Positions 1 through 64,000 of a stretch of DNA of 64,000 nucleotides are shown here, one piece after another. The stretch lies in contig NZ_JBQLZM010000135.1 of the NCBI RefSeq assembly GCF_052168275.1, forward strand, positions 2,509 through 66,508, written 5' to 3'. Numbering within the stretch: the first letter of the stretch is position 1; each line of letters opens with the position of its first letter. The stretch comes from Parasphingopyxis sp. Lineage in GTDB: Bacteria > Pseudomonadota > Alphaproteobacteria > Sphingomonadales > Sphingomonadaceae. The notes under the pieces are model-generated. The model saw only the letters and a list, made by a program, of their open reading frames with translations, searched no databases and had not been told where the DNA came from. Position numbers and translations under genes: made by a program.

Positions 1-55
1 GAATGCCGGCTTGTGATGCCGGAGGTTGCGGGTTCAAGTCCCGTCGGTCGCCCCA
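1..55 (+). tRNA. tRNA-His(GTG), 5'-truncated by window edge
   Basis: Anticodon arm ccggc-TTGTGAT-gccgg, T-arm gcggg-TTCAAGT-cccgt, 3' acceptor strand ending C73-CCA at 52-55. Confidence 0.93.
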
Positions 56-104
56 TTTTTGCCGGGTACGGATCGTCCGATCGCCGGCTGTTCAGGAATT
101 TGCA

Positions 105-1154
105 ATGTCCGCGACCTGGGATCTTCCCGACTTTGACGACCATGAAGCCGTGCATCTCTTCCGGGATGTCGAGAGCGGCCTCAGTGCGATCATCGCGGTA
201 CACTCGACCCATCTGGGGCCGGCCGCCGGCGGCGTCCGCTTCTGGCACTATGCCGATTCGACGCGAGCGATCACCGACGCGCTTCGCCTGTCGCGCGGCA
301 TGAGCTTCAAGAATGCGATGGCCGGATTGCCGATGGGCGGCGGCAAGGCCGTTATCCTGGCCGATGAACAGCGGACGAAGACACCCAGGATGCTGCGCGC
401 GTTCGGCCGGGCCATCGACAGCCTCGGCGGCCGCTATGTCACAGCCGAAGATGTCGGCATGACCGATGACGACATGGTCGTGATCGGCAGCCAGACCGAT
501 CATGTTTCGGGACTGCCGGTGGAGAGCGGCGCGGCCGGCGGCGATCCCGGCCCCTATACCGCGCTCGGCGTTTTCCTCGGCGTGAAGGCGGCGGCGAAAC
601 GCGCACTCGGAACCGACAGCGTGAAGGGTGTCCATGTCGCGATCCAGGGAATCGGAAGCGTCGGCGGCGGGCTCGCGAAACTGCTTGCCGCCGAAGGTGC
701 CCGGCTGACTCTCGCCGACGTCGATGCGGAGCGCGCGCAGGCGCTTGCCGGGGAATATGGCGGCGAAGCCGTCGCGCCGGACGCGATTCTCGCCGTCGAA
801 GCCGATATCCTCAGCCCCTGCGCACTCGGCGCCATCCTCGACGAACGCAGCATCGCCGCGCTGCGCTGCTCGGCGGTGGCCGGCGGCGCGAACAACCAGC
901 TGGCGACGCCCGCCGACGGCCAGCGCATTCACGACCGCGGCATCCTCTTCGCGCCGGATTATGTGATCAACGCCGGCGGCATCATCAATGTCGGCCTCGA
1001 ATATCTGGGGCAGGGCGATCAGCGCGAAGTCGAGGCGCGAATCGCGAAGATTCCGGAGCGGCTCGAGCAGGTCTGGCAGGAAAGCGAAGAGACCGGCGAT
1101 CCCGCGGCCGATGTCGCCGACCGGATCGCCCGCCGCCTGATCGGCCGCGGCTAA
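105..1154 (+). CDS. ldh: Leu/Phe/Val (Glu/Leu/Phe/Val family) dehydrogenase
   Basis: IAVHSTHLGPAAGGVRF, MSFKNA, GGGKAVI, GxGxVG Rossmann motif, GGANNQL, PDYVINAGG; ATG at 105 after CAGGAA (track start lies inside the tRNA). Confidence 0.92.
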   Translation: MSATWDLPDFDDHEAVHLFRDVESGLSAIIAVHSTHLGPAAGGVRFWHYADSTRAITDALRLSRGMSFKNAMAGLPMGGGKAVILADEQRTKTPRMLRAFGRAIDSLGGRYVTAEDVGMTDDDMVVIGSQTDHVSGLPVESGAAGGDPGPYTALGVFLGVKAAAKRALGTDSVKGVHVAIQGIGSVGGGLAKLLAAEGARLTLADVDAERAQALAGEYGGEAVAPDAILAVEADILSPCALGAILDERSIAALRCSAVAGGANNQLATPADGQRIHDRGILFAPDYVINAGGIINVGLEYLGQGDQREVEARIAKIPERLEQVWQESEETGDPAADVADRIARRLIGRG

Positions 1155-2059
1155 ACGATAACCGGCCGCTGCGGCCGCGACCGCCTCCGTTCGCGATACA
1201 GCGTGTACAGGCCGCTGGCGATGATGATCGCGGCGCCGGTCCAGGTCGCGGCCGACGGAACGTCGGACCAGATCAGCCAGCCCAGCGCGACGGCCCAGAG
1301 CAGCTGCGTGTAATCGAACGGCGCGACGACGACGACGGGCGCAACCCGCAACGATGCCGTCAGCAGCAGCTGCGCCGCGCCGCCCAATATGGCGATCGCG
1401 ATCATGATCGCCCAGCCCGTCCAGTCGTGACCGGCGGCGAAGAAGGGGACGACGAACCCGGTGCCAACCGCCGATATCAGCGTGAACCAGAACACGGTGG
1501 TGATCGCGCGCTCCGTCCTGCTGATCTGGCGGATCGTGATGATCACGCAGGCGACGCCGAACGCCGATACCAGGGCGACGACGAGGCCGTCGAGCGGCAG
1601 GGCGAGATTCTGCGGCTGCATGATGACGAGCACGCCGACGAACCCCATCGCGACCGCGCTCCAGCGATGCCAGCCCACGGTCTCGAGCAGGAAGATCGCC
1701 GACAGGAGAGTCGCGAAAATCGGTGCGGCGAAGCTGATCGCGGTCGCTTCGGCGAGCGGCAGCAGGGTGATCGCCCAATAGCCGAAGCCCATCGCGACGA
1801 AGCCGATCAGCGCCCGCCAGAGATGGGCGAGCGGCCGTTTCGTCTTGACGACCTGCAAACCGCCCGGCCGGAGCGCGATCCACAGCAACAGCGGCGGCAG
1901 CGCGAAGGCGAATCGCCAGAAGATCATTTCGATCGGGTGCAGGCCGTGGTCGGATCCGATCTTCACCATCGCCGCCATGAACGCGAAAATGGTGGCCGCC
2001 GATACGCGCAACACGATGCCGGCGACGGGCCGTTGTTCGGGCGGCGAGAGATCGGTCAA
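1151..2059 (-). CDS. DMT/EamA family transporter
   Basis: About 10 hydrophobic helices, twofold EamA repeat, LPLAEATAISFAAP and VVAPFDYTQLLWA motifs. Confidence 0.9.
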   Translation of the reverse strand: MTDLSPPEQRPVAGIVLRVSAATIFAFMAAMVKIGSDHGLHPIEMIFWRFAFALPPLLLWIALRPGGLQVVKTKRPLAHLWRALIGFVAMGFGYWAITLLPLAEATAISFAAPIFATLLSAIFLLETVGWHRWSAVAMGFVGVLVIMQPQNLALPLDGLVVALVSAFGVACVIITIRQISRTERAITTVFWFTLISAVGTGFVVPFFAAGHDWTGWAIMIAIAILGGAAQLLLTASLRVAPVVVVAPFDYTQLLWAVALGWLIWSDVPSAATWTGAAIIIASGLYTLYRERRRSRPQRPVIV

Positions 2060-2162
2060 GGGCGGCGTGTGCCTCCGGGCGAAGGAATGTCGTCGGACGA
2101 AACGGATTTGCCGTCCTCTTATGCTTTTCCCCGGGCGGATGCTACGCTAAGAGACGCTGCCC

Positions 2163-2879
2163 ATGCACGTTTTCGCAAATCCGACCCGATTTCTGTCGAT
2201 CGCCCGGCCGCTGACCCCCTGGTTGTTCTGGGGCGGCCTGCTGACGACCGGCATCGCCTTCGCGATGGGCCTCTTCTTTTCGCCGCCCGATTATCTGCAG
2301 GGCGAGCTCGTCCGCATCATGTACGTCCATGTGCCGACCGCCTGGCTGGGTATGGCAGGCTGGACCGGCATCCTCCTCGCCAGCATCATGCAGCTCGTCT
2401 GGCGGCATCCGCTGGCCGGGATAGCGGCGCGCGCGATCGCCGCGCCCGGCGCGCTTTTCACCGCGCTCTGCCTGCTGACCGGATCGATCTGGGGCCGACC
2501 CGCCTGGGGAACCTGGTGGATCTGGGACGGGCGGCTGACCTCGATGCTGGTGCTGCTGTTCCTCTATTTCGGGTTCATGGCGCTCGCCGCCGCCAGCGAC
2601 GAACGGGCCAGCATCGGCCGGGTCGCGGCGATATTCGGCGTGATCGGCGCGATCAACCTGCCCATCATCCACTATTCGGTCACCTGGTGGAACTCGCTGC
2701 ATCAACCGCAGAGCCTCACGTTGAGCGGCTCGGCGATCGATAGCGCCATGCTATGGCCGCTGGGGATTGCGGTTCTGGGCTTCTCGATGCTCTTTGGCGC
2801 GATCACGTTGTTCCGGATGCGCGCGATCATCGCCGATATCCGGATCGAGGCGCGGTTGCGCCGTCTGGCACAAGGATAA
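2163..2879 (+). CDS. ccmC: Heme exporter protein CcmC
   Basis: IMYVHVP, tryptophan-rich WGRPAWGTWWIWDGRLT (WWD domain), WWNSLHQ; first gene of ccm cluster. Confidence 0.95.
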   Translation: MHVFANPTRFLSIARPLTPWLFWGGLLTTGIAFAMGLFFSPPDYLQGELVRIMYVHVPTAWLGMAGWTGILLASIMQLVWRHPLAGIAARAIAAPGALFTALCLLTGSIWGRPAWGTWWIWDGRLTSMLVLLFLYFGFMALAAASDERASIGRVAAIFGVIGAINLPIIHYSVTWWNSLHQPQSLTLSGSAIDSAMLWPLGIAVLGFSMLFGAITLFRMRAIIADIRIEARLRRLAQG

Positions 2880-2883
2880 CGGG

Positions 2884-3021
2884 ATGGAGCCGTGGCCGTT
2901 CATCATCGCCGCCTATGCGTGCACGATCGCGGGAACCGCTTTATTGGCGGTGTGGAGCTTCGCGCGCATGCGGGCGACGGAAAACCGTGCGGCAGCGCTG
3001 CGCGAGGGTGACGGGCGATGA
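2884..3021 (+). CDS. ccmD: Heme exporter protein CcmD (45 aa)
   Basis: MEPWPFIIAAYACTIAG..., single TM helix then basic tail; lies between ccmC and ccmE, stop overlaps ccmE ATG. Confidence 0.8.
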   Translation: MEPWPFIIAAYACTIAGTALLAVWSFARMRATENRAAALREGDGR

Positions 3022-3449
3022 AAGCGAAACATCAGCGGCTGACGCTCGCGATCATCGCCATCGTGGCGGTGATCGGCGCTGGATTCCTCGCGCTGTTCGG
3101 CCTGCGCGACAATGCCGCGCTGTTTCGAACCCCGGCCGAGATCGCCGCCGAACCGGTACCCGTGGGCCAGGCGTTCCGGCTCGGCGGGATGGTCGCGCAG
3201 GGGTCGATCGAGGAACTGCCGGACGGGGTGTCGATCCGCTTCCTCGTGCAGGATGCCGAAGCGCAGGTGCCCGTCGTCTATGCCGGGATTACACCGGACC
3301 TGTTCGCCGAGAATTCGGGCGTCGTGGCCGAAGGCGCGCTCGACGCCAACGGCGTATTCGTGGCCGACCATATCCTGGCGAAGCATGACGAGAATTACAT
3401 GCCGCCCGAACTGGCGGACGTGGAACTGGTCGGAGACCCGCGCCGGTGA
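3018..3449 (+). CDS. ccmE: Heme chaperone CcmE
   Basis: FRLGGMV, PDLFAENSGVVAEG, ILAKHDENYMPP (heme-binding His...Tyr). Confidence 0.96.
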   Translation: MKAKHQRLTLAIIAIVAVIGAGFLALFGLRDNAALFRTPAEIAAEPVPVGQAFRLGGMVAQGSIEELPDGVSIRFLVQDAEAQVPVVYAGITPDLFAENSGVVAEGALDANGVFVADHILAKHDENYMPPELADVELVGDPRR

Positions 3450-5371
3450 TCGCCGAGGCCGGTCTCGCCGCCCTGTGGCTCGCCGCCGCCCTGTGCGGCC
3501 TCCAGCTCGTGTTCGGCGTGATGGCGCTGCGATCCGATAGCAGTGGGGCGGTCAGCGCGATCCGGCCGGTCGCCATCGTCCAGGGGCTGCTGACCATGTT
3601 CTCCTTCGCGATGCTGGTCTGGCTGTTCATGCGCACGGACCTGTCGGTCGAGCTGGTCGCGGCGAACAGCCATTCGGCCAAGCCGTGGCTGTACAAATTT
3701 TCGGGAACCTGGGGCAATCACGAGGGATCGATGCTGCTCTGGGTCGCGATTCTCGCCCTGTCGGGATCGCTGGTCGCGATGTTCGAAAGCCGGCTCAAGG
3801 AAAGAACGCTGACCGCGACGCTGGCGGCGCAGGCCGCCATCGGCCTCGGCTTCTACGCCTTCCTGATCTTCGCCTCGAATCCCTTTGCGCGCCTCAGCCC
3901 GGCCGCGCCCGAGGGCAGGGGCCTCAACCCCTTGCTGCAGGATCCCGGTCTCGCCTTCCATCCGCCGACACTGTACGTCGGCTATGTCGGTCTTTCGATC
4001 GCCTTTTCCTTTGCCGTGGGTGCGCTGCTGACGCGCGATGTCGGGCCGACTTTCGCGCGCGCGATGCGGCCATGGGTGCTGGCTTCCTGGATATTCCTCA
4101 CGATCGGGATCGCGGCGGGCAGCTACTGGGCCTATTACGAACTGGGCTGGGGCGGCTGGTGGTTCTGGGATCCGGTGGAGAACGCCTCGCTGATGCCGTG
4201 GCTCGCCGCGACCGCATTGCTGCACTCGGTCACCGTGCTGGCGACGCGCGACGCGCTGCGCGCCTGGACGATCATGCTCGCGGTCGTGGCCTTCTCGATG
4301 TCGATGCTCGGCACCTTCCTCGTCCGGTCCGGCGTGCTGACCAGCGTCCACGCCTTTGCCGTCGACCCGCAGCGCGGGACGTTCATCCTCGGCCTGCTGA
4401 TCCTCTATATAGGCGGCGCTCTCGCGCTCTATGCCATGCGCGTCGGCACGGTACGGGAAGGCGCGCAGTTCGAGTTCATGAGCCGGGAGGGCGCGTTGGT
4501 CGCGAACAACCTCCTGCTCACGGCGATCCTCGGCATCGTCCTGATCGGGACGCTCTATCCGCTCGGCGTGGAAGCGGTGACCGGCGAGCAGCTTTCCGTC
4601 GGCCCGCCCTATTTCAACGCGACGGCCGGTCCACTGGCTTTGCTCTTGGTCGCCGCGATGGCGGTCGGGCCGCTGCTGCGCTGGCGGCGCGACCGCTGGC
4701 GCAACGTGATGGGCCGTATTTCGCTGCCGGTGCTGATCGCCGCGCTGGCGTTGATGGCGCTCGTCCTGCTGACCTCGCCCATCGGAATCCTGCCGATGCT
4801 CGGCCTGATCCTCGCGGCCGGCGTGGCGGCGGCGAGCATTGCGCCGCTCTGGAAGCGCAATCTGCGCCGGACGCCGCTATTCATCTACGGCATGGTCGTG
4901 GCTCATCTCGGTATCGCCGTCTCCATGGCCGGCATGGCCTTCGAAAGCGCGTTCAGCGAAGAGGTTCTGGTGGCCGCGACGCCGGGAGAGACCCATGAGG
5001 TCGGACCCTATTCGGTGACCTTTGACGGGACGCGGCCGGTCGCCGGGCCGAACTGGACGGCGGTCGAGGGCGGCCTGACCGTCCAGCGCGGCGATGGCGA
5101 AGCGTTCGTCCTGGCGCCGCAGTCCCGCATGTTCTCCTCGCCCCAGACCGAGACCAACGAGGCCGCTATCCGGACGGCGTGGAACGGGCAGTTGTACACC
5201 GTCATCGGCAGCAGCGACGGAGCGGGGCGCTCCCAGTTGCGCCTCTGGTGGAAACCGTTCGTGACCCTGATCTGGCTCGGGGCGCTCCTGATCGCGCTCG
5301 GCGGCCTGCTCTCGCTCATCGGCCGCGTCCGGCGCGAGCGACGGACCATGGAACGCGAGGCCTGGGCATGA
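3446..5371 (+). CDS. ccmF: Cytochrome c heme lyase subunit CcmF
   Basis: WGNHEGSMLLW, LQDPGLAFHPPTLY, WAYYELGWGGWWFWDPVENASLMPW; GTG start overlapping ccmE stop. Confidence 0.96.
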   Translation: MIAEAGLAALWLAAALCGLQLVFGVMALRSDSSGAVSAIRPVAIVQGLLTMFSFAMLVWLFMRTDLSVELVAANSHSAKPWLYKFSGTWGNHEGSMLLWVAILALSGSLVAMFESRLKERTLTATLAAQAAIGLGFYAFLIFASNPFARLSPAAPEGRGLNPLLQDPGLAFHPPTLYVGYVGLSIAFSFAVGALLTRDVGPTFARAMRPWVLASWIFLTIGIAAGSYWAYYELGWGGWWFWDPVENASLMPWLAATALLHSVTVLATRDALRAWTIMLAVVAFSMSMLGTFLVRSGVLTSVHAFAVDPQRGTFILGLLILYIGGALALYAMRVGTVREGAQFEFMSREGALVANNLLLTAILGIVLIGTLYPLGVEAVTGEQLSVGPPYFNATAGPLALLLVAAMAVGPLLRWRRDRWRNVMGRISLPVLIAALALMALVLLTSPIGILPMLGLILAAGVAAASIAPLWKRNLRRTPLFIYGMVVAHLGIAVSMAGMAFESAFSEEVLVAATPGETHEVGPYSVTFDGTRPVAGPNWTAVEGGLTVQRGDGEAFVLAPQSRMFSSPQTETNEAAIRTAWNGQLYTVIGSSDGAGRSQLRLWWKPFVTLIWLGALLIALGGLLSLIGRVRRERRTMEREAWA

Positions 5372-5946
5372 GTACCGATCCCGCCATCGAAAAGCAGACG
5401 GCTGCCATGAAGCGCTTCATCCTCTGGGTGCCGCTCGTCATCGCCGCGATCTTTTTCGGCTTTTTCGGCTACGCCCTCTATTTCGGGAACAGCTCGCCCC
5501 AGCAGCGGGCGATCGAATCGCAGCTGATCGGCCAACCGATGCCGGAATTCGCGCTCGAGCCGTCGCTGCCCGGCCGTCCGGGGCTCAGCAGCGCAGACCT
5601 CGCCACCGGCGAACCGCGGCTGCTGAATTTCTTCGCGAGCTGGTGCGTGCCTTGCATCGCCGAAGCGCCCCAGCTGATGCAGCTACGCGACGCGGGCGTT
5701 GCCATCGATGCCGTTGCGGTGCGGGACCGTCCCGAGGATGTCTATGCGTTTCTCCAGCGATGGGGCGATCCCTATGAGCGGATCGGCGCCGATACGCAGA
5801 GCGAGGCGCAGCTTGCCCTGGGATCATCCGGCGTGCCGGAAACCTTCGTCGTCGACGGCGATGGCGTGATCGTGCACCAGCATATCGGCGATATCCGCCC
5901 CGAGCATGTACCCGAGATACTCGCCGCGCTGGAGAATGCGCGATGA
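5368..5946 (+). CDS. ccmG: Thiol-disulfide oxidoreductase CcmG/DsbE
   Basis: N-terminal TM anchor, NFFASWCVPC, GVPETFVVD; ATG 5368 overlaps ccmF stop (alternative ATG 5407). Confidence 0.92.
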   Translation: MSTDPAIEKQTAAMKRFILWVPLVIAAIFFGFFGYALYFGNSSPQQRAIESQLIGQPMPEFALEPSLPGRPGLSSADLATGEPRLLNFFASWCVPCIAEAPQLMQLRDAGVAIDAVAVRDRPEDVYAFLQRWGDPYERIGADTQSEAQLALGSSGVPETFVVDGDGVIVHQHIGDIRPEHVPEILAALENAR

Positions 5947-6362
5947 GCCGCTGGCTCGCGATACTGCTGCTGGCCGTCGGGCTGAGCGGTCCCGTCCATG
6001 CGCAATCGCGAATGCCGGAAGCCGAATGGGCCAATCGCCAGCTTCCGGACGAGACCCAGGAAGCCGAAGCCAAGGAGTTGATGGAATCGCTGCGCTGTCT
6101 GGTATGTCAGGGCCAGTCGATCGCCGACAGCGACGCCGACATGGCGCAGGACATGCGCGCGCTCGTCCGCCGCCGCATCGCCGCGGGCGAGGAACCCGAG
6201 GAGATCCGGAACTGGCTGGTCGACCGCTATGGCCGCTGGATCACCTACGACCCCCCGATCGACAGCGTGACATGGCCGCTCTGGCTGCTGCCGATCGCGC
6301 TGCTCGGCGCGGGAATCTGGCTTGCGCGCGGTCGGTTCCGCCTGCCCGGCAAGGACAGCTGA
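5943..6362 (+). CDS. ccmH: Cytochrome c biogenesis protein CcmH/CycL
   Basis: Signal peptide, LRCLVCQGQSIADS, RYG...YDPP, C-terminal TM. Confidence 0.93.
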   Translation: MSRWLAILLLAVGLSGPVHAQSRMPEAEWANRQLPDETQEAEAKELMESLRCLVCQGQSIADSDADMAQDMRALVRRRIAAGEEPEEIRNWLVDRYGRWITYDPPIDSVTWPLWLLPIALLGAGIWLARGRFRLPGKDS

Positions 6363-7027
6363 TGGGCTGGTTCGCGGCGGTCGGCCTGATCGCGCTCATC
6401 CTGTTCTGGCTCTGGCGGCTCGCCGAGTTTCGGGGGCGGCGGCTCGAATGGCTGGGAGCGGCGCTGCTGATCGGCCTGGCCGGCTATGCGTGGCAGGGAA
6501 GTCCCGTCCTCGACGGGCGGCCGACCGAAAACCGTCTGGAACGGCCGCCCGAAGGCAGCACCGACATCAACGAGGCGTTTCTCGACAATCGCAACGCCTC
6601 GTCCGAACGCTGGATCGAGTTCGCCGAAGCGCTGAACCGGGTCGGCAATCACATGAACGCCGCCCACGCGATCCAGAACGGGATCGATAACGATCCCGGC
6701 AATCCCGATCTCTGGGTGGCACTCGGCAACGCGCTGCTGCTCCATGGGGAAGGGCAGATGAACCCGGCCGCGCAGCTCGCCTTCGAGCGGGCCGCGCAGC
6801 TCGCGCCCGAGCATCCCGGCCCGCCCTTCTTCCTCGGCCTCGCGCTGGCCCAGGCGGGCCGGCTCGACGATGCGGAGGCGACCTGGCGGGCGCTGCTCGA
6901 ACGCACGCCCGAGGACGCGCCCTATCGCGCGGATCTGGAAAGCCGGTTGGCAAGCATCGCCCGGGCGCAGGGACGGCCGGCCGAAATGCCAGCCGCACCC
7001 GCGCCCGAGGACGAATCAGGCGCCTAG
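6362..7027 (+). CDS. TPR cytochrome c biogenesis factor (CcmI/CycH-like)
   Basis: Two N-terminal TM segments (LAGYAWQGSP), TPR helices, PFFLGLALAQAG; last gene of ccm operon, TGATG coupling. Confidence 0.8.
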   Translation: MGWFAAVGLIALILFWLWRLAEFRGRRLEWLGAALLIGLAGYAWQGSPVLDGRPTENRLERPPEGSTDINEAFLDNRNASSERWIEFAEALNRVGNHMNAAHAIQNGIDNDPGNPDLWVALGNALLLHGEGQMNPAAQLAFERAAQLAPEHPGPPFFLGLALAQAGRLDDAEATWRALLERTPEDAPYRADLESRLASIARAQGRPAEMPAAPAPEDESGA

Positions 7028-8118
7028 TTGAACGGCAGGTCGAGCGCCTCGGCGACCGCTTCGTAGCGGATCTTGCCGTCCGAAACGTTGAGACCGGCCG
7101 CGAGATGCGGATTGTCCGCCATCGCCTTGTCCGGCCCCTTGTTCGCAAGCTGGATCACATAGGGCAGCGTCGCGTTGTTCAGCGCGAAGGTCGAGGTCCG
7201 CGCGACCGCGCCGGGCATGTTGGCGACGCAATAATGGATGACGCCCTCTTCCACATAGACCGGATGTTCGTGCGTCGTCGGCCGCGAGGTTTCGAAACAG
7301 CCGCCTTGGTCGATCGCGATATCGACCACGACCGAACCGCGCTTCATCGTCTTCAGCATGTCGCGGGTGATCAGTTTCGGCGCCGCACCGCCGGGGACCA
7401 GCACCGCGCCGACGACCAGATGCGCCGATCTGACCGCGGCCTCGATCGCCGCCTTGGAGGCGTAGGCCGTCTTGATCGTGTTGCCGAAATGGGTGTCGAG
7501 TTCGGCGAGCCGGTCGTTGCTGATATCGTAGATCGTCACGTCGGCGCGCAGGCCGACCGCCATCTGCGCCGCGTTGAGCCCGGCGACGCCGCCGCCGATG
7601 ATCACGACCTTGGCCGGCGCCACGCCCGGCACGCCGCCGAGTAGGATGCCGCGGCCGCCTTGCTCTTTTTCGAGATAATGCGCCCCGGCCTGGATCGACA
7701 TCCGGCCCGCCACTTCGCTCATCGGCTTGAGCAGCGGCAAGGAGCGGTTGGGCGAGGTCACCGTCTCATAGGCGATGCAGGTCGCCCCCGAGGCCATCAG
7801 CCCCTCGGTCTGGGGCTTGTCGGCGGCGAGATGGAGATAGGTGAAGAGGATGTGGCGCGATTCGAGCATCGCGACTTCCTGCGCCTGCGGTTCCTTGACC
7901 TTCACGATCATGTCCGAACCGGCGAACACCTCCGCCGCAGTGTCGACGATCGTCGCGCCGACCGCGCGATAATCGTCATCGTCGAAGTCGATGCCGCAAC
8001 CGGCCTTGGTTTCGACGGTCACCTCGTGACCGGCCTGGACGACATCGAAAACCGAGTCCGGGGTGAGTCCGACCCGATATTCGTGATTCTTGATTTCCTT
8101 GGGGATTCCGACGCGCAT
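7024..8118 (-). CDS. ald: Alanine dehydrogenase
   Basis: [63 protein letters not shown]. Confidence 0.97.
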
Positions 8119-8289
8119 CGACGCCTCCTGAGATTGCTGATCGCCGGCCTATAGCGACCCGCGTTAAGCTTGTCCTCCCATTGCGAACGGGCGAATCTCG
8201 TGATAGTGCGCGCGCTTTGCCGCACCCGGGCCAGACTGCCCGGCCAGCGAGGCTTACCCGGCATTCACAAGGGGCCGTGTCCGTAAAAA

Positions 8290-10194
8290 ATGGGCGATTC
8301 GAAAACTGCTCACCCTGTCTCCGGTCCGCCGACGCGCGACCAGGCGGTCATCAAGCTCGCGCTCGGTGCGATCGGCATCGTGTTCGGCGATATCGGAACG
8401 AGTCCGCTTTATGCGTTTCGCGAGGCGTTTACCGGCCATCACCCGCTCGCGCTCGATGCGCTGCATCTGTACGGCGTATTGAGCCTGATCTTCTGGGCCA
8501 TGATGCTCGTCGTCACGATCAAATATGTGGCGATCATCATGCGCGCGGACAATCGCGGGGAGGGGGGAAGCCTCGCGCTGCTGGCGCTGATGGGCGGCCG
8601 CAACTCCGGCAAGAAATGGAGCGCCGGGATCGTCATGCTCGGCGTGCTCGCCACCGCGCTGTTCTTCGGCGACTCGATGATCACCCCGGCGGTATCGGTG
8701 CTCGGCGCCGTCGAAGGGCTTGCCGTGGTCAATCCGTCGCTGAGCGGCTGGATCATACCGATCGCTGTCTTCATCCTTATCTTCCTGTTCCTTATCCAGC
8801 GGTCGGGAACCGCGCGGGTCGGCGCGTTTTTCGGGCCGATCATGCTGCTCTACTTCCTGACGATTTCGGTTCTCGGCATTCTCAGCATTGCGCAAAACCC
8901 CGAAATCCTCTGGGCCTTCAGCCCGCACTACGCGGTGCAATTCTTCATGATGGAACCGCTCAAGGCGTTTCTGGCGCTCGGCGCCGTCGTGCTCGCCGTG
9001 ACCGGCGCCGAAGCGCTCTATGCGGACATGGGCCATTTCGGCCGCAAGCCGATCGGCGTCTCCTGGCTCGTCTTCGTCCTTCCGGCGCTGATGCTCAACT
9101 ATATGGGGCAGGGCGCGCTGGCCCTGCGCGAGGGCGAGGCGATCATGGCCAACCCATTCTTCATGCTGGCGCCGGGCTGGTTCCAGCTGCCATTGCTGAT
9201 CATCGCCACGCTAGCGGCGATCATCGCCTGCCAGGCGGTGATTTCGGGCGCCTTCTCGGTGACGCAGCAGGCCATCCAGCTCGGCTTCATGCCGCGCCTC
9301 AGGATCAACCACACCAATGCCAAGACGATCGGCCAGATCTACATCCCGGTCGTCAACTGGGCGCTGATGATCATGGTCGTGCTGCTCGTGCTGACGTTCG
9401 GCAACGTATCGAACCTGACCGCCGCCTATGGCATCGCCGTGACCGGGGCGATGCTGATGGACACCTGTCTGCTCAGCGTCCTGCTCTTCAGCTTCTGGAA
9501 ATGGAACAAGCTCTGGGCCGGGTTGCTCGTCGGGCTGTTCTTCGTCGTCGACCTGCTGTTCTTCGCAGCCAATCTCACCAAGCTGACCGATGGCGGATGG
9601 GTGCCGCTGGCGATCAGCGGCTTCGCATTCATCCTGCTGACGAGCTGGGCCAAGGGGCGCTCGCTGCTCATCGCCCAGATGCGCGAAACCGCCATGCCGG
9701 TTCAGGTCTTCGTCAAATCCGCGGCAGGCGAAGCCACCCGCGTTCCCGGCACCGCCGTCTTCATGACGACCTCGCCCGAAGGCGTGCCCCATGCGCTGCT
9801 CCACAACCTCAAGCATAACAAGGTCCTGCACGAGCGGATCGTGCTTCTGACCGTCTCGATTCTCGACCGGCCGCACGTCGCCGAACAGGATCGCGTCAAA
9901 TCGGAGGATCTGGGTGCCGGCTTCTACCGGATCATCCTGCGCTACGGCTTCATGCAGGACACTAATGTGCCCAAGGCGCTCGAGAAGGTCACGACCTGCG
10001 GACCGCCGTTCCGCATGATCGAGACCAGTTTCTTCCTCGCCCGGCAGACGCTGCTGAGCTCGGAAAACCCGGGCATGGCCCCGTGGCGCGAGAAGCTGTT
10101 CGCCTGGATGCTGCGCAACGCGGAGACGGCGATGCAATTCTTCCGCCTGCCGCCGAACCGGGTGGTCGAACTCGGCAGCCAGGTCGAGATCTGA
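8290..10194 (+). CDS. kup: Potassium uptake transporter Kup
   Basis: [70 protein letters not shown]. Confidence 0.97.
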
Positions 10195-10203
10195 AGCCTT
10201 TTC

Positions 10204-10782
10204 GTGCGCGCGGCCATCATTCTCGCGGCCGGGCGGTCCCGCCGCTTCGGAACCGCCAACAAGCTGTTGTCGCCGTATCGCGGCAGGCCGCTGCTGCGAT
10301 GGGCGATCGATGCGGCGCTGCGGGCGCCGGTCGGGCGCGTGCTTGTCGTCATCGGCGCCGACAGATTCCGCACTGCGCGCGTCGTGCATGCGGTTCGCAA
10401 CGACCGGGTATCGGCCGTCTTCGCGCCGGACCACCGGCGGGGCCGGCGGGCCAGCCTGTTGCGTGGACTGCGGTCGCTCCGCGCATCCGAGCGCCAAGCG
10501 CTTGTTTTCCTGGCCGATATGCCGCTCCGGGAATCCCGTCCCGCCGCCCGTCTGGCCAAGGCGCGCTCCCGCTGTCCGATCGCGGTCCGCGCCGCGCATC
10601 GCGGAAGGCCGGGCCATCCGGTGCTGATCCGCGACGTCGGAACGGTCGCCGACCGCCTCACGCGCGGACAGCCGCCCTTCCGCGCGAACGAGGTTGTCGG
10701 TGTCGAATCGGGGCGCGCGGCGATCGCCGATATCGATCGCCCTGCCGATCGACTCGCGAACGGCGGACGGCGCCGCCCATGA
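10204..10782 (+). CDS. MobA/MocA-like nucleotidyltransferase family protein
   Basis: ILAAGRSRRFG..NKLL, FLADMP, GHPVLI, DIDRPAD; GTG start; unusually Arg-rich. Confidence 0.75.
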   Translation: MRAAIILAAGRSRRFGTANKLLSPYRGRPLLRWAIDAALRAPVGRVLVVIGADRFRTARVVHAVRNDRVSAVFAPDHRRGRRASLLRGLRSLRASERQALVFLADMPLRESRPAARLAKARSRCPIAVRAAHRGRPGHPVLIRDVGTVADRLTRGQPPFRANEVVGVESGRAAIADIDRPADRLANGGRRRP

Positions 10783-11294
10783 CGGCCGAAGCCGCCCCGA
10801 TAATCGTCTCCGCCGTGTTCGGCGCGGAGGATTTCTCCTGTCTGAACGGATTGCGCCGCCGGCATTTCCCGCCGGAACGCAATGTCGTCGACGCCCATCT
10901 GACGCTTTTCCACCACCTGCCGCCGAGCGTCGCCGCGGAGCTCAAGCATCGGCTCAACGCCGAAACACGCGGCACGCGGTCGCCCCCGGCGCGCTTGACC
11001 GGGCTGATGTCGCTGGGGCGCGGCGTGGCGCTCCGGGTCGAGAGTCCCGCACTGCAGGACATCCGCGACCGGCTGTCGGACGCGTTTTCCGGCCTTCTGA
11101 CGCCGCAGGATCGGCAGCGCTGGCGCCCGCATGTCACGATCCAGAACAAGGTGGAACCCGTGGAGGCGAGAGCGCTCCTCGAGGAACTGTCCCGGGAGTT
11201 CGTGCCCCAGCCGCTGAAGATCGCCGGCCTTGCAAGCTGGTATTATCGCGGCGGCCCGTGGGAGCCGCTTTCGACGCACAGATTTACCGGCTGA
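10779..11294 (+). CDS. 2H phosphoesterase (2'-5' RNA ligase/LigT-like) family protein
   Basis: Two HxT motifs (AHLTLF, PHVTIQ); ATG 10779 overlaps the upstream stop (ATGA). Confidence 0.85.
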   Translation: MTAEAAPIIVSAVFGAEDFSCLNGLRRRHFPPERNVVDAHLTLFHHLPPSVAAELKHRLNAETRGTRSPPARLTGLMSLGRGVALRVESPALQDIRDRLSDAFSGLLTPQDRQRWRPHVTIQNKVEPVEARALLEELSREFVPQPLKIAGLASWYYRGGPWEPLSTHRFTG

Positions 11295-11306
11295 CGGGTT
11301 TCCGGA

Positions 11307-11720
11307 TCAGTCGATCTGGCCGATGCCTTCGCAGCTGAGACCGAACGCCTCCAGCCCGGCGTCGAGATAGGCGGCGAGCATCGGCATCTCCATCAGCTGA
11401 TCCGCCGCCGGGTCGCTGTCCGGATCGGCTGCCGCGGCCAGCGCTTCGTCCCATTCCGTCGCCTCGAACGTGCCGTTGCCGACCCAGGCCAGCGCCAGCA
11501 CTTCGGCAATCTGGTCTTCGGCGAGATCGTCGAGCGCGGCCTCGATCTCCGCCTCGACCGAATCATTCTTCTCGTCGATCATCACGTCATACGCGTCGTC
11601 CGTGGAAATCGGGCCGTCCTCGTCCACCTCGTCGGGTTCGTTGGAGGGCACCTGCGCGTCCCATTCGCGCGCGCGGACGATGATCCGGCAGATCATGTCG
11701 AGCGGGGTTTCGAGGTCCAT
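11307..11720 (-). CDS. Small acidic protein, DUF3775-like
   Basis: ICRIIVRAREWDA, L..DQIAEVLALAWVG.GTF...EWDEALAAA, LMEMPMLAAYLDAGLEAFG pattern. Confidence 0.7.
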   Translation of the reverse strand: MDLETPLDMICRIIVRAREWDAQVPSNEPDEVDEDGPISTDDAYDVMIDEKNDSVEAEIEAALDDLAEDQIAEVLALAWVGNGTFEATEWDEALAAAADPDSDPAADQLMEMPMLAAYLDAGLEAFGLSCEGIGQID

Positions 11721-11799
11721 TGTCGCGTCTCCTGCAGTCGGCAAACCTACCGATTCAACACTTGGCGGTCCATCCGGGTTCCCCGCTATGCCAAACCGG

Positions 11800-11828
11800 T
11801 TGACCGCAAAAGACGCGCTGCCTATAGG
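11800..11828 (+). promoter_or_regulatory. Sigma70-type promoter of tRNA-Met
   Basis: TTGACC-N17-TATAGG about 40 nt upstream of the tRNA. Confidence 0.65.
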
Positions 11829-11868
11829 CCCCCAACGCCGGTTTGCGGCGCTCGCCTTCGTGCGTCGG

Positions 11869-11945
11869 GGCGGAGTAGCTCAGTTGGTTAGAGCAGTGGA
11901 ATCATAATCCATGTGTCGGGGGTTCAAATCCCTCCTCCGCTACCA
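11869..11945 (+). tRNA. tRNA with CAT anticodon, most likely elongator tRNA-Met
   Basis: Full cloverleaf GGCGGAG...CTCCGCT-A-CCA, anticodon loop ATCATAA, paired 1:72 position (not initiator); Ile2 not formally excluded. Confidence 0.9.
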
Positions 11946-12046
11946 AGTTTCTCTTTTCCCCGTTCAAGCAATGCCAGCCTGTTGCGCGCTTGCGCCGGGG
12001 AAGGCAGGGCACCTATTTCGGGCCCTCAGTTTGAACAGGATACGTC

Positions 12047-13015
12047 ATGGCCGAAACGCATCGCACCAAAATGCTCATCCTCGGATCGGGCCCCGCGGGG
12101 CTTTCTGCCGCGATCTACGCCGCCCGCGCCGGCATGGAACCGATCGTCGTGCAGGGCATCGAGCCCGGCGGCCAGCTGACGACGACGACCGAGGTCGAGA
12201 ATTATCCGGGATTCGCCGACATCATCCAGGGCCCATGGCTCATGGAACAGATGCAGAAACAGGCCGAGAATTGCGGCGCGCGGATGATGTGGGACAGCAT
12301 CGTCGAGGTCGATCTCTCGAAACGGCCGTTCCGGATGAAGGGCGACGGCGGCGACGAATATGTCGGCGACGTGCTGGTCATCGCGACGGGCGCCCAGGCG
12401 CGCTGGCTGGGCCTCGACAGCGAGACCGCGCTGCGCGGGAAGGGGCTTTCGGCCTGTGCGACCTGCGACGGCTTCTTCTTCCGCGGCAAGAAAATCGCGG
12501 TGGTCGGCGGCGGCAATACCGCGGTCGAGGAAGCGCTCTATCTCACCAATCACAGCGACGACGTCACCCTGATCCATCGCCGCGACGAATTGCGGGCCGA
12601 AAAGGTGCTGCAGGACCGGCTGTTCGCCCATCCGCACATCACCGTGCTGTGGGACAAGACTGTGGACAAGTTTGTGGGCGGCGGCGATCCGGAAGGGCTG
12701 GTCGCGATCGATCTCAAGGACACGAAGACCGGCGAGATATCGCAGATTCCGGCGGAAGGCGGTTTCATCGCCATCGGCCACGACCCGGCGACGGAACTGT
12801 TCCGGGGTCATCTCGAGCTCGACGAGGACAATTACATCAAGGTCGAGCCCGGCAGCACGCGGACGAGCGTTCCGGGCGTGTTCGCCTGCGGCGATGTAAT
12901 GGACAAGGTATACCGGCAGGCCGTCACGGCTGCCGGCACTGGCTGCATGGCCGCGCTCGATGCGGAAAAATTCCTCGCCGAGGCCGAATTCGAGTCCGAG
13001 CTGGAAACCGCCTAG
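12047..13015 (+). CDS. trxB: Thioredoxin reductase
   Basis: GSGPAG, GGQLTTTTEVENYPG, SACATCDG, VVGGGNTAVEEA, VFACGDV. Confidence 0.97.
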   Translation: MAETHRTKMLILGSGPAGLSAAIYAARAGMEPIVVQGIEPGGQLTTTTEVENYPGFADIIQGPWLMEQMQKQAENCGARMMWDSIVEVDLSKRPFRMKGDGGDEYVGDVLVIATGAQARWLGLDSETALRGKGLSACATCDGFFFRGKKIAVVGGGNTAVEEALYLTNHSDDVTLIHRRDELRAEKVLQDRLFAHPHITVLWDKTVDKFVGGGDPEGLVAIDLKDTKTGEISQIPAEGGFIAIGHDPATELFRGHLELDEDNYIKVEPGSTRTSVPGVFACGDVMDKVYRQAVTAAGTGCMAALDAEKFLAEAEFESELETA

Positions 13016-13827
13016 AAGGTCTCTTCGAAACGTCGGAGCGCCGCCAGACAACTGTCCCTGAGCTGATCGAAATCGCCGTCGCGGGCGAAGCTGTGGGCAT
13101 CGGTGTCGATGACGTCGCGGCTGAACCGGGCCTCGCCGGCAAGCGGCGCGAGCGCGCCTTTGCGCCATTCGTCGTCGAAACCGATGGCCGTGGCGTCATC
13201 CTTGGCCAGCACGATGTGGCCCGGCGCCGCCGACGCCGCAAGCGCCTCCGCCACGCGCTGGGCGAGACTCCCCTCGCTGCGCCGCGGTTTCGCGATCTTG
13301 AGCAGGCCGGCGATGGCCTTCCGATAGTCGATTCCGCCGGTCAGCAGCCGTTTCCAGCCCCCGAAACTGAGCAGCTGGTCGCGATAGTGGCTCTTGATGG
13401 CCGCCGGTGGCGGCTCGTTCGCCGCCGCTTCGACGACCCAGGGATTGGCGAGGATCATGGCGTCGACGCCGCATTGGCGATGGTGGAGGCACAGCGTCGT
13501 GGCGCCATCGCACAGTCCGAATCCGACGATATGCGCGATGTTCGGCGCCCTTTCGCGGAACGCGTCGACGGCGGCCTGCAGGTCGGGCGCGCTGGCCTCG
13601 AACCCCGGATCCTCGCCCGAACCGTCGCCGACGCCGCGCCGGTCGTAGCGCATCGCCGGATATCCGGCGTTCGCCAGCGCCGCACCCAGTTCCGCGAAGC
13701 CGCGATGCGCGCCGAACCGCGTCTGGCCGCCTCCGGTGACGATGAGCACGCCGATCGCCCTGTCCGCCGGATCCAGCGAACCCGCAAGCAGTTCATCGGC
13801 GCATTCAAAGGCGAATTGCGATCGCAT
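13012..13827 (-). CDS. Exosortase A system-associated hydrolase 1 (alpha/beta fold, Cys nucleophile)
   Basis: GGGQTRFGAHRGF, RYDRRGVGD, GFGLCDGA elbow, LANPWV, DAHSF; ATG 13827 coupled (TGATG) to upstream gene. Confidence 0.85.
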   Translation of the reverse strand: MRSQFAFECADELLAGSLDPADRAIGVLIVTGGGQTRFGAHRGFAELGAALANAGYPAMRYDRRGVGDGSGEDPGFEASAPDLQAAVDAFRERAPNIAHIVGFGLCDGATTLCLHHRQCGVDAMILANPWVVEAAANEPPPAAIKSHYRDQLLSFGGWKRLLTGGIDYRKAIAGLLKIAKPRRSEGSLAQRVAEALAASAAPGHIVLAKDDATAIGFDDEWRKGALAPLAGEARFSRDVIDTDAHSFARDGDFDQLRDSCLAALRRFEETF

Positions 13828-14522
13828 CAGCCCGTCCATTCGGCGATCCCCGCGGTCAGCGCGCCGGTCAGTTCGGCCGAGCCGCTAGGCTCGGCCCGGC
13901 GCCATAACGGCGGTCCGGCGATCCGGCGATCCGCCGCGCCATGTTCGGTCTCGAGCCGGATCGTGCTGGTGTCGGAAAGATCGGCGATATCGGCGTCGCG
14001 GACTGCAGAGGCGAGCGCGGCGCTGACCGGATAGCCGCCGAGCAGAGTGGGGCCTTCCGTAAAGACCGCCTGTTGGGCGGCGCTGTCGAAATCGGGATCG
14101 TTCAGGCTACGCGACCGGATAAGATCGCGGATCAGCCTTTTGCCCTGGACCGGGGAGAAGCGCATATGCGGCAGGCCCGGCACGACGTCGTCGAGCAGAC
14201 AGCCGCCGCGGACCGCGAATATCGCGGTCGCGGCGCAGGCCGTCGCGGCGTCATCGACGGCGTGACGCCAATCCGTCCATTGTATCGCGGCCAGCCCGGT
14301 CTCACTTTCTCCGGTGCCGGGCAGGTCCGGCAGATGCGTCGCGACGCCGCTGTCGGCGAGCGCCCGCATCAGGTCGGAAAGCAGTTTGCGCGTCCGGTTC
14401 AGTTCCTCGAACAGGGGCGGCACGATCAGCAGCTGGCTGGCCTCCGCCGGGCCGAAGCTCATCATGGGATGCGCCGCACCCCGCGATTCATAGAACGAAA
14501 ATCGCGGGACGGGGGGCGTCAC
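13827..14522 (-). CDS. Exosortase A system-associated hydrolase 2-like protein
   Basis: PPLFEELNRTRKLL, DLPGTGES, W..W, AVRGG at the elbow position, LGGYPVS; paired with hydrolase 1. Confidence 0.75.
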   Translation of the reverse strand: MTPPVPRFSFYESRGAAHPMMSFGPAEASQLLIVPPLFEELNRTRKLLSDLMRALADSGVATHLPDLPGTGESETGLAAIQWTDWRHAVDDAATACAATAIFAVRGGCLLDDVVPGLPHMRFSPVQGKRLIRDLIRSRSLNDPDFDSAAQQAVFTEGPTLLGGYPVSAALASAVRDADIADLSDTSTIRLETEHGAADRRIAGPPLWRRAEPSGSAELTGALTAGIAEWTG

Positions 14523-14791
14523 CGACGCGTCTTTTGCCGGGCAAAGGCGAGGAGATTGCCGAACGTTTCGAGCATCTCGGTCTCGAACTCGTCATCCTCG
14601 ATCCAGATATCGAGCCGGTCCTCGATCTCGGTCAACAGGCCGGCAACCGCCATCGAATCCAGTTCGGGTATGGCGCCGAACAATTCGGTATCGGCATCGA
14701 AATCCGCGACCTGCGCTTCGCCCAGACCCAGGACGTCGACCAGCACCGCGCGCAGCGTCTCCTCGACCGTATCGGCGGCTTCAGATGCCAT
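14519..14791 (-). CDS. Acyl/peptidyl carrier protein
   Basis: 90 aa acidic protein, LFGAIPELDSMAV phosphopantetheine Ser motif. Confidence 0.9.
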   Translation of the reverse strand: MASEAADTVEETLRAVLVDVLGLGEAQVADFDADTELFGAIPELDSMAVAGLLTEIEDRLDIWIEDDEFETEMLETFGNLLAFARQKTRR

Positions 14792-14822
14792 GAAACTTCC
14801 CCTGCAAACCCGATGCGCCCGC

Positions 14823-15827
14823 CTAATCGCTCGAAGCGCGCCGGACAAGGCCTGAGAATTTGTGGCGGAGCAGCGGGATCCAGGCCCGCGGCTGCCGCGG
14901 ATTGTAGAGCTTGAGCGCGTATAGCGGTCGCGCCGCGTCCATCCAGTCCGCCTTGTAGGGTTCGCTGCCGGTCCCGTAATCGATGATATCCGGCTGATCC
15001 TCCTCGATCACGTGCCGGAACATCGCCTCGCTCAGGATCGACCCCGGAGAATAGGATTTGGCGCTTTCCGCATAGGCAAGCTTGTGGATGGTCGCCCGGC
15101 CATTCTCGACATGCCAGAGCTGTGCCGCGACGGGTTCCCCCTCGCGATAGGCGATGCCGAGCCGGAGCGTGCCGGCCGCCCCCTCCCTTTCCGCGAATGC
15201 CCGCATGAAGCCCCAGGACCCTTCCTCGGGTTTCCAGCTCTGCGAGTAGACCTTCCGGTAGTCCTTCCACGCCAGATCGTCGAACGCGCGATGGATGGCG
15301 ATGTCGAGATCGGCCTTTTTGGCCTTGCGCTTGACGGTCGAGCGCAACTTGCCCGGCCGCGTTTCCCAGTAACTGTCGAAACTCCTTGGCGGCCGCAACT
15401 CCCAGTTTTCGGTCGTGACCGTCCTGACGGTCTTCCACCCCGCCGCCCCGAACGCCCGTTCGATGGGCTCCGGATTCGCCAGCGGCGCGAGCTCGATCAG
15501 CGCCAGCTCCCTGAGCGCTTCGGCGATCGCGACGAGGAGCCCGTCATCTTCGCCCCTGCGGACCACGTCGAATGCCAGCGTGTACCAGCTCGCCAGCGCT
15601 TCGGCGCGCCGCGGGCCCGTCCGGCACAGGAAGAGCCAGGCAGCGGCGTCGCCGCGAAGGGCGCGAGCGACCAGCGGCGGCCTGTCGTCGCTGCCGCAAT
15701 GTTGCGACGTCATCTCGAACCATGCGATCCGGTCGTACAGGCTGGGTTGCTGGGTCCGGTCGAGCGCATCGCCGGCATCGATCATGACGTCGGCCAGGCT
15801 ATCGAATAGCTTTACGTTAACTGTCAT
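14823..15827 (-). CDS. GNAT-family acyltransferase (CelD/BcsL-like)
   Basis: LRLGIAYREGEPVAAQLW, KLAY......SPGSIL, IDYGTGSEPYKADWM. Confidence 0.8.
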   Translation of the reverse strand: MTVNVKLFDSLADVMIDAGDALDRTQQPSLYDRIAWFEMTSQHCGSDDRPPLVARALRGDAAAWLFLCRTGPRRAEALASWYTLAFDVVRRGEDDGLLVAIAEALRELALIELAPLANPEPIERAFGAAGWKTVRTVTTENWELRPPRSFDSYWETRPGKLRSTVKRKAKKADLDIAIHRAFDDLAWKDYRKVYSQSWKPEEGSWGFMRAFAEREGAAGTLRLGIAYREGEPVAAQLWHVENGRATIHKLAYAESAKSYSPGSILSEAMFRHVIEEDQPDIIDYGTGSEPYKADWMDAARPLYALKLYNPRQPRAWIPLLRHKFSGLVRRASSD

Positions 15828-15886
15828 GACGCTATCCCGGTGATCGCTGGCCCGCCGCCCGTGGCCTCATTAGTTAACCGGAAGCC

Positions 15887-17395
15887 ATGACGAAAACCTT
15901 AAATCCCGACCCCAGACCGCTCGATCATCTGGCGTCACGCGGAACGCCGGACGCAGTTGCGCTGGTCGACAAGCAGGGCGAACTGGACTTCGCCGGGCTG
16001 GGCGCCGCGGTCGGCGCATTGGCGGCATGGCTGCTGGAGCAGGGGCTCTCCCCGGGCGACAGGGTCGCCAGCTGGCTCAACAAGACGCGCCTGGCCTGCA
16101 TGATGCCGCTCGCGGCGGCGCGCGCCGGTCTCGTGCACGTCCCGGTCAACCCGCTGCTGAAACGCGCCCAGGTCGGCCATATCCTTGCAGACAGCGGCGC
16201 GCGGCTGCTGATCGCCGGACAATCGCGGCTCGGCACGTTGGAGGACGGCGACCTGCCCGGGGACTGTATGCAGGCGCTGGAAGGCGATGCGGTATTCGAC
16301 GGGCGGGGATTGCCGCCCTCCGACGCCGATCCGGGCGACCTGGCCGCCATTCTGTATACGTCCGGCTCCACGGGGCGCCCCAAAGGCGTGATGTTGAGCC
16401 ATGCCAATATGTGGCTGGGCGCACAGAGCGTCGCACATTATCTCGGGATCGCGCCCCGGGACCGGACGCTGTGCGTCCTGCCCTTCAGCTTCGACTACGG
16501 CCAGAACCAGCTGTTTTCGAGCTGGTATGCGGGGGCTTCGGTCGTGCCGTTCGACTATCTGATGCCGCGTGACGTCACAAAGGCGGTGCGGCGTCATGAC
16601 GCCACGATCCTCGCCGGCGTGCCGCCGCTCTGGGTACAGCTGACCGAGATCGAATGGCCTGACGAAATCGCCGGAAAACTGCGGGTTCTGACGAATAGCG
16701 GCGGCAAGATGCCGGTGCCGCTGGTCCAGGCGCTGCGCGAGACGTTCCCGAACGCCGCGCTGCATTCGATGTACGGGCTGACCGAGGCGTTCCGCTCGAC
16801 GACGCTCGATCCGGCGCTGATCGACCGGATGCCGGAAAGCATCGGCACGGCGATCCCGTTCGCCGAGATCATGGTGGTTGCGCCCGATGGCGGCGAGGCG
16901 GCGCCCGGGGAGCCGGGCGAGCTCGTCCATGCGGGGCCGCTCGTAGCGCTCGGCTATTGGCGGGATCCCGAGCGGACCGCGCTGCGTTTCAGGCCGGCCC
17001 CGGACTTTTCCGACTATGGCGGCATGGCGGTCTGGTCGGGGGACACCGTCGTCCGCGCCGACGATGGCTTTCTGCGGTTCGTCGGCCGCGACGACGCCAT
17101 GATCAAGAGCGCGGGCAACCGGATTTCGCCGAGCGAGATCGAAGATGCAGCCATCGAGAGCGGATTTACCGCAGAAGCCTGTGCTTTCGGGGTTGCCGAC
17201 GAGCGGCTCGGACAGGCGATCATGCTGGTCGTGCGGGGCGGGGGCGGCGACGCCGAAGACGGCCTGAAGCGCTTTCTCAAGGCCGAACTGCCCAATTTCA
17301 TGCAGCCGCGCGAGATCGTCTGGCAGGATGAATTGCCACGCAATCCGAATGGCAAGCTCGATCGCACTGAAATTGAACGGAAATGGGGCACATGA
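15887..17395 (+). CDS. AMP-forming acyl-CoA/carrier-protein ligase, exosortase A system-associated
   Basis: YTSGSTGRPKGV, SFDYGQNQL, MYGLTEAFRS, SGD, GRDDAMIKSAGNRISP, NPNGKLDR. Confidence 0.9.
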   Translation: MTKTLNPDPRPLDHLASRGTPDAVALVDKQGELDFAGLGAAVGALAAWLLEQGLSPGDRVASWLNKTRLACMMPLAAARAGLVHVPVNPLLKRAQVGHILADSGARLLIAGQSRLGTLEDGDLPGDCMQALEGDAVFDGRGLPPSDADPGDLAAILYTSGSTGRPKGVMLSHANMWLGAQSVAHYLGIAPRDRTLCVLPFSFDYGQNQLFSSWYAGASVVPFDYLMPRDVTKAVRRHDATILAGVPPLWVQLTEIEWPDEIAGKLRVLTNSGGKMPVPLVQALRETFPNAALHSMYGLTEAFRSTTLDPALIDRMPESIGTAIPFAEIMVVAPDGGEAAPGEPGELVHAGPLVALGYWRDPERTALRFRPAPDFSDYGGMAVWSGDTVVRADDGFLRFVGRDDAMIKSAGNRISPSEIEDAAIESGFTAEACAFGVADERLGQAIMLVVRGGGGDAEDGLKRFLKAELPNFMQPREIVWQDELPRNPNGKLDRTEIERKWGT

Positions 17396-18639
17396 AACCG
17401 ATCGGACCGATACCGCCGGCCTTTGCCGGCCAGCAGGGCGAACTCGAGATCGGGGGGATAGCGCTGTCGGAACTAGCCGAACGGGCCGGCCGGACGCCGT
17501 TTTTCGCGTACGACCTCGATCTGGCGACGGCGCAGGTCGAGCGGTTCCGCGCGGTGATGCCGCCCGAAATTCACCTGCATTACGCCGTAAAAGCCAATCC
17601 GCATCCTTCTGTAATACAACATCTAATGGCGATCACCGACGGGCTCGACATGGCATCGGGCGGCGAACTGGAGCGGGTGCGCGACTGTGGCGCCGATATG
17701 GCGCATGTCAGCTTCGCGGGCCCCGGCAAGCGCGATCCCGAGCTCGAACTCGCGATTTCGCTCGGCGCGACGCTCAACCTGGAATCCGAAACCGAGGCGG
17801 AGCGGGCGCTGGCGATCGGCGAACGCCTGGGCGTCACGCCGCGGCTCGCGGTGCGCGTGAACCCGGATTTCGAGCTCAAGGGATCGGGCATGAGCATGGG
17901 CGGCGGCGCCAAGCCGTTCGGCATCGATCAGGAGCGGGTGCCGGCGCTGGTCCGGTACATCCTCTCCAAAGGCGCGGATTGGCGCGGTTTTCATATCTAT
18001 TCCGGATCGCAGTCTCTCGATGCGGATGCCATCGCCGAAAGCCAGGAGGCGAGCATCGCGCTCGCGGCCGAGCTTGCGCAAGCGATCGGAGAGGCCCCGA
18101 AAAGCGTCAATCTGGGCGGCGGATTCGGGATTCCCTACACGGCCAACGACACCCCGCTCGACGTCGAGGCCGTCGGCGCGCGCCTGTCCGGGGCCTTGGG
18201 CGGTCGCGATCCCGTTCTCGCCGACACCCGGTTCATGATCGAGCTCGGGCGCTGGCTGATCGGCGAGGCGGGCGTCTATGTCGCGCGCATCCTCGACCGC
18301 AAGGCGAGCAAGGGCGCGCTGTTCCTGGTGACCGATGGCGGGATGCACCACCATCTCGCCGCATCCGGCAATTTCGGCATGGTGATGAAGCGGAACTATC
18401 CGGTGGCGATCGCCTCGCATATGGGCGAAGACGCGGTGGAGGACGCCACGGTCGTCGGCCCGCTGTGCACGCCGCTCGACAGGCTGGCCGCCGATATCGC
18501 CGTCCCGCGGGCCGAGATCGGCGACTATGTCGCGGTGTTCGCATCGGGCGCTTATGGTTTAAGCGCCAGTCCCGTAAACTTCCTGAGCCATCCGACTGCG
18601 GCGGAGATCGTGGTTAAGGGCGGAAAAATAACCATATAA
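17392..18639 (+). CDS. PLP-dependent decarboxylase (DAP/Orn decarboxylase fold III), exosortase A system-associated
   Basis: YAVKANP (PLP Lys), LGGGFG, ELGRWL, GPLCTPLD, GAYG; ATGA coupling to ligase. Confidence 0.9.
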   Translation: MKPIGPIPPAFAGQQGELEIGGIALSELAERAGRTPFFAYDLDLATAQVERFRAVMPPEIHLHYAVKANPHPSVIQHLMAITDGLDMASGGELERVRDCGADMAHVSFAGPGKRDPELELAISLGATLNLESETEAERALAIGERLGVTPRLAVRVNPDFELKGSGMSMGGGAKPFGIDQERVPALVRYILSKGADWRGFHIYSGSQSLDADAIAESQEASIALAAELAQAIGEAPKSVNLGGGFGIPYTANDTPLDVEAVGARLSGALGGRDPVLADTRFMIELGRWLIGEAGVYVARILDRKASKGALFLVTDGGMHHHLAASGNFGMVMKRNYPVAIASHMGEDAVEDATVVGPLCTPLDRLAADIAVPRAEIGDYVAVFASGAYGLSASPVNFLSHPTAAEIVVKGGKITI

Positions 18640-18640
18640 C

Positions 18641-18656
18641 TCAACATGAATTTAAC
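18641..18656 (+). promoter_or_regulatory. CtrA-like box (one mismatch)
   Basis: TCAA-catgaat-TTAAC versus consensus TTAA-N7-TTAAC, in an AT-rich patch upstream of the export gene. Confidence 0.4.
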
Positions 18657-18748
18657 CCTTTCCGGTGCATGACGCATCCGAGAAAGGGCCAGAATCCCCG
18701 CGCGTTTTGCGGAGGATGACGTCATCGGCCCGGAAAAAGAAGGGCCTG

Positions 18749-19390
18749 ATGATGCGCGTCAAATCAACGAAGATTGCCTTTTGCATGGGCGTTTCCGCCT
18801 TCGCCCTGGCCGGTTGCGCCGGCGGTTCGGGGCAGGAACTGCCGCCGGCTTCCTTCGTCAGCACCAACCAGGGGCCGGGCGAGGAATATGTCATCGGCCC
18901 GCTCGACCAGCTGACCATTTTCGTCTGGCGCAATCCGGAGCTTGGCGCCGAGGTACAGGTGCGGCCCGACGGCCGGATCACGACGCCGCTGATCCAGGAC
19001 ATGGTCGCCGTCGGCAAGACGCCGGCGATGCTCGCGGACGATATCTCGGTCATGCTCGCCCAGTACATCACCGAGCCGCGCGTGTCGGTGATCGTCAACG
19101 AATTTTCGGGCACCTACGCCCAGCGGGTCCGGGTGATCGGCGCCACCGAAGAGCCCGCCTCCATCCCGTACCGGGCCAATATGACGCTGCTCGACGCGAT
19201 GATCGCGGTCGGCGGCCTGTCCGAATTCGCCGCGGGCAACCGCGCCCGCCTCGTCCGGCACGACCGGACGACCGGCGAGCAGCGCGAATATGACCTGCGC
19301 ATTTCGAGCTTGCTGCGGCGCGGCGATACGACGGCGAACGTCGATCTCCAGCCCGGCGACGTGATCATCATCCCCGAAAGCATGTTCTGA
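18749..19390 (+). CDS. Polysaccharide export lipoprotein (Wza/OPX family), XrtA system
   Basis: Lipobox ALAGC, YVIGPLDQLTIFVW, VRPDGRITTPLI, SLBB domain, LQPGDVIIIPES; start 18749 or 18752. Confidence 0.9.
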   Translation: MMRVKSTKIAFCMGVSAFALAGCAGGSGQELPPASFVSTNQGPGEEYVIGPLDQLTIFVWRNPELGAEVQVRPDGRITTPLIQDMVAVGKTPAMLADDISVMLAQYITEPRVSVIVNEFSGTYAQRVRVIGATEEPASIPYRANMTLLDAMIAVGGLSEFAAGNRARLVRHDRTTGEQREYDLRISSLLRRGDTTANVDLQPGDVIIIPESMF

Positions 19391-19436
19391 TCGAACGCGC
19401 CCCGGCCATCCATTCGCGAAAGGCGACGACCACGAC

Positions 19437-20984
19437 ATGAACGGCATCTACGAAGAAATCAGGATCGCACTGCACGCGATCTGGCAGCGCCGCTGGCTCG
19501 CACTGGCGGTCGCCTGGGGCGTCGCCGTACTGGGCTGGCTGGTGATCGCGATGATCCCGAACAGCTACACCTCGCAGGCGCGGATCTACGTACAGCAGGA
19601 TTCTGTGCTGACCAACGAGATCGGCGTCACCGGCCGCGAGCAGCGCGCGAATATCGATCGCATCCGCCAGACGCTGGCGTCGACCGCCAATCTCGAGCAG
19701 GTCGTCCGCCAGACCGATCTCGCGCAACAGGCAACGACCGACGCGCAGGTGCGGTCGCTCGCGTCGCAGCTGCGTGCGAACGTGACGGTGGCGGCACAGC
19801 AGGATCCCAACAGTTTCGGTCAGCCGGGCAACATGTTCGAGATCAGCGCCAGCTGGGACGGGCCGGGGCTCGCCCAGCAGATCAACCAGAAGCTCATCGA
19901 CGTCTTCGTCGAGGAGAATCTTGCCGGAACGCGCGCCGAAGCGACGCAGTCGGTCGAATTTCTCGATCGCCAGATTGCCGAGCGCGAACAGCGACTCCAG
20001 CAGATGGAAGAACGCCGCGCGAACTTCGAAAGCGAATATAGCGGCCTGCTGCCCGGCACCGGGACGATCACCCAGCGCATGGAGCAGGCGCGGTCCGAAA
20101 TGCGCACGATAGAGGGCGACCTTGCCGCCGCGCAAAGCTCGCTGTCCACGGTCCAGGCGCAACTGGGCGCGACGTCGCCCACGACCAGCGCCGCAGACGG
20201 CGGCGCGGTGGCAGTGGGACCGGCGACCGCGCGACTCAATGCGCTTCAGGCCCAGCTCGCCGATGCGCGGTCGCGGGGCTGGACCGACCAGCATCCCGAC
20301 GTTGTCGCGTTGGAATCTCAGATTGCGCGCGCCCGTACACAGGCGCGCGGAGAGCGTGGAGGCGGGTCGCGAACCGTCGGAGGCGTCTCGAATCCGCTCT
20401 ACACGTCGCTGCGCTCGATAATGGCCGATCGCCAGGCCCAGGTCGCCGCCCTGACGGCACGGCGCGATCAGCTGCGCGCCGGCATCGAACAGATCGAGCG
20501 CCAGCGCTCGAGCAATCCGGGCCAGATGGCCGAACTCCAGCAGCTCGATCGCGATTATCTCGCGCTCCAGACCCAGTACAACCAGCTCGTCGCCGACCGC
20601 GAACGCGTGCGTCTGCGCGGCGATGTCGTCACCGAAACTGACAGCAACACCTTCCGCGTCGTCGATCCGCCCAGCATGCCGAGCGCGCCCGCCGCGCCGA
20701 ACCGGCCGCTGCTGCTGATCCTCGTCCTGTTCGCCGCGATCGCCCTGGGTATCGCAGCCGCGTTCGCGCAAGGGCAGCTCAAGACCACCTATCCGACCGC
20801 CCGGCGGCTCGGCAGCGGCACCGGCCTGCCGGTGCTCGGCGCGATCAGCGAAATCGTGAAGCCAGTCGATGCCGAGATCCGCCGGCAGAATTTCCGGCGC
20901 TTTGCGGCAGGCACCGCCGCCCTGTTCGGCGTGTTCGTCGTTCTGATGGCGGTCGAATTCATCCAGCGCGGCCTGGCGGCCTGA
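19437..20984 (+). CDS. Polysaccharide chain-length determinant (Wzz/GumC/PCP), XrtA system
   Basis: Two TM helices flanking long coiled coil, WTDQHPDVV, FRVVDPPSMP..P..PNR. Confidence 0.88.
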   Translation: MNGIYEEIRIALHAIWQRRWLALAVAWGVAVLGWLVIAMIPNSYTSQARIYVQQDSVLTNEIGVTGREQRANIDRIRQTLASTANLEQVVRQTDLAQQATTDAQVRSLASQLRANVTVAAQQDPNSFGQPGNMFEISASWDGPGLAQQINQKLIDVFVEENLAGTRAEATQSVEFLDRQIAEREQRLQQMEERRANFESEYSGLLPGTGTITQRMEQARSEMRTIEGDLAAAQSSLSTVQAQLGATSPTTSAADGGAVAVGPATARLNALQAQLADARSRGWTDQHPDVVALESQIARARTQARGERGGGSRTVGGVSNPLYTSLRSIMADRQAQVAALTARRDQLRAGIEQIERQRSSNPGQMAELQQLDRDYLALQTQYNQLVADRERVRLRGDVVTETDSNTFRVVDPPSMPSAPAAPNRPLLLILVLFAAIALGIAAAFAQGQLKTTYPTARRLGSGTGLPVLGAISEIVKPVDAEIRRQNFRRFAAGTAALFGVFVVLMAVEFIQRGLAA

Positions 20985-20997
20985 GGGGACGGGAACG

Positions 20998-21906
20998 ATG
21001 AACAAGCACAGCTCCATCCGCTCTTCCGGCTCGCTGCTCGAGCGCGCGTCGGAGAAATTCGACTTCGCGGCCGCGTTGCGCGGCGCGGCGACCGAATTTC
21101 CGGCCGAAAACACGGCACCGGCCCTCGATGCCGCGCCATTCGCGGCCCCGGTCGCGCCGCCGCCGGCCTTCGATCGCGAAACGGTCGCGGTCGACCGCGT
21201 CGCGCTCGCCGAAGCCGGCTTCGTGCTGCCCGATCAGCGCCCCGGGCCGCTCGCCGAGGAATTCCGCATCGTCAAGCGCCAGCTGCTGCTGCGGGCCGCG
21301 GGCGAGGGCGGCCGGCCGATAGAAAATGGCCGGATGATCCTCGTCTGTTCGGCGCAGCCCGACGAGGGCAAGACTTTCTGCTCGATCAATCTCGCCCTTT
21401 CCATGGCGCGCGAAACCGATCTCGACATCGTCCTCGTCGACAGCGATCTCAACAATCCGGAGATCGCCGTCACGATGGGTATCGAGGACGGGCCGGGCCT
21501 GATGGATGCCGTGGCGGATCCCGCCATCGCCATCGAATCCTGCCTGGTGCGGACCGACATTCCCAATCTTTCGCTGCTGCGCGCGGGCCGGCGGACGGAT
21601 GACGCCACCGAATTGCTGGCGTCGCAGCGGACGAGCGAGGTCATCGGCGCGCTTCTCTCCGCAAGTCCGACGCGGATCGCGATTTTCGATTCGCCGCCAG
21701 CGCTCTCGGCCTCGCCCGCATCGGTGCTCGCCATGCATGCCGGACAGACTGTTCTCGTCGTCAAGGCGGACTCCACGAGCGAAGCGGAGCTGCGCGAAGC
21801 GCTCGGGCTGCTCGACGGCTGCGATCACATTCAGCTGCTCCTCAACGGCGTCACCTTCACGCCCAACGGCAAGCGGTTCAGCAGCTATTACGGATACGGG
21901 GAATGA
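20998..21906 (+). CDS. Stand-alone BY-type tyrosine autokinase
   Basis: EEFRIVKRQL, Walker A SAQPDEGKT, VLVDSD, IFDSPP, C-terminal Tyr cluster SSYYGYGE. Confidence 0.88.
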   Translation: MNKHSSIRSSGSLLERASEKFDFAAALRGAATEFPAENTAPALDAAPFAAPVAPPPAFDRETVAVDRVALAEAGFVLPDQRPGPLAEEFRIVKRQLLLRAAGEGGRPIENGRMILVCSAQPDEGKTFCSINLALSMARETDLDIVLVDSDLNNPEIAVTMGIEDGPGLMDAVADPAIAIESCLVRTDIPNLSLLRAGRRTDDATELLASQRTSEVIGALLSASPTRIAIFDSPPALSASPASVLAMHAGQTVLVVKADSTSEAELREALGLLDGCDHIQLLLNGVTFTPNGKRFSSYYGYGE

Positions 21907-23540
21907 TCATGGCCAGCGTCTCAGCACGCCATCTCTGGAACAGCGCGATCGGGATCGGCGCGATCGCGATGCTCGGCCTGTCCGTGCAGGCGCAGGCGCG
22001 CACCGAAATCGCGCCCTATATCGAGGTCCAGCAGGTCCTCGACTTCGATCTCAGCAACAACGACGCGTTCGGCGATGACGTCGTCACCTACACGTCGGTC
22101 GCCGCGGGCGTGGATGCCTCGGTATCGACCCGGCGCATCGAAGTGGGCGCCAGCTACCGCTACGAGCGCCGCATCGGCTGGGGCGACGATATCGCCGACG
22201 ACGACGTCCATAGCGGCCTCGTCCGCGCGCGCGCCAATGTCACGCGCGGCCTCAGCTTCGAAGCTGGCGCGCTGGCCGCCCGCGCGCGCGCCGAGATCGG
22301 CGGCGACGGGCTCGGCTCACTGACCGGCGACAATGACAACAGCACGCAGATCTACTCGGTCTATGGCGGGCCGACGCTTTCGACCCATGCCGGCCCGCTC
22401 GAAATCGGCGCCGGTTACCGGATCGGCTACACCCATGTCGAAGACAATCTCGCGGCCAATTCCGACCCGACCCAGGCGCCGGTCGATTATGTCGACCACA
22501 CGACCTATCACCAGGCCACCGCGAGCGTCGGCATGTCGCCGGGCGAGATGCTGCCCTTCGGGTGGATCGTTTCGGGCGGTTACGAACGCGAGGATGCAAG
22601 CCAGCTCGACCAGCGCTACGAGGCCTATTACGGGCGCGTCGACGTCACCGTGCCGGTGACGCCAACGCTCGCGCTCGTCGGCGGCGTCGGTTACGAGGAT
22701 ATCGAGATCAGCCAGCGCGACGTCGTCGTCGATGCGGCCGGCAATCCGGTGCTCGACAATAACGGCCGGTTCCAGACCGATCCCAATTCGCCGCGCCTGC
22801 TCGCCTACAATGTCGACGAAGTCATCTACGACGCCGGCATCCTGTGGCGGCCCAATCCGCGTCTCGAACTCTCCGCGCGGGTCGGTCATCGCTACGATAC
22901 GACGATCTACAACGGCTATCTGAGCTATCAGGCCAGCACGTCGAGCACGGTCCAGGCGGCGGTCTACAACGAGATCAGCAGCTTCGGCCGCGGGACGACG
23001 AACACGCTGGCCGGCCTGCCGACCAGCTTCACGGTCGGCCGCAACGGATTCAGCCAGTTCAACGGCTGCGCCTTCGGTGAGGGCGGCGATGCGGGCGGCT
23101 GTTTCGACACCGGCTTTCAGTCGCTCAACGCGGCCAATTTCCGCAGCCGCGGCGGCAGCCTGGTATGGACGGGCGGACGCGGCCCGTGGAGCTACGGCCT
23201 CGGCGCCGGCTACCAGAACCGCCGCTATTTAGCGCCGACGACGAGCGCCAATTTCTCGCTCGACCGCGTGACGGACGAAGCCTTCTCGCTGCAGGCCAAT
23301 CTCGGCCGCCAGCTGTCGCCCAATTCGAGCCTCGACGGCAGCCTCTACGCCACCTGGTTCGAAAGCGGCATTCCGGGCGAAGCCGATGTGTTCAGCAGCG
23401 GCGGCTCGGCGACCTACAGCGTCGGCCTCTATCGCGGGCTCAGCGCCCAGGCTTCGGCGGGATTGTTCGCCAACGACGTCGAAGGCGAGGAAGCCGACTG
23501 GCTCGCCACGCTGCTGTTCGGCGTCCGTTACGGATTTTAG
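21903..23540 (+). CDS. Outer-membrane beta-barrel protein of PEP-CTERM/EPS loci
   Basis: Signal peptide, Gly/Tyr-rich amphipathic strands, terminal Phe (FGVRYGF), position in XrtA locus. Confidence 0.7.
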   Translation: MIMASVSARHLWNSAIGIGAIAMLGLSVQAQARTEIAPYIEVQQVLDFDLSNNDAFGDDVVTYTSVAAGVDASVSTRRIEVGASYRYERRIGWGDDIADDDVHSGLVRARANVTRGLSFEAGALAARARAEIGGDGLGSLTGDNDNSTQIYSVYGGPTLSTHAGPLEIGAGYRIGYTHVEDNLAANSDPTQAPVDYVDHTTYHQATASVGMSPGEMLPFGWIVSGGYEREDASQLDQRYEAYYGRVDVTVPVTPTLALVGGVGYEDIEISQRDVVVDAAGNPVLDNNGRFQTDPNSPRLLAYNVDEVIYDAGILWRPNPRLELSARVGHRYDTTIYNGYLSYQASTSSTVQAAVYNEISSFGRGTTNTLAGLPTSFTVGRNGFSQFNGCAFGEGGDAGGCFDTGFQSLNAANFRSRGGSLVWTGGRGPWSYGLGAGYQNRRYLAPTTSANFSLDRVTDEAFSLQANLGRQLSPNSSLDGSLYATWFESGIPGEADVFSSGGSATYSVGLYRGLSAQASAGLFANDVEGEEADWLATLLFGVRYGF

Positions 23541-23574
23541 GGAAAGCGCGTAAACGCGTTCGAAGGAAAGACAT

Positions 23575-24771
23575 ATGTACAGCGAACATTACGGCCTGAC
23601 CGGAAACCCGTTCCAGCTCACGCCCGATCCGCGCTTCTGGTTCGAAAGCGAAACGCACAGAAAGGCGATGGCCTATCTCGGCTATGGCCTGGCGCAGGGC
23701 GAGGGCTTCATCGTCATCACCGGCGACATCGGCGCGGGCAAGACGACGCTGGTCGGCCATCTGATGGCGACGATCGATACGTCGCGGCTGACCGCCGTGC
23801 AGATCGTTTCCACCCAGGTCGAGGGCGACGACATGCTCCGCCTCGTCGCGCAGCAGCTCGGCATCGAGGCCCATGGCCTGGAAAAGGCCGCGCTGCTCGA
23901 TCGCATCGAGCGTTTCCTTCACGGCCAGGCGCGGGAAGGGAAGCGGACGCTGCTGATCGTCGACGAAGCCCAGAATCTTTCCGTTTCCGCGCTCGAAGAG
24001 CTGCGCATGCTGTCCAATTTCCAGTCGGCCGGCCGCGCGCTCCTCCAGATATTCCTGCTCGGCCAGCCCGAGTTTCGCGACCGGGTCCGCACGGCGCCCA
24101 ATCTCGAACAGCTGCGCCAGCGCGTCATCGCGACGCATCATCTCGATCCGATGCAGGCGAACGAGATCGAACCCTATATCGTGCACCGGCTGTCGATCGC
24201 CGGATGGACCGGCAAGCCGCAATTCACCGCCGGCGCCCATGCCTCTATCTACAAGGCCACCGACGGCGTGCCGCGCCGCCTCAACACGCTGATGGCGCGC
24301 GTGCTGCTGTTCGGCGCCGTCGAGGATCTCGAAACGATCGATGGCGATGCCGTCGAGGCGGTTCTCGCGGATCTGGCCGGGGACCAACCGCAACGGCATG
24401 CCGACGCGCGGGACGACGAAGCGGACGGGCAGGGCATCGATCATGATCCCGATCCGGAACCGGCACCCGTCTTCGAACCGGCGACCGACGAGGACGTCTA
24501 TGCGTCGCTGGCGGCGACCGAGCATCGCGCGGACGAGCCGTCCAAGGAGACGGTCCGGCTGGAGACTCCCGTCCGGCCTCCGGAAAACGCCAATGACGCG
24601 GCGGCCATGGCCGACGAGCGAAACGATGCCGACGCGCGTATCGCCGCGCTCGAAGCCCGGATCGACGAACAGGAAGCCGCGCTGCGCCGCGTCTTGACCT
24701 TGCTCGTCCAATGGGTCGAGGAAGAGGACACGCAGCCGAGTTTCGGCGTCGTTCGCGGCGACGCGGCCTAA
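23575..24771 (+). CDS. ExeA/GspA-like AAA ATPase, XrtA system-associated
   Basis: YGLTGNPFQLTPDP, GDIGAGKT, LLIVDEAQNL, GQPEF, GVPRRLN; acidic linker and C-terminal coiled coil. Confidence 0.88.
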   Translation: MYSEHYGLTGNPFQLTPDPRFWFESETHRKAMAYLGYGLAQGEGFIVITGDIGAGKTTLVGHLMATIDTSRLTAVQIVSTQVEGDDMLRLVAQQLGIEAHGLEKAALLDRIERFLHGQAREGKRTLLIVDEAQNLSVSALEELRMLSNFQSAGRALLQIFLLGQPEFRDRVRTAPNLEQLRQRVIATHHLDPMQANEIEPYIVHRLSIAGWTGKPQFTAGAHASIYKATDGVPRRLNTLMARVLLFGAVEDLETIDGDAVEAVLADLAGDQPQRHADARDDEADGQGIDHDPDPEPAPVFEPATDEDVYASLAATEHRADEPSKETVRLETPVRPPENANDAAAMADERNDADARIAALEARIDEQEAALRRVLTLLVQWVEEEDTQPSFGVVRGDAA

Positions 24772-24798
24772 CACAGCGCGAGGAGGAAATGGCGCGCC

Positions 24799-25644
24799 AT
24801 GCTCAATGCGCTTTCGGTCGATATCGAAGACTGGTTCCAGGTCGGCGCCTTCGAAACCGTCATCGCGCGTGACGAGTGGGACGCGCTCGCGCATCGCGTC
24901 GAGCGCAACAGCGATGCCGTACTCGAACTGTTCGACCGCGCGGGCGTCAAGGGCACCTTCTTCACCCTAGGATGGGTCGCCGAGCGCTATCCGGCGCTGA
25001 TCCGGCGGATCGCGGAAGCTGGACATGAAGTCGCGAGCCATGGCTGGGACCATCGGCGCGTCTTCACCATGCAGCCCGACGAATTTCGCGCCGACATCCG
25101 CAAGGCGCGCGCAGCGCTCGAAGACGCGGCCGGTGAACGGCTCTCCGGTTACCGCGCGCCCAGTTTCTCGATCGATGTGCGGACGCCCTGGGCGCATGAG
25201 ATTCTCGCGGAAGAGGGCTATACCTATTCCTCGAGCGTCGCTCCGGTCGTCCACGACCATTATGGCTGGCCGGACGCGCCGCGCTTCGCCTTTGCGCCGT
25301 GCGACGATAGCGCGCTTATCGAACTGCCGGTGACGACCGCGCGCCTTGGCGGCCGCACGATCGCGGCCGGCGGCGGCGGTTTCTTCCGCCTCCTGCCTTA
25401 TCGCTTTTCCCATTGGGCCATCGGCCAGGTGAACGGCCGGGACGGCCGGCCGGCGATATTCTATTTCCATCCCTGGGAGATCGATCCCGACCAGCCGCGC
25501 GTCGACAACGCGCCGCTCCGATCGAAGGTCCGGCATTACAGCCGGCTGTCGGCGATGGAGGGCAAGCTCGAGCGGCTGCTCGGCGATTTCCGATGGGGGC
25601 GTGTCGATCATGTCGCCGAAATGCAGAAGGCGAGCATCCAGTGA
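24799..25644 (+). CDS. Polysaccharide deacetylase, XrtA system
   Basis: LSVDIEDWFQV, TFFTLGWVAE, HEVASHGWDH, GYRAPSFSI, FYFHPWEIDP. Confidence 0.9.
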   Translation: MLNALSVDIEDWFQVGAFETVIARDEWDALAHRVERNSDAVLELFDRAGVKGTFFTLGWVAERYPALIRRIAEAGHEVASHGWDHRRVFTMQPDEFRADIRKARAALEDAAGERLSGYRAPSFSIDVRTPWAHEILAEEGYTYSSSVAPVVHDHYGWPDAPRFAFAPCDDSALIELPVTTARLGGRTIAAGGGGFFRLLPYRFSHWAIGQVNGRDGRPAIFYFHPWEIDPDQPRVDNAPLRSKVRHYSRLSAMEGKLERLLGDFRWGRVDHVAEMQKASIQ

Positions 25645-26708
25645 ACGCACCCATGTCGCTCCACAAACTGCGCATACGCGCCGCCGATCTGCACGATCCC
25701 GGGGAATGCGCGCGGATCGAGACTTTCGTCCGCGAAACCGAAGGCGGGACGCCGTTCCATCTGCCGCAATGGCTGAAGGCCGTCGAACGGGGATGCGGCC
25801 AGCCGGGTCACATGCTGGTCGGCGAACGCGCCACCACGTTGCGCGGGATATTGCCGCTCACCGAAATCCATTCGCCGCTGTTCGGCCGAGCGCTCGTGTC
25901 GAGCGGCTTCGCGGTCGGGGGCGGGGCGCTCGTCGCCAATCCGATCAACGCGAATGCGCTGGCCGACGCCGCGTGGCAACTGGCCGAACGGCTCAGCATC
26001 CCCGAGGTCGAGCTGCGCGGCGGCGCGCTGCCCAAGGCATGGGTTGTCCGCGAGGGCGTCTATGCCGGGTTCGTCGGGCCGCTGGCCGGGAGCGACGACG
26101 CGCAGCTCCAGGCGATACCCCGCAAGCAGCGGGCCGAAATCCGCAAGGCGCTGACGAACGATCTCACCGTCGAATTCGGAACGGACGAGCGCGATCGCGC
26201 GGCGCATTATGCCGTCTATGCCGAGAGCGTCCGCAATCTCGGAACGCCGGTCTTTCCGCGCGCGCTGTTCGACGCGATGCTCGACGGGTTCGGCGACGCG
26301 GCCGATATCGCGACGGTTCGCCATGACGGGACGCCCGTCGCGTCGGTCCTGACCTTCTATTTCGACGGCACGGCGATGCCCTACTGGGGCGGCGGCACCT
26401 TCGCCGCGCGCGGCCTGCGGGCGAACGAGCTGCTCTATTTCAGCCTGATGAACCACGCCCGCGAACGCGGCTGCGCGCGATTCGATTTCGGCCGCTCCAA
26501 GATCAGGACGGGACCGTACAACTTCAAGAAAAATTGGGGCTTCACGCCCGAACCGCTGCGCTATGCGGTCCGGACCGCGGGCGGTGCGACGCCGCGCGAA
26601 ATGAATCCGAACGACCCGAAATACCGGCTGCAGGTCGCCCTGTGGCAGCGGCTGCCCCTGCCGATCGCCAACCGCGTCGGGCCGTGGATCGCGAAGGGGC
26701 TCGGTTGA
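25641..26708 (+). CDS. FemAB-related protein, XrtA/PEP-CTERM system
   Basis: TPFHLPQW, RKQRAEIRKA, VRNLGTPVFP, PYWGGG, NELLYF, FDFGRSK..TG...FKKNWGF; GTGA coupling. Confidence 0.88.
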   Translation: MNAPMSLHKLRIRAADLHDPGECARIETFVRETEGGTPFHLPQWLKAVERGCGQPGHMLVGERATTLRGILPLTEIHSPLFGRALVSSGFAVGGGALVANPINANALADAAWQLAERLSIPEVELRGGALPKAWVVREGVYAGFVGPLAGSDDAQLQAIPRKQRAEIRKALTNDLTVEFGTDERDRAAHYAVYAESVRNLGTPVFPRALFDAMLDGFGDAADIATVRHDGTPVASVLTFYFDGTAMPYWGGGTFAARGLRANELLYFSLMNHARERGCARFDFGRSKIRTGPYNFKKNWGFTPEPLRYAVRTAGGATPREMNPNDPKYRLQVALWQRLPLPIANRVGPWIAKGLG

Positions 26709-27949
26709 TGGGCGATATCCTCTTTCTCGCCCATCGCATCCCCTATCCACCCGACCGCGGGGACAAGATCCGGTCTTTCAACATCCTGAAAAAGCTCTGC
26801 GACCTCGCCACCGTGCATCTCGCGACGTTCGCGGATGACGATGCGGATATGGCGCACGCCGAAGCGCTCCGCCCGATGCTGGGATCGCTGCATGTCGAAA
26901 AACGCACGGTGTCCAAAGCGGTCGGCGGCATCCGGGCGATGCTGTCCGGAAAGCCGATTTCGCTGACGCTGTTCGACAGCTCCGAAATCCGCGATTTCGT
27001 GTCGCGGACGCTGGCAACCGAATCGATCGACACGGTGTTCGTGTTCTCCGGGCAGATGGCGCAATTCGTGCCCGATCTCCCGCCGGGCATCCGCTTCGTC
27101 ATGGATTTCGCGGACGTCGATTCGGCGAAATTCGCCTCCTACGCGCAGTCGAGCCAGGTGCCGATGCGCTACGTCCATGCCCGGGAAGCGCGCAAGCTCG
27201 CCGCGTTCGAGACGGAGACGGCAAGGCGGGCGGATGCGAGCCTGTTCGTCAGCGAGGCGGAGGCCGCGCTGTTCCGGCGCGAGGCCGGTCTCGGCGCCGA
27301 GCGGGTCCGCGCCCTCGAAAACGGGATCGATTGCGCCTTTTTCGATCCCGGCGCCGAAATTCCCGCCATCGAACGGCCGGACGGTCCGCTGGTCGTCTTC
27401 ACAGGACAAATGGATTACCGGCCCAATGTGGAAGCGGCCGCGAGTTTCGCCGACGACGCTCTGCCGATCATCCGCCTGCAGAACCCGCATGTCACATTCG
27501 CGATCGTCGGGCGCAACCCGACCGGCGAGGTGGAACGGCTCGGCAGCCGCGACGGCGTGATCGTCACCGGCGGGGTCGCGGACATCCGCAGCTGGCTGGC
27601 GGCCGCCGATGTCGTTGTCGCGCCGCTGCGGATCGCGCGCGGGATCCAGAACAAGGTGCTCGAAGCGATGGCGATGGCCCGGCCCGTGATCGCCTCCCGG
27701 CCCGCCTTCGAAGGCATCGACGCCACGCCCGGCCGCGATCTGCTCGTGGCGGACACGCCCGGCGAGGAGGCGCAGCTGGTCCTCGAGCTGCTGAGCAACA
27801 GCCCGATGGGCGAGGTGATGGGCCAGGCGGCGCGCAAGCGCATGCTCAAACGCTATGTCTGGGACGAGACTCTGGCGCCGCTCGCGGCGCTGACCGGCCG
27901 CGAACGGACGACCTATCGGAAGCTGAAGCTGGTCGAGACTTCCGGATGA
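26708..27949 (+). CDS. GT4 glycosyltransferase, PEP-CTERM/XrtA system
   Basis: HRIPYPPDRGDKIRSF, DVDSAKF..YA, FTGQMDYRPNVEA, GIQNKVLEAMAM. Confidence 0.9.
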   Translation: MGDILFLAHRIPYPPDRGDKIRSFNILKKLCDLATVHLATFADDDADMAHAEALRPMLGSLHVEKRTVSKAVGGIRAMLSGKPISLTLFDSSEIRDFVSRTLATESIDTVFVFSGQMAQFVPDLPPGIRFVMDFADVDSAKFASYAQSSQVPMRYVHAREARKLAAFETETARRADASLFVSEAEAALFRREAGLGAERVRALENGIDCAFFDPGAEIPAIERPDGPLVVFTGQMDYRPNVEAAASFADDALPIIRLQNPHVTFAIVGRNPTGEVERLGSRDGVIVTGGVADIRSWLAAADVVVAPLRIARGIQNKVLEAMAMARPVIASRPAFEGIDATPGRDLLVADTPGEEAQLVLELLSNSPMGEVMGQAARKRMLKRYVWDETLAPLAALTGRERTTYRKLKLVETSG

Positions 27950-29484
27950 CGGCGAGCGGCGTCCTCGGCAACCGTTCGGCGGCCCGCGCGGTCGGCGACT
28001 GGCGATCGAGCCTCGTTCTGCTCGCCGCCGTCGCGGCCGGCATCCTCCTGCTGTTCCGCAACGACGTCGCCGGCATGGTTGCGGTCTGGTGGAACAGCTC
28101 GACCTTCAATCATTGCCTGCTCATCGTCCCGATCATCGGATGGCTGGTCTGGAACCGCAAAGCGGAACTCGCCGAACTCACTCCCTCGGCATCGCCCTAC
28201 GGTCTCGTCATCGTCGCGGCCGGCGCCGTCTGCTGGATGCTCGGCGAAGCCTCCGGCGTCGCGCTGGCCCGGCATCTCGGCGTCGTCGTCCTGCTGCAGG
28301 GCAGCGTCGTCGCGATCCTCGGGCTCGCGGCCGCGCGCGGATTGCTGTTCCCGCTCGCCTATGCGCTGTTTCTCGTCCCGTTCGGCGAGGAATTCGTACC
28401 CTTTCTCCAGTCGATCACGGCCGAACTCAGCATGGTGCTGCTCGGCCTGTTCGGGCTGCCCGCACATATGGAAGGCGTCTTCATCACCACGCCCTCGGGC
28501 TATTTCGAGGTTGCTGAAGCCTGTTCGGGCGTCAAATTCCTGATCGCGATGATCGCGCTGGGCGTGCTCGCCGCCAATCTGTGCTTCCGGAGCTGGTGGC
28601 GCCGCGCCGCGTTCATCGCGCTCTGCATCGCCGTGCCGATCGTCGCCAACGGCATCCGGGCCTTTGCAACGATCTACATCGCGGATGCCAACGGCGTCGA
28701 GTTCGCCGAAAGCTTCGACCATGTCGTCTATGGCTGGTTCTTCTTCGCCTTCGTCATCGCCGCCGTGCTGGCGCTTGGCTGGAAATTCTTCGATCGCGAC
28801 ATCGACGACCCCGCCTTCGATCCCGCCGACATCCAGCCGCGCAGGCCCGAGACCGGCGGCGCGAGCCGCCTGTACGCGGTCGCGCTCGCCATCGTCGGCC
28901 TGGCCGTCGCGCCGACCTTGTGGATGGCCGCCAACGCGGCGGCGGCGCGCAACCCGCTCCCGGCGCCCTTTTCGGCGCCCGCGATCCCGGGCTGGGAACG
29001 CAGCGACGCGCCGATGGCCTATCCGTGGCAGGCGACTTATGCCGGCGCCGACCGGCTGCTCGAGGCGCGCTATGGCGATGCCGCGGGCCGGGTCGTCGAC
29101 CTCGCCATCGGCTATTACGCCAATCCCGTCGAAGGGCGCGAGCCCGTCGGTTTCGGGCAGGGCGGACTTCCGGCCGAAACCGAATGGTCCTGGTCGGAGG
29201 ACAGCGCATCGCCGCCCGCGGGCCGCGCCTACCGCATCATGGGGCCCGGTCCGGTGTCCCGCGAGATATTCCAATATGTGGTGGTGGGCGGCCGGCTGAC
29301 CGGCGGCGGCGGCCGCGCCAAGCTGGCGGCGTTGCAGGCGCGGCTGTTCGGCGGCGACCGGCGCGCGGTCGGGATCGTGATCTCCGCCGAAGGCCGCGAG
29401 GCGCGGGCCGCGATCGAGGACTTCATCGCCGATAGCGGCGGTGTCGAACAACTGGTTGACCGCGTGACCGGCTTGGCCGACTGA
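27946..29484 (+). CDS. xrtA: Exosortase A with C-terminal EpsI-like domain
   Basis: Multi-TM protein, VWWNSSTFNHCLLIVP, VPFGEEFVPFLQ, VAEACSGVKFL (Cys), ANGIRA (Arg), DHVVYGW (His), periplasmic EpsI-like tail. Confidence 0.92.
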   Translation: MTASGVLGNRSAARAVGDWRSSLVLLAAVAAGILLLFRNDVAGMVAVWWNSSTFNHCLLIVPIIGWLVWNRKAELAELTPSASPYGLVIVAAGAVCWMLGEASGVALARHLGVVVLLQGSVVAILGLAAARGLLFPLAYALFLVPFGEEFVPFLQSITAELSMVLLGLFGLPAHMEGVFITTPSGYFEVAEACSGVKFLIAMIALGVLAANLCFRSWWRRAAFIALCIAVPIVANGIRAFATIYIADANGVEFAESFDHVVYGWFFFAFVIAAVLALGWKFFDRDIDDPAFDPADIQPRRPETGGASRLYAVALAIVGLAVAPTLWMAANAAAARNPLPAPFSAPAIPGWERSDAPMAYPWQATYAGADRLLEARYGDAAGRVVDLAIGYYANPVEGREPVGFGQGGLPAETEWSWSEDSASPPAGRAYRIMGPGPVSREIFQYVVVGGRLTGGGGRAKLAALQARLFGGDRRAVGIVISAEGREARAAIEDFIADSGGVEQLVDRVTGLAD

Positions 29485-29490
29485 ACCGCC

Positions 29491-31389
29491 ATGTGCGGGA
29501 TTGCGGGCATATTCCATCTCGAAACGGCGAAACCGGTCGATCCGGACCGGGTGCGCGCCATGGCCGACGCCATGGCCCATCGCGGGCCGGACGGGTCGGG
29601 CGTGTGGACCGCGCAGGGCGTCGGTCTCGGCCATCGGCGTCTGTCGGTCATCGATCTCGAGGGCGGCGACCAACCGATGGCGACGCCCGACGGCACGCTC
29701 GTCACCATCTTCAACGGCGAAATCTACAACTATCGGGAGATCCGCGCCGATCTGCGCGCGCTGGGCCATGAATTCCGCACCGACAGCGATACCGAGGTCA
29801 TCCTGCACGGATGGCGGCAATGGGGCCCGCTGTGCATCGAGCGCTTCCACGGCATGTTCGCCTTCGCGCTCTACGACGACGACGCGAAGACGCTGTTTCT
29901 GGGCCGCGACCGGCTCGGCGTGAAGCCGCTCTTCTATGCCGAAGTGTCGGACGGCAGCCTGATCTTCGCATCGGAACTGAAAGGGTTGCTCGCCCATCCG
30001 CTGTTGCGGCGCCGGCCCAGCGAGCAGGCGGTCGAGGACTATCTGGCCTTCGGCTATGTACCCGACGACGCCTGTTTCGTGGCGGGCGTGCACAAGCTTC
30101 CGGCCGGCCATTACCTGATGACGCGCCGCGGCCTGCCGCTCGCCGATCCGCGCCGCTGCTGGGACGTCGCCTTCGCGCCGAAACGGCGCAAGACTGCCGC
30201 TGCGGAGGAGGAGCTGGTCGCGCATATGGGCGAGGCCGTGCGCAGCCGGATGGTCGCGGACGTGCCGCTCGGCGCGTTCCTCTCGGGCGGCGTCGACAGC
30301 TCTTCGGTCGTCGCGCTGATGGCCGAAGCGAGCCGGGATGCAGTGGAAACCTGTTCGATCGGGTTCGACGAGGCCGATCACGACGAAACCGCCTATGCCG
30401 ACCGGATCGCCGAACGGTTCGCGACCAATCACCGCAAGCGGATCGTCGCGGCCGACGATTTCGCGCTGATCGACACGCTGGTCGGCGCCTTCGACGAGCC
30501 GTTCGCGGACGCCAGCGCCGTGCCGACCTATCGCGTCTGCGAACTGGCGCGGGAGAAGGTCACGGTATCGCTGTCGGGCGACGGCGCCGACGAGATTTTC
30601 GCCGGCTATCGCCGCCATGTCTTCCATGCCGGAGAGGAGAAGGCGCGAAGGCTGCTGCCTGGTGCGGTCCGCCGGCCGCTGTTCGGCGGGCTCGGCAAGC
30701 TCTATCCGAAACTGGACCGGGCGCCGCAATTCCTGCGCGCGAAATCGACGCTACAGGGTCTCGGCCAGTCGGGCGCCGAAGCCTATGCCGAGTCCGTCGG
30801 CGTGACCGGACCCGCGCTGCGCGCCGCGCTGTACAGCGACCGGATGCGGACGGCGCTGGCCGGCCATCGCGCCGAAGACCGCTATGTGCGCGCCATCGAG
30901 ACCGCGCCCGCCGAGGACGGCCTCGCCGCCGCCCAATATGCGGACCTCAAGATCTGGCTGCCCGGCGATATCCTGACCAAGGTCGACCGGACGAGCATGG
31001 CGGTGAGCCTGGAAGCGCGCGAACCGCTGCTCGACCACCGGCTCGTCGAATTCGCCGCGACCCTGCCGCTCCGGCAGCGGGTGCGGGGCGGCACCGGCAA
31101 ATGGCTGATGAAACAGGCGATGCGGCGCTACCTACCCGAGGACATCCTCTATCGCCGCAAGATGGGCTTCGTCACGCCGATCAGCGCCTGGTTCCGCGGC
31201 GCTTTGGCAGGGGAGGCGGACAAGCTCGTCGGCAGCACGGCATTGGCGCAAACCGAATGGTTCGACCGGCAGGCGGTCAAGCGGATCGTCGAGGCCCATA
31301 AGAGCGGGCGCGAGGAGCATGGCCGGCTGATCTGGCAGCTGATGATGCTCGACCGCTCGCTGCGGCGGGTATTCGGATTGGGCGCCTAG
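29491..31389 (+). CDS. asnB: Asparagine synthase-like glutamine amidotransferase, XrtA/PEP-CTERM system
   Basis: MCGIAG N-terminal Cys, [59 protein letters not shown]. Confidence 0.9.
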
Positions 31390-32129
31390 CCCGCATAGTC
31401 GGCGCCGAGAAAATAGAGGCCGTCGGGCGGCGCGTTGAGGCCGAGCCGGTTGCGGTCCGCCGCCTCCAGAGCGTCTTGCAGATCGTCCGCGGACCAGCGG
31501 CCCATGCCGACCAGCGCCAGGCAGCCGACCATCGAGCGGACCTGGTGATGGAGGAAGGAGCGGGCGGCGGCACGGACCGTCACGGCGTCGCCTTCGCGCT
31601 GCACCGCCAGCGAGCCGAGCGTCTTGACCGGGCTTTCGGACTGGCAGTGCGCCGAGCGGAAGGTCGTGAAATCATGCTTGCCGACGAGCAGCTGGGCCGC
31701 CTCGTGCATCGCCGCCTCGTCCAGCGGCTGCGGGATGCGCCAGGCCCGGCCTTGCTCGAGCGCGAGGGGCGCGCGGCGGTTGACGATCCGGTAGAGATAG
31801 CGGCGGCCGATACAGTCGAACCGCGCATGCCAGTCGTCGGCCACCGGCTCGCAATCGAGGATCGCGATCGGCGCGCCGCGCAGTTTCGCGTTCAGGCCCT
31901 CGCCGAGCCGGAAGGCGTCGATCTCCTTTTCGATATCGACATGCGCCGCCATGGCGATCGCATGGACGCCCGAATCGGTCCGCCCCGCGCCGTAGACGAG
32001 CACCTCTTCGCCGGTGATTCCCGTGCAGGCTTCCTCGATCGCCTGCTGGACGCTCGGCCCGTGCGGCTGCCGCTGCCAGCCCATATAGGGCCGGCCGTCA
32101 TATTCGACGGTGAGGCGAAAGCGCGTCAT
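31386..32129 (-). CDS. truA: tRNA pseudouridine(38-40) synthase
   Basis: [46 protein letters not shown]; ATG at 32129. Confidence 0.96.
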
Positions 32130-33031
32130 CCGAGCGCCGCGCCGGCCGGGACCGGAAAGCCGCGCAGCAGATCGGCGGTGTCCATCGCCGCCTTGCCCGC
32201 GCGCTGGACGCGCGTCGGCCGGATCGCGCCGGTACCGCAGGCGATCGTCAGCGCGTCGTCGAGCACCGATCCCGGCTCTCCGGACTCGGCCCCGATCTCG
32301 GCGGCGAGGACCTTGAAGCGCTCGCCGTCGAATTCGAAAAAGGCGCCGGGCATCGGGTTGAACGCCCGCACCGCCCGCTCGACCGTTTCCGCGTCCCGCG
32401 CGAAATCGAGCCGCGCTTCGGCCTTGTCGATCTTGTCGGCATAGGTGGCGAGCGCATCGTCCTGCACATCCGCTTCGATCGCGCTCCAGTCGGCCAGGAC
32501 CTCGCAGACCAGCGCCGCGCCCATCCGGGCCAGTTCGTCCGTCAGCTCTCCCGCCGTCTTGCCGCCGGTCGGCGTCGACGCCCTGGCGAGCATCGGGCCG
32601 GTGTCGAGACCGCGCTCCATCTGCATGATCGTCACGCCGGTTTCCGCATCCCCGGCGAGGATCGCGCGCTGGATCGGCGCGGCACCCCGCCAGCGGGGGA
32701 GCAGCGAGGCGTGGATGTTGATGCAGCCATGGCGCGGCGCATCGAGGATCGCGGGGTTGAGGATCAGGCCATAGGCGGCCACGACGGCGATATCCGCGTT
32801 CAACTCGGCAAATGCCGCCTTTTCGGCGTCGGACTTGAGGCTTGCCGGGGTGCGGACCTCCAGCCCCATCTCTTCGGCCGCCGCCTGCACGGCCGAGGCG
32901 CGCGGCTGCTTGCCGCGGCCCGCGGGGCGGGGCGGCTGGCTGTAGACGGCGACGATATCGTGCCCGGCATCGGCCAGCGCGCGCAGCGCCGGCACCGCGA
33001 AATCGGGCGTTCCCATGAAAATGATCCGCAT
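32126..33031 (-). CDS. fmt: Methionyl-tRNA formyltransferase
   Basis: [48 protein letters not shown]. Confidence 0.97.
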
Positions 33032-33045
33032 GTCCGGCCCCTACA

Positions 33046-33133
33046 CCGTTTGCCCCGAGCCTGTCGAAGGGCTGCTCTTCTTTCTCCAGCCATTTGGAAA
33101 AGTCCAACCCTTCGACAGGCTCAGGGCAAGCGG
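33046..33133. repeat. Palindromic miniature element (REP-like), 26-bp inverted arms
   Basis: CCGTTTGCCCCGAGCCTGTCGAAGGG (33046-33071) and CCCTTCGACAGGCTCAGGGCAAGCGG (33108-33133), 24/26 complementary, 36-nt spacer. Confidence 0.85.
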
Positions 33134-33182
33134 AAATTATTCGGCTGGCCTATTCGGCATCCTTCCCGCTATGCGACTTCCC

Positions 33183-33779
33183 ATGGCATCCGCGGAGATC
33201 GATCAGCTGACCAATGCGCTCGCCCGCTTGCCGGGTCTCGGCCCGCGTTCGGCGCGCCGCGCGGTGCTGCACCTGCTCAAGAAGCGCGAGGCGGCGTTGA
33301 CGCCGCTGCTGCGCGCGCTGGAGACGGTCGCGGACAAGCTCGCGACCTGCGATATCTGCGGCAATGTCGATACGATCAACCCGTGCGGCATCTGTACCGA
33401 TGCGAAGCGCGACACGCGCTCGCTCTGCGTGGTCGAGGAGGTCGCCGATCTCTGGGCGCTCGATCGCTCGCGGCTGTTTCCGGGGCGGTTCCACGTGCTG
33501 GGCGGGCGGCTCTCGGCGCTGGACGGGGTGCGGCCCGAGGACCTGCATATCGACACGCTGATCGCCCGCGTCTCCGGCGGCGAGATCGACGAGGTCGTCC
33601 TCGCGATGAATGCGACTCTCGAGGGCCAGACCACGGCGCATTATCTCGCCGAACGGCTCGAGGAGCATCCGGTACGGATCACCCAGCTCGCCCATGGCCT
33701 GCCCGTCGGCGGCGAACTCGACTATCTCGACGAGGGGACGCTCGCGCAGGCGTTGAGGGCCAGGCGGCCGGTCGCCTGA
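33183..33779 (+). CDS. recR: Recombination mediator RecR
   Basis: [15 protein letters not shown]4 zinc finger CDICGN...[29 protein letters not shown]. Confidence 0.96.
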
Positions 33780-33780
33780 T

Positions 33781-33886
33781 CGTCATTGCGAGGAGGCCGG
33801 AACTGGTTTCGGGGCGACGCGGCAATCCAGAGCGGTTGGGCAAGCGTTTCCAGGCTCCGGATTGCTTCGCTTCGCTCGCAATGACG
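33781..33886. repeat. CGTCATTGCGAG...CTCGCAATGACG palindromic element, copy 1
   Basis: 12-bp terminal inverted repeats plus inner GCAATCCAGAG/CTCCGGATTGC arms; near-identical inverted copy at 36189-36293. Confidence 0.88.
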
Positions 33887-33898
33887 CAAGCCTGTGTC

Positions 33899-33927
33899 CT
33901 TGAAACGATCCGCCCAACCGCATAAAT
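33899..33927 (+). promoter_or_regulatory. Possible RpoH/sigma70-type promoter for def
   Basis: CTTGAA-N16-CATAAAT immediately upstream of def ATG. Confidence 0.35.
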
Positions 33928-33934
33928 CCTCCCC

Positions 33935-34495
33935 ATGGCCATTTTACCGATCGTCGAAGTTCCGGACCCGCGTCTGAAAACCGTTTCCACGCCTGTCGAT
34001 GAGGTGACCGACGAAACGCGCCAGCTGATCGCGGACATGTTCGAAACCATGTACGACGCGCCGGGCATCGGGCTTGCGGCGATCCAGGTCGGCGTGCCCA
34101 AGCGCATCCTCGTGATCGACCTGCAGGAGCCCGCGCCGCACGATCACGAGCATGGCGAGGAATGCGATCACGACCATGGCGTGATCAACGACCCGCGCGT
34201 CTTCATCAATCCCGAAATCCTCGAAACTTCGGACGATATGCGGACCTATGAGGAAGGTTGCCTTTCGATTCCCGATCAATTCGCCGATGTGGATCGCCCA
34301 GACTGGTGCGTGGTGCGCTGGCTCGACGAAAATGGCGAGCAGCACGAGGAACGGCTTGAGGGCCTGCTTGCGACCTGCCTGCAGCATGAGATGGACCATC
34401 TCGAAGGCATCGTCTTCATCGACCATCTGTCGCGGATGAAGCGCCAGATGGTATTGAAAAAGCTTGAAAAAGCGCGGCGACTCAAAGCGGCGTAG
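33935..34495 (+). CDS. def: Peptide deformylase
   Basis: GIGLAAIQVG, EEGCLSIP, QHEMDHLEG; His-rich insert HDHEHGEECDHDH. Confidence 0.97.
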   Translation: MAILPIVEVPDPRLKTVSTPVDEVTDETRQLIADMFETMYDAPGIGLAAIQVGVPKRILVIDLQEPAPHDHEHGEECDHDHGVINDPRVFINPEILETSDDMRTYEEGCLSIPDQFADVDRPDWCVVRWLDENGEQHEERLEGLLATCLQHEMDHLEGIVFIDHLSRMKRQMVLKKLEKARRLKAA

Positions 34496-34751
34496 TCGTC
34501 CCCGCGGTCGGCCTTCGGGCGCGCCGCGCCACGATTCCTTCCTAAGTTTACATAATTCACACACAGACCGGTCGAAGTAGGGCAGCTATTCTACCCTGTA
34601 TCGCATCGACGCGATCAAGGGTTCAAACAGCCAGACATTGTCCAACATTGCAAGCGCTCGCCGTTGACGGTTTTCGAACGCCGTCCGGCAATCGGCCGCA
34701 CATCTCCCCGCAGTGGATTATTCGGTTGCCGCGACGATGGATGCAGCATAG

Positions 34752-34766
34752 GTTCTCCCTTCGTTC
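34752..34766 (+). promoter_or_regulatory. LexA (SOS) box, alphaproteobacterial type
   Basis: Exact GTTC-tcccttc-GTTC (GTTC-N7-GTTC) ending 15 nt before rmuC ATG. Confidence 0.7.
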
Positions 34767-34781
34767 TCACCGGAGTGTTGA

Positions 34782-36161
34782 ATGGATCCGTTGATCGTCT
34801 CGCTGATCGTCATGGCCGCGGTCGTTATCGGAGCGGCGCTGGGCTGGCTGGCGAGCGCCCGCGCGGCGGCGCCGCTGCGCGAGGAAAATGCACGGCTGCG
34901 CGGCGAGGGCGAAGCGGTCGCGAAAGACCTGCGCACCGCGCTCGACGGCGTGCGGGACGAGCGCGACGCCGCGCAGCGCGAACTGGCGGGACTCAAGGCC
35001 TCGGCCGAGGAACGCGACCGCGCGTTCGAAACCAGGCTCACAGAGCTGCGCGAGGCCAAGGAGGCGCTGACCGCGCAGTTCAGCGAAGTCGGCGCAAAGA
35101 TGCTCGGAGAAGCGCAGAAACAGTTTCTCGAACGCGCCGATGCGCGCTTCAACCAGGCCGGCGAAAAGAATGAGGAGCGGCTTAAACAGTTGCTGAGCCC
35201 GGTCGGCGAGCGGCTGAAAGCCTATGAGGAACAGGTCGGCAAGATCGAGAGGGAACGGACCGAAGCCTATGGCGACCTGAAGGGTTTGATGGACCAGATG
35301 CGCGCGGGCCAGGAAAACGTCCGCAGCGAAACGGAGAAGCTCGTCAATTCGCTGCGCAACGCCCCCAAAGCGCGCGGGCGCTGGGGCGAGCAGCAGCTGC
35401 GCAACGTACTCGAAACGGCCGGGCTCGCCGAACATACGGATTTCTCCACCGAGGTCAGCGTCGACAGCGCCGACGGGCGGATGCGCCCCGATGCCATCAT
35501 TCGCGTCCCGGGCGGGCGGGCGCTGGTGATCGACGCCAAGGTCTCGCTCAACGACTATCAGGACGCGTTCAACGCCGACGAGGAGGAGGCCCGCGAAATC
35601 GCGCTGGCGCGGCATTGCGTGTCGATGAAGACCCATATCGAGGGGCTGTCGCGCAAGGCCTATTGGAGCCAGTTCGACGAGGCGCCCGACTATGTGATCA
35701 TGTTCGTGCCGGGCGAGCATTTCCTGACCGCGGCGCTCGAGCACGAGCCCTCGCTCTGGGACCATGCGTTCGACAAGAAGGTGCTGCTCGCCACGCCGAC
35801 CAACCTGATCGCCATCGCGCGGACCGTCGCGGCGGTCTGGCGGCAGGAGGGGCTCGCGCAGGAAGCCAAGCAGATCGGCCAGCTCGGCAAGGAAATGTAC
35901 GACCGGCTCGCGGTGGCCGCCGGCCATATGCGGACGGTCGGCAGCGGCCTCACCACGGCGGTCAACAATTACAACAGGTTCGTCGGCAGTTTCGAGCGCA
36001 ACGTGCTCTCCACCGGCCGCCGTTTCGCCGAACTCAATATCGAGACGGGCAAGAACGAGATTGGCGAACTGCAGCCGGTCGAGGCGATTGCGCGAGAACC
36101 CAATGTGGCCGCGCTGCCATCTTCCGACAATGACGAGGATACGCCGGACGCCGCGGAATAG
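34782..36161 (+). CDS. rmuC: DNA recombination protein RmuC
   Basis: N-terminal TM plus coiled coil, RGRWGEQQLRNVLE, RPDAII..PGGR.LVIDAK, DYVIMFVPGE, VLLATPTNLIA. Confidence 0.95.
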   Translation: MDPLIVSLIVMAAVVIGAALGWLASARAAAPLREENARLRGEGEAVAKDLRTALDGVRDERDAAQRELAGLKASAEERDRAFETRLTELREAKEALTAQFSEVGAKMLGEAQKQFLERADARFNQAGEKNEERLKQLLSPVGERLKAYEEQVGKIERERTEAYGDLKGLMDQMRAGQENVRSETEKLVNSLRNAPKARGRWGEQQLRNVLETAGLAEHTDFSTEVSVDSADGRMRPDAIIRVPGGRALVIDAKVSLNDYQDAFNADEEEAREIALARHCVSMKTHIEGLSRKAYWSQFDEAPDYVIMFVPGEHFLTAALEHEPSLWDHAFDKKVLLATPTNLIAIARTVAAVWRQEGLAQEAKQIGQLGKEMYDRLAVAAGHMRTVGSGLTTAVNNYNRFVGSFERNVLSTGRRFAELNIETGKNEIGELQPVEAIAREPNVAALPSSDNDEDTPDAAE

Positions 36162-36188
36162 CGGATACGATGATGCGGGTTACTGGGC

Positions 36189-36293
36189 CGTCATTGCGAG
36201 CGCAGCGAAGCAATCCAGAGCCGCGGGCGGCACGTGTGCGGCTCTGGATAGCCGCGTCGGCCTGAAACAGGTTCCGGCCTCCTCGCAATGACG
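36189..36293. repeat. CGTCATTGCGAG...CTCGCAATGACG palindromic element, copy 2 (inverted relative to copy 1)
   Basis: Same termini and arms as the reverse complement of 33781-33886; only the central loop differs. Confidence 0.88.
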
Positions 36294-36328
36294 GAGGCGC
36301 AAATTGCCACATCCGGTCTTTACTGCCC

Positions 36329-36739
36329 TCAAACGTCCCCGCCGCAGCCCTCGACCGGCGGGCTGCCGCGTTCGGTGATCGTGACGATAGCGGGGTAGGG
36401 GGCGCCGCTCATCGCGTCCGCGCAGGGCCGGTCGAGTATCTCGACGGTGATCGAATCATTCTCGTACCGCCGGCCGCCGTCGAACGGCTCGACCTCGGGC
36501 GTGCGCGCCGTCACCCGGCGTTCGCCATAATCGGCTTCGTAGACGATCACGTCGTCATAGATGCGCAGGAACCAGCCCGGTTCCTGGCCGACGCCGCGGA
36601 ATATCGGCTCCGGTTCGGCCGCGGCGGCGGGCTCTTCCGTGTCGCCGCCCGGCGATTCGCCGGCGTCGGGCTGTTCCTCGCAGGCGGCGAGCGTCAGCAA
36701 GGCGGCGGCGGACAGCCCGGCCAGGATGCGCCGCGCCAT
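36329..36739 (-). CDS. Lipoprotein (COG3650-like)
   Basis: Lipobox LLTLAAC, FRGVGQEPGW.LRI, C.DAMSG..YP..V and terminal GCG; TGATG-coupled to upstream ORF. Confidence 0.7.
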   Translation of the reverse strand: MARRILAGLSAAALLTLAACEEQPDAGESPGGDTEEPAAAAEPEPIFRGVGQEPGWFLRIYDDVIVYEADYGERRVTARTPEVEPFDGGRRYENDSITVEILDRPCADAMSGAPYPAIVTITERGSPPVEGCGGDV

Positions 36740-36834
36740 CAATACACCGTGTCTTCGTACACGGGTTCGCCGCCCGCATAGGTGGTCGCGCAGGCCGCGA
36801 GGGTCAGCAGCAGCGCCAGTCCGAAAAAGCGCAT
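36739..36834 (-). CDS. 31-aa micro-lipoprotein (MRFFGLALLLTLAAC-ATTYAGGEPVYEDTVY)
   Basis: AGGAAGG SD 5 nt before ATG, type II signal peptide with lipobox, TGATG overlaps at both ends; not listed as its own ORF in the track. Confidence 0.6.
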   Translation of the reverse strand: MRFFGLALLLTLAACATTYAGGEPVYEDTVY

Positions 36835-38219
36835 CAGCCTTCCTTTCTCCGTCGTTCCAGATCGAGCCTGATACCATTTTCCGAACGCAAGGTCAGCCGC
36901 GCAATCGGTTTGGGCACATGGCCCGCGACCGGCGATACCGTCCAGTCGCGCATGATCGTCGCCAGTACGATCACCGCCTCCTGCAGCGCGAAGGCCGCGC
37001 CGAGGCAGACGCGCGGGCCTTTCGAGAAGGGCAGATAGGCCTTCTGCTCGGACGCCCGGGTTTCCGCCCGGCCGAACCGGTCGGGATCGAAGACGTCCGG
37101 ATCGTCCCAATGCTCGGTATGCCGGTGCTCGAGCAGCGGGGAGACGAACAGGATCGCGCCGGGCACGATGCGCTTGCCGCGCATCTCCTCCTCCTCGGTC
37201 GCGTCGCGCGGGATGAAGGCGACCGGCGGATAGAGGCGCAAGGTCTCGCGGAACACGTCGCGGGTGAACGGCAGGCGGCGCATCTTCTCGAATTCCAGCG
37301 GGCCGTCGGCGAACGCCGCATCGGCCTCCGCCTGCAACCGCGCCTGCACATCCGGGCATTGCGCGATCAGGTAGAGCGCCCAGGCGAGCGCCGAGGCAGA
37401 TGTTTCGTGCCCGGCGAGGAACATGATGCCGATCTGGTCGACCAGTTCGCGCTCGTCGAACCGCTTGCCGGTTTCCGGATCCTCGGCGCGGATGAAGCTG
37501 GCCAGCATGTCGCGGTCGGGCACCTCCGCGCCCTGCGCGATCGCGGCGAGCCGCTCGCGGACCGGCCGGTGGAGCAGTTCGCGGATCGTCGCCGCCGAAC
37601 GCCGGGCCCGCACCCTGCCGAGCGACAGCAATTGCGGCACGCCGGCCAGCGTCCATACGCCGTGCTGCCAGGCGAGATGCTGGAAGCGCTCGAAATTCTC
37701 GAAGATGGTTTCGGCCTCTTCGCGGGTGAAGGGCCGGGAATAGATGGTGCGGAAGATGACGTCGGCCGTCACATGCGTCATCTCGAGATCGATCTGCGTA
37801 TCCGGCCCCGCCGCACCGGCTGCGAACCGCTCGGCCATCGCGTCGACAGCCGCGCGCATCAGCGGGAAGATCGCCTTGATCCGCGTGGCCTCGAAGGCCG
37901 GGTCCATCATCCGGCGCTGCTGTTTCCAGAGATCGCCGTTCGACACGAAGATGCTCTCGCCGAGCAGCAGTTCGAGCATCGTCGCCATCAGGTCCGACTT
38001 GGGATAGCGGTCGACGTCGCCGAGCAGGATCTGCTGGACGAGATCGGGCTGGTTGACGAAATACATGGTTCGGCGCGGCAGCCGCACCTCGCCGAGTTTC
38101 ATCGAATAGCTGTTCGCGTAGAGCGGCGCGGTCGAGGAATGGAAGCTCTTCACGAAGCGCGCGAGCGGCCCGAGCTTTTTCGGGTTGCCGGCGGGTTTGG
38201 GGGGTACGAGGCCGGTCAT
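36834..38219 (-). CDS. Cytochrome P450
   Basis: I-helix MFLAGHETSA, K-helix ETLRLYPP, FDPDRF, heme motif PFSKGPRVCLG; ATG 38219 (ATGA overlap). Confidence 0.95.
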   Translation of the reverse strand: MTGLVPPKPAGNPKKLGPLARFVKSFHSSTAPLYANSYSMKLGEVRLPRRTMYFVNQPDLVQQILLGDVDRYPKSDLMATMLELLLGESIFVSNGDLWKQQRRMMDPAFEATRIKAIFPLMRAAVDAMAERFAAGAAGPDTQIDLEMTHVTADVIFRTIYSRPFTREEAETIFENFERFQHLAWQHGVWTLAGVPQLLSLGRVRARRSAATIRELLHRPVRERLAAIAQGAEVPDRDMLASFIRAEDPETGKRFDERELVDQIGIMFLAGHETSASALAWALYLIAQCPDVQARLQAEADAAFADGPLEFEKMRRLPFTRDVFRETLRLYPPVAFIPRDATEEEEMRGKRIVPGAILFVSPLLEHRHTEHWDDPDVFDPDRFGRAETRASEQKAYLPFSKGPRVCLGAAFALQEAVIVLATIMRDWTVSPVAGHVPKPIARLTLRSENGIRLDLERRRKEG

Positions 38220-39400
38220 CGCACCGCTTTCATGCGCCCGCGCCGCAGCCGTGTGAAGTCCCGCACCGAGGGGCGATGGGCGAAGCGGCCGGCGAGCGTC
38301 TGCGGCCCGGCGGTGATCGCGAAATAGTCGTAATCGGCGGGGCGGGCGGCGGCCATGATGTACTGGAAATGGAGCCGCATCCAGTTGCGCGATTGCTTGT
38401 CGAACTCGGCCTCGGGCATGATCTCGTGGAATTTGGCGTTGAGCAGCTTGGGATTCTTCCGGTCCGCATTGCGATCGCCGATCGCGGTATAGGGGTCGAC
38501 CAGCGCGAAACAGGCGCCGTCGGGCGGCGCGGAAATGTCGAGCCAGTCGACGGCACCGCTTTCGGCGACCGCCGCGATCTCGTCGCGCATCGCCTGCGCG
38601 TCGGGAAGCCAGGCGAGCCACATGATGGTCTGCCCCAGCGTCAGCAGCGACAGGGCCGGCGCGTCTTCGGGCGTGTCGTCGAGCGCGCGCGCGACGACGG
38701 CGATCGCCAGCGCCGCGCCATAGCTGTGGCCGACAACGAGGATCTCGTCGACGCCGCCTTCCTTCAGGCGCGCGCGGAGAAGATCGCCGAAATCGTCGCG
38801 GCGCCGGTCGAGCGAGCGGGTGCGGCTCTGTTCCTCGCGCTCGTGAAAGCTCAGGATGCGCCCGACCCAGGTCAGGTTGAACTTCTGTTCGAGCCGATAG
38901 GCGAGCCAGAGCAGCCCGAAACCGACGGCGAGGCCGCCGATCAGGCCGGGCAGGCCGATCGCGAAATAGCCGGCCGCGCTCAGCCCGATGCCGACGAGGA
39001 TCAGCAGCAGGATCGCGATGGCGGGCATCGTCGCGGTGACGCCGGCGGGCCAGCTCCACCGGAAGGTTCTGGCGAATACGCCCGAGCGCAGCGCCCGCCA
39101 GCTCGCGGTCAGCGTCACCCAGGCCAGCCTCGCCGGCTGCTTGACCCAGAACTGGCGGACGATATCGTCCCATTCGCAATAGAGATATTCGGTTTCGGTG
39201 GTTCCCGCGGCGTCCGAATGGCGGACGTCCCAGCGGACCAGATGGTCGGCGATCCGCGCGCGCTTGCCGACTTCGATGTCGTAGCCGGATACCGCCGCCT
39301 GTTTGGCCGCCTCGGCCCGGTAGAGCTGGTGATAATAGCGCACCCCGCGCGGATCGAACCCGCTCAGATAGAGGACGAGGCGGCGGCGGACCGTGCTCAT
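38216..39400 (-). CDS. Membrane-anchored alpha/beta-hydrolase-fold protein (P450 partner)
   Basis: LYLSGFDPRG N-terminus, two central TM helices, VVGHSYGA nucleophile elbow, candidate Asp (PPDG) and His (LHFQY). Confidence 0.65.
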   Translation of the reverse strand: MSTVRRRLVLYLSGFDPRGVRYYHQLYRAEAAKQAAVSGYDIEVGKRARIADHLVRWDVRHSDAAGTTETEYLYCEWDDIVRQFWVKQPARLAWVTLTASWRALRSGVFARTFRWSWPAGVTATMPAIAILLLILVGIGLSAAGYFAIGLPGLIGGLAVGFGLLWLAYRLEQKFNLTWVGRILSFHEREEQSRTRSLDRRRDDFGDLLRARLKEGGVDEILVVGHSYGAALAIAVVARALDDTPEDAPALSLLTLGQTIMWLAWLPDAQAMRDEIAAVAESGAVDWLDISAPPDGACFALVDPYTAIGDRNADRKNPKLLNAKFHEIMPEAEFDKQSRNWMRLHFQYIMAAARPADYDYFAITAGPQTLAGRFAHRPSVRDFTRLRRGRMKAVR

Positions 39401-40197
39401 CGCCGGAACTGGTTCAGCACTTCATAGGCCATGACCGCCGTCGCCACCGCCGCGTTCAGGCTGTCGGCCTTGCCGCGCATCGGCATTTTGACGAGCAGGT
39501 CGCAGGCGGCCGCATAGTCGGCCGGCAGTCCGGCCGATTCATTGCCGGTCAGGATGAAGGTCGGCGGCACGTAATCGGGCGCCTGATAGTCGAGGTCGGC
39601 ATCGAGGCTGGTGCCGACCAGCATCCCGTCCCCGTCGCGCAGCCAGGCGACGAATTCCGCCCAGCGCGCGGTCGCGACCGCCTGGGTGAACAGCGCGCCC
39701 ATCGACGCGCGCACGGCCTCGACCGAAAAGGGGTCGGCGCAATCGTCGACGAGGATCAGCCCGCCCGCGCCGACCGCGTCGCCGGTCCGCAGCATCGTGC
39801 CGAGATTGCCCGGATCGCGCAGCGCCTGCGCGACCAGCCAGATATCGGAGGTCGAACGGTCGATAGCGGCCAGCCCGGTATCCCATTCGCGATAGATGCC
39901 GACGACCGCCTGGGGATTGTCCTTGCCCGACAGCTTGGAGAGGATCGCGCGCGTCGTCCGGACCGCCTCGCCGCCGGCCCGCTCGGTCGCGGCGACGAGC
40001 GCCTGTGCGCGCGGATGATCGGCGGACTCCCCGGCGAAGAAAATCTGCTCGGGCAGCCGCCCGCTCTCCACCGCTTCGGTCAGGATGCGCAGCCCCTCGG
40101 CGAGGAACAGGCCCTCGGCGCGCCGGTTCTTCTTGTCGCGCAGCGAGCGGGCGCGCTTGATCAGCGGATTGGAAAAGGCCGTAATGTCGCGGGGCAG
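39397..40197 (-). CDS. TrmH/SpoU family RNA 2'-O-methyltransferase (probable CTG start)
   Basis: ITAFSNPLIKRARSL, FLAEG, LRDPGNLGTMLRT, GNESAGL, IPM-like MPMRGKADSLNAAVA SPOUT knot; conserved N-terminus extends 42 codons upstream of the track start. Confidence 0.88.
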   Translation of the reverse strand: MPRDITAFSNPLIKRARSLRDKKNRRAEGLFLAEGLRILTEAVESGRLPEQIFFAGESADHPRAQALVAATERAGGEAVRTTRAILSKLSGKDNPQAVVGIYREWDTGLAAIDRSTSDIWLVAQALRDPGNLGTMLRTGDAVGAGGLILVDDCADPFSVEAVRASMGALFTQAVATARWAEFVAWLRDGDGMLVGTSLDADLDYQAPDYVPPTFILTGNESAGLPADYAAACDLLVKMPMRGKADSLNAAVATAVMAYEVLNQFRR

Positions 40198-40200
40198 GAC

Positions 40201-40473
40201 TCAGTCCTCCCCGAATTTGGACTCGACCAGCGCCGCCAGTTTTTCGACCGCTTCCTCGGCGCCATCGCCTTCGGCGCGGATCGTAATCGTGTCGCCCTTC
40301 GCGGCGCCGAGCATCATCAGATCGAGGATCGAGGATCCGGCAACGCTCTGTCCGTCCCGCGACACCTCGACCTCGGTGTCGAGTTCGCTGACCAGGGTCA
40401 CGAACTTGCTGCTCGCCCGGGCATGGAGCCCGCGCTGATTGGCAATGGTCACCGTGCGCTCGACCGCGCTCAA
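40201..40473 (-). CDS. ptsH: HPr/NPr family phosphocarrier
   Basis: NQRGLHARAS (His15 equivalent), GSSILDLMML (Ser46 region); TTG start overlapping EIIA stop. Confidence 0.93.
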   Translation of the reverse strand: MSAVERTVTIANQRGLHARASSKFVTLVSELDTEVEVSRDGQSVAGSSILDLMMLGAAKGDTITIRAEGDGAEEAVEKLAALVESKFGED

Positions 40474-40874
40474 GCCGCTTGTCCCAATATCTCGGACGCG
40501 ACGGAGATATATTTCTTGCCGGCATCACGGGCCGCGGCGACCGCATCGGTGACGCTCATCGACTGGCGCGCGCTGGCGAGCCGGATCAGCATCGGCAGGT
40601 TCATGCCGGCGATCACTTCCACCTGTTCGGGTCGCATCAGCGAAATGGAGAGGTTGGAGGGGGTGCCGCCGAACAGGTCGGTCAGCACGATCACGCCCTT
40701 GCCGTTGTCGACCTTCTTCACCGCTTCGGCGATCTCGGCGCGGCGTTCCTCCATGTCGTCGTCGGGACCGATGCAGATCGCCTCGATCAGCTCCTGCGCG
40801 CCCACGACATGCTCCATCGCCACCACGAACTCGCACGCAAGATTGCCATGCGTCACCAGAACCAGCCCGATCAT
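40470..40874 (-). CDS. PTS EIIA mannose-type component
   Basis: MIGLVLVTHG, VLTDLFGGTPSN, IAGMNLPMLI. Confidence 0.93.
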   Translation of the reverse strand: MIGLVLVTHGNLACEFVVAMEHVVGAQELIEAICIGPDDDMEERRAEIAEAVKKVDNGKGVIVLTDLFGGTPSNLSISLMRPEQVEVIAGMNLPMLIRLASARQSMSVTDAVAAARDAGKKYISVASEILGQAA

Positions 40875-41819
40875 TCACTCACCTGCATTGCCGTTTTCGC
40901 CCGCGGCCACCCGCTCGACGGAATCGAGCGACGGGAAGGCCAGATCGCGGTGCGCGACCGTGGGGGAAAATCCCGCCTTACGCAACCGTTCGGCGACCCG
41001 TTCGGCCACATGTACCGATCTGTGCCGCCCGCCCGTGCAGCCGAAGGCGAGGGTGACATAGGCTTTTCCCTCCGCCTGGTATCGCGGCAGCAGGAGCAGC
41101 GCGAGATCCTCGATCCGGCCCACGGCTTCCTCATAGGCGACATCCTCGGCGATATAGGCGCCGACCGGCGCATCGAGACCGGTCAGCGGCCGCAGCTCCT
41201 TGTCCCAATGCGGGTTGCGCAGGAACCGCATGTCGAACACCAGATCCGCGTTGCGCAATATGCCGCGGGCGAAACCGAACGATGCGACCGTCACGACGAG
41301 TTCCTCCGCGCTTTTCGAGCTGAAGCGGGCGCGCAGCTCCTTCTGGAGATCGTTGGCAGCGCTGTCGGTGGTGTCGATGACATGCGCCGCCCAGCGCCGG
41401 AGCGGCATCATGATTTCGCGTTCGCGGCCGATGCCGTGGGCGGCCGGGCGATCGAGCGCCATGGGGTGGCGCCGCCGGGTTTCGGAAAAGCGCCGCTCGA
41501 GTTCGCGGCCGCCGCAATCGAGAAACACGGTCTCGATCTCGAGCGCATGGGATTTGTTCAGCGCCTTGATCCGCTGGACGATGGCATTGGCGTTGAAGCC
41601 GCGGGTCCGGCTGTCGATGCCGATCGCGATCGAACGCTCGGCCTTGGCGGGGTCGAGCGGCACGCCGGTCTCGAACAATTTGTCGAACAGGCTCAACGGC
41701 AGATTGTCGACCGTTTCCCAGCCCATGTCCTCGAAGGTACGCAAGGCCGTGGACTTGCCGGCGCCGGACATGCCCGTGACGAGCAATATGCGCCGATTGG
41801 ACGGGTGTGGGTCAGTCAT
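40875..41819 (-). CDS. rapZ: RNase adapter RapZ/YvcJ
   Basis: TGMSGAGKST, VDNLP, RRFSETRRRHP, SFGF..G, DMRFLRNPHW, GCTGGRHRSV. Confidence 0.95.
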   Translation of the reverse strand: MTDPHPSNRRILLVTGMSGAGKSTALRTFEDMGWETVDNLPLSLFDKLFETGVPLDPAKAERSIAIGIDSRTRGFNANAIVQRIKALNKSHALEIETVFLDCGGRELERRFSETRRRHPMALDRPAAHGIGREREIMMPLRRWAAHVIDTTDSAANDLQKELRARFSSKSAEELVVTVASFGFARGILRNADLVFDMRFLRNPHWDKELRPLTGLDAPVGAYIAEDVAYEEAVGRIEDLALLLLPRYQAEGKAYVTLAFGCTGGRHRSVHVAERVAERLRKAGFSPTVAHRDLAFPSLDSVERVAAGENGNAGE

Positions 41820-43369
41820 GCGTCGGCCATCGGCAAAGTGACGGTGAAACGCGCGCCGCTTGCCGAATCGTCGCGGTTTCCAGCCTCGATACTTCCATCA
41901 TGCCCGTCGACAATAGCCTTGGCGATGGCGAGGCCCAAGCCCGAATGCGTGCCGAAATCCTCTTCGGACGGCCGCATGCTGTGGAAACGGCGGAATATCT
42001 GCTCGCGCTGTTCTTCCGGGATGCCCGGCCCCTCGTCCTCGACGGAGATATAGACGCGCTCGCCGTCGCCGGTCGCCGCGATCCGGACCGTGCCGTTCGC
42101 CGGCGAGAAGGACACGGCATTGTCGAGCAGGTTCTCCAGTGCCCGGGCCAGTTGCGACGCATCGCCCATCACGACCGCGCTCCCGGTCCGGGGACGGCCG
42201 AAGGCGATGCGGACCTGACCGTTGAGCCCGCGTTCGTCCCGGAACTGGACGATCGAGCCGATAAGGTCGCCGATATCGACCCGCTCGAAATTCGCGCGGG
42301 AGAGCTCGGCGTCGATCCGCGACGCGGTCGATATCTCGGTGATCAGGCGGTCGAGCCGCCGGACATCGTCCTGCACGACGTCGAGCAGCCGGGCCTGGAG
42401 CTCGGGATCCTCGACCTTGCGCAGCGTGTCGACCGCGGAACTGAGCGAGGCGAGCGGATTTTTGAGCTCGTGCGCGACATCAGCGGCGAAGGCCTCGGTC
42501 GCGTCGATCCGCTGCCGCAACGCCTGGCTCATGTCGGACAGCGTGCGCGCGAGCAGCCCGATCTCGTCGCGCCGCGACGGCAGGCGCGGCAGGACGACCT
42601 CGCGCGCGCGCCCCAGGCGCACCCGCCTCGCGGCCAGCGACAGCCGCCTCAGCGGCCGGACGATGGTCCGCGCGAGAAACAGCGACAGCAGGATCGAAAC
42701 GAGGGCGGCGACGAATATGATGATGCCGAGCCGCAGCCTTTCGTTGCGCACATCGCCGCGGATATCGCGCGCATTGGCGGTCACCAGGGCGATCTGGCCG
42801 GGCTCGCGGGAGAGCGGAATCGCCACCGACACCATCGGCGTGCGGTCCGGCGCCAGCGCGAGCTGCGTCGTCACCGCGCCGGTTTCGGGCACGTCGGCCG
42901 CGAATTCCCAGGCCGAGAGCCGGTCTAGCTCGGGTTCCTCGAAACGGGGCAGGGGGTCGGCGTTGACCACGGTCTCGATTCCCTGATCCATCCACCGCGC
43001 GACGCTGCGGCGCCACGGTTCGGTCGCCGGATCCCGGTTCACATAGGTCGGCTCGGCGACTTCCCAGCTATCGAGGATCGCCGCGCCGTCGGCATTGTAG
43101 ATCCGGATCCGGTGGCCGCTCCGCCGCCCGAGCGCCGCCAGCAGCTCGGCCCGCTCGCCGGGCTCGGCGCGATCGATCACATTGGCGATCAGTTCGGCCT
43201 GGGTCTCGGTCTGGCGCGTGCGCTCGTCGAGCAGCTTGACGCGGTAATTGTCGAGCCAGAAGAAGCTGCCCGCGAGGAGCGCGACCGCGAAGATGTTGAC
43301 GGCCAGGATGCGGCTCGTCAGCGACCATCGCGCCGACCATCTCAGGTCAAGGTCGTCGCCGGTTCCCAC
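41816..43369 (-). CDS. chvG: Sensor histidine kinase ChvG-like
   Basis: Two TM helices, HAMP, ADVAHELKNPL, NLLDNAVSFSP, DEGPG, SGLGLAI; downstream of chvI. Confidence 0.88.
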   Translation of the reverse strand: MGTGDDLDLRWSARWSLTSRILAVNIFAVALLAGSFFWLDNYRVKLLDERTRQTETQAELIANVIDRAEPGERAELLAALGRRSGHRIRIYNADGAAILDSWEVAEPTYVNRDPATEPWRRSVARWMDQGIETVVNADPLPRFEEPELDRLSAWEFAADVPETGAVTTQLALAPDRTPMVSVAIPLSREPGQIALVTANARDIRGDVRNERLRLGIIIFVAALVSILLSLFLARTIVRPLRRLSLAARRVRLGRAREVVLPRLPSRRDEIGLLARTLSDMSQALRQRIDATEAFAADVAHELKNPLASLSSAVDTLRKVEDPELQARLLDVVQDDVRRLDRLITEISTASRIDAELSRANFERVDIGDLIGSIVQFRDERGLNGQVRIAFGRPRTGSAVVMGDASQLARALENLLDNAVSFSPANGTVRIAATGDGERVYISVEDEGPGIPEEQREQIFRRFHSMRPSEEDFGTHSGLGLAIAKAIVDGHDGSIEAGNRDDSASGARFTVTLPMADA

Positions 43370-44083
43370 CTATTCCTCGGCGAAACGATAGCCGACTCCG
43401 TACAGCGTTTCGATCGCGTCGAACTCGTCGTCGACCTGCCGGAACTTGCGGCGGAGCCGCTTGATATGGCTGTCGATCGTGCGATCGTCGACATAGACGT
43501 CGTCGGTATAGGCGGCGTCCATCAGCTGGTCGCGCGATTTGACGATGCCCGGCCGCTGGGCGAGCGATTCGAGGATCATGAATTCGGTGACAGTCAGCGT
43601 CACATTCTGGCCGGCCCAGGTCACCCGGTGACGGGCGGGATCCATTTCCAGCCGGCCGCGGACGATCCGCTCGGGCAGTTCCTCGGTCGCGCTCTCGTCC
43701 CCGCCGCTTTGCGACGAGAGTTCGCTGCGCCGCAATATCGCGCGGATCCGGGCGATCAGCAGCCGCTGCGAAAAGGGTTTGGAGATATAGTCGTCGGCGC
43801 CCATCGCCAGGCCCAGCGCCTCGTCCAGCTCGTCGTCCTTCGAGGTCAGGAAGATCACCGGGATCGCGCTCTTTTCGCGCAACCGGCGGAGCAGTTCCAT
43901 GCCGTCCATCTGCGGCATCTTGATATCGAGCACGGCCAGGTCGGGCGGATTTTCGATCAGCGCCTTGAGCGCCGTCTCGCCGTCGGAATAGATCCGCGTC
44001 GCGAAGCCTTCGGACTGCAGCGCAATCGAAACCGAGGTCAAAATATTCTTGTCGTCGTCGACAAGCGCGATCGTGGCGGTCAT
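43370..44083 (-). CDS. chvI: OmpR-family response regulator ChvI-like
   Basis: [52 protein letters not shown]; divergent from pckA. Confidence 0.92.
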
Positions 44084-44276
44084 CCGGTTACCATATCCTA
44101 GGAGTTCCGCGCCTGACTAGCGGTCTCGGCACGGCGCGGCAATGGGCGCTTGTCACCGAATAATCGAGTCTCGCGCGTTGATTTTTCCGCCGCTAACTGC
44201 TTAGGCCTGAAGGCAAGTGACGATGGCGCTTTTCAAGGCAGCCGCGTTCTTCCCGGATTTTCTTAGGAGATTTGAA

Positions 44277-45878
44277 TTGTCCGCTCGTACCCCCGCTTTC
44301 GATTTGGCCAAACAGGGAATCGATACCGGTACCGCCGATCTGCGCTGGAACCTGACCACCGCGCCGCTGATCGAGACGTCGGTCGAACGCGGCGAAGGCA
44401 GGCTCGCCAAACATGGTCCGCTGGTCGTCGAAACCGGCAAGCACACCGGCCGCTCGGCCAAGGACAAGTTCATCGTGCGCGACGGCGAGACCGAGGACAC
44501 GGTCTGGTGGGGCAAGGTCAACGTCCCGATGTCGCCCGAGCATTTCGCCGCGCTCAAGGAGGATTTCCTGGCCGAAGTCGCGAAGAAGGACACGCTGTTC
44601 GTCCAGGATCTTTACGGCGGCTCGCAGCCCGACCATCGCGTCCGGGTCCGGGTCATCAACGAGCTCGCCTGGCACAACCTGTTCATCCGCACCCTGTTGT
44701 GCCGGCCGGAAGAGGGCGAGCTGGCGGGTTTCGAACCCGAATATACGATCATCGACCTCCCCAGCTTCCGCGCCGATCCCGAACGCCACGGCACGCGGTC
44801 CGAAACCGTCGTCGCGGTCAATCTCTCGGAAAAGCTGATCCTGATCGGCGGCACCAAATATGCCGGCGAGATGAAGAAGTCGGTGTTCGGCATCCTGAAC
44901 TACAAGCTCCCCGCCGACGGCATCATGCCGATGCACTGTTCGGCGAATATCGGCCCCGAGGGCGATACCGCGATCTTCTTCGGCCTGTCGGGCACCGGCA
45001 AGACCACGCTGTCGGCCGATGCGGGCCGCACGCTGATCGGCGACGACGAGCATGGCTGGTCCGACACCGCGGTCTTCAATTTCGAAGGCGGCTGCTATGC
45101 CAAGATGATCCGGCTGTCCGAAGAGGCCGAGCCCGAAATCTACGCGACGACACGGCGGTTCGGCACGGTGCTCGAGAATGTCGTCATGGATCCGGCGACG
45201 CGGGAGCTGGATTTCGACGATTCGAGCCTCGCCGAGAACAGCCGCGGCGCCTATCCGATCGACTTCATTCCGAACAGTTCGGAGGAAAATCTCGGCCCGG
45301 TGCCCAAAAACGTGATCATGCTGACCGCAGACGCGTTCGGCGTGCTGCCGCCGATCGCGCGGCTGACGCCGGACCAGGCCATGTACCACTTTCTCTCGGG
45401 CTACACGGCCAAGGTCGCCGGCACCGAAATCGGCGTGACCGAACCCGAAGCCACCTTCTCGACCTGTTTCGGCGCGCCGTTCATGCCGCGCCATCCCAGC
45501 GTCTACGGCAATCTTCTCAAGGAGCGGATCGCCATGGGCGGCGTCAAATGCTGGCTCGTCAATACCGGCTGGACCGGCGGCAAGTACGGCGTCGGCAACC
45601 GGATGCCGATCAAGGCGACGCGCGCGCTGCTGAATGCCGCGCTCGACGGCAGCCTCAACGACGCCGAATTCCGCGTCGATCCCAATTTCGGCTTCGACGT
45701 TCCGGTGTCCGTGCCGGGCGTCGACGACGCGATCCTCGATCCGCGCGGTACCTGGGACGATCCCGAGGCCTATGACGAGATGGCCGCCAAGCTGGTCGGG
45801 CTGTTCATCGACAATTTCGCCCAGTTCGAAGAGCATGTCGACCAAGGGGTGCGCGAGGCGGCGCCGACGCCGGCCTGA
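44277..45878 (+). CDS. pckA: PEP carboxykinase (ATP)
   Basis: [51 protein letters not shown]; TTG 44277 after AGGAGA. Confidence 0.96.
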
Positions 45879-45885
45879 GGCCTGT

Positions 45886-46374
45886 TCAACCGGAGCTAGG
45901 CTCCGACCCGTCGTCGGCGGGCAGCGCGGCGAGCGGCTCGACGGCGAGCCGGTTGCCCTCCGCCCCTACGATCCGCATCCGCGTGCCGACTCCCGCATCG
46001 GGGCCCGACGCCGACCACACGCTGTCGCCGACCTTGACCCTGCCGAGGCCGCTCTCGATCGGTTCGACGACCTCGACCGTCTGTCCGATCATCTGGGCGA
46101 TCCGCGCGTTCAGCAGCGGCGCGCTCGAAAGGATCGGATAGACGTCGAACCAGCGCTTCGCGATATAGACCGACGCGACCGAAGCCAGCGCGAAGATCAG
46201 CAATTGCAGCGGAAACGCCAGCGGCAGGGCAAAGCTCAATAATCCGGTGAAGATCGCCGCGCCGCCGAGAAACATCAGATACGCGCCGGGCGCGATCATC
46301 TCGGATATCAACAGGATTATCCCCAGGATCACCCACAGCATTTCGCCGCTGATCTCGATGCCGCCGATATTCAT
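45886..46374 (-). CDS. NfeD family protein
   Basis: Three N-terminal TM helices plus OB-fold (GRVKVGDSVWSA); partner of SPFH gene. Confidence 0.88.
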   Translation of the reverse strand: MNIGGIEISGEMLWVILGIILLISEMIAPGAYLMFLGGAAIFTGLLSFALPLAFPLQLLIFALASVASVYIAKRWFDVYPILSSAPLLNARIAQMIGQTVEVVEPIESGLGRVKVGDSVWSASGPDAGVGTRMRIVGAEGNRLAVEPLAALPADDGSEPSSG

Positions 46375-46386
46375 CGTTCCGGCCTC

Positions 46387-47355
46387 CTATCCCGATCCGC
46401 CGGCGCGCGGCGGCCGGCCGGGTATGACGGTGCCGCCGTCGTCGCCGCCAAAGGCTTCCTTGGCAAGTTCCCCGATTCCGCCCAGCGTGCCGATGAGCTG
46501 GGTCGCCTCGATCGGGAACAGGATCGTCTTCGCATTGGGCGATTTCGCGAAGGCCTCGACGGTTTTCACATAATCCTGCGCGATGAAATAGTTGATCGCC
46601 TGGGCGTTGCCGCCGGCGATCGCGTCGGACACCATCTGGGTCGCCTTGGCTTCGGCCTCGGCCTCGCGTTCGCGGGCCTCGGCATCGCGGAACGCGGCTT
46701 CGCGCCGGCCCTCGGCCTCGAGGATGTTGGCCTGTTTTTCGCCCTCGGACCGCAGGATTTCCGACGCGCGCGCGCCTTCGGCCTCCAGGATCGTGGCGCG
46801 CTTCTCGCGCTCGGCCTTCATCTGCCGGGCCATCGCGTCGACGATATCGATCGGCGGGCGGATGTCCTTGACCTCGACGCGGGTGATCTTGACGCCCCAG
46901 GGCGTCGTCGCGTCGTCGACGACCGCGAGCAGCCGGGCGTTGATCTCGTCCCGCTTGGACAGGGTTTCGTCGAGATCCATCGATCCCATGACCGTCCTGA
47001 GGTTCGTCGTCACGAGATTGAGAATCGCATTGTAGAGATCCGACACTTCATAGGCGGCCTTGGCGGCGTCGAGCACCTGGAAGAAGACGACCCCGTCGGT
47101 CGAGATCATCGCATTGTCCTTGGTGATGATCTCCTGGCCCGGAATGTCGAGCACCTGCTCCATCATGTTCACCTTGCGGCCGACCCGATAGAAGAAGGGC
47201 ATGAAGAAGTTGAAGCCGGGCTGGGCGACGGTGGTGAAACGGCCGAAATATTCGATTGTGTAGTTATAGCCCTGGCGGACGATCTTGATCCCCATGACCA
47301 CGAAAATGATCGCGAGCAGCGCGAGAAACATCACCACTCCGAAAAAACCTTCCAT
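46387..47355 (-). CDS. SPFH/band 7 (stomatin/QmcA-like) protein
   Basis: QEIITKDNA, TNLRTVMGSMDLDETLSKRD, WGVKITRVEVKDI, QMKAEREKRA; ATG 47355 after GAAGGAG. Confidence 0.92.
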   Translation of the reverse strand: MEGFFGVVMFLALLAIIFVVMGIKIVRQGYNYTIEYFGRFTTVAQPGFNFFMPFFYRVGRKVNMMEQVLDIPGQEIITKDNAMISTDGVVFFQVLDAAKAAYEVSDLYNAILNLVTTNLRTVMGSMDLDETLSKRDEINARLLAVVDDATTPWGVKITRVEVKDIRPPIDIVDAMARQMKAEREKRATILEAEGARASEILRSEGEKQANILEAEGRREAAFRDAEAREREAEAEAKATQMVSDAIAGGNAQAINYFIAQDYVKTVEAFAKSPNAKTILFPIEATQLIGTLGGIGELAKEAFGGDDGGTVIPGRPPRAGGSG

Positions 47356-47528
47356 CACACCGCTCCTTCCGAAAATCCGACCTCTGCGCCGCATATTGGG
47401 CGCAATCGCGGGGGCTGCCAAGGCTTAATCGGGTGTCGGCCCCGTCATTGATAGAGGGAGGAAGCGGTTCGTCGAACCCCAGGCCCCGGCGACTTGCCCG
47501 ACGCCGGGCCGGCTGTCATGGACGGGCC

Positions 47529-49001
47529 ATGATACGAAGACTGCTCGCCGCGTGCGCGGCCCTGTTCCTCCTCACGCCCGCACCCGCGCAAACCCTTCCG
47601 ACGGAAGCGGATTTGCGGCGGCATATCGAAATCCTGGCGAGCGACGATTTCGAGGGGCGCCAGCCCGGCACGGCCGGCGAAGCGCTGGCGGTCAGCTATA
47701 TCGCCGCCCAACTTGCCGATGCGGGCCTGCTGCCCGGCTATCGCGGCAATTATTACCAGCCCGTCGCGCTGGTCAGCCGCACGGACGGCTCGGTGACGCT
47801 GCGGACCGGCGGCGCACGGACGGATGGCGGCGAGATACTCGCGATGGGCAACAGCGAGCGCGTGACGCTCGAGGATCTGCCGCTGACTTTTGTCGGCTAT
47901 GCGGTCGATATCGGCGACGAGGATGGCGGTGCGATGGGCGCGGCGCGGTTCGACGGCCAAGCCGTCCTGCTGCTCGGCGGCGCGCCCGAAGGCGCGGAGG
48001 CGGTGCCGTCCTACCGCACGCGCCTCGCCTTTTTCCGGGAGCGCGGCGCCGCGGCGATCATCGGCATCGTCGAGCCCGACATCCCCTGGGAAGCCGCGGC
48101 GGCCGGCATGCGGTTCCGCCAGACCTATCTGGCGTCCGACCGCCGCGCGCCGGTCGAGGCGATCCTGTCGGCGCCGACCGCCGATGCGATATTGAGCGGC
48201 ATCGGACAGTCGCGGGAAACGCTTGGCGCAATGGCGGCCGCCCCCGGATTCAGGCCGGTCGCGCTGGATATGGCGATCGGCCTCGAGGTCGAGACGGTCA
48301 TCGACCGCTATGACGGAATCAATGTGGTCGCGCGATTGCCGGGCACCGGCGAAACGGGCGAAACCGTGCTGTTCTCGGCCCATCACGATCATTTCGGCAT
48401 CTGCCGGCCGGACAGCGACGAGGACCGGATCTGCAACGGCGCGGTGGACAATGCGAGCGGCACGGCTGCGCTGATCGAGACGGCGCGCGCGCTGGCGCAG
48501 GGCGAAAGGCCGATGCGCGATATCCTGTTCCTGACCACGACCGCCGAGGAGGACGGACTGCTCGGCGCGCGGGCCTTTGTCGCCGAGCCGCCGGTGTCGC
48601 TCGACGCGATCGTCGCGGTCTTCAACCTCGACACGATCGCGATCGCGACTGCCGGCGCGGCGGTCGGCATCATCGGGCGCGGCATGACGCCGCTCGATAC
48701 GCTGATCGACGCGGTCGCGGCGGAAAACGGCCGCACGATCGACACCAGCACCGACATCAACGGCTTCGTCCAGCGCAACGACGGCTGGGCATTTCTGGAG
48801 CAGGGCGTGCCGGCGGTAATGGCGGGCGGCTCGTTCACCGATCCCGAGCTGCTCAACGCGTTCCTGCGCGGACCGTATCACGGGCCGGACGACGAGATCG
48901 CCGATATCGAACTCGGCGGCGCGCTGGAGGACACCTGGCTGCATATCGCGCTCGGCCGCGCTTTTGCCGATCCGGCCCGATATCCGTCCCCTCGGCGCTA
49001 G
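47529..49001 (+). CDS. M28 family metallopeptidase with PA-like insert
   Basis: Signal peptide, LASDDFEGR, FSAHHDHFG, NGAVDNASG, TAEEDGLLG, NLDTI, YHGPDDE. Confidence 0.88.
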   Translation: MIRRLLAACAALFLLTPAPAQTLPTEADLRRHIEILASDDFEGRQPGTAGEALAVSYIAAQLADAGLLPGYRGNYYQPVALVSRTDGSVTLRTGGARTDGGEILAMGNSERVTLEDLPLTFVGYAVDIGDEDGGAMGAARFDGQAVLLLGGAPEGAEAVPSYRTRLAFFRERGAAAIIGIVEPDIPWEAAAAGMRFRQTYLASDRRAPVEAILSAPTADAILSGIGQSRETLGAMAAAPGFRPVALDMAIGLEVETVIDRYDGINVVARLPGTGETGETVLFSAHHDHFGICRPDSDEDRICNGAVDNASGTAALIETARALAQGERPMRDILFLTTTAEEDGLLGARAFVAEPPVSLDAIVAVFNLDTIAIATAGAAVGIIGRGMTPLDTLIDAVAAENGRTIDTSTDINGFVQRNDGWAFLEQGVPAVMAGGSFTDPELLNAFLRGPYHGPDDEIADIELGGALEDTWLHIALGRAFADPARYPSPRR

Positions 49002-50522
<1,521 letters not shown>

Positions 50523-50555
50523 CGCGGTGAAGCGCGCCGGCGCCGGTCGCCCGGA

Positions 50556-51740
50556 ATGAAACCGGCGGCGCGCCTGCAGGCGGCGATCGAGCTGCTCGAC
50601 GAAATCATCGCCGCGGCGCACGGCAATGGCGCGGCCGCCGATACGCTGATCAAGCGCTATTTCGGGGGGCGCCGCTATGCCGGGTCGAAGGACCGGCGCG
50701 CGGTCCGCGATCTCGTCTATCGCGCGATCCGGCGCCATGGCGAGGCGCCCGTCAGCGGCCGGGCGGCGATCGTCGGGCTGGCGCAGGACGAACCCGCGCT
50801 GCGCGACCTGTTCGACGGATCGGAGCATGGGCCGGCGCCGCTCGCCGGCAACGAGGTCGGCGCGCTGCCGAGCGCCATGCCGCACTGGCTGCGCGCCCGC
50901 TTTGCCGATGCCGTCGACGACACCGATATCGAGAGCCTGACCGGCCGCGCGCCGCTCGATATCCGGGTCAATCTCGCGCGGACGTCGCGGGAGACCGTGC
51001 TCGACCCGCTCGACGGCGCGGAGCCCGGCAGGCTGAGCCCCTCGGCGGTGCGCTTGCCGCAGGGATTTCCGATCGAGCAGCACGCGCTCTGGCGCGACGG
51101 CCTGGTCGAAATCCAGGACGAGGGCAGCCAGTATATCGTCGACCGATGCGGCGCCGAACCGGGGATGACGGTGGTCGATCTGTGCGCCGGCGCAGGCGGC
51201 AAGACGCTCGCGCTGCATGACCGGATGCACGGAGAGGGACGGCTGATCGCCTGCGATGTCGACCGCAAGCGCCTCTCCCGGCTTGCGCCGCGCGCCGAAC
51301 GGGCCGGGATGACGGGAATCGAGACGCGGCTGCTCGATCCGGGCCAGGAAAGCGCGGCGCTGGCCGATCTGGCGGATGCCGTCGATATCGTGCTGGTCGA
51401 CGCGCCGTGCAGCGGCACCGGCACCTGGCGGCGCAATCCCGAGGCGCGCTGGCGGCTCGATCCGCAGGCGATCGACCGTTACGCGGCGCTCCAGGCGCAT
51501 CTGCTCGACACCGCGGTGCCCCTTGTAAAGCCCGGCGGTTTTCTGGTTTACATCGTCTGTTCGCTTCTGGCGCGAGAAGGGGAAGGGCAGATCGCACATT
51601 TCCTGAAAACCCGTTCGGATTTCAGCAAGGTGAACCCTGCTAACGAACAGGCCGTGGCGGCGGGCGACGGTTTCATCCTGACCCCGGCGCGCCACGGAAC
51701 GGACGGGTTTTTCTTCGCAAGGCTGCAACGGTCATGCTAG
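50556..51740 (+). CDS. RsmB/NOP family m5C RNA methyltransferase
   Basis: [45 protein letters not shown]. Confidence 0.9.
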
Positions 51741-51772
51741 AAGACCGCACGGAAACTGTAACGGAGCTCATC

Positions 51773-52291
51773 ATGCGCTTTTCGCCGCTCGCCATCGCCA
51801 TCTCCCTGACGCTCGCCACCGTTTCGAGCGGCGTGCACGGCCAACGGGGCGACGACGATATCGATCCGCGCTCGGTGGCGCTGGTCGAAGCCGGCCGCGC
51901 GGCGCTGGCGGAAGGCGACGCGCAACGGGCCGCCGATCTGGTCGAAAGCGCGCTCGCGGTCGATCCGCGCAACCGCGACGGATTCGTCGCGCTGGCCGAA
52001 ATCTCCGAAGCCAACGGCCTGCCCGGCAAGGCAATCCGCTTCTATCGCGAAGCGCTGACCATCGATCCCAACGATCTTGCGGCGCTGGAAGGCCAGGGCC
52101 GGGTGCTGGTGCGGCGCGGGGCGGTCGAACGGGCGCGGCGCAACCTGGTGCGCATCGAGGCGCTGTGCGAGACCGAATGCGCCGAAGCGACGGCGCTGGC
52201 CGCCGCGATCGAAAATGGTCCGCCGGCCCGGATGGCCGCGCAACAGGCAGCGACACCGGTGCCGGAAGCCGAAGAGGTCATTACCCCCTGA
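51773..52291 (+). CDS. Exported TPR protein
   Basis: Signal peptide, TPR helices ([19 protein letters not shown]), C-terminal C...C pair; ATG after GGAG. Confidence 0.75.
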
Positions 52292-53111
52292 CCGCGTCGA
52301 TCGCGCGGGCCAGCGCGACATAATCGGCGACCTCCAGCGTTTCGGCGCGGCGCGTTTCGTCGATCCCCAATTCTTCCAGCGATTGAAGCGCATGCGGCAC
52401 GTTCTTGAGACTTTGCCGCAACATCTTGCGCCGCTGGCCGAACGCGGCCTGGGTCACGGCCCCGATCGTGTCGACGCTGACGCCCGCCGGCGCCGTCTCC
52501 GGCACGATATGGACGACCGCCGACATCACCTTGGGCGGCGGAACGAAAGCCGAGCGATGCACTTTCAGGGCGATTTCGGCCGCCGATCGCCACTGGGCGA
52601 GGATCGAGAGCCGCCCATAGGCCGCGTCGCCGGGGCCGGCGACGATGCGCCGGGCCACCTCTTCCTGGAACATGAGGGTCAGCGACCGCCACCAGGGCGG
52701 CCAGTCCGCGACCGTCAGCCAGCGGACGAGCAGGGCGGTACCGATATTGTAGGGCAGGTTGGCGACGATATGCGCGCCCTCTGCGCCGGCCTCCGGCTCG
52801 TCGATCGCCATGGCGTCGCCGGACACCAGCTCGAGCCGGCCGGCGAAATGCGCGGAAAGTTCGGTCAGCGCCGCGATACAGCGATCGTCGCGCTCGACGG
52901 CAATGACGCGCGCACCGGCAGCCAGCAACGCCCGGGTGAGGCCGCCCGGCCCGGGGCCGACTTCATAGACCGTTGCTCCGTCGAGATCGCCCGGAATCGC
53001 GGCGATCCGGGCGAGCAGCTGGCCGTCGAGAAGGAAATTCTGCCCCAGCGCCTTGTTCGCGCGCAGCCCGTGCCGGGCGATCACGTCGCGCAGCGGCGGG
53101 AGTGCCGTCAC
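52281..53111 (-). CDS. rsmA: 16S rRNA m6,2A dimethyltransferase
   Basis: [55 protein letters not shown]. Confidence 0.96.
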
Positions 53112-54112
53112 GCAGCGACGCTGCCTTCGTAGATCGCCCGTTGTTCGGCGCAGAAGCTGGCGAGGCTGATCGCCGCGATCGTCGCGCCCGGATTGGCCCT
53201 GTCCTCGCCCGCAATCTCGAAGGCGGTGCCATGATCGGGGGAGGTGCGGACGATCGGCAGGCCCAGGGTCAGGTTCACGCCCTCGTCGAAATGGAGGGTC
53301 TTGAGCGGGATCAGCGCCTGGTCGTGATAGAGGCAGAGCGCCACGTCATATTGCGCGCGCGCGGCCTCGTGGAACATCGTGTCGGCCGCAAAGGGCCCGC
53401 GCGCGTCAAACCCCTCTTCGCGCAGCTGGGCGATCGCCGGTTCGAGGAAATCGATCTCTTCGCGGCCCAGCGCGCCGAATTCGCCGGCATGGGGGTTGAG
53501 CCCCGCAAAGGCGAGCCGCGGGTTCGCGATCCCGAAATTCCGCTCCATCCCGCGCGCCGCCGCGCGTCCCTTGTTGACGATGAGCTCCACCGAAATGACA
53601 TCGGGCACATCGCGAAGCGGAATGTGCGTCGTGATCGGCACGGTCTTCAGCGTCGGCCCGGCGAGCATCATCGCGGCGTTTTCGCGTCCGACTCCGCATC
53701 GTTCGGCGACAAATTCGGTCTGTCCGGCATGGGTGAACCCGATATCGTAGAGCCGGTTCTTCGAAACCGGTCCGGTAACCACGGCCTGCGCGGCGCCGGA
53801 ACGGGCGAGGCCCACCGCCATTTCGAGCGAATCGAGCGCGCAGCGTGCGCCCTCGGGCGTCGGAAAGCCGGGCTTCACCTGCTCGCCGCTCTCGACGGCC
53901 AGCAACGGCAGGGCGCGATCGAATGCCGCGCCCGCCTCGTCGGGCGAACCGATCCGTTCGACCGGCCCATCCCACACGGCGCCCAGCGAACCCGGATCGC
54001 CGACGGCGAAAAACGGTTTCAGGTCGTAGGTCCGGCGTTGCGCCCAGCTTTTGCCCGTGATTTCGGGGCCGATACCCGCCGGATCGCCAAGAGAGACTGC
54101 TATCGGCGTCAT
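53108..54112 (-). CDS. pdxA: 4-hydroxythreonine-4-phosphate dehydrogenase
   Basis: GDPAGIGPE, VTGPVSK, GHT-like HAGQTE, TTHIPL, GLNPHAGE, YHDQALIP, RTSPDHGTAF. Confidence 0.95.
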   Translation of the reverse strand: MTPIAVSLGDPAGIGPEITGKSWAQRRTYDLKPFFAVGDPGSLGAVWDGPVERIGSPDEAGAAFDRALPLLAVESGEQVKPGFPTPEGARCALDSLEMAVGLARSGAAQAVVTGPVSKNRLYDIGFTHAGQTEFVAERCGVGRENAAMMLAGPTLKTVPITTHIPLRDVPDVISVELIVNKGRAAARGMERNFGIANPRLAFAGLNPHAGEFGALGREEIDFLEPAIAQLREEGFDARGPFAADTMFHEAARAQYDVALCLYHDQALIPLKTLHFDEGVNLTLGLPIVRTSPDHGTAFEIAGEDRANPGATIAAISLASFCAEQRAIYEGSVAA

Positions 54113-54124
54113 GAAAAACCGGCC

Positions 54125-55468
54125 TCAGCGATATTCGATGACCGCATCGCGCCGCAGGTCGCGCAGATAGCGCCGCGCCCGGCGGTCGGCGCGTTCCTGC
54201 TCCAGGCGCGCCATGATCACGTCCGCATCCGGTTCGGCGCTCGCCGGCGGGTCGTCGCGGCCGCACAGCACGAGCACGCGGACGCCGTCCGTGAGCGAAC
54301 CGAACGGCGTGGTGGCCTCGCCGATCTGCAGGCTGCCGATATTGCGTTGGAGCACGTCGGGCAGGTCGCCGAGCCGGACACCGTCATTCTGGACGACCTC
54401 GCCGCCCAGCTCGGCGGCGATCGTGCTGGCCACGCCGCATCCGCCACCGGCCTGGGTGGCCGAGGACAGCGCCTCGATCTGGGGTTCGGCCACGGCCCGG
54501 GTCGTGCCGGGCGGGAAGGTCAGCGTGATCTGCGTGAGGCTCAGCACCGCGTCGCGCGGGTTGCCGACGAGAATCTGCCGCTGGTCGATCAGCGCGATAA
54601 TCGAAAAACCGCCCGGGATCGGGATCGGCTGGCTGACGCCGCCGACCGGCATCTGGGTGACCACCGCCGCCAGTTCGGGCGGCAGCTGGGCCGGCTGCAG
54701 CCAGCCGAGATCGCCGCCGACCGCCGCGGTCGATGCCTGGGAAAACTGCCGGGCATAGGCCTGGAACGAGCCGCCGGACTGGATCTGTTCGAGAATGCGC
54801 CGGGCGCCGTCGAGCATCTCGGCCTCATTGTCCGGCCGGGCCGGCAGGTAGATTTCGGCGATCCGGTATTCGGTCTGGCCGCGCGACGCCTCGAGCCGTT
54901 CGACGATCGCCTGCACCTCGGCGTCGCTGACCCCGACGGTCGGGTTGACGTAGCGCCGCAACAGCCGGCGCCATGCCAGTTCGCCTTCGATCTGCCGTTT
55001 CATCGACCGCGCCGAACTGCCCTGCGTTCTGAGAAATTCGGTGAACTGCTCGGGATCGGCGCCCGAACGCTGGGCGACCTGGGCGAATGTCGCGTCGACA
55101 TCGGCCGACGGGACCTGGATGTCGTTGGCCCGGGCTTCCTGGATCTGCAGCGTCTCGTCGATCAGGTTGCGGACGATCTGCATGCGCAGCCGCTGGCGCT
55201 CCTCGTCGCTGATCTGCGCGGCGCTGTTCGCCGCGAGAAACAGGTTGAGCCGGTGATCGACATCGGTGCGGGTGACGATCTCGCCATTCACGATCGCCGT
55301 CGGTTTGCGGATGTTCGGATCGCGCTCGCCGAACACCGTAAAGGTCGACGGTAGGTCGAGCTGCGCCGCCGTATTGGCCATCGCTTCGTCGGCCGTCTGG
55401 GTCGCGCCGTGCGATGTCGCGAGCGCCGCAAGGCCCGCAACCGCGAATATCTTGATGGTCCGGCGCAT
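54125..55468 (-). CDS. surA: SurA-family periplasmic chaperone/PPIase
   Basis: Signal peptide, TAIVNGEIVT, LIDETLQIQEA, parvulin motif ARQFSQASTAAVGGDLGW; position lptD-surA-pdxA-rsmA. Confidence 0.88.
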   Translation of the reverse strand: MRRTIKIFAVAGLAALATSHGATQTADEAMANTAAQLDLPSTFTVFGERDPNIRKPTAIVNGEIVTRTDVDHRLNLFLAANSAAQISDEERQRLRMQIVRNLIDETLQIQEARANDIQVPSADVDATFAQVAQRSGADPEQFTEFLRTQGSSARSMKRQIEGELAWRRLLRRYVNPTVGVSDAEVQAIVERLEASRGQTEYRIAEIYLPARPDNEAEMLDGARRILEQIQSGGSFQAYARQFSQASTAAVGGDLGWLQPAQLPPELAAVVTQMPVGGVSQPIPIPGGFSIIALIDQRQILVGNPRDAVLSLTQITLTFPPGTTRAVAEPQIEALSSATQAGGGCGVASTIAAELGGEVVQNDGVRLGDLPDVLQRNIGSLQIGEATTPFGSLTDGVRVLVLCGRDDPPASAEPDADVIMARLEQERADRRARRYLRDLRRDAVIEYR

Positions 55469-55579
55469 TCCGCGCCCTCGAAACTGTTCACGCATTACTG
55501 TAAAGAATCCCATATCTGCCGAGGCCCAAGGCCAGCAATTGTGTCGCCTCTATTAGAACGAATGTTCCTGAACCATAGC

Positions 55580-57865
55580 TTAGCGGCCCAAATTGGTTAA
55601 GGCAAAGCGTAGCAGGAAAGTGTCGCCCCGCCGCGCGTCGCCGGTGTCGTCATAATCGCGCCGCCAGGTGAATCCGAATTCGAGGCCCTCGTCCTCATAG
55701 CCGAATCCGAGCCGGGTGCGGACCGGTTCGAAACCGTCCGACTGCGATATCGGATCCTCCTGCCGGCTCGTCAGGTCGATCACGGCCGAACCGAAGATCG
55801 ACCAATAGTTGCCGAGCGCGACCCGGGCGGAACTCCGCAGTTCCTCGCGGTCGCGCAAATCCTCGACATTGAAGGTGATGTCCCGGTTGAGCCGGAGATA
55901 GCCGATCTCGGCATAGGTGGTGCGCGAGCCGATCGCGAAGTCTATCTCGTTGCGGCGCAGCTCGAGATTGTCCTTGTCGAGTCGGAACCGGTGGGTGAGG
56001 GCCAGAAACCGCCCATAGCGGATTTCCGTCCGTCCGACGAAATCGGAAAAGCGCGAGGCGAGGCCGGTTCCGGTCGGAAAAAGCGTCGGCTCGCGGCTGA
56101 AACGGTAGCTTTGCGCCAGGCTCGAGCGGAGCGAAAAGCGCGGCAGGTCGAGCGCATATTCGCCGCCATAGGTAACGCGCGCGCCGTCCTCGAACCGGTC
56201 GTAGCCGGGAAACCGGTTGAGGGCGAACACGTTCGCGCTTTCGAGCTCGATCGACCGCGAATCCTCGTTCGGCACTTCGAGATTGGACAGCGGGGGCGTC
56301 GCCACGAACTGCACGCGCGGCGTGATCCGCTGGACGCCGCCCAGAACCTCGCCCACGAACGGCCAGGCGACATCGGCCGCGACCGCGCCGATGCCGCGAA
56401 ACTGCCAGCCTTCCTCGCCCCGGTAGAGACCGGTGAGCGTGTCGGCATTTTCGTCGGAATGATAGGCATCGCCGCGGACGAGCGCGGTCAGCGTGACCTG
56501 CTGGCCCATGGTCGTGATCCGGCTCAAGCTCCATTCGGCACTGGCGAACGCGCGCTGCGTGTCCTGCCCTTCGGTGCGCACGATGCCGAGCGAATTGGCC
56601 TGGAGCTTGACCGTGCCGCCGAGCCAGTCCTCGTTCATCCGCAGCCGATAGTCGATCACCGGAATCACGAACGGCTGCTGCCCGGAGTCCGAGGTCACCC
56701 GGAGATCCTGGACGGCCCAGCCGGCAAGCGAGAAATAGCTGTCGACCCCGATCCGCTCGGCCGCCACGGTCGAACGCAGCCGGTCGTCGCGCGAAATGTC
56801 GTAGCGCCGCAGAAACGTATCGTCGGTGGTCAGCCGGCCAGAACCGCTGATGCTCCAATAGGGCGTGAACTGGAACCGCCCATTGCCTTCGATATAGCCT
56901 CGGAAGTCCTTGTTGCCGTTGGTGGTGAAACCGCCGCCGGGAAGCGGGTCCCGGCGCGTGCCGTAGGTCGCCATGCCGCCGATCTGAAACGCGCCTTCGG
57001 CCGCCAGGTTGCGGTAGTTGGCGGAGATCGAGGGCAGGACTTCGGTGTAGAGGCGCGGGGTGATGGTCAGATCGCGATTGGGCGCGATCTGGAGGTAATA
57101 GGGAATGCCGATTTCCAGCCCGTTGGTCCGGCTCAGGCGGAGGTCCGGGACGAGGAAGCCGCTGGAGCCGCCGGCCGTGCCGTCCGGATGCGAGAAGGCC
57201 GGGAGCGCCATGATGGTGACCCCGAAGAGCTCGAACCGGGCATTGCTGTAGCGGATGCGGTTCGTCGCGGGATCGTGGACGATCCGCGCCGCGGTGATCC
57301 GCCAGCTCGGCCGCCGCGGTTCGCCGTCATAACCCACCGCCCGATAGGGGGTGTACGCCGCGTTTTCGAGGGTCGATACGCCGTCGGTCCGGTTGCCCTG
57401 GCGCGCGGCGAGACGGCCGCCATTTTCCAGGACGATCAGCAGATTGTCGACCATGCCGTCGCGCAGCGTGTCGGTCAGCGTCGCCGCATCGGCATAGGCG
57501 GTCTCGCCCTGCGGCGATCGCACCGCGACATTCCCGCTCGCTTCGACCGATCCAGTGCGCCGGTTCCAGACGACGCGGTCGGCGCGGAGCCGCGCGCCGG
57601 CCCGCACGAGCTGCACGTCGCCGGTGGCGGTCACGATATCGGCCTCGCCGTCATAATCGACCGTCTGCGCGCTGAACGCGATCTCGTCCGGACTCTCGGG
57701 CGATGCGAGCGGCGGGATTTCGGTGTCGGTGAATATGACCGGCGGGATCATGTCCCGGAAACCGACCGGCGCTTCGCCCTGCGCATGGGCCGGGTTCGCG
57801 GAAACGATCAAAACCAGCGGCAGCGCGGTCAGGCTGAGGATATGGCTACGCGTCAAAATTACCAC
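55580..57865 (-). CDS. lptD: LptD-family outer membrane protein
   Basis: N-terminal jellyroll (AQTVDYD, ADRVVWN, ASGNV), beta-barrel with LFALNRFPGYDRFE-like motif; exact start uncertain. Confidence 0.9.
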   Translation of the reverse strand: MVILTRSHILSLTALPLVLIVSANPAHAQGEAPVGFRDMIPPVIFTDTEIPPLASPESPDEIAFSAQTVDYDGEADIVTATGDVQLVRAGARLRADRVVWNRRTGSVEASGNVAVRSPQGETAYADAATLTDTLRDGMVDNLLIVLENGGRLAARQGNRTDGVSTLENAAYTPYRAVGYDGEPRRPSWRITAARIVHDPATNRIRYSNARFELFGVTIMALPAFSHPDGTAGGSSGFLVPDLRLSRTNGLEIGIPYYLQIAPNRDLTITPRLYTEVLPSISANYRNLAAEGAFQIGGMATYGTRRDPLPGGGFTTNGNKDFRGYIEGNGRFQFTPYWSISGSGRLTTDDTFLRRYDISRDDRLRSTVAAERIGVDSYFSLAGWAVQDLRVTSDSGQQPFVIPVIDYRLRMNEDWLGGTVKLQANSLGIVRTEGQDTQRAFASAEWSLSRITTMGQQVTLTALVRGDAYHSDENADTLTGLYRGEEGWQFRGIGAVAADVAWPFVGEVLGGVQRITPRVQFVATPPLSNLEVPNEDSRSIELESANVFALNRFPGYDRFEDGARVTYGGEYALDLPRFSLRSSLAQSYRFSREPTLFPTGTGLASRFSDFVGRTEIRYGRFLALTHRFRLDKDNLELRRNEIDFAIGSRTTYAEIGYLRLNRDITFNVEDLRDREELRSSARVALGNYWSIFGSAVIDLTSRQEDPISQSDGFEPVRTRLGFGYEDEGLEFGFTWRRDYDDTGDARRGDTFLLRFALTNLGR

Positions 57866-57999
57866 CGGTCACTGTAACGGCCCTTCGGCCGCGCCTATCG
57901 CACCCCGCGCGCGATGCTGCAATCGCCTTTGCCAGAGCCTGAACGCTCGGCTATCGGGAGAGAAAGTCATGACATCCCCATAGCGGCAGGAGAATAACG

Positions 58000-59475
58000 A
58001 TTTCCATTCCAGTCACCTTCGTTTCGTCCGTTCCCGACAACTCGTCCGCGCTCATCGTGCCGCTCGGCAAGGGCAAGCCGCTCGATACGGCGACCAAAGA
58101 GCTGTCCGGAGAGGCCGCGAAACTGATCAGGCGCGCCGCCGAGGCCAGCCGGTTCGAAGGCGATCTCGGTTCGATCGTGGAGATTTTCGACGAAACGGAG
58201 CACGGAACCCGCCGGATCGTGATCGTCGGTACCGGCAACGGGGACGACAGCGAGTCGCTCCAGAAGGCCGGCGGCGCGGCGATGGCGAAACTGCTGACGT
58301 CGGGCGAGACCGGGCTGACGTTCGATGCGCGTTCGAGCGGCGAAAAGGACGCCGGATCGCGCATGGCGTTCGGCGCGCTCCAGCGCAGCTGGCGGCTCGA
58401 CAGCTATCGGACGAAGGCGCCGCCCAAGACCAAGCCGACGGTCGAGGAGATCAGCGTCGTCGCGAGCGACGCGGAGGCCAAGCGCTGGGACCATTTCGAG
58501 GCGGTCTATGCCGGCATCGCGCTGGCGCGCGAACTGGTGACCGAACCGCCGAACGTGATCCATCCGCAGGGCTTCGTCGAACGCTGCCGCCCGTTGGGCG
58601 AGCTCGGCATCGAGATCGAGGTGCTCGACCGGGACGAGATGGCCGAACTCGGCATGGGCGCGCTGCTGGGCGTCGCGCAGGGCTCGATCCGCGAACCCAA
58701 GCTGCTCGTCATGCGCTGGGACGGCACCGGCGGGACCCAGAAGAACCCGGTCGCCTTTGTCGGCAAGGGCGTGACGTTCGATACCGGCGGCATCTCGCTC
58801 AAGCCCGGCCCGGGGATGGAGGACATGAAGTTCGACATGGGCGGCGCCGCGGCTGTCGCGGGCGCGATGCGCACGCTGGCGGGCCGCAAGGCCAAGGCCC
58901 ATGTCGTCGGCGTGTGCGGGCTCGTCGAGAACATGCCGGGCAGCAACGCCCAGCGGCCGAGCGATATCGTGACGACGATGTCGGGCCAGACGGTCGAAGT
59001 GCTCAACACCGACGCCGAGGGCCGGCTCGTGCTGTGCGACGCGATGCACTGGACGCAGGAGAAATATTCCCCGGACGTCATGGTCGACCTTGCCACGCTC
59101 ACCGGGGCGATGATCATCGCGCTCGGCAACGAGCATGGCGGCTGCTTTTCGAACGATGACGGGCTGGCGGACCAGCTGCTCGCCGCGGGCACCGGAAGCG
59201 GGGACAAATTGTGGCGGCTGCCGCTCGGCAAGGCGTATGACAAGCTCATCGATTCGCCGATCGCCGACATCAAGAATGTCGGGCCGCGCGAGGCGGGATC
59301 GATCACCGCCGCGCAGTTCCTCCAGCGCTTCGTCAAGGACGGCGTCAAATGGGCGCATCTCGACATCGCCGGCATGGTCTGGATGAAATCGGCGTCCAAC
59401 CTCTGGGACAAGGGGGCGACCGGTTATGGCGTCCGCCTGCTCGACCGCTTCATCGCCGATAATTTCGAGGGGTAG
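58000..59475 (+). CDS. pepA: Leucyl aminopeptidase (M17); probable ATT start at 58000, first conventional start GTG 58057
   Basis: VGKGVTFDTGGISLK, MKFDMGGAA, NTDAEGRLVL, ATLTGA, WAHLDIAG; AGGAGA SD 6 nt before ATT. Confidence 0.92.
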   Translation: MSIPVTFVSSVPDNSSALIVPLGKGKPLDTATKELSGEAAKLIRRAAEASRFEGDLGSIVEIFDETEHGTRRIVIVGTGNGDDSESLQKAGGAAMAKLLTSGETGLTFDARSSGEKDAGSRMAFGALQRSWRLDSYRTKAPPKTKPTVEEISVVASDAEAKRWDHFEAVYAGIALARELVTEPPNVIHPQGFVERCRPLGELGIEIEVLDRDEMAELGMGALLGVAQGSIREPKLLVMRWDGTGGTQKNPVAFVGKGVTFDTGGISLKPGPGMEDMKFDMGGAAAVAGAMRTLAGRKAKAHVVGVCGLVENMPGSNAQRPSDIVTTMSGQTVEVLNTDAEGRLVLCDAMHWTQEKYSPDVMVDLATLTGAMIIALGNEHGGCFSNDDGLADQLLAAGTGSGDKLWRLPLGKAYDKLIDSPIADIKNVGPREAGSITAAQFLQRFVKDGVKWAHLDIAGMVWMKSASNLWDKGATGYGVRLLDRFIADNFEG

Positions 59476-59484
59476 CGGAGCGGC

Positions 59485-59922
59485 GTGCAGGTCGATTTCT
59501 ATCAGCTCGCCGGCACGCCGATAGAGGCCGTCGTGCCGCAGCTCGCGGCGAAGGTGCTGGAAAGCGGCGAGCGGCTGCTGATCGTTTCCGGGGAGGAGCG
59601 GGTGCGGGCGCTGCTCGACGAGGCGCTCTGGACCCATGATCCGCTGTCCTTCCTGCCGCACGGACCGGACACCGACGAGAGGGCCGCGGATCAGCCGATT
59701 CTGCTCTCGGAAAGGCCGGAAGCCGTGAACCAGGCGAAATTTGCGATGCTGGCGGACGGGATATGGCGCGACGCCGCGCTCGGGTTCGCGCGGGTTTTCT
59801 ATCTGTTCGACGCCGACCGGCTCGACGACGCGCGCAACGCCTGGCGCAGCCTGGCCGGAAAGGACGATGTCGAGCCGCGCTACTGGAAGCAGGAGGGCGG
59901 GCGCTGGCGGCAGGGGCCGTGA
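59485..59922 (+). CDS. holC: DNA polymerase III chi subunit
   Basis: MQVDFYQL, LDEALWT....SFLPHG, QPILLS, ARNAWR, YWKQ; follows pepA. Confidence 0.9.
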   Translation: MQVDFYQLAGTPIEAVVPQLAAKVLESGERLLIVSGEERVRALLDEALWTHDPLSFLPHGPDTDERAADQPILLSERPEAVNQAKFAMLADGIWRDAALGFARVFYLFDADRLDDARNAWRSLAGKDDVEPRYWKQEGGRWRQGP

Positions 59923-59950
59923 CGGCCGGAGGACCGACGGCACAGCCCAC

Positions 59951-59979
59951 TTGCGCCTTTTGCGGCTTGCCACTAAGCG
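59951..59979 (+). promoter_or_regulatory. Possible sigma70 promoter for ndk
   Basis: TTGCGC-N17-TAAGCG about 40 nt upstream of the ndk ATG. Confidence 0.4.
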
Positions 59980-60021
59980 GGCCGGAAATTCCCCTCATCA
60001 TCCATCGGAGTTCAGCCCATC

Positions 60022-60444
60022 ATGGCCGTGACACGCACTTTCTCCATCATCAAACCCGACGCCACGCGCCGCAACCTGACGGGCGCGGTCACCAAGATGC
60101 TCGAAGAGGCCGGCCTGCGGGTCGTCGCCTCGAAGCGCATCCGGATGACGCAGGAACAGGCCGAAGGATTCTATGCGGTCCACAAGGAACGGCCCTTCTT
60201 CGGCGATCTCGTCGAATTCATGACCTCCGGCCCCGTAGTCGTGCAGGTGCTCGAAGGCGAGGACGCCGTCGCCCGCAACCGCAAGATCATGGGCGCGACG
60301 AACCCCACCGATGCCGACGAGGGCACGATCCGCAAGACCTACGCGGAATCGATCGAGGCCAATTCGGTCCACGGCTCGGACAGCGACGAGAATGCCGCGA
60401 TCGAGATCGCGTTCTTCTTCGCCGATCACGAAATCGTCGGCTAG
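60022..60444 (+). CDS. ndk: Nucleoside diphosphate kinase
   Basis: [41 protein letters not shown]. Confidence 0.97.
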
Positions 60445-60447
60445 GCG

Positions 60448-61407
60448 TTATTCAAGAAACTCGGCGAGAGGCTGGAGCTTTTTCGGCGCGACGAAGCTCC
60501 AGCTCTTTCTGAGCCAACCCGCGATATGATCCCAGTCGACCGCGCCGCTATCGAGCCGGATCGCGATCCAGCCTGACGGGCCGTAATAGGCGGGGCGATA
60601 ATAGAGATCGGGCTCGGCCTCGATCAGCGCCGCCTGCTCGTCGACCCCGCTCGTCTTGACGAGCAGCGCGATCGCGTCCTCGCCATGATGGCGAACCGAG
60701 ACATAGGCGAAGAATTTGCCGGTTTTCTCGCTGCCGACCCGCCAACCCGGCGCGCCGTGCGACGTTTTCGCATGGGTTTCGGGCAGCGCCAGCGCCAGCG
60801 CGCCGACCTTCGCGACCAGCCAGTCCGGATCGAGCTGCCGGGAGACCAGCTCGGCGAGGACGCGCGGATAGAGCTGATGCTCCGCGATCCGGATGCGGTT
60901 CGCGAGCCGTTCGGGCGTGTCGTCCGGCAGGATCGCGACCTCGGTCTGGCCGAGGATCGGCCCGTCGTCGAGCGTCGCCGTCACCAGGTGCACGGTGCAG
61001 CCGGAAACGGCATCGCCCGCGTCCAGCGCGCGCCGATAGGTGTCGAGCCCCTTATATTTGGGGAGCAGCGAGGGATGGATGTTGAGCATCCGGCCCTCCC
61101 ACTTGCCGACAAACTCTTCCGACAGAATCCGCATATAGCCGGCGAGCACGACATAGTCGGCGCCGGCCTCGCGGATTTCGCGGTCCATGACCGCGTCGAA
61201 CGCGGCGCGCTCCATGCCCTTGTGGCTCCGGGCGAAGGTCGGCACGCCTTCGGCGGCGGCCAGCTCCAGCCCTCGCGCTCCGGGATCGTTCGCGGCGACC
61301 AGCACGATCTCGTACGGACAGTCGTCATGCTTCGCGGCGTATAGAAGGGCGGCCATGTTGGTCCCGCGCCCGGAGATCAGGACGGCGACGCGGGCGCGTT
61401 CAGCCAT
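60448..61407 (-). CDS. purN: GAR transformylase PurN fused to C-terminal YjbR/MmcQ-like domain (319 aa)
   Basis: [37 protein letters not shown], then in-frame [12 protein letters not shown]...[17 protein letters not shown]...[13 protein letters not shown]. Confidence 0.92.
60471..60510 (+). terminator. Likely intrinsic terminator for ndk, embedded in the antisense purN 3' end
   Basis: GCTGGAGCTT / AAGCTCCAGC 10-bp stem followed by TCTTTCT, 26 nt after ndk stop. Confidence 0.5.
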
Positions 61408-62506
61408 TATGGGTGGCGCTCCATGCCGACCTGGCCGACCAGTCGTCGGCCGATCCGGACACCGTGCAGCCGCGATCGCCCGCGGCGACATGCCCGATCC
61501 GGTGGACCGTCTCGCCGGCCTCGGCCAGCGCCGCCGAGACCGCATCGGCCCGGTCTTCCGCCACGATCAACGCCATGCCGATCCCGCAGTTGAAGGTGCG
61601 CGCCATTTCCGCAGGTTCGATATTCCCCTGCGCCTGGAGGAAGGCCATCAGCCGGGGCTGGTCCCAGTTCGCCGCGTCGACATGGGCGTGCAGCCCGTCG
61701 CCGAGCACGCGCGGTATATTCTCGAGCAGGCCGCCGCCGGTGATATGCGCCATCGCCAGGATATCGCCGGCGCGGACGCGGGGCAGCACGGATTTGACGT
61801 ATATCCGGGTCGGCTCGATCAGCGCGTCGACGAGCAGCCGGTCCTGGTCGAACGGGGCCGGGCGGTCGAGCTTCCAGCCCTTGTCGGCCGCCAGCTTGCG
61901 GACCAGCGAATAGCCGTTGGAATGGACGCCGGAGGAGGCGATGCCGAGAATGACGTCGCCCGCCGCGACGTCGGCGCCGGTCAGCGCCTCGCCACGCTCC
62001 ACCGCGCCGACGCAGAAGCCGGCGAGATCGTAGTCGCCATCGGCATACATGCCGGGCATCTCGGCGGTCTCGCCCCCGATCAGCGCGCATCCGGCCTGCT
62101 TGCAGCCCTCGGCGATCCCCGCGACGACGCGTTCGGCGACGCCGGTGTCGAGCTTCCCGGTCGCGAAATAGTCGAGGAAGAAAAGCGGTTCCGCGCCCTG
62201 CACGATCAGGTCGTTGACGCACATCGCGACGAGATCGATGCCGATTCTGTCGTGCCGGTCATGTTCGATCGCCAGCTTGACCTTGGTGCCGACGCCGTCG
62301 TTCGCCGCGACGAGCAGCGGATCGGAATAGCCGGCGGCCTTGAGATCGAAGAAGCCGCCGAAGCCGCCGAGATCGGCGTCCGCCCCCGGCCGCGCGGTGG
62401 CCCGGGCGAGCGGCGCGATCGCCTTGACCAGCGCGTTGCCGGCGGCGATCGAGACTCCGGCTTTCTCATAGCTATAGGGCTCGGGCGAATTGTGCTTGGC
62501 GTTCAT
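61400..62506 (-). CDS. purM: AIR synthetase
   Basis: [68 protein letters not shown]. Confidence 0.97.
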
Positions 62507-62568
62507 GTTTATAGCGACTAGCCACATCGCTCTTGGATTTCCACGGCCAAGTCGCCAAAAGGCCCACA

Positions 62569-63852
62569 ATGCATTTCGTAATCCGTAATCTGAAAAAGCT
62601 GTTGGTGCTCGCACTCGCCGGTATCGGCGCGACGGGCATCCTGCTCGCGCAGCAGACGCGGGATAATTCGCGCGACTTCGGGTTCGACGCGGGGGCCAGC
62701 TACGAAGTCACCGGAATCACGGTCGACGCGTCCGGCGAGGATGCCGAAGAGGCGCGGCGCAACGCCTGGGAACAGGCGCAGCGCGAAGGCTGGCGGATGC
62801 TCTATGCGCGGGTTAATGGCGGGCCCGCGTCCCGGGCGCCCAATCTCAGCGATTCGTCGCTGAGCGCCGTCGTCACCGGAATCATCGTCGAGGAAGAGCA
62901 GATCGGCCCGACGCGCTATGTCGCGCGGCTCGGCGTGATGTTCGATCGCGCGCGCGTCAGCCGCTATCTGGGCGTGTCCGGCGTCATCCGCCGCTCGCCG
63001 CCGATGCTGGTCCTGCCCGTGCAATGGGTGGGCAGCACGCCGACGAGCTTCGAGGAACGCACGCCCTGGGAGCGCGCCTGGCTGCGCTTCCGGTCCGGCG
63101 AGAGCCCGATCGACTATGTCCGCGCCAGCGGCACCGGACCGACCCCGCTGCTGCTCACCGTCGGCCAGACCGGGCGGCCCGGGCGCGGCTGGTGGCGGTT
63201 CCTGCTCGATTCCTACGGCGCGGCCGATGTCGTCGTGCCGGTCGTCCATCTTCATTATGCCTATCCGGGCGGCCCGGTGTACGGCCGCTTCGTGGCCTAT
63301 CACGGCCCCGACCGGCGTAAGATCGCGCAATTCTCGCTGCGCGTCCGCAGTTCGGAAAGTCTCGACCAGCTGCTCGACGAAGGCGTGCGGCGGATCGACG
63401 CCGCCTATACCCAAGCGCTCGAGGACGGCCGGCTGCGCCCCGATCCGTCGCTGAACTTCGAGTTCGGGATCGACGAGGAGGCGTTGGAAGAGGCGCTGGA
63501 CGAGCTCCAGGGCAGCGTCGCGGCCGCCGACACGCCGCCGGCCGAACAGGCCGTCAACACCGAACAGGCCACGGCGACCGGCCGCTATACAATACAGGTC
63601 GTGACGCCGGACGCCAACGCGGTGCGCAACAGCGAGGCGCTGGTCCGCGGCACGCCGGGCGTGCGCGGCGCGACGACGTCGAGCCTTGCGATCGGCGGCG
63701 TATCGCTGATGGAGGTCAATTATATCGGCGATCTCGATACGCTCGCATCGGCGCTGGCGGCGCGCGGGTTCCAGGTTCAGCGCGGCGCCGGGACGTTGCG
63801 GATCAGCCGGGGCGGCGGTTCCGAGGGATCGGATACGCCCGACGGCCCATGA
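62569..63852 (+). CDS. Exported hypothetical protein (DUF2066-like N-terminus, small C-terminal ferredoxin-like domain)
   Basis: Signal/TM segment, [35 protein letters not shown]; conserved position between purM and hdaA. Confidence 0.6.
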
Positions 63853-63862
63853 GCCGCCTCCG

Positions 63863-64000
63863 ATGAGCCAGATTGCGCTCCCGCTCGACTGGCCGGACGC
63901 CGGGAACGATGCGGCTTTCATCGTCGATGCGAGCAACAGCGAAGCCGTCCGCCATCTCGATCACTGGTCGTTATGGCCGGTACGGACGACCCTGCTGACC
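63863..64000 (+). CDS. hdaA: HdaA/DnaA regulatory inactivator, 3'-truncated
   Basis: N-terminal QIALPL clamp-binding-like motif, FIV..SN..A...L..W..WP; divergent purM context. Confidence 0.75.
   Translation, partial: MSQIALPLDWPDAGNDAAFIVDASNSEAVRHLDHWSLWPVRTTLLT

Follow-up and report, generated by a model that had tools for sequence, protein, structure and literature searches.

A six-gene carrier-protein cassette beside an exosortase A locus: a predicted route from aspartate to beta-alanyl-S-ACP

Introduction

The window analysed here, a stretch of 64,000 nucleotides from Parasphingopyxis sp., carries genes for an acyl carrier protein (ACP) and five putative partner enzymes next to an exosortase A (XrtA) locus. 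A first-pass annotation had described these genes as a small assembly line, in which an amino acid or diacid is loaded on the ACP, decarboxylated to an amine, and handed over to the polysaccharide or to exosortase-cleaved protein C-termini. The question is which chemistry the six proteins are equipped for, and whether that chemistry serves the exosortase system only.

Organization of the cassette

The features of the region are as follows.

12047-13015, plus strand: trxB (thioredoxin reductase), left flank
13012-13839, minus strand: hydrolase 1, TIGR03100 (208.9 bits, cut-off 168.45)
13827-14522, minus strand: hydrolase 2, 231 residues, TIGR03101 (46.3 bits, cut-off 202.75)
14519-14791, minus strand: ACP, 90 residues from the ATG at 14791 (open reading frame readable from 14848), PF00550 (PP-binding, 23.6 bits)
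14823-15827, minus strand: Acetyltransf_6 "GNAT", 334 residues, PF13480 (73 bits)
15828-15886, no strand: divergent intergenic region of 59 bp, separating both operons
15887-17395, plus strand: adenylating ligase, TIGR03098 (624.5 bits, cut-off 592.35)
17383 or 17392-18639, plus strand: PLP decarboxylase, TIGR03099 (548.2 bits, cut-off 478.45)
18665-31389, plus strand: XrtA/PEP-CTERM locus, by NCBIfam matches
31386-32129, minus strand: truA, right flank, followed by fmt

All six genes of the divergent cassette are present, on the strands and at the positions that the first-pass annotation had given them. The coupling of ligase and decarboxylase was confirmed as an ATGA overlap at 17392-17395, which applies to the alternative decarboxylase start at 17392. 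Similarly, the ACP and hydrolase 2 genes share a GTGA overlap, and the hydrolase 2 and hydrolase 1 genes overlap each other. The 59-bp spacer presumably serves as a shared promoter region of both operons; no sigma-70-like consensus was seen within it. The export gene of the XrtA locus starts 25 nt past the end of the decarboxylase, which places the cassette directly upstream of the export genes as claimed. From there the locus encodes the export protein, a chain-length determinant, a Tyr kinase, an outer-membrane protein, an ATPase, a polysaccharide deacetylase, a FemAB-family protein, a glycosyltransferase, XrtA-EpsI (XrtA at about 28018-29484 by its NCBIfam match) and an AsnB-like amidotransferase. 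The label "exosortase A system-associated" is also borne out, as TIGR03098, TIGR03099 and TIGR03100 are matched above their cut-offs.

The same six-gene layout recurs in about 50 Sphingomonadales loci, and in other proteobacterial classes the same genes are clustered in shuffled order. Therefore, the arrangement is far beyond chance.

Predicted chemistry of the ligase, ACP and decarboxylase

The best single-domain PDB match of the ligase is VinN. Alignment to the VinN structure (3wv4) places ligase residues Asp203, Ser271 and Arg303 at the positions of VinN D230, S299 and R331, and of about 100 homologues nearly all keep this triad, the middle residue being Ser or Thr. In pockets of the VinN type, the Asp recognises the amino group and the Ser/Arg pair recognises the alpha-carboxylate (PMC7756342, PMC12186527). 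Two other lining positions differ from VinN (Tyr to Asn and Lys to Phe). From the VinN match and the triad we predict an enzyme of the VinN/AfcQ type, which would activate L-aspartate at its beta-carboxyl and attach it to the ACP. The phosphopantetheine serine of the ACP lies in a D-S-M motif, and the D-S-x motif is kept in 86 of 86 homologues examined. The expectation that the ligase loads an amino acid or diacid on the ACP is thus supported by homology and by the conserved triad, in the form of an amino-dicarboxylic acid.

The closest solved relative of the decarboxylase is BtrK, which scores 269 bits in a PDB sequence search (E 5e-79, full length) against 156 bits for the best diaminopimelate decarboxylase. 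The PLP lysine, Lys70, is invariant in 114 homologues. The enzyme is predicted to be of the BtrK/VinO/AfcP type, converting aspartyl-S-ACP to beta-alanyl-S-ACP; the proposal that it makes an amine is supported in this carrier-bound version. The ACP gene adjoins the ligase and decarboxylase genes in nearly every locus examined, a constancy which suggests that the decarboxylase needs an ACP-tethered substrate. A precedent exists in the Burkholderia lipopeptide AFC-BC11, where AfcQ, AfcK and AfcP load the beta-carboxyl of L-Asp and decarboxylate it to beta-Ala on the carrier in vitro (PMC12186527).

The pair could instead act on free substrates, the ligase as an ordinary acyl-CoA synthetase and the decarboxylase as a diaminopimelate or ornithine decarboxylase paralogue, with no carrier chemistry involved. 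The NCBIfam name of the ligase is indeed "acyl-CoA ligase", and the decarboxylase also matches the LysA profile with 227 bits. However, the almost always adjacent ACP gene, the conserved amino-acid-recognising residues of the ligase and the far higher BtrK score all speak against this reading, and the true LysA is encoded by a separate gene elsewhere in the genome. We consider it hardly credible.

Loading of L-glutamate through its gamma-carboxyl, which would yield 4-aminobutyryl (GABA)-S-ACP in a butirosin-like manner, deserves more attention. BtrK, the sole solved relative of the decarboxylase, itself acts on gamma-glutamyl-ACP, so the sequence alone leaves room for a GABA product, and the pocket changes relative to VinN could fit a longer chain. 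Against this, the VinN/AfcQ-type ligases that have been tested take Asp or 3-methyl-Asp, and the anticorrelation with PanD described below points to beta-alanine. In addition, the GABA intermediate of butirosin is gamma-glutamyl-protected by the ATP-grasp enzyme BtrJ, and no ATP-grasp gene was found in this genome. A glutamate substrate is thus quite unlikely, and aspartate is the substrate that we carry forward.

Separation of supply and transfer modules

The flanking genes trxB on the left and truA-fmt on the right serve as markers for a deletion series in relatives. In the same family, 14 complete XrtA-less genomes keep TIGR03099, and in 7 of these 14 the site reads trxB-ACP-ligase-decarboxylase-truA-fmt. 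Such a layout requires three separate deletions that spared exactly the ACP, ligase and decarboxylase (the trio). Conversely, the sister family f4 has XrtA in 41 of 45 genomes and PanD in 33 of 45, with neither the trio nor hydrolase 1. In a genome-wide survey, hydrolase 1 was nearly confined to genomes that have both XrtA and the trio, and hydrolase 2 and the GNAT follow its distribution in the loci examined. Comparative genomics thereby supports a division of the cassette into a putative supply module (ACP, ligase and decarboxylase) and a putative transfer module (GNAT, hydrolase 1 and hydrolase 2).

Complementarity of the trio and PanD

The window's genome contains panB and panC. A search for PanD, PanP-type and AmaB-type enzymes returned none in this genome. 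This agrees with the report that most alpha-proteobacteria, including Sphingomonadales, have PanB and PanC but lack aspartate decarboxylase (ADC) and mostly lack beta-alanine synthase (PMC7142369). Counted without regard to kinship, PanD occurs in 0 of 74 related genomes of the Sphingomonadales family f1, and in 202 of the 401 genomes of a phylum-wide sample. Among the trio-positive genomes of that sample outside Sphingomonadales it was found in 1 of 14, kinship again being ignored. Inside each of the families f55 and f61, and likewise inside genus g101, the trio and PanD also show complementary patterns. There are exceptions, as one genome (G253) has both, and five genomes of family f1 as well as genus g58 have neither.

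The trio probably replaces the missing PanD in supplying beta-alanine for pantothenate and CoA, judging from these distributions. A supply of beta-alanine in a PanD-less organism would also explain why the trio outlasts the loss of the exosortase locus. One consideration speaks against a pantothenate role: since CoA is needed to make holo-ACP, the synthesis of beta-alanine on a phosphopantetheinyl carrier is circular, and such a route is unusual in primary metabolism. No enzyme for off-loading or for release of beta-alanine is evident in the trio-only loci.

These data bear on the original proposal that all six genes form a dedicated tailoring line, which would decorate the exopolysaccharide or exosortase-cleaved C-termini with a decarboxylated amino acid in a Dlt-like manner, with no part in primary metabolism. 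Its attractions are that the cassette adjoins the XrtA locus both in this genome and in about 50 relatives, that the NCBIfam names point the same way, and that in other classes the families cluster with genes of the XrtA system (amidotransferase, PrsT). A sugar-transfer-associated ATP-grasp gene and a polysaccharide deacetylase gene also neighbour the cassette elsewhere. However, the trio persists where XrtA and the other three genes have been lost, the XrtA-positive family f4 manages with PanD and without the cassette, the trio and PanD are anticorrelated across the phylum, and the six genes include no counterpart of DltB or DltD. A function dedicated to the exosortase system was therefore not upheld, and we regard it as doubtful. 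Under the two-module account, only the transfer module would be tied to XrtA.

The putative transfer module

The GNAT is indeed an Acetyltransf_6 (PF13480) protein, as first annotated, but not a simple acetyltransferase. It has no PDB match by sequence, and it is a distant paralogue of the FemAB protein in the same locus. Its AF2 model (pLDDT 94.8) retrieves FemX (E 7e-13, TM 0.64), Sba18/Sbb17 and the MprF synthase domain as top Foldseek matches. Judging from this model, it is probably a tandem-GNAT protein that folds like the aminoacyl-transferase FemX and belongs to the transfer module. An aminoacyl-tRNA donor would be equally compatible with such a fold. In two loci of other genomes (L115 and L124), the GNAT gene and an ATP-grasp gene are fused or overlapping.

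Hydrolase 1 is the "Cys-hydrolase" of the cassette. This alpha/beta hydrolase has a Cys110-Asp215-His249 triad with the nucleophile elbow G-L-C-D-G rather than the serine elbow G-x-S-x-G, and all three residues are kept in 55 sequences from Sphingomonadales as well as at 9 loci from other classes. We propose that hydrolase 1 is the thioester-forming transferase of the module. A hand-over by this enzyme and/or the FemX-fold GNAT, as the first reading had it, is plausible and agrees with the near restriction of hydrolase 1 to genomes with both XrtA and the trio.

Hydrolase 2 is a TIGR03101 orthologue, yet a diverged and shortened one that stays below the curated cut-off (46 bits against 203), with 231 residues against 266 profile positions. 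The profile-profile comparison (hhalign) with the canonical TIGR03101 member at L115, itself scoring 285 bits, gave 97.7% and E 2e-12. Hydrolase 2 and the canonical members occupy the same place beside hydrolase 1 and have the motifs EE(M/L)N..R and G-x-R-x-G in common. In the AF2 model (pLDDT 95.9), a strand spans residues 100-104 and a helix begins at residue 105, and the fold search returned alpha/beta hydrolases. Arg105 stands at the nucleophile position (G-x-R-x-G) and there is no conserved His, which is not the residue set of a serine hydrolase. The Arg elbow is conserved across classes, and at L124 hydrolase 2 and hydrolase 1 are fused. Hydrolase 2 is probably a non-catalytic partner of hydrolase 1.

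The triad of hydrolase 1 also recalls a different outcome, in which the ligase acts iteratively like AfcQ and the Cys-hydrolase releases oligo-beta-alanine or another small amide metabolite, with neither decoration of a polymer nor free beta-alanine. AfcQ, AfcK and AfcP build (beta-Ala)n on the carrier, and AfcL, an enzyme with Cys, His and Asp, off-loads the chain to an amine; in other classes, amide-forming enzymes of the ATP-grasp and AsnB-like kinds adjoin the cassette. However, the fatty-acyl ligase, desaturase and export genes typical of such clusters are absent, the off-loading enzyme is missing from the trio-only loci, and the complementarity with PanD is left unexplained. Such a metabolite is improbable, and transfer of a beta-alanyl group remains our preferred reading.

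Proposed model and significance

Based on these comparisons, we propose the following pathway. The VinN/AfcQ-type ligase would adenylate the beta-carboxyl of L-aspartate and load the holo-ACP, and the BtrK/AfcP-type PLP enzyme would remove the alpha-carboxyl on the carrier to give beta-alanyl-S-ACP. The ligase, ACP and decarboxylase would thus be the beta-alanine source for pantothenate and CoA in this PanD-less organism. The FemX-fold GNAT, hydrolase 1 and the Arg-elbow hydrolase 2 would take the beta-alanyl-S-ACP from this pool for a purpose linked to exosortase A, most likely the transfer of the amine-ended beta-alanyl group, via a Cys thioester, to a polysaccharide or some other acceptor in the envelope. 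The family assignments and the active-site residues have the support of homology; the identity of the substrate, the release of free beta-alanine and the acceptor of the transfer module we infer. The account as a whole, with one intermediate feeding both pantothenate supply and exosortase-linked transfer, seems to us somewhat better than an even bet.

Four families long catalogued as "exosortase A system-associated" without a function now have a testable proposed chemistry, from aspartate to beta-alanyl-S-ACP. The trio is a candidate for the missing beta-alanine step in alpha-proteobacteria that have PanB and PanC without aspartate decarboxylase. If confirmed, this would be a carrier-protein-dependent route in vitamin B5/CoA biosynthesis, and the annotation would be corrected in thousands of genomes. 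The part of the cassette truly tied to exosortase A would then be the FemX-fold GNAT, the Cys-hydrolase and the Arg "pseudo-hydrolase", which narrows the search for product and acceptor.

Comparison with known systems

The Afc system resembles the cassette in its VinN-type adenylating enzyme with a pocket Arg, its stand-alone carrier protein and its PLP decarboxylase. In AFC-BC11 biosynthesis, the Cys/His/Asp enzyme next takes the chain as a thioester (PMC12186527). However, the afc genes form a secondary-metabolite cluster that also encodes a fatty-acyl ligase, KAS III-like transferases and oxidoreductases, whereas the partners here are a FemX-fold GNAT and an alpha/beta-hydrolase pair in an exosortase/EPS locus. 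The distribution of the trio, in addition, follows the absence of PanD.

The vicenistatin enzymes VinN, VinL and VinO, in which ACP loading is followed by decarboxylation on the carrier (PMC11284099), share this carrier logic, and among solved proteins VinN is the one closest to the ligase, with its pocket residues kept. FlvN/L/O and BolO/BolC/BolN are the same triads, and the same logic has been reviewed for BtrIJK, CtaDEF and FlvNLO (PMC11350588). VinN differs in preferring 3-methylaspartate, and in its pathway VinM adds an alanyl protecting group, VinK hands the product to the PKS and VinJ deprotects it; these families are absent here. In butirosin biosynthesis (BtrI, BtrJ and BtrK with BtrH and BtrG), the final product ends up on the amine of an amino sugar, and an acceptor of this kind is envisaged for the transfer module. 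By contrast, the substrate there is glutamate, which the ATP-grasp enzyme BtrJ loads, and both the transferase (BtrH) and the deprotecting enzyme (BtrG) have other folds.

PanD (pyruvoyl aspartate 1-decarboxylase, TIGR00223) would catalyse the same net reaction as proposed for the trio, from aspartate to beta-alanine, and the two have complementary distributions. There is no homology between them: PanD is one pyruvoyl enzyme acting on free aspartate, whereas the cassette route would be PLP-dependent, ATP-consuming and carrier-bound.

The parallel to Dlt systems drawn in the first-pass annotation proved weak. In both cases an ANL ligase would put an amino acid for a cell-envelope polymer on a small carrier protein, but Dlt has no decarboxylation step. 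DltA is a distant relative of the ligase (146.6 bits to NF003417 against a cut-off of 476, and 127 bits in the PDB search), and profile searches found no match to DltB (MBOAT) or DltD among the six products.

FemX/FemABX, Sba18/Sbb17 and MprF have the fold that is predicted for the GNAT (Foldseek E 7e-13 to 2e-10); these enzymes transfer aminoacyl groups from activated esters to amines or hydroxyls. They use aminoacyl-tRNA donors and are only 13-17% identical to the GNAT in sequence; gene context suggests an aminoacyl-ACP as its putative donor. A further parallel may be drawn with sortase A, whose Fem-built pentaglycine bridge supplies the nucleophile. As a long shot, the exopolysaccharide or a lipid carrier might bear a beta-alanyl or short oligo-beta-alanyl group whose free amine is the nucleophile that resolves the acyl-enzyme of exosortase A with PEP-CTERM proteins; the same pathway would then also provide PanD-less Proteobacteria with beta-alanine for CoA.

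Organization of the cassette and the adjoining exosortase A locus

The window has a GC content of about 67% and belongs to a 2.9-Mb Sphingomonadales genome. Family scans, together with ORFs called under a third-position GC filter, bore out the six-gene cassette described in the first-pass annotation at 13012-18639 and gave the following genes.

15827..14823, minus strand, GNAT (Acetyltransf_6)
14791..14519, minus strand, ACP, with its serine in D-S-M
14522..13827, minus strand, hydrolase 2
13839..13012, minus strand, hydrolase 1
15887..17395, plus strand, ligase
17383 or 17392..18639, plus strand, PLP decarboxylase

The minus- and plus-strand operons are separated by a spacer of 59 bp, and three junctions within the cassette have overlapping start and stop codons. 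A promoter and terminator scan, including the divergent spacer, gave nothing exceeding chance. Ligase, decarboxylase and hydrolase 1 exceed the curated NCBIfam cut-offs of TIGR03098, TIGR03099 and TIGR03100, respectively. The closest named relative of the locus is found in a Parasphingopyxis MAG, in which the decarboxylase is 84% identical.

The exosortase A (XrtA) locus begins 25 nt 3' of the cassette and occupies 18665-31389, in the order export protein, chain-length determinant, Tyr kinase, outer-membrane protein, ATPase, deacetylase, FemAB-family protein, glycosyltransferase, XrtA-EpsI and AsnB-like amidotransferase. The glycosyltransferase, of the stp1 type, is the only one in the locus. 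The cassette and XrtA block are flanked by trxB on one side and truA-fmt-recR on the other. Within the annotated 1-45 kb of the window, neither a PEP-CTERM substrate gene nor a PrsK/PrsR/PrsT regulator was recognised, and other polysaccharide genes must be located outside the XrtA locus. Further downstream, the ORFs at 36561-38327 (plus strand, 588 aa) and 38216-39400 (minus strand, 394 aa) have no NCBIfam match; the pair overlaps on opposite strands, so probably no more than one of them is a genuine gene. At 41816-44083 (minus strand) lie a ChvG-like sensor kinase and its response regulator, which also match, below cut-off, the kinase and regulator models of the 'proteobacterial dedicated sortase system'.

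Ligase, carrier protein and decarboxylase

Among solved structures, the decarboxylase is closest to BtrK, which decarboxylates L-glutamyl-[BtrI ACP] and matches over the full length with 269 bits (E 5e-79), compared to 156 bits for the top diaminopimelate decarboxylase. A separate LysA is encoded elsewhere in the host genome. For the ligase, LgrA appeared as the top match (285 bits) and was rejected, as its score sums two A domains (124 + 159); thus the best single-domain match is VinN, which also ranks first when the pocket region alone is used as the query. The ligase residues D203, S271 and R303 align to Asp230, Ser299 and Arg331 of VinN. In VinN-type enzymes, this Asp/Ser/Arg set binds the α-amino and α-carboxylate groups of an aspartate-type substrate, which is presented by its β-carboxyl group (PMC7756342; PMC12186527). 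Across several classes, nearly all of about 100 homologues retain the pocket residues, with Ser or Thr in the middle, and every homologue examined has the ACP serine or the PLP lysine, respectively.

Loading by the side-chain carboxyl on a stand-alone carrier, followed by α-decarboxylation on that carrier, is established for BtrJ/I/K, CtaD/E/F and FlvN/L/O (PMC11350588) and for VinN/L/O (PMC11284099), and AfcQ/AfcK/AfcP convert L-Asp in vitro to β-alanyl and oligo-β-alanyl carrier thioesters (PMC12186527). The earlier suggestion that the cassette loads its substrate and then decarboxylates it is supported by the BtrK- and VinN-type homology and by these precedents. The decarboxylase sequence by itself gave no discrimination between Asp and Glu; from the ligase type and the distribution of the pyruvoyl aspartate 1-decarboxylase PanD, we infer that aspartate rather than glutamate is the substrate.

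Complementary distribution of the trio and PanD

Published tables for Sphingomonadales list PanB and PanC as present, ADC as absent and β-alanine synthase as mostly absent (PMC7142369), so that the source of β-alanine in this order is an acknowledged gap. The window's own genome likewise carries panB and panC, and profile searches of it found neither pyruvoyl PanD nor any PLP PanP-type enzyme or AmaB-type β-alanine synthase over cut-off. In an order-level sample of 201 Sphingomonadales genomes, the decarboxylase family TIGR03099 exceeds its cut-off in 112. PanD is found in 33 of the 45 genomes of family f4, in none of the 74 genomes of family f1 and in no other family of this sample.

In a phylum sample of 401 genomes, 202 of which have PanD, TIGR03099 exceeds its cut-off outside Sphingomonadales in 14 genomes, and only one of these (G253, from another class) also has PanD. 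The trio of ACP, ligase and decarboxylase and PanD are complementary within individual families. Within family f55, the trio is present in G227, G238 and G472, all without PanD, and PanD in G321, G459, G506 and G508, with no trio match at E <= 1e-100. Within family f61, G447, G537 and G578 have the trio without PanD, and G429 and G562 have PanD. Within genus g101, G387 has a trio-like, sub-cut-off match without PanD, and four other genomes have PanD. Four sub-cut-off TIGR03099 matches occur alongside PanD and may be secondary-metabolite versions. G253 is an exception to the complementarity. Neither trio nor PanD is present in five complete f1 genomes (G125, G137, G152, G172 and G183) or in genus g58. 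Therefore, further β-alanine routes must exist. Because the relatives in these samples are not independent, no P-value is given.

Natural deletions separate two modules

About 50 Sphingomonadales loci share the order hydrolase 1, hydrolase 2, ACP and GNAT, followed by divergent ligase, decarboxylase and export genes. In beta- and gammaproteobacterial genomes the families are clustered in shuffled order, often near an AsnB-like amidotransferase or PrsT. In the order sample, XrtA is present in 55 of the 74 f1 genomes and hydrolase 1 in 54. In the sister family f4 (e.g. G003, G021 and G035), XrtA is present in 41 of the 45 genomes, and ligase, decarboxylase and hydrolase 1 are all absent (hydrolase 1, 0/45). 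Family f4 thus runs XrtA and PanD without any part of the cassette, and exosortase A systems evidently function without it.

Conversely, 14 complete f1 genomes without XrtA retain the decarboxylase, and of these genomes 12 are without hydrolase 1, one has it truncated and one is a partial deletion. Their sites form a natural deletion series. Seven read trxB-ACP-ligase-decarboxylase-truA-fmt, and the other seven keep a few remnants (ATPase, amidotransferase, hydrolase 2 with truncated hydrolase 1). As the hydrolases, GNAT and XrtA genes lie in three intervals around the trio, three separate deletions are needed, with the trio exactly spared. Such a pattern is what would result if purifying selection acted on the trio and nothing else. 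Half of the cassette, the trio (module A), therefore has an existence independent of exosortase, which the first-pass annotation overlooked. Hydrolase 1, surveyed genome-wide, is almost restricted to genomes with both module A and XrtA; GNAT and hydrolase 2, which complete module B, were followed at the level of the loci examined.

Module B: the hydrolases and the GNAT

The nucleophile elbow of hydrolase 1 is G-L-C-D-G, and Cys110, Asp215 and His249 are conserved across 55 Sphingomonadales sequences and nine loci from other classes. Judged by these residues, the predicted Cys-Asp-His triad is the signature of an enzyme forming a thioester intermediate. A PDB sequence search with hydrolase 1 gave generic α/β hydrolases only. 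Hydrolase 2 scores 46 bits against TIGR03101 and does not pass the cut-off of 203; its position, shared motifs and a profile-profile match to a canonical member (97.7%) nevertheless identify it as the TIGR03101 orthologue. Its predicted fold is an α/β hydrolase (pLDDT 95.9), and the fold search, returning generic esterases and lipases only, was uninformative on function. An invariant Arg105 occupies the nucleophile position (G-x-R-x-G) in all classes examined, and no His is conserved among the homologues examined (the window and the loci of other classes L113-L124). 'Hydrolase' is probably the wrong name for this family. In L124 (6005-7846), hydrolases 2 and 1 form a single protein of 613 residues, suggesting that the pair probably works together.

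Within its own locus, the GNAT has a distant paralogue in the FemAB-family protein. A PDB sequence search with it gave no relative. Its predicted model (pLDDT 94.8) resembles FemX, two aminoacyl-tRNA-dependent peptide synthases whose structures contain bound streptothrisamine (Sba18 and Sbb17) and the MprF aminoacyl-phosphatidylglycerol synthase domain. All of these are tandem-GNAT aminoacyl-transferases, and the GNAT would share their fold. In L115 (12320-14644), an ATP-grasp domain is fused to an Acetyltransf_6 GNAT in a protein of 774 aa, and in L124 a 'sugar-transfer associated' ATP-grasp gene (ATPgrasp_ST, PF14397) overlaps the GNAT start; with the query used, no such partner was found in the window's own genome. 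N-acyl amino acid synthases were reportedly linked to exosortase by Craig et al. in 2011, and their GNAT type probably differs from the Acetyltransf_6 protein of the cassette.

Proposed model and comparison with known systems

We propose that the ligase, ACP and decarboxylase of module A would convert aspartate to β-alanyl-S-ACP, and its distribution suggests that the β-alanine probably feeds pantothenate. The idea of a hand-over from carrier to acceptor in the first-pass annotation is plausible. Since hydrolase 1 occurs almost only with module A and XrtA, module B most likely diverts the β-alanyl thioester to an exosortase-linked acceptor. The acyl group would be carried on Cys110 of hydrolase 1, the Arg-elbow subunit, hydrolase 2, may hold an anionic partner, and candidate acceptors are a de-N-acetylated sugar, a lipid or a protein. 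That hydrolase 1 is a mere thioesterase freeing β-alanine was rejected as its main role, because it is lost in exactly those genomes that keep the trio alone.

A literature search on the cassette families turned up neither published biochemistry nor any proposal of function. Read as carrier-tethered aspartate decarboxylation, the cassette would follow an already-known logic, with an ordinary distribution. New from the window are an independent test of the PanD link in Sphingomonadales, the natural deletion series, the division into two modules, the fused hydrolases and the Arg at the elbow of hydrolase 2, and the analysis turns an open question into a directly testable one. Dlt, the parallel drawn originally, is the wrong model, as the six genes include no counterpart of DltB or DltD and the relationship to DltA is merely a distant one. 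AfcQKP, VinNLO and BtrIJK are better precedents for the cassette.

Follow-up and report, generated by a model that had tools for sequence, protein, structure and literature searches.

A hydrolase-cytochrome P450 cassette, very probably of the Campylobacter Cj1412c/Cj1411c type, located behind the chvIG genes of Parasphingopyxis

The analysed window, a 64,000-nucleotide stretch of Parasphingopyxis DNA, contains ten minus-strand genes in an unbroken row, running from chvI (44083) to the gene for a 136-aa lipoprotein (36329) (Table 1). Each junction along the run is either a gap of 0-3 nt or an overlap of 1-4 nt; from chvI to the last lipoprotein the junction letters are TAG/GTG, ATGA, TGA/ATG, TTGA, a 3-nt gap, ATGA, ATGA, TGATG and TGATG. 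Gene calls and junction reading thus agree with the original prediction, which had described ten genes with overlapping junctions or junctions within 3 nt. The methyltransferase gene has no ATG, GTG or TTG start near the HPr stop, and its start is a CTG at 40197, located 3 nt past that stop and preceded by GGAGG. Both the CTG and the GGAGG are kept in seven genus members; the same position is an ATG in sister genera. The REP-like element beyond the last gene, which has a second copy at 33782-33885, is a possible transcript end.

Table 1. Genes and elements of the chvI-lipoprotein run and its borders (positions in the window).
Feature	Position	Strand	Evidence or remark
chvI, OmpR-type response regulator, gene 1 of the run	43370-44083	-	Pfam Response_reg + Trans_reg_C
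chvG, sensor histidine kinase	41816-43369	-	Sensor_TM1, Stimulus_sens_1, HAMP, HisKA, HATPase_c; 0-nt gap to chvI
rapZ	40875-41819	-	NF003828, 5.2e-94; ATGA overlap with chvG stop
EIIA, mannose family (EIIA-Man, regulatory PTS)	40470-40874	-	PF03610, 7.7e-32
HPr/NPr, TTG start overlapping EIIA stop (TTGA)	40201-40473	-	PF00381, 8.3e-28
SpoU/TrmH-family RNA 2'-O-methyltransferase (trmH)	39397-40197	-	SpoU_methylase 1.4e-30, MRM3-like_sub_bind 4.6e-19
Membrane-anchored alpha/beta-hydrolase-fold protein, very probably Cj1412c type	38216-39400	-	Alignment, AlphaFold model, AlphaFold DB
Cytochrome P450, very probably Cj1411c/CYP172 type	36834-38219	-	PF00067, 7.5e-72, 243 bits
31-aa micro-lipoprotein	36739-36834	-	Lipobox; TGATG overlap on both sides
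136-aa lipoprotein, COG3650 family	36329-36739	-	Lipobox; ESM Atlas neighbours
pckA, divergent upstream of chvI	44217-45878	+	PEPCK_ATP, 5.9e-219
rmuC, convergent with the 136-aa lipoprotein gene	34782-36161	+	RmuC, 2.9e-100
Nested palindromic REP-like element between the 136-aa lipoprotein gene and rmuC	36190-36292		Sequence reading

The hydrolase carries the motifs GHSYG (residues 224-228), PPDG (292-295) and LHFQY (343-347). Alignment of 25 homologues with 38-80% identity showed that G224, H225, S226, G228, D288, D294 and H344 are invariant. Ser226, Asp288 or Asp294, and His344 are the candidate catalytic residues, and they are retained even in a second paralogue of the Burkholderiales. The AlphaFold model (pLDDT 90) shows a helical hairpin made by a 53-residue hydrophobic stretch (residues 116-168); motifs, invariant residues and modelled hairpin together confirm the predicted protein with two transmembrane helices and the GHSYG/PPDG/LHFQY set. 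The modelled fold has strand 219-226 followed by S226, strand 284-290 followed by D288/D294, and strand 318-321 followed by H344. This arrangement has a nucleophile elbow, and its Ser, acid and His follow strands 5, 7 and 8 in the canonical order, which assigns the protein, as modelled, to the alpha/beta-hydrolase superfamily. No Pfam family scored above its cut-off. The protein has the features of a family of its own (an N-terminal Y-x-x-G-x-D-P motif, the transmembrane hairpin, G-H-S-x-G, the H-F-Q-Y histidine and a length of ~370-430 aa), which comprises 1,739 clusters at 50% identity, all in that size range. Structural comparison with many lipid esterases and thioesterases gave a VIA Z of ~10; the best match was the thioesterase TesA (Z 10.7), and several type II thioesterases scored 9.3-9.7. 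The core sheet, nucleophile elbow and Ser-Asp-His order are common to the lipid-acting PGAP1/Bst1 GPI inositol deacylase, Tle3, DDHD phospholipase A1, acyl-protein thioesterases and M. tuberculosis TesA (Z 9.8-10.7 over 170-240 residues). However, sequence identity to these enzymes is only 6-13%, and only the present family has the two-helix membrane hairpin, placed after the N-terminal strands and before the nucleophile strand. Because the hairpin is rich in Arg/Lys on both flanks, the hydrolase domain is predicted to lie on the cytoplasmic side.

The P450 is a soluble protein without a transmembrane segment and contains AGHET at 269, ETLR at 325, PDRF at 379 and FSKGPRVCLG at 398, with Cys405 as the heme ligand. 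It therefore shows the features of its class, namely the PF00067 domain, the F-x-x-G-x-R-x-C-x-G Cys loop, E-x-x-R and the I-helix A-G-x-E-T. No redox partner was found in the ten-gene run or among the recurrent neighbours of 80 related loci, so that the predicted enzyme with all catalytic motifs and no redox partner nearby is upheld by both the motif reading and the neighbour survey. Orthologues beside the hydrolase are 40-58% identical, and mean column identity over 28 orthologues is 58%. Identity to two Campylobacterales orthologues is 37-38%, to be read against the CYP172 rule of at least 40% to CYP172A1. The sequence falls within the CYP4/97/102/46/170 neighbourhood, the characterised members of which oxidise lipophilic substrates.

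Both small genes at the end of the run encode an LTLAAC lipobox, a bacterial lipoprotein signal that is conserved in the genus. The micro-lipoprotein has LAAC as its lipobox, and 16 residues of mature peptide follow the lipidated Cys; its frame and peptide are kept in six of seven genus loci. In the 136-aa lipoprotein the lipobox (LAAC) is followed by a disordered linker, and residues 45-136 are modelled as a small all-beta barrel (AlphaFold pLDDT >90; calycin-like matches are weak). It has no Pfam match, and its nearest ESM Atlas clusters are named 'COG3650 family protein/Lipoprotein' (0.94). No homologues were found outside the genus. The lipoproteins, originally counted as part of the module, are better described as genus-specific additions.

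Sister genera have the gene order chvI-chvG-hprK-rapZ-EIIA-HPr-trmH and then rmuC, with pckA divergent from chvI. A 142-149-aa Hpr_kinase_C gene (short hprK) lies between chvG and rapZ, and no cassette is present between trmH and rmuC. Comparison of these gene orders shows that the hydrolase, P450 and two lipoprotein genes were inserted between trmH and rmuC, at the 3' end of the conserved cluster, and that the insertion left no intergenic space; by the same comparison, Parasphingopyxis has lost hprK. Linkage of the cassette to chvIG is specific to Parasphingopyxis. The run shares with the Brucella bvrR/bvrS operon and the alphaproteobacterial pckA/chvI-chvG-hprK-PTS(Ntr) cluster (PMC9491525, PMC2937029) the divergent upstream pckA, the two-component genes in first place followed by regulatory PTS genes, and a long, closely spaced run on one strand. 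It differs in being without hprK, in containing rapZ and a TrmH-type methyltransferase, and in ending with the cassette and its lipoprotein tail, which Brucella does not have.

Given this layout, co-transcription of the cassette with chvIG is plausible. The location could instead be without regulatory meaning, the cassette having its own promoter in trmH or in coding sequence further upstream, with the close spacing as a mere product of compaction after insertion; we take this possibility seriously, although we rather doubt it. The cassette functions without chvIG in every other lineage. A scan for the sigma-70 consensus found no minus-strand sigma-70-like promoter or terminator inside the run except a hairpin within chvI, but such a scan detects alphaproteobacterial and ECF promoters poorly and leaves room for an internal start. 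Against this, genus members (L134, for instance) retain the ATGA overlaps at both trmH/hydrolase and hydrolase/P450, the run extends over 7.7 kb without intergenic DNA, and there is a precedent in Brucella, where RT-PCR showed bvrR/bvrS to be the first genes of a 16-gene operon (PMC9491525).

The expected co-occurrence of the hydrolase and P450 genes was confirmed across Alpha-, Beta- and Gammaproteobacteria, Verrucomicrobiota and Campylobacterota: in 77 of 80 loci the two orthologues are adjacent, the remaining three loci ending at a contig end, and they form a conserved functional pair. The cassette is present in at least 565 species genomes from three phyla. Its main hosts are Burkholderiales, Rhodobacterales, Campylobacterales and Verrucomicrobiota; harmless marine alphaproteobacteria that grow fast are among the carriers, and most alphaproteobacterial copies are isolated pairs. 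All eight Campylobacterales loci inspected have the hydrolase followed by the P450, and hydrolase copies from this order match the profile at 1e-74 to 1e-81. Within Sphingomonadales, the hydrolase was detected in 16 of 17 Parasphingopyxis genomes and in none of the 23 other genera searched (1 of 24 overall). The Parasphingopyxis genes are one copy of a widespread two-gene cassette inherited both vertically and horizontally. A distant hydrolase subfamily also exists that is found without the P450 and without KpsS/KpsC.

Campylobacter jejuni has a single P450, Cj1411c. For the hydrolase, the best AlphaFold DB cluster is named 'integral membrane protein Cj1412c' (TM 0.90, 38% identity), and a Campylobacter locus reads kpsC..kpsS-x-hydrolase-P450-117 aa. 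The Cj1412c assignment rests on this database name, the kpsS-hydrolase-P450 order and the published position of Cj1411c, a CYP172-type P450, at the end of the C. jejuni kps region (PMC3784454). Together they make it very probable that the cassette is of the Cj1412c/Cj1411c type, the parallel originally drawn. The two systems have the same hydrolase family with its hairpin, motifs and fold, orthologous P450s, and a common gene order, strand and tight coupling; both genomes encode KpsS and KpsC. They differ in location. The C. jejuni cassette ends the kps locus, whereas that of Parasphingopyxis lies behind chvIG-rapZ-EIIA-HPr-trmH, with KpsS and KpsC on other contigs. After the P450, C. jejuni has Cj1410c and Parasphingopyxis has the two lipoproteins. 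A ~115-aa single-TM protein occupies the Cj1410c position in 40 of 83 loci; no match to it was found in the Parasphingopyxis genome at E <= 0.1. The Cj1411c mutant makes less capsule, and the protein is 83% membrane-bound and shifts its spin state with inner-membrane fractions (PMC3784454). The module cannot be called undescribed, as had been proposed: the C. jejuni P450 has already been the subject of study, and strains that lose it have less capsule.

Copies paired with the P450 occur, with few exceptions, only in genomes that also carry the KpsS/KpsC capsule Kdo transferases, detected as PF05159. KpsS/KpsC-like genes lie within 9 kb of the cassette in 20 of 83 loci; as this is only about a quarter, a kps-cluster location is a frequent but not a defining feature. 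Among 50 carrier genomes lacking PF05159 at the locus, 48 have it elsewhere. The domain was found in 17/17 Parasphingopyxis genomes versus 6/23 other Sphingomonadales genera, all 23 without the hydrolase, and in 12/12 Campylobacterales carriers versus 9/189 non-carriers; the background rate is 53/301 Pseudomonadota. These counts include many related genomes (Rhodobacterales alone contribute 17/17), and statistics on them overstate the case. The Parasphingopyxis genome has PF05159 on contigs C126 (single domain, 4.1e-81) and C18 (double domain, 2.7e-82); KpsS adjoins kdsB-kdsA-kpsF and KpsC is elsewhere. No kps cluster is present beside the cassette in the window, where it is flanked by the chvIG/PTS genes upstream and rmuC downstream, and a cassette far from kps genes is typical of most alphaproteobacterial loci. 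Nine of 21 Campylobacterales genomes with KpsS/KpsC are without the cassette, and E. coli K-types are likewise not known to carry it. Since KpsS/KpsC genomes are often without it, the cassette is accessory and not a core step. KpsS/KpsC make the (lyso)phosphatidylglycerol-poly-Kdo capsule anchor (PMC11666461). This pathway provides functional context only: it co-occurs with the cassette, often as a neighbour and on the same predicted membrane face, but has no homology to it, and the two gene sets are kept apart in Parasphingopyxis. As many bacteria run this pathway with no cassette, any role of the latter would be one of accessory tailoring.

We consider it slightly better than an even bet that a Cj1412c/Cj1411c-type cassette acting on the lipid end of a capsule glycolipid was inserted behind chvIG and is read from the chvI promoter. 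The hydrolase would be held in the inner membrane by its hairpin with the catalytic domain towards the cytoplasm, and the substrate of the pair may be a membrane lipid reached from the cytoplasmic side, on which the hydrolase would cleave an ester or transfer an acyl group and the P450 would oxygenate an acyl or other hydrophobic chain. The most likely target would be an ABC-transporter-type capsule glycolipid, either at its lipid end or as a lipid precursor, because of the confinement to KpsS/KpsC genomes, the kps-cluster locations and the drop in capsule upon loss of the C. jejuni P450. Read-through from the chvI promoter would let the cassette rise and fall with chvIG expression. A more elaborate version, in which an unrecognised step has the hydrolase remove or transfer an acyl group of phosphatidylglycerol-(Kdo)n, the P450 hydroxylate the remaining chain, GT1 glycosylate it in Burkholderiales and ChvG/ChvI couple it to envelope stress in Parasphingopyxis, is unlikely in its entirety; if true, acyl removal by the hydrolase could account for lyso-PG termini in cassette hosts.

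An envelope role, as originally proposed, remains likely, and three other substrates for it or outside it were weighed. Stress-controlled remodelling of sphingolipids or lipoprotein acyl chains, the target first suggested, would suit a sphingomonad host, the coupling to two lipoprotein genes and chvIG, and the similarity of the hydrolase to lipid esterases. Yet the hydrolase is nearly universal in the genus and was found in only one of 24 Sphingomonadales genera searched, its presence follows KpsS/KpsC, and its main hosts belong to other groups, most of which are not known as sphingolipid makers. The lipoproteins are, moreover, exported and genus-only, while the hydrolase domain and P450 are predicted to be cytoplasmic. 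We regard this reading as highly improbable: the tie of P450-paired copies to KpsS/KpsC and the quarter of loci in kps clusters make capsule-lipid tailoring the likelier role. A role of the hydrolase as thioesterase or acyltransferase on acyl-ACP or acyl-CoA, in which it feeds or releases the P450 substrate as with P450 BioI and has no membrane-lipid substrate, is improbable too. The matches to TesA and type II thioesterases fit such an activity, but their Z scores tie with those of PGAP1, Tle3, DDHD and lysophospholipase-like enzymes, and both the conserved hairpin and the finding that Cj1411c associates with membranes (PMC3784454) speak for a membrane substrate.

Somewhat less unlikely than either is a free lipophilic product, a hydroxylated fatty acid or glycolipid outside the capsule glycolipid, the overlap with KpsS/KpsC reflecting a common lifestyle or genomic islands. 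Ideonella-type loci combine the cassette with an AMP-dependent ligase, a metallo-beta-lactamase-fold protein, a GMC oxidoreductase, DUF8198 and a GT1-type glycosyltransferase similar to CalG1, sterol glucosyltransferase and OleD, which looks like a self-contained pathway of activation, hydroxylation and glycosylation; the many isolated alphaproteobacterial pairs would also fit. However, other Burkholderiales loci place the same GT1 gene and a duplicated hydrolase between kpsS and the cassette, also with Poly_export, GT4 and KpsC, nesting within KpsS/KpsC genomes recurs across ten or more separate lineages and in each of two independent samples, and the C. jejuni mutant has less capsule (PMC3784454).

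What is new here is that P450-paired copies track KpsS/KpsC genomes and that Parasphingopyxis carries the insertion between trmH and rmuC and has lost hprK. The breadth of the cassette, its confinement to KpsS/KpsC genomes and its marine alphaproteobacterial carriers make what was an oddity of one species into a question that experiments can address, namely which lipid chemistry goes with ABC-transporter-type capsules. The Parasphingopyxis arrangement offers a possible regulatory handle on it via ChvG/ChvI and, if confirmed, would tie envelope-stress sensing to the tailoring of the capsule anchor.

The original prediction of ten consecutive minus-strand genes leading from chvI to a lipoprotein gene was confirmed by an ORF listing together with Pfam/NCBIfam scans. 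Read directly from the sequence, neighbouring genes in the run are either 0-3 nt apart or overlap by 1-4 nt at every junction. A divergent pckA gene (PEPCK_ATP, 5.9e-219) lies upstream of the run and a convergent rmuC gene (2.9e-100) lies downstream. No canonical start codon was found for the methyltransferase near the HPr stop; its apparent start is a CTG (40195-40197) located behind GGAGG and 3 nt past that stop. In an alignment of six genus relatives and three sister genera, the CTG is kept in 7/7 genus loci, and the sister genera have ATG at this position. Two stretches, 33782-33885 and 36190-36292, are copies of a REP-like nested palindrome whose outer arms are GTCATTGCGAG/CTCGCAATGAC; the second sits exactly where the last lipoprotein gene and rmuC converge.

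Genes of the minus-strand run from chvI to the last lipoprotein, in order of transcription
Gene	Coordinates	Strand	Identified by
chvI	43370-44083	-	Pfam/NCBIfam scan
chvG	41816-43369	-	Pfam/NCBIfam scan
rapZ	40875-41819	-	Pfam/NCBIfam scan
EIIA-Man	40470-40874	-	Pfam/NCBIfam scan
HPr	40201-40473	-	Pfam/NCBIfam scan
SpoU/TrmH-type methyltransferase	39397-40197	-	Pfam/NCBIfam scan
Hydrolase	38216-39400	-	ORF listing; no Pfam cut-off reached
P450	36834-38219	-	Pfam/NCBIfam scan
31-aa lipoprotein	36739-36834	-	ORF listing
136-aa lipoprotein	36329-36739	-	ORF listing; no Pfam match

The order pckA<>chvI-chvG-hprK-rapZ-EIIA-HPr-trmH is kept in five sister genera from the family of Parasphingopyxis, three of which have rmuC converging 0.4-1.3 kb past trmH; trmH is missing from this position in more distant families. 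Neither the hydrolase nor the P450 is present in any of the five sister genera examined. Parasphingopyxis has therefore gained the hydrolase, the P450 and both lipoproteins in the trmH-rmuC interval, a genus-specific insertion behind chvIG that has left no intergenic DNA. The sister genera also carry a short hprK between chvG and rapZ (142-149 aa, Hpr_kinase_C 1.6e-19; 4343-4792, 9815-10249 and 9667-10095 in the compared loci L124, L123 and L126, respectively). This gene is lost from the Parasphingopyxis cluster, since chvG overlaps rapZ directly (41816-41819), and HPr and EIIA-Man are retained.

The two lipoproteins had been regarded as integral parts of the module, which was not borne out: neither accompanies the cassette of hydrolase and P450 outside the genus among the 80 best loci. 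The 31-aa peptide is kept in 6/7 genus loci and its gene shares one base (TGATG) with the gene on either side. The 136-aa protein resembles COG3650-family proteins, and its model is a small β-barrel with only weak calycin-like resemblance (E > 0.07). A META-domain lipoprotein found after trmH in one sister genus is unrelated, and residence of the 136-aa lipoprotein before the insertion was thus rejected.

The hydrolase shares 94% identity with a P. algicola hypothetical protein and gives only weak Lipase_3 and Abhydrolase_6 matches at the GHSYG elbow, below every Pfam cut-off. Alignment of 25 homologues (38-80% identity) identified Y11, G14, D16, G224, H225, S226, G228, D288, D294, H344, F345 and Y347 as invariant. 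The AlphaFold model (pLDDT 90, pTM 0.91) contains an alpha/beta-hydrolase sheet in which S226 follows strand 219-226, D288/D294 lie at and after strand 284-290, and H344 comes after strand 318-321. This placement gives the canonical alpha/beta-hydrolase order, in agreement with the candidate Ser-Asp-His triad proposed originally, and the membrane-anchored enzyme is probably catalytic judging from these residues. Long helices separate the N-terminal strands from the nucleophile strand and include a 53-residue hydrophobic hairpin (116-168). Because Arg/Lys residues flank the hairpin on both sides, the positive-inside rule would place the catalytic domain in the cytoplasm. Exhaustive structural comparison gave Z scores of 9.8-10.7 to TesA, PGAP1, Tle3, the DDHD phospholipase domain, carboxylesterase/lysophospholipase-like enzymes and PlaB; these relatives were revealed by the exhaustive aligner only, with no relative from a sequence search of the PDB and nothing under E 0.04 from Foldseek against the PDB.

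The P450 contains all hallmark motifs, as predicted, and lacks a TM segment. Among solved structures, its closest relatives are CYP97, CYP170A1, CYP46A1, CYP102 and CYP4B1. The mean column identity over 28 aligned orthologues is 58%, which is high for P450s and suggests that the orthologues share one conserved substrate. Eight more P450-domain matches were found outside the window in the same genome (contigs C13, C52, C51, C43 and C105), and redox partners are thus probably encoded elsewhere in this genome. Complex prediction for the hydrolase and the P450 gave a score of 0.25 (mark 0.32), which speaks for neither binding nor its absence.

The membrane-anchored hydrolase is conserved and paired with a conserved P450. 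The family is uniform in length and, among the 1.84 billion representatives of the library searched, forms 1,739 clusters at 50% identity; a pattern scan that took one genome for each GTDB species revealed relatives in at least 565 species of Alpha-, Beta- and Gammaproteobacteria, Verrucomicrobiota and Campylobacterota. When the window P450 was used as a tblastn query, an orthologue (40-58% identity outside the genus) was located directly beside the hydrolase in 77 of the 80 best loci, and the contig stops at the hydrolase in the other three, so the expected co-occurrence of the pair held. Two layouts were observed. The hydrolase is followed by the P450 with a gap of <100 nt in one; the other, mostly in Burkholderiales, consists of a paralogous hydrolase, the P450, a ∼115-aa single-TM protein and the hydrolase, with S226, D288, D294 and H344 kept in both paralogues. 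A recurrent Burkholderiales cluster, seen in L013 (Ideonella sp.) and in loci L028, L031, L048-L051, L056 and L060, is arranged as GMC oxidoreductase, DUF8198, AMP-dependent ligase, metallo-beta-lactamase fold, hydrolase paralogue, P450, ∼115-aa TM protein, hydrolase and GT1-type glycosyltransferase. The set resembles a route for lipid activation, hydroxylation and glycosylation.

The parallel with Campylobacter Cj1411c/Cj1412c drawn originally very probably holds. The best AlphaFold DB cluster for the hydrolase bears the automatic name 'Putative integral membrane protein Cj1412c' (TM 0.90, 38% identity), and the Campylobacter homologue is, on indirect evidence, very likely the gene so numbered. 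A sample of 201 Campylobacterales genomes yielded 12 strong hydrolase matches; the hydrolase precedes the P450 in 8/8 loci inspected. One Campylobacter locus reads kpsC, cdtABC, kpsS, an unknown gene, hydrolase, P450 and a 117-aa protein, agreeing with the kpsS-hydrolase-P450 order. In L119, a locus from one Campylobacter genome, kpsC and kpsS are separated by cdtA-cdtB-cdtC (2819-5007), and the cassette follows a few kb further downstream. A Cj1410c-like small protein was not found in the window's genome. The C. jejuni P450 is mostly membrane-bound and shifts its spin state upon incubation with inner-membrane fractions; its deletion results in less Alcian-blue-stained capsule and lower serum resistance (PMC3784454).

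P450-paired copies are nested within genomes encoding KpsS/KpsC and are frequently embedded in kps loci. KpsS- or KpsC-like genes lie within 9 kb of the cassette in 20/83 loci, often alongside Poly_export and GT4 genes. In Sulfuricurvum, in one more Campylobacterales MAG and in a MAG of the Gammaproteobacteria, the cassette has kpsC-like genes on one side and kpsS-like genes on the other. PF05159, the KpsS/KpsC family of capsule Kdo transferases, was detected in 48/50 carrier genomes without kps genes at the locus (the two without it are MAGs), in 17/17 genomes of the window's genus, in 6/23 other Sphingomonadales genera, in 12/12 Campylobacterales hydrolase carriers versus 9/189 non-carriers, and in 25/33 hydrolase-profile matches of an even Pseudomonadota sample against a background of 53/301, counts that take in related genomes and hence overstate independence. 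The pattern recurs in at least 10 separate lineages.

The eight hydrolase-profile matches without PF05159 were considered as rule-breakers; the four inspected belong to a distant subfamily with 26-29% identity and no P450 within 9 kb. This subfamily (L137:8363-9661, L138:8090-9442, L139:8114-9445 and L140 about 8712-9809) has the N-terminal motif IYIQGYDPRG and is hosted by large alphaproteobacterial genomes without a neighbouring P450 or KpsS/KpsC genes.

In the window's genome, KpsS is encoded beside kdsB, kdsA and a KpsF-type isomerase on contig C126 (L135:9208-13246), and a two-domain KpsC on contig C18 (L136:3174-5273). These Kdo genes may serve the capsule linker alone because sphingomonads are not generally known to make LPS.

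[quoted passage not shown] We infer that the hydrolase-P450 pair tailors a lipid of this capsule-anchor pathway at the cytoplasmic face. The sphingolipid or lipoprotein-acyl target of the original prediction was not borne out, the hydrolase being in 0/23 other Sphingomonadales genera searched. Among the remaining alternatives, the cassette could make a free glycolipid product, for which the Ideonella-type clusters with their AMP-dependent ligase, GT1 glycosyltransferase and oxidoreductases speak, or the pair could work on an acyl-thioester substrate.

As for expression, the cassette would be read through from the chvI promoter in Parasphingopyxis, for which the Brucella bvrRS operon of 16 genes, established by RT-PCR, is a precedent (PMC9491525); independent transcription is the remaining alternative. 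A minus-strand consensus scan of the run for internal signals found no sigma-70-like promoter and no terminator except a weak hairpin in the 5' part of the chvI coding sequence, judged a chance occurrence (3 found versus 5.4 expected), in line with the coupling to chvIG proposed originally. Terminator-like sites were fewer than in shuffled sequence, and no Rfam family matched in 35500-44700. A look-up of public RNA runs found none that contain this DNA.

Parasphingopyxis adds a further copy of a cassette that had been noticed before but is poorly understood, and the regulatory setting of this copy is unusual. Of the results, the comparative tie between cassette and KpsS/KpsC is the most useful, as it opens the substrate question of the Campylobacter P450 to experiments in harmless relatives.
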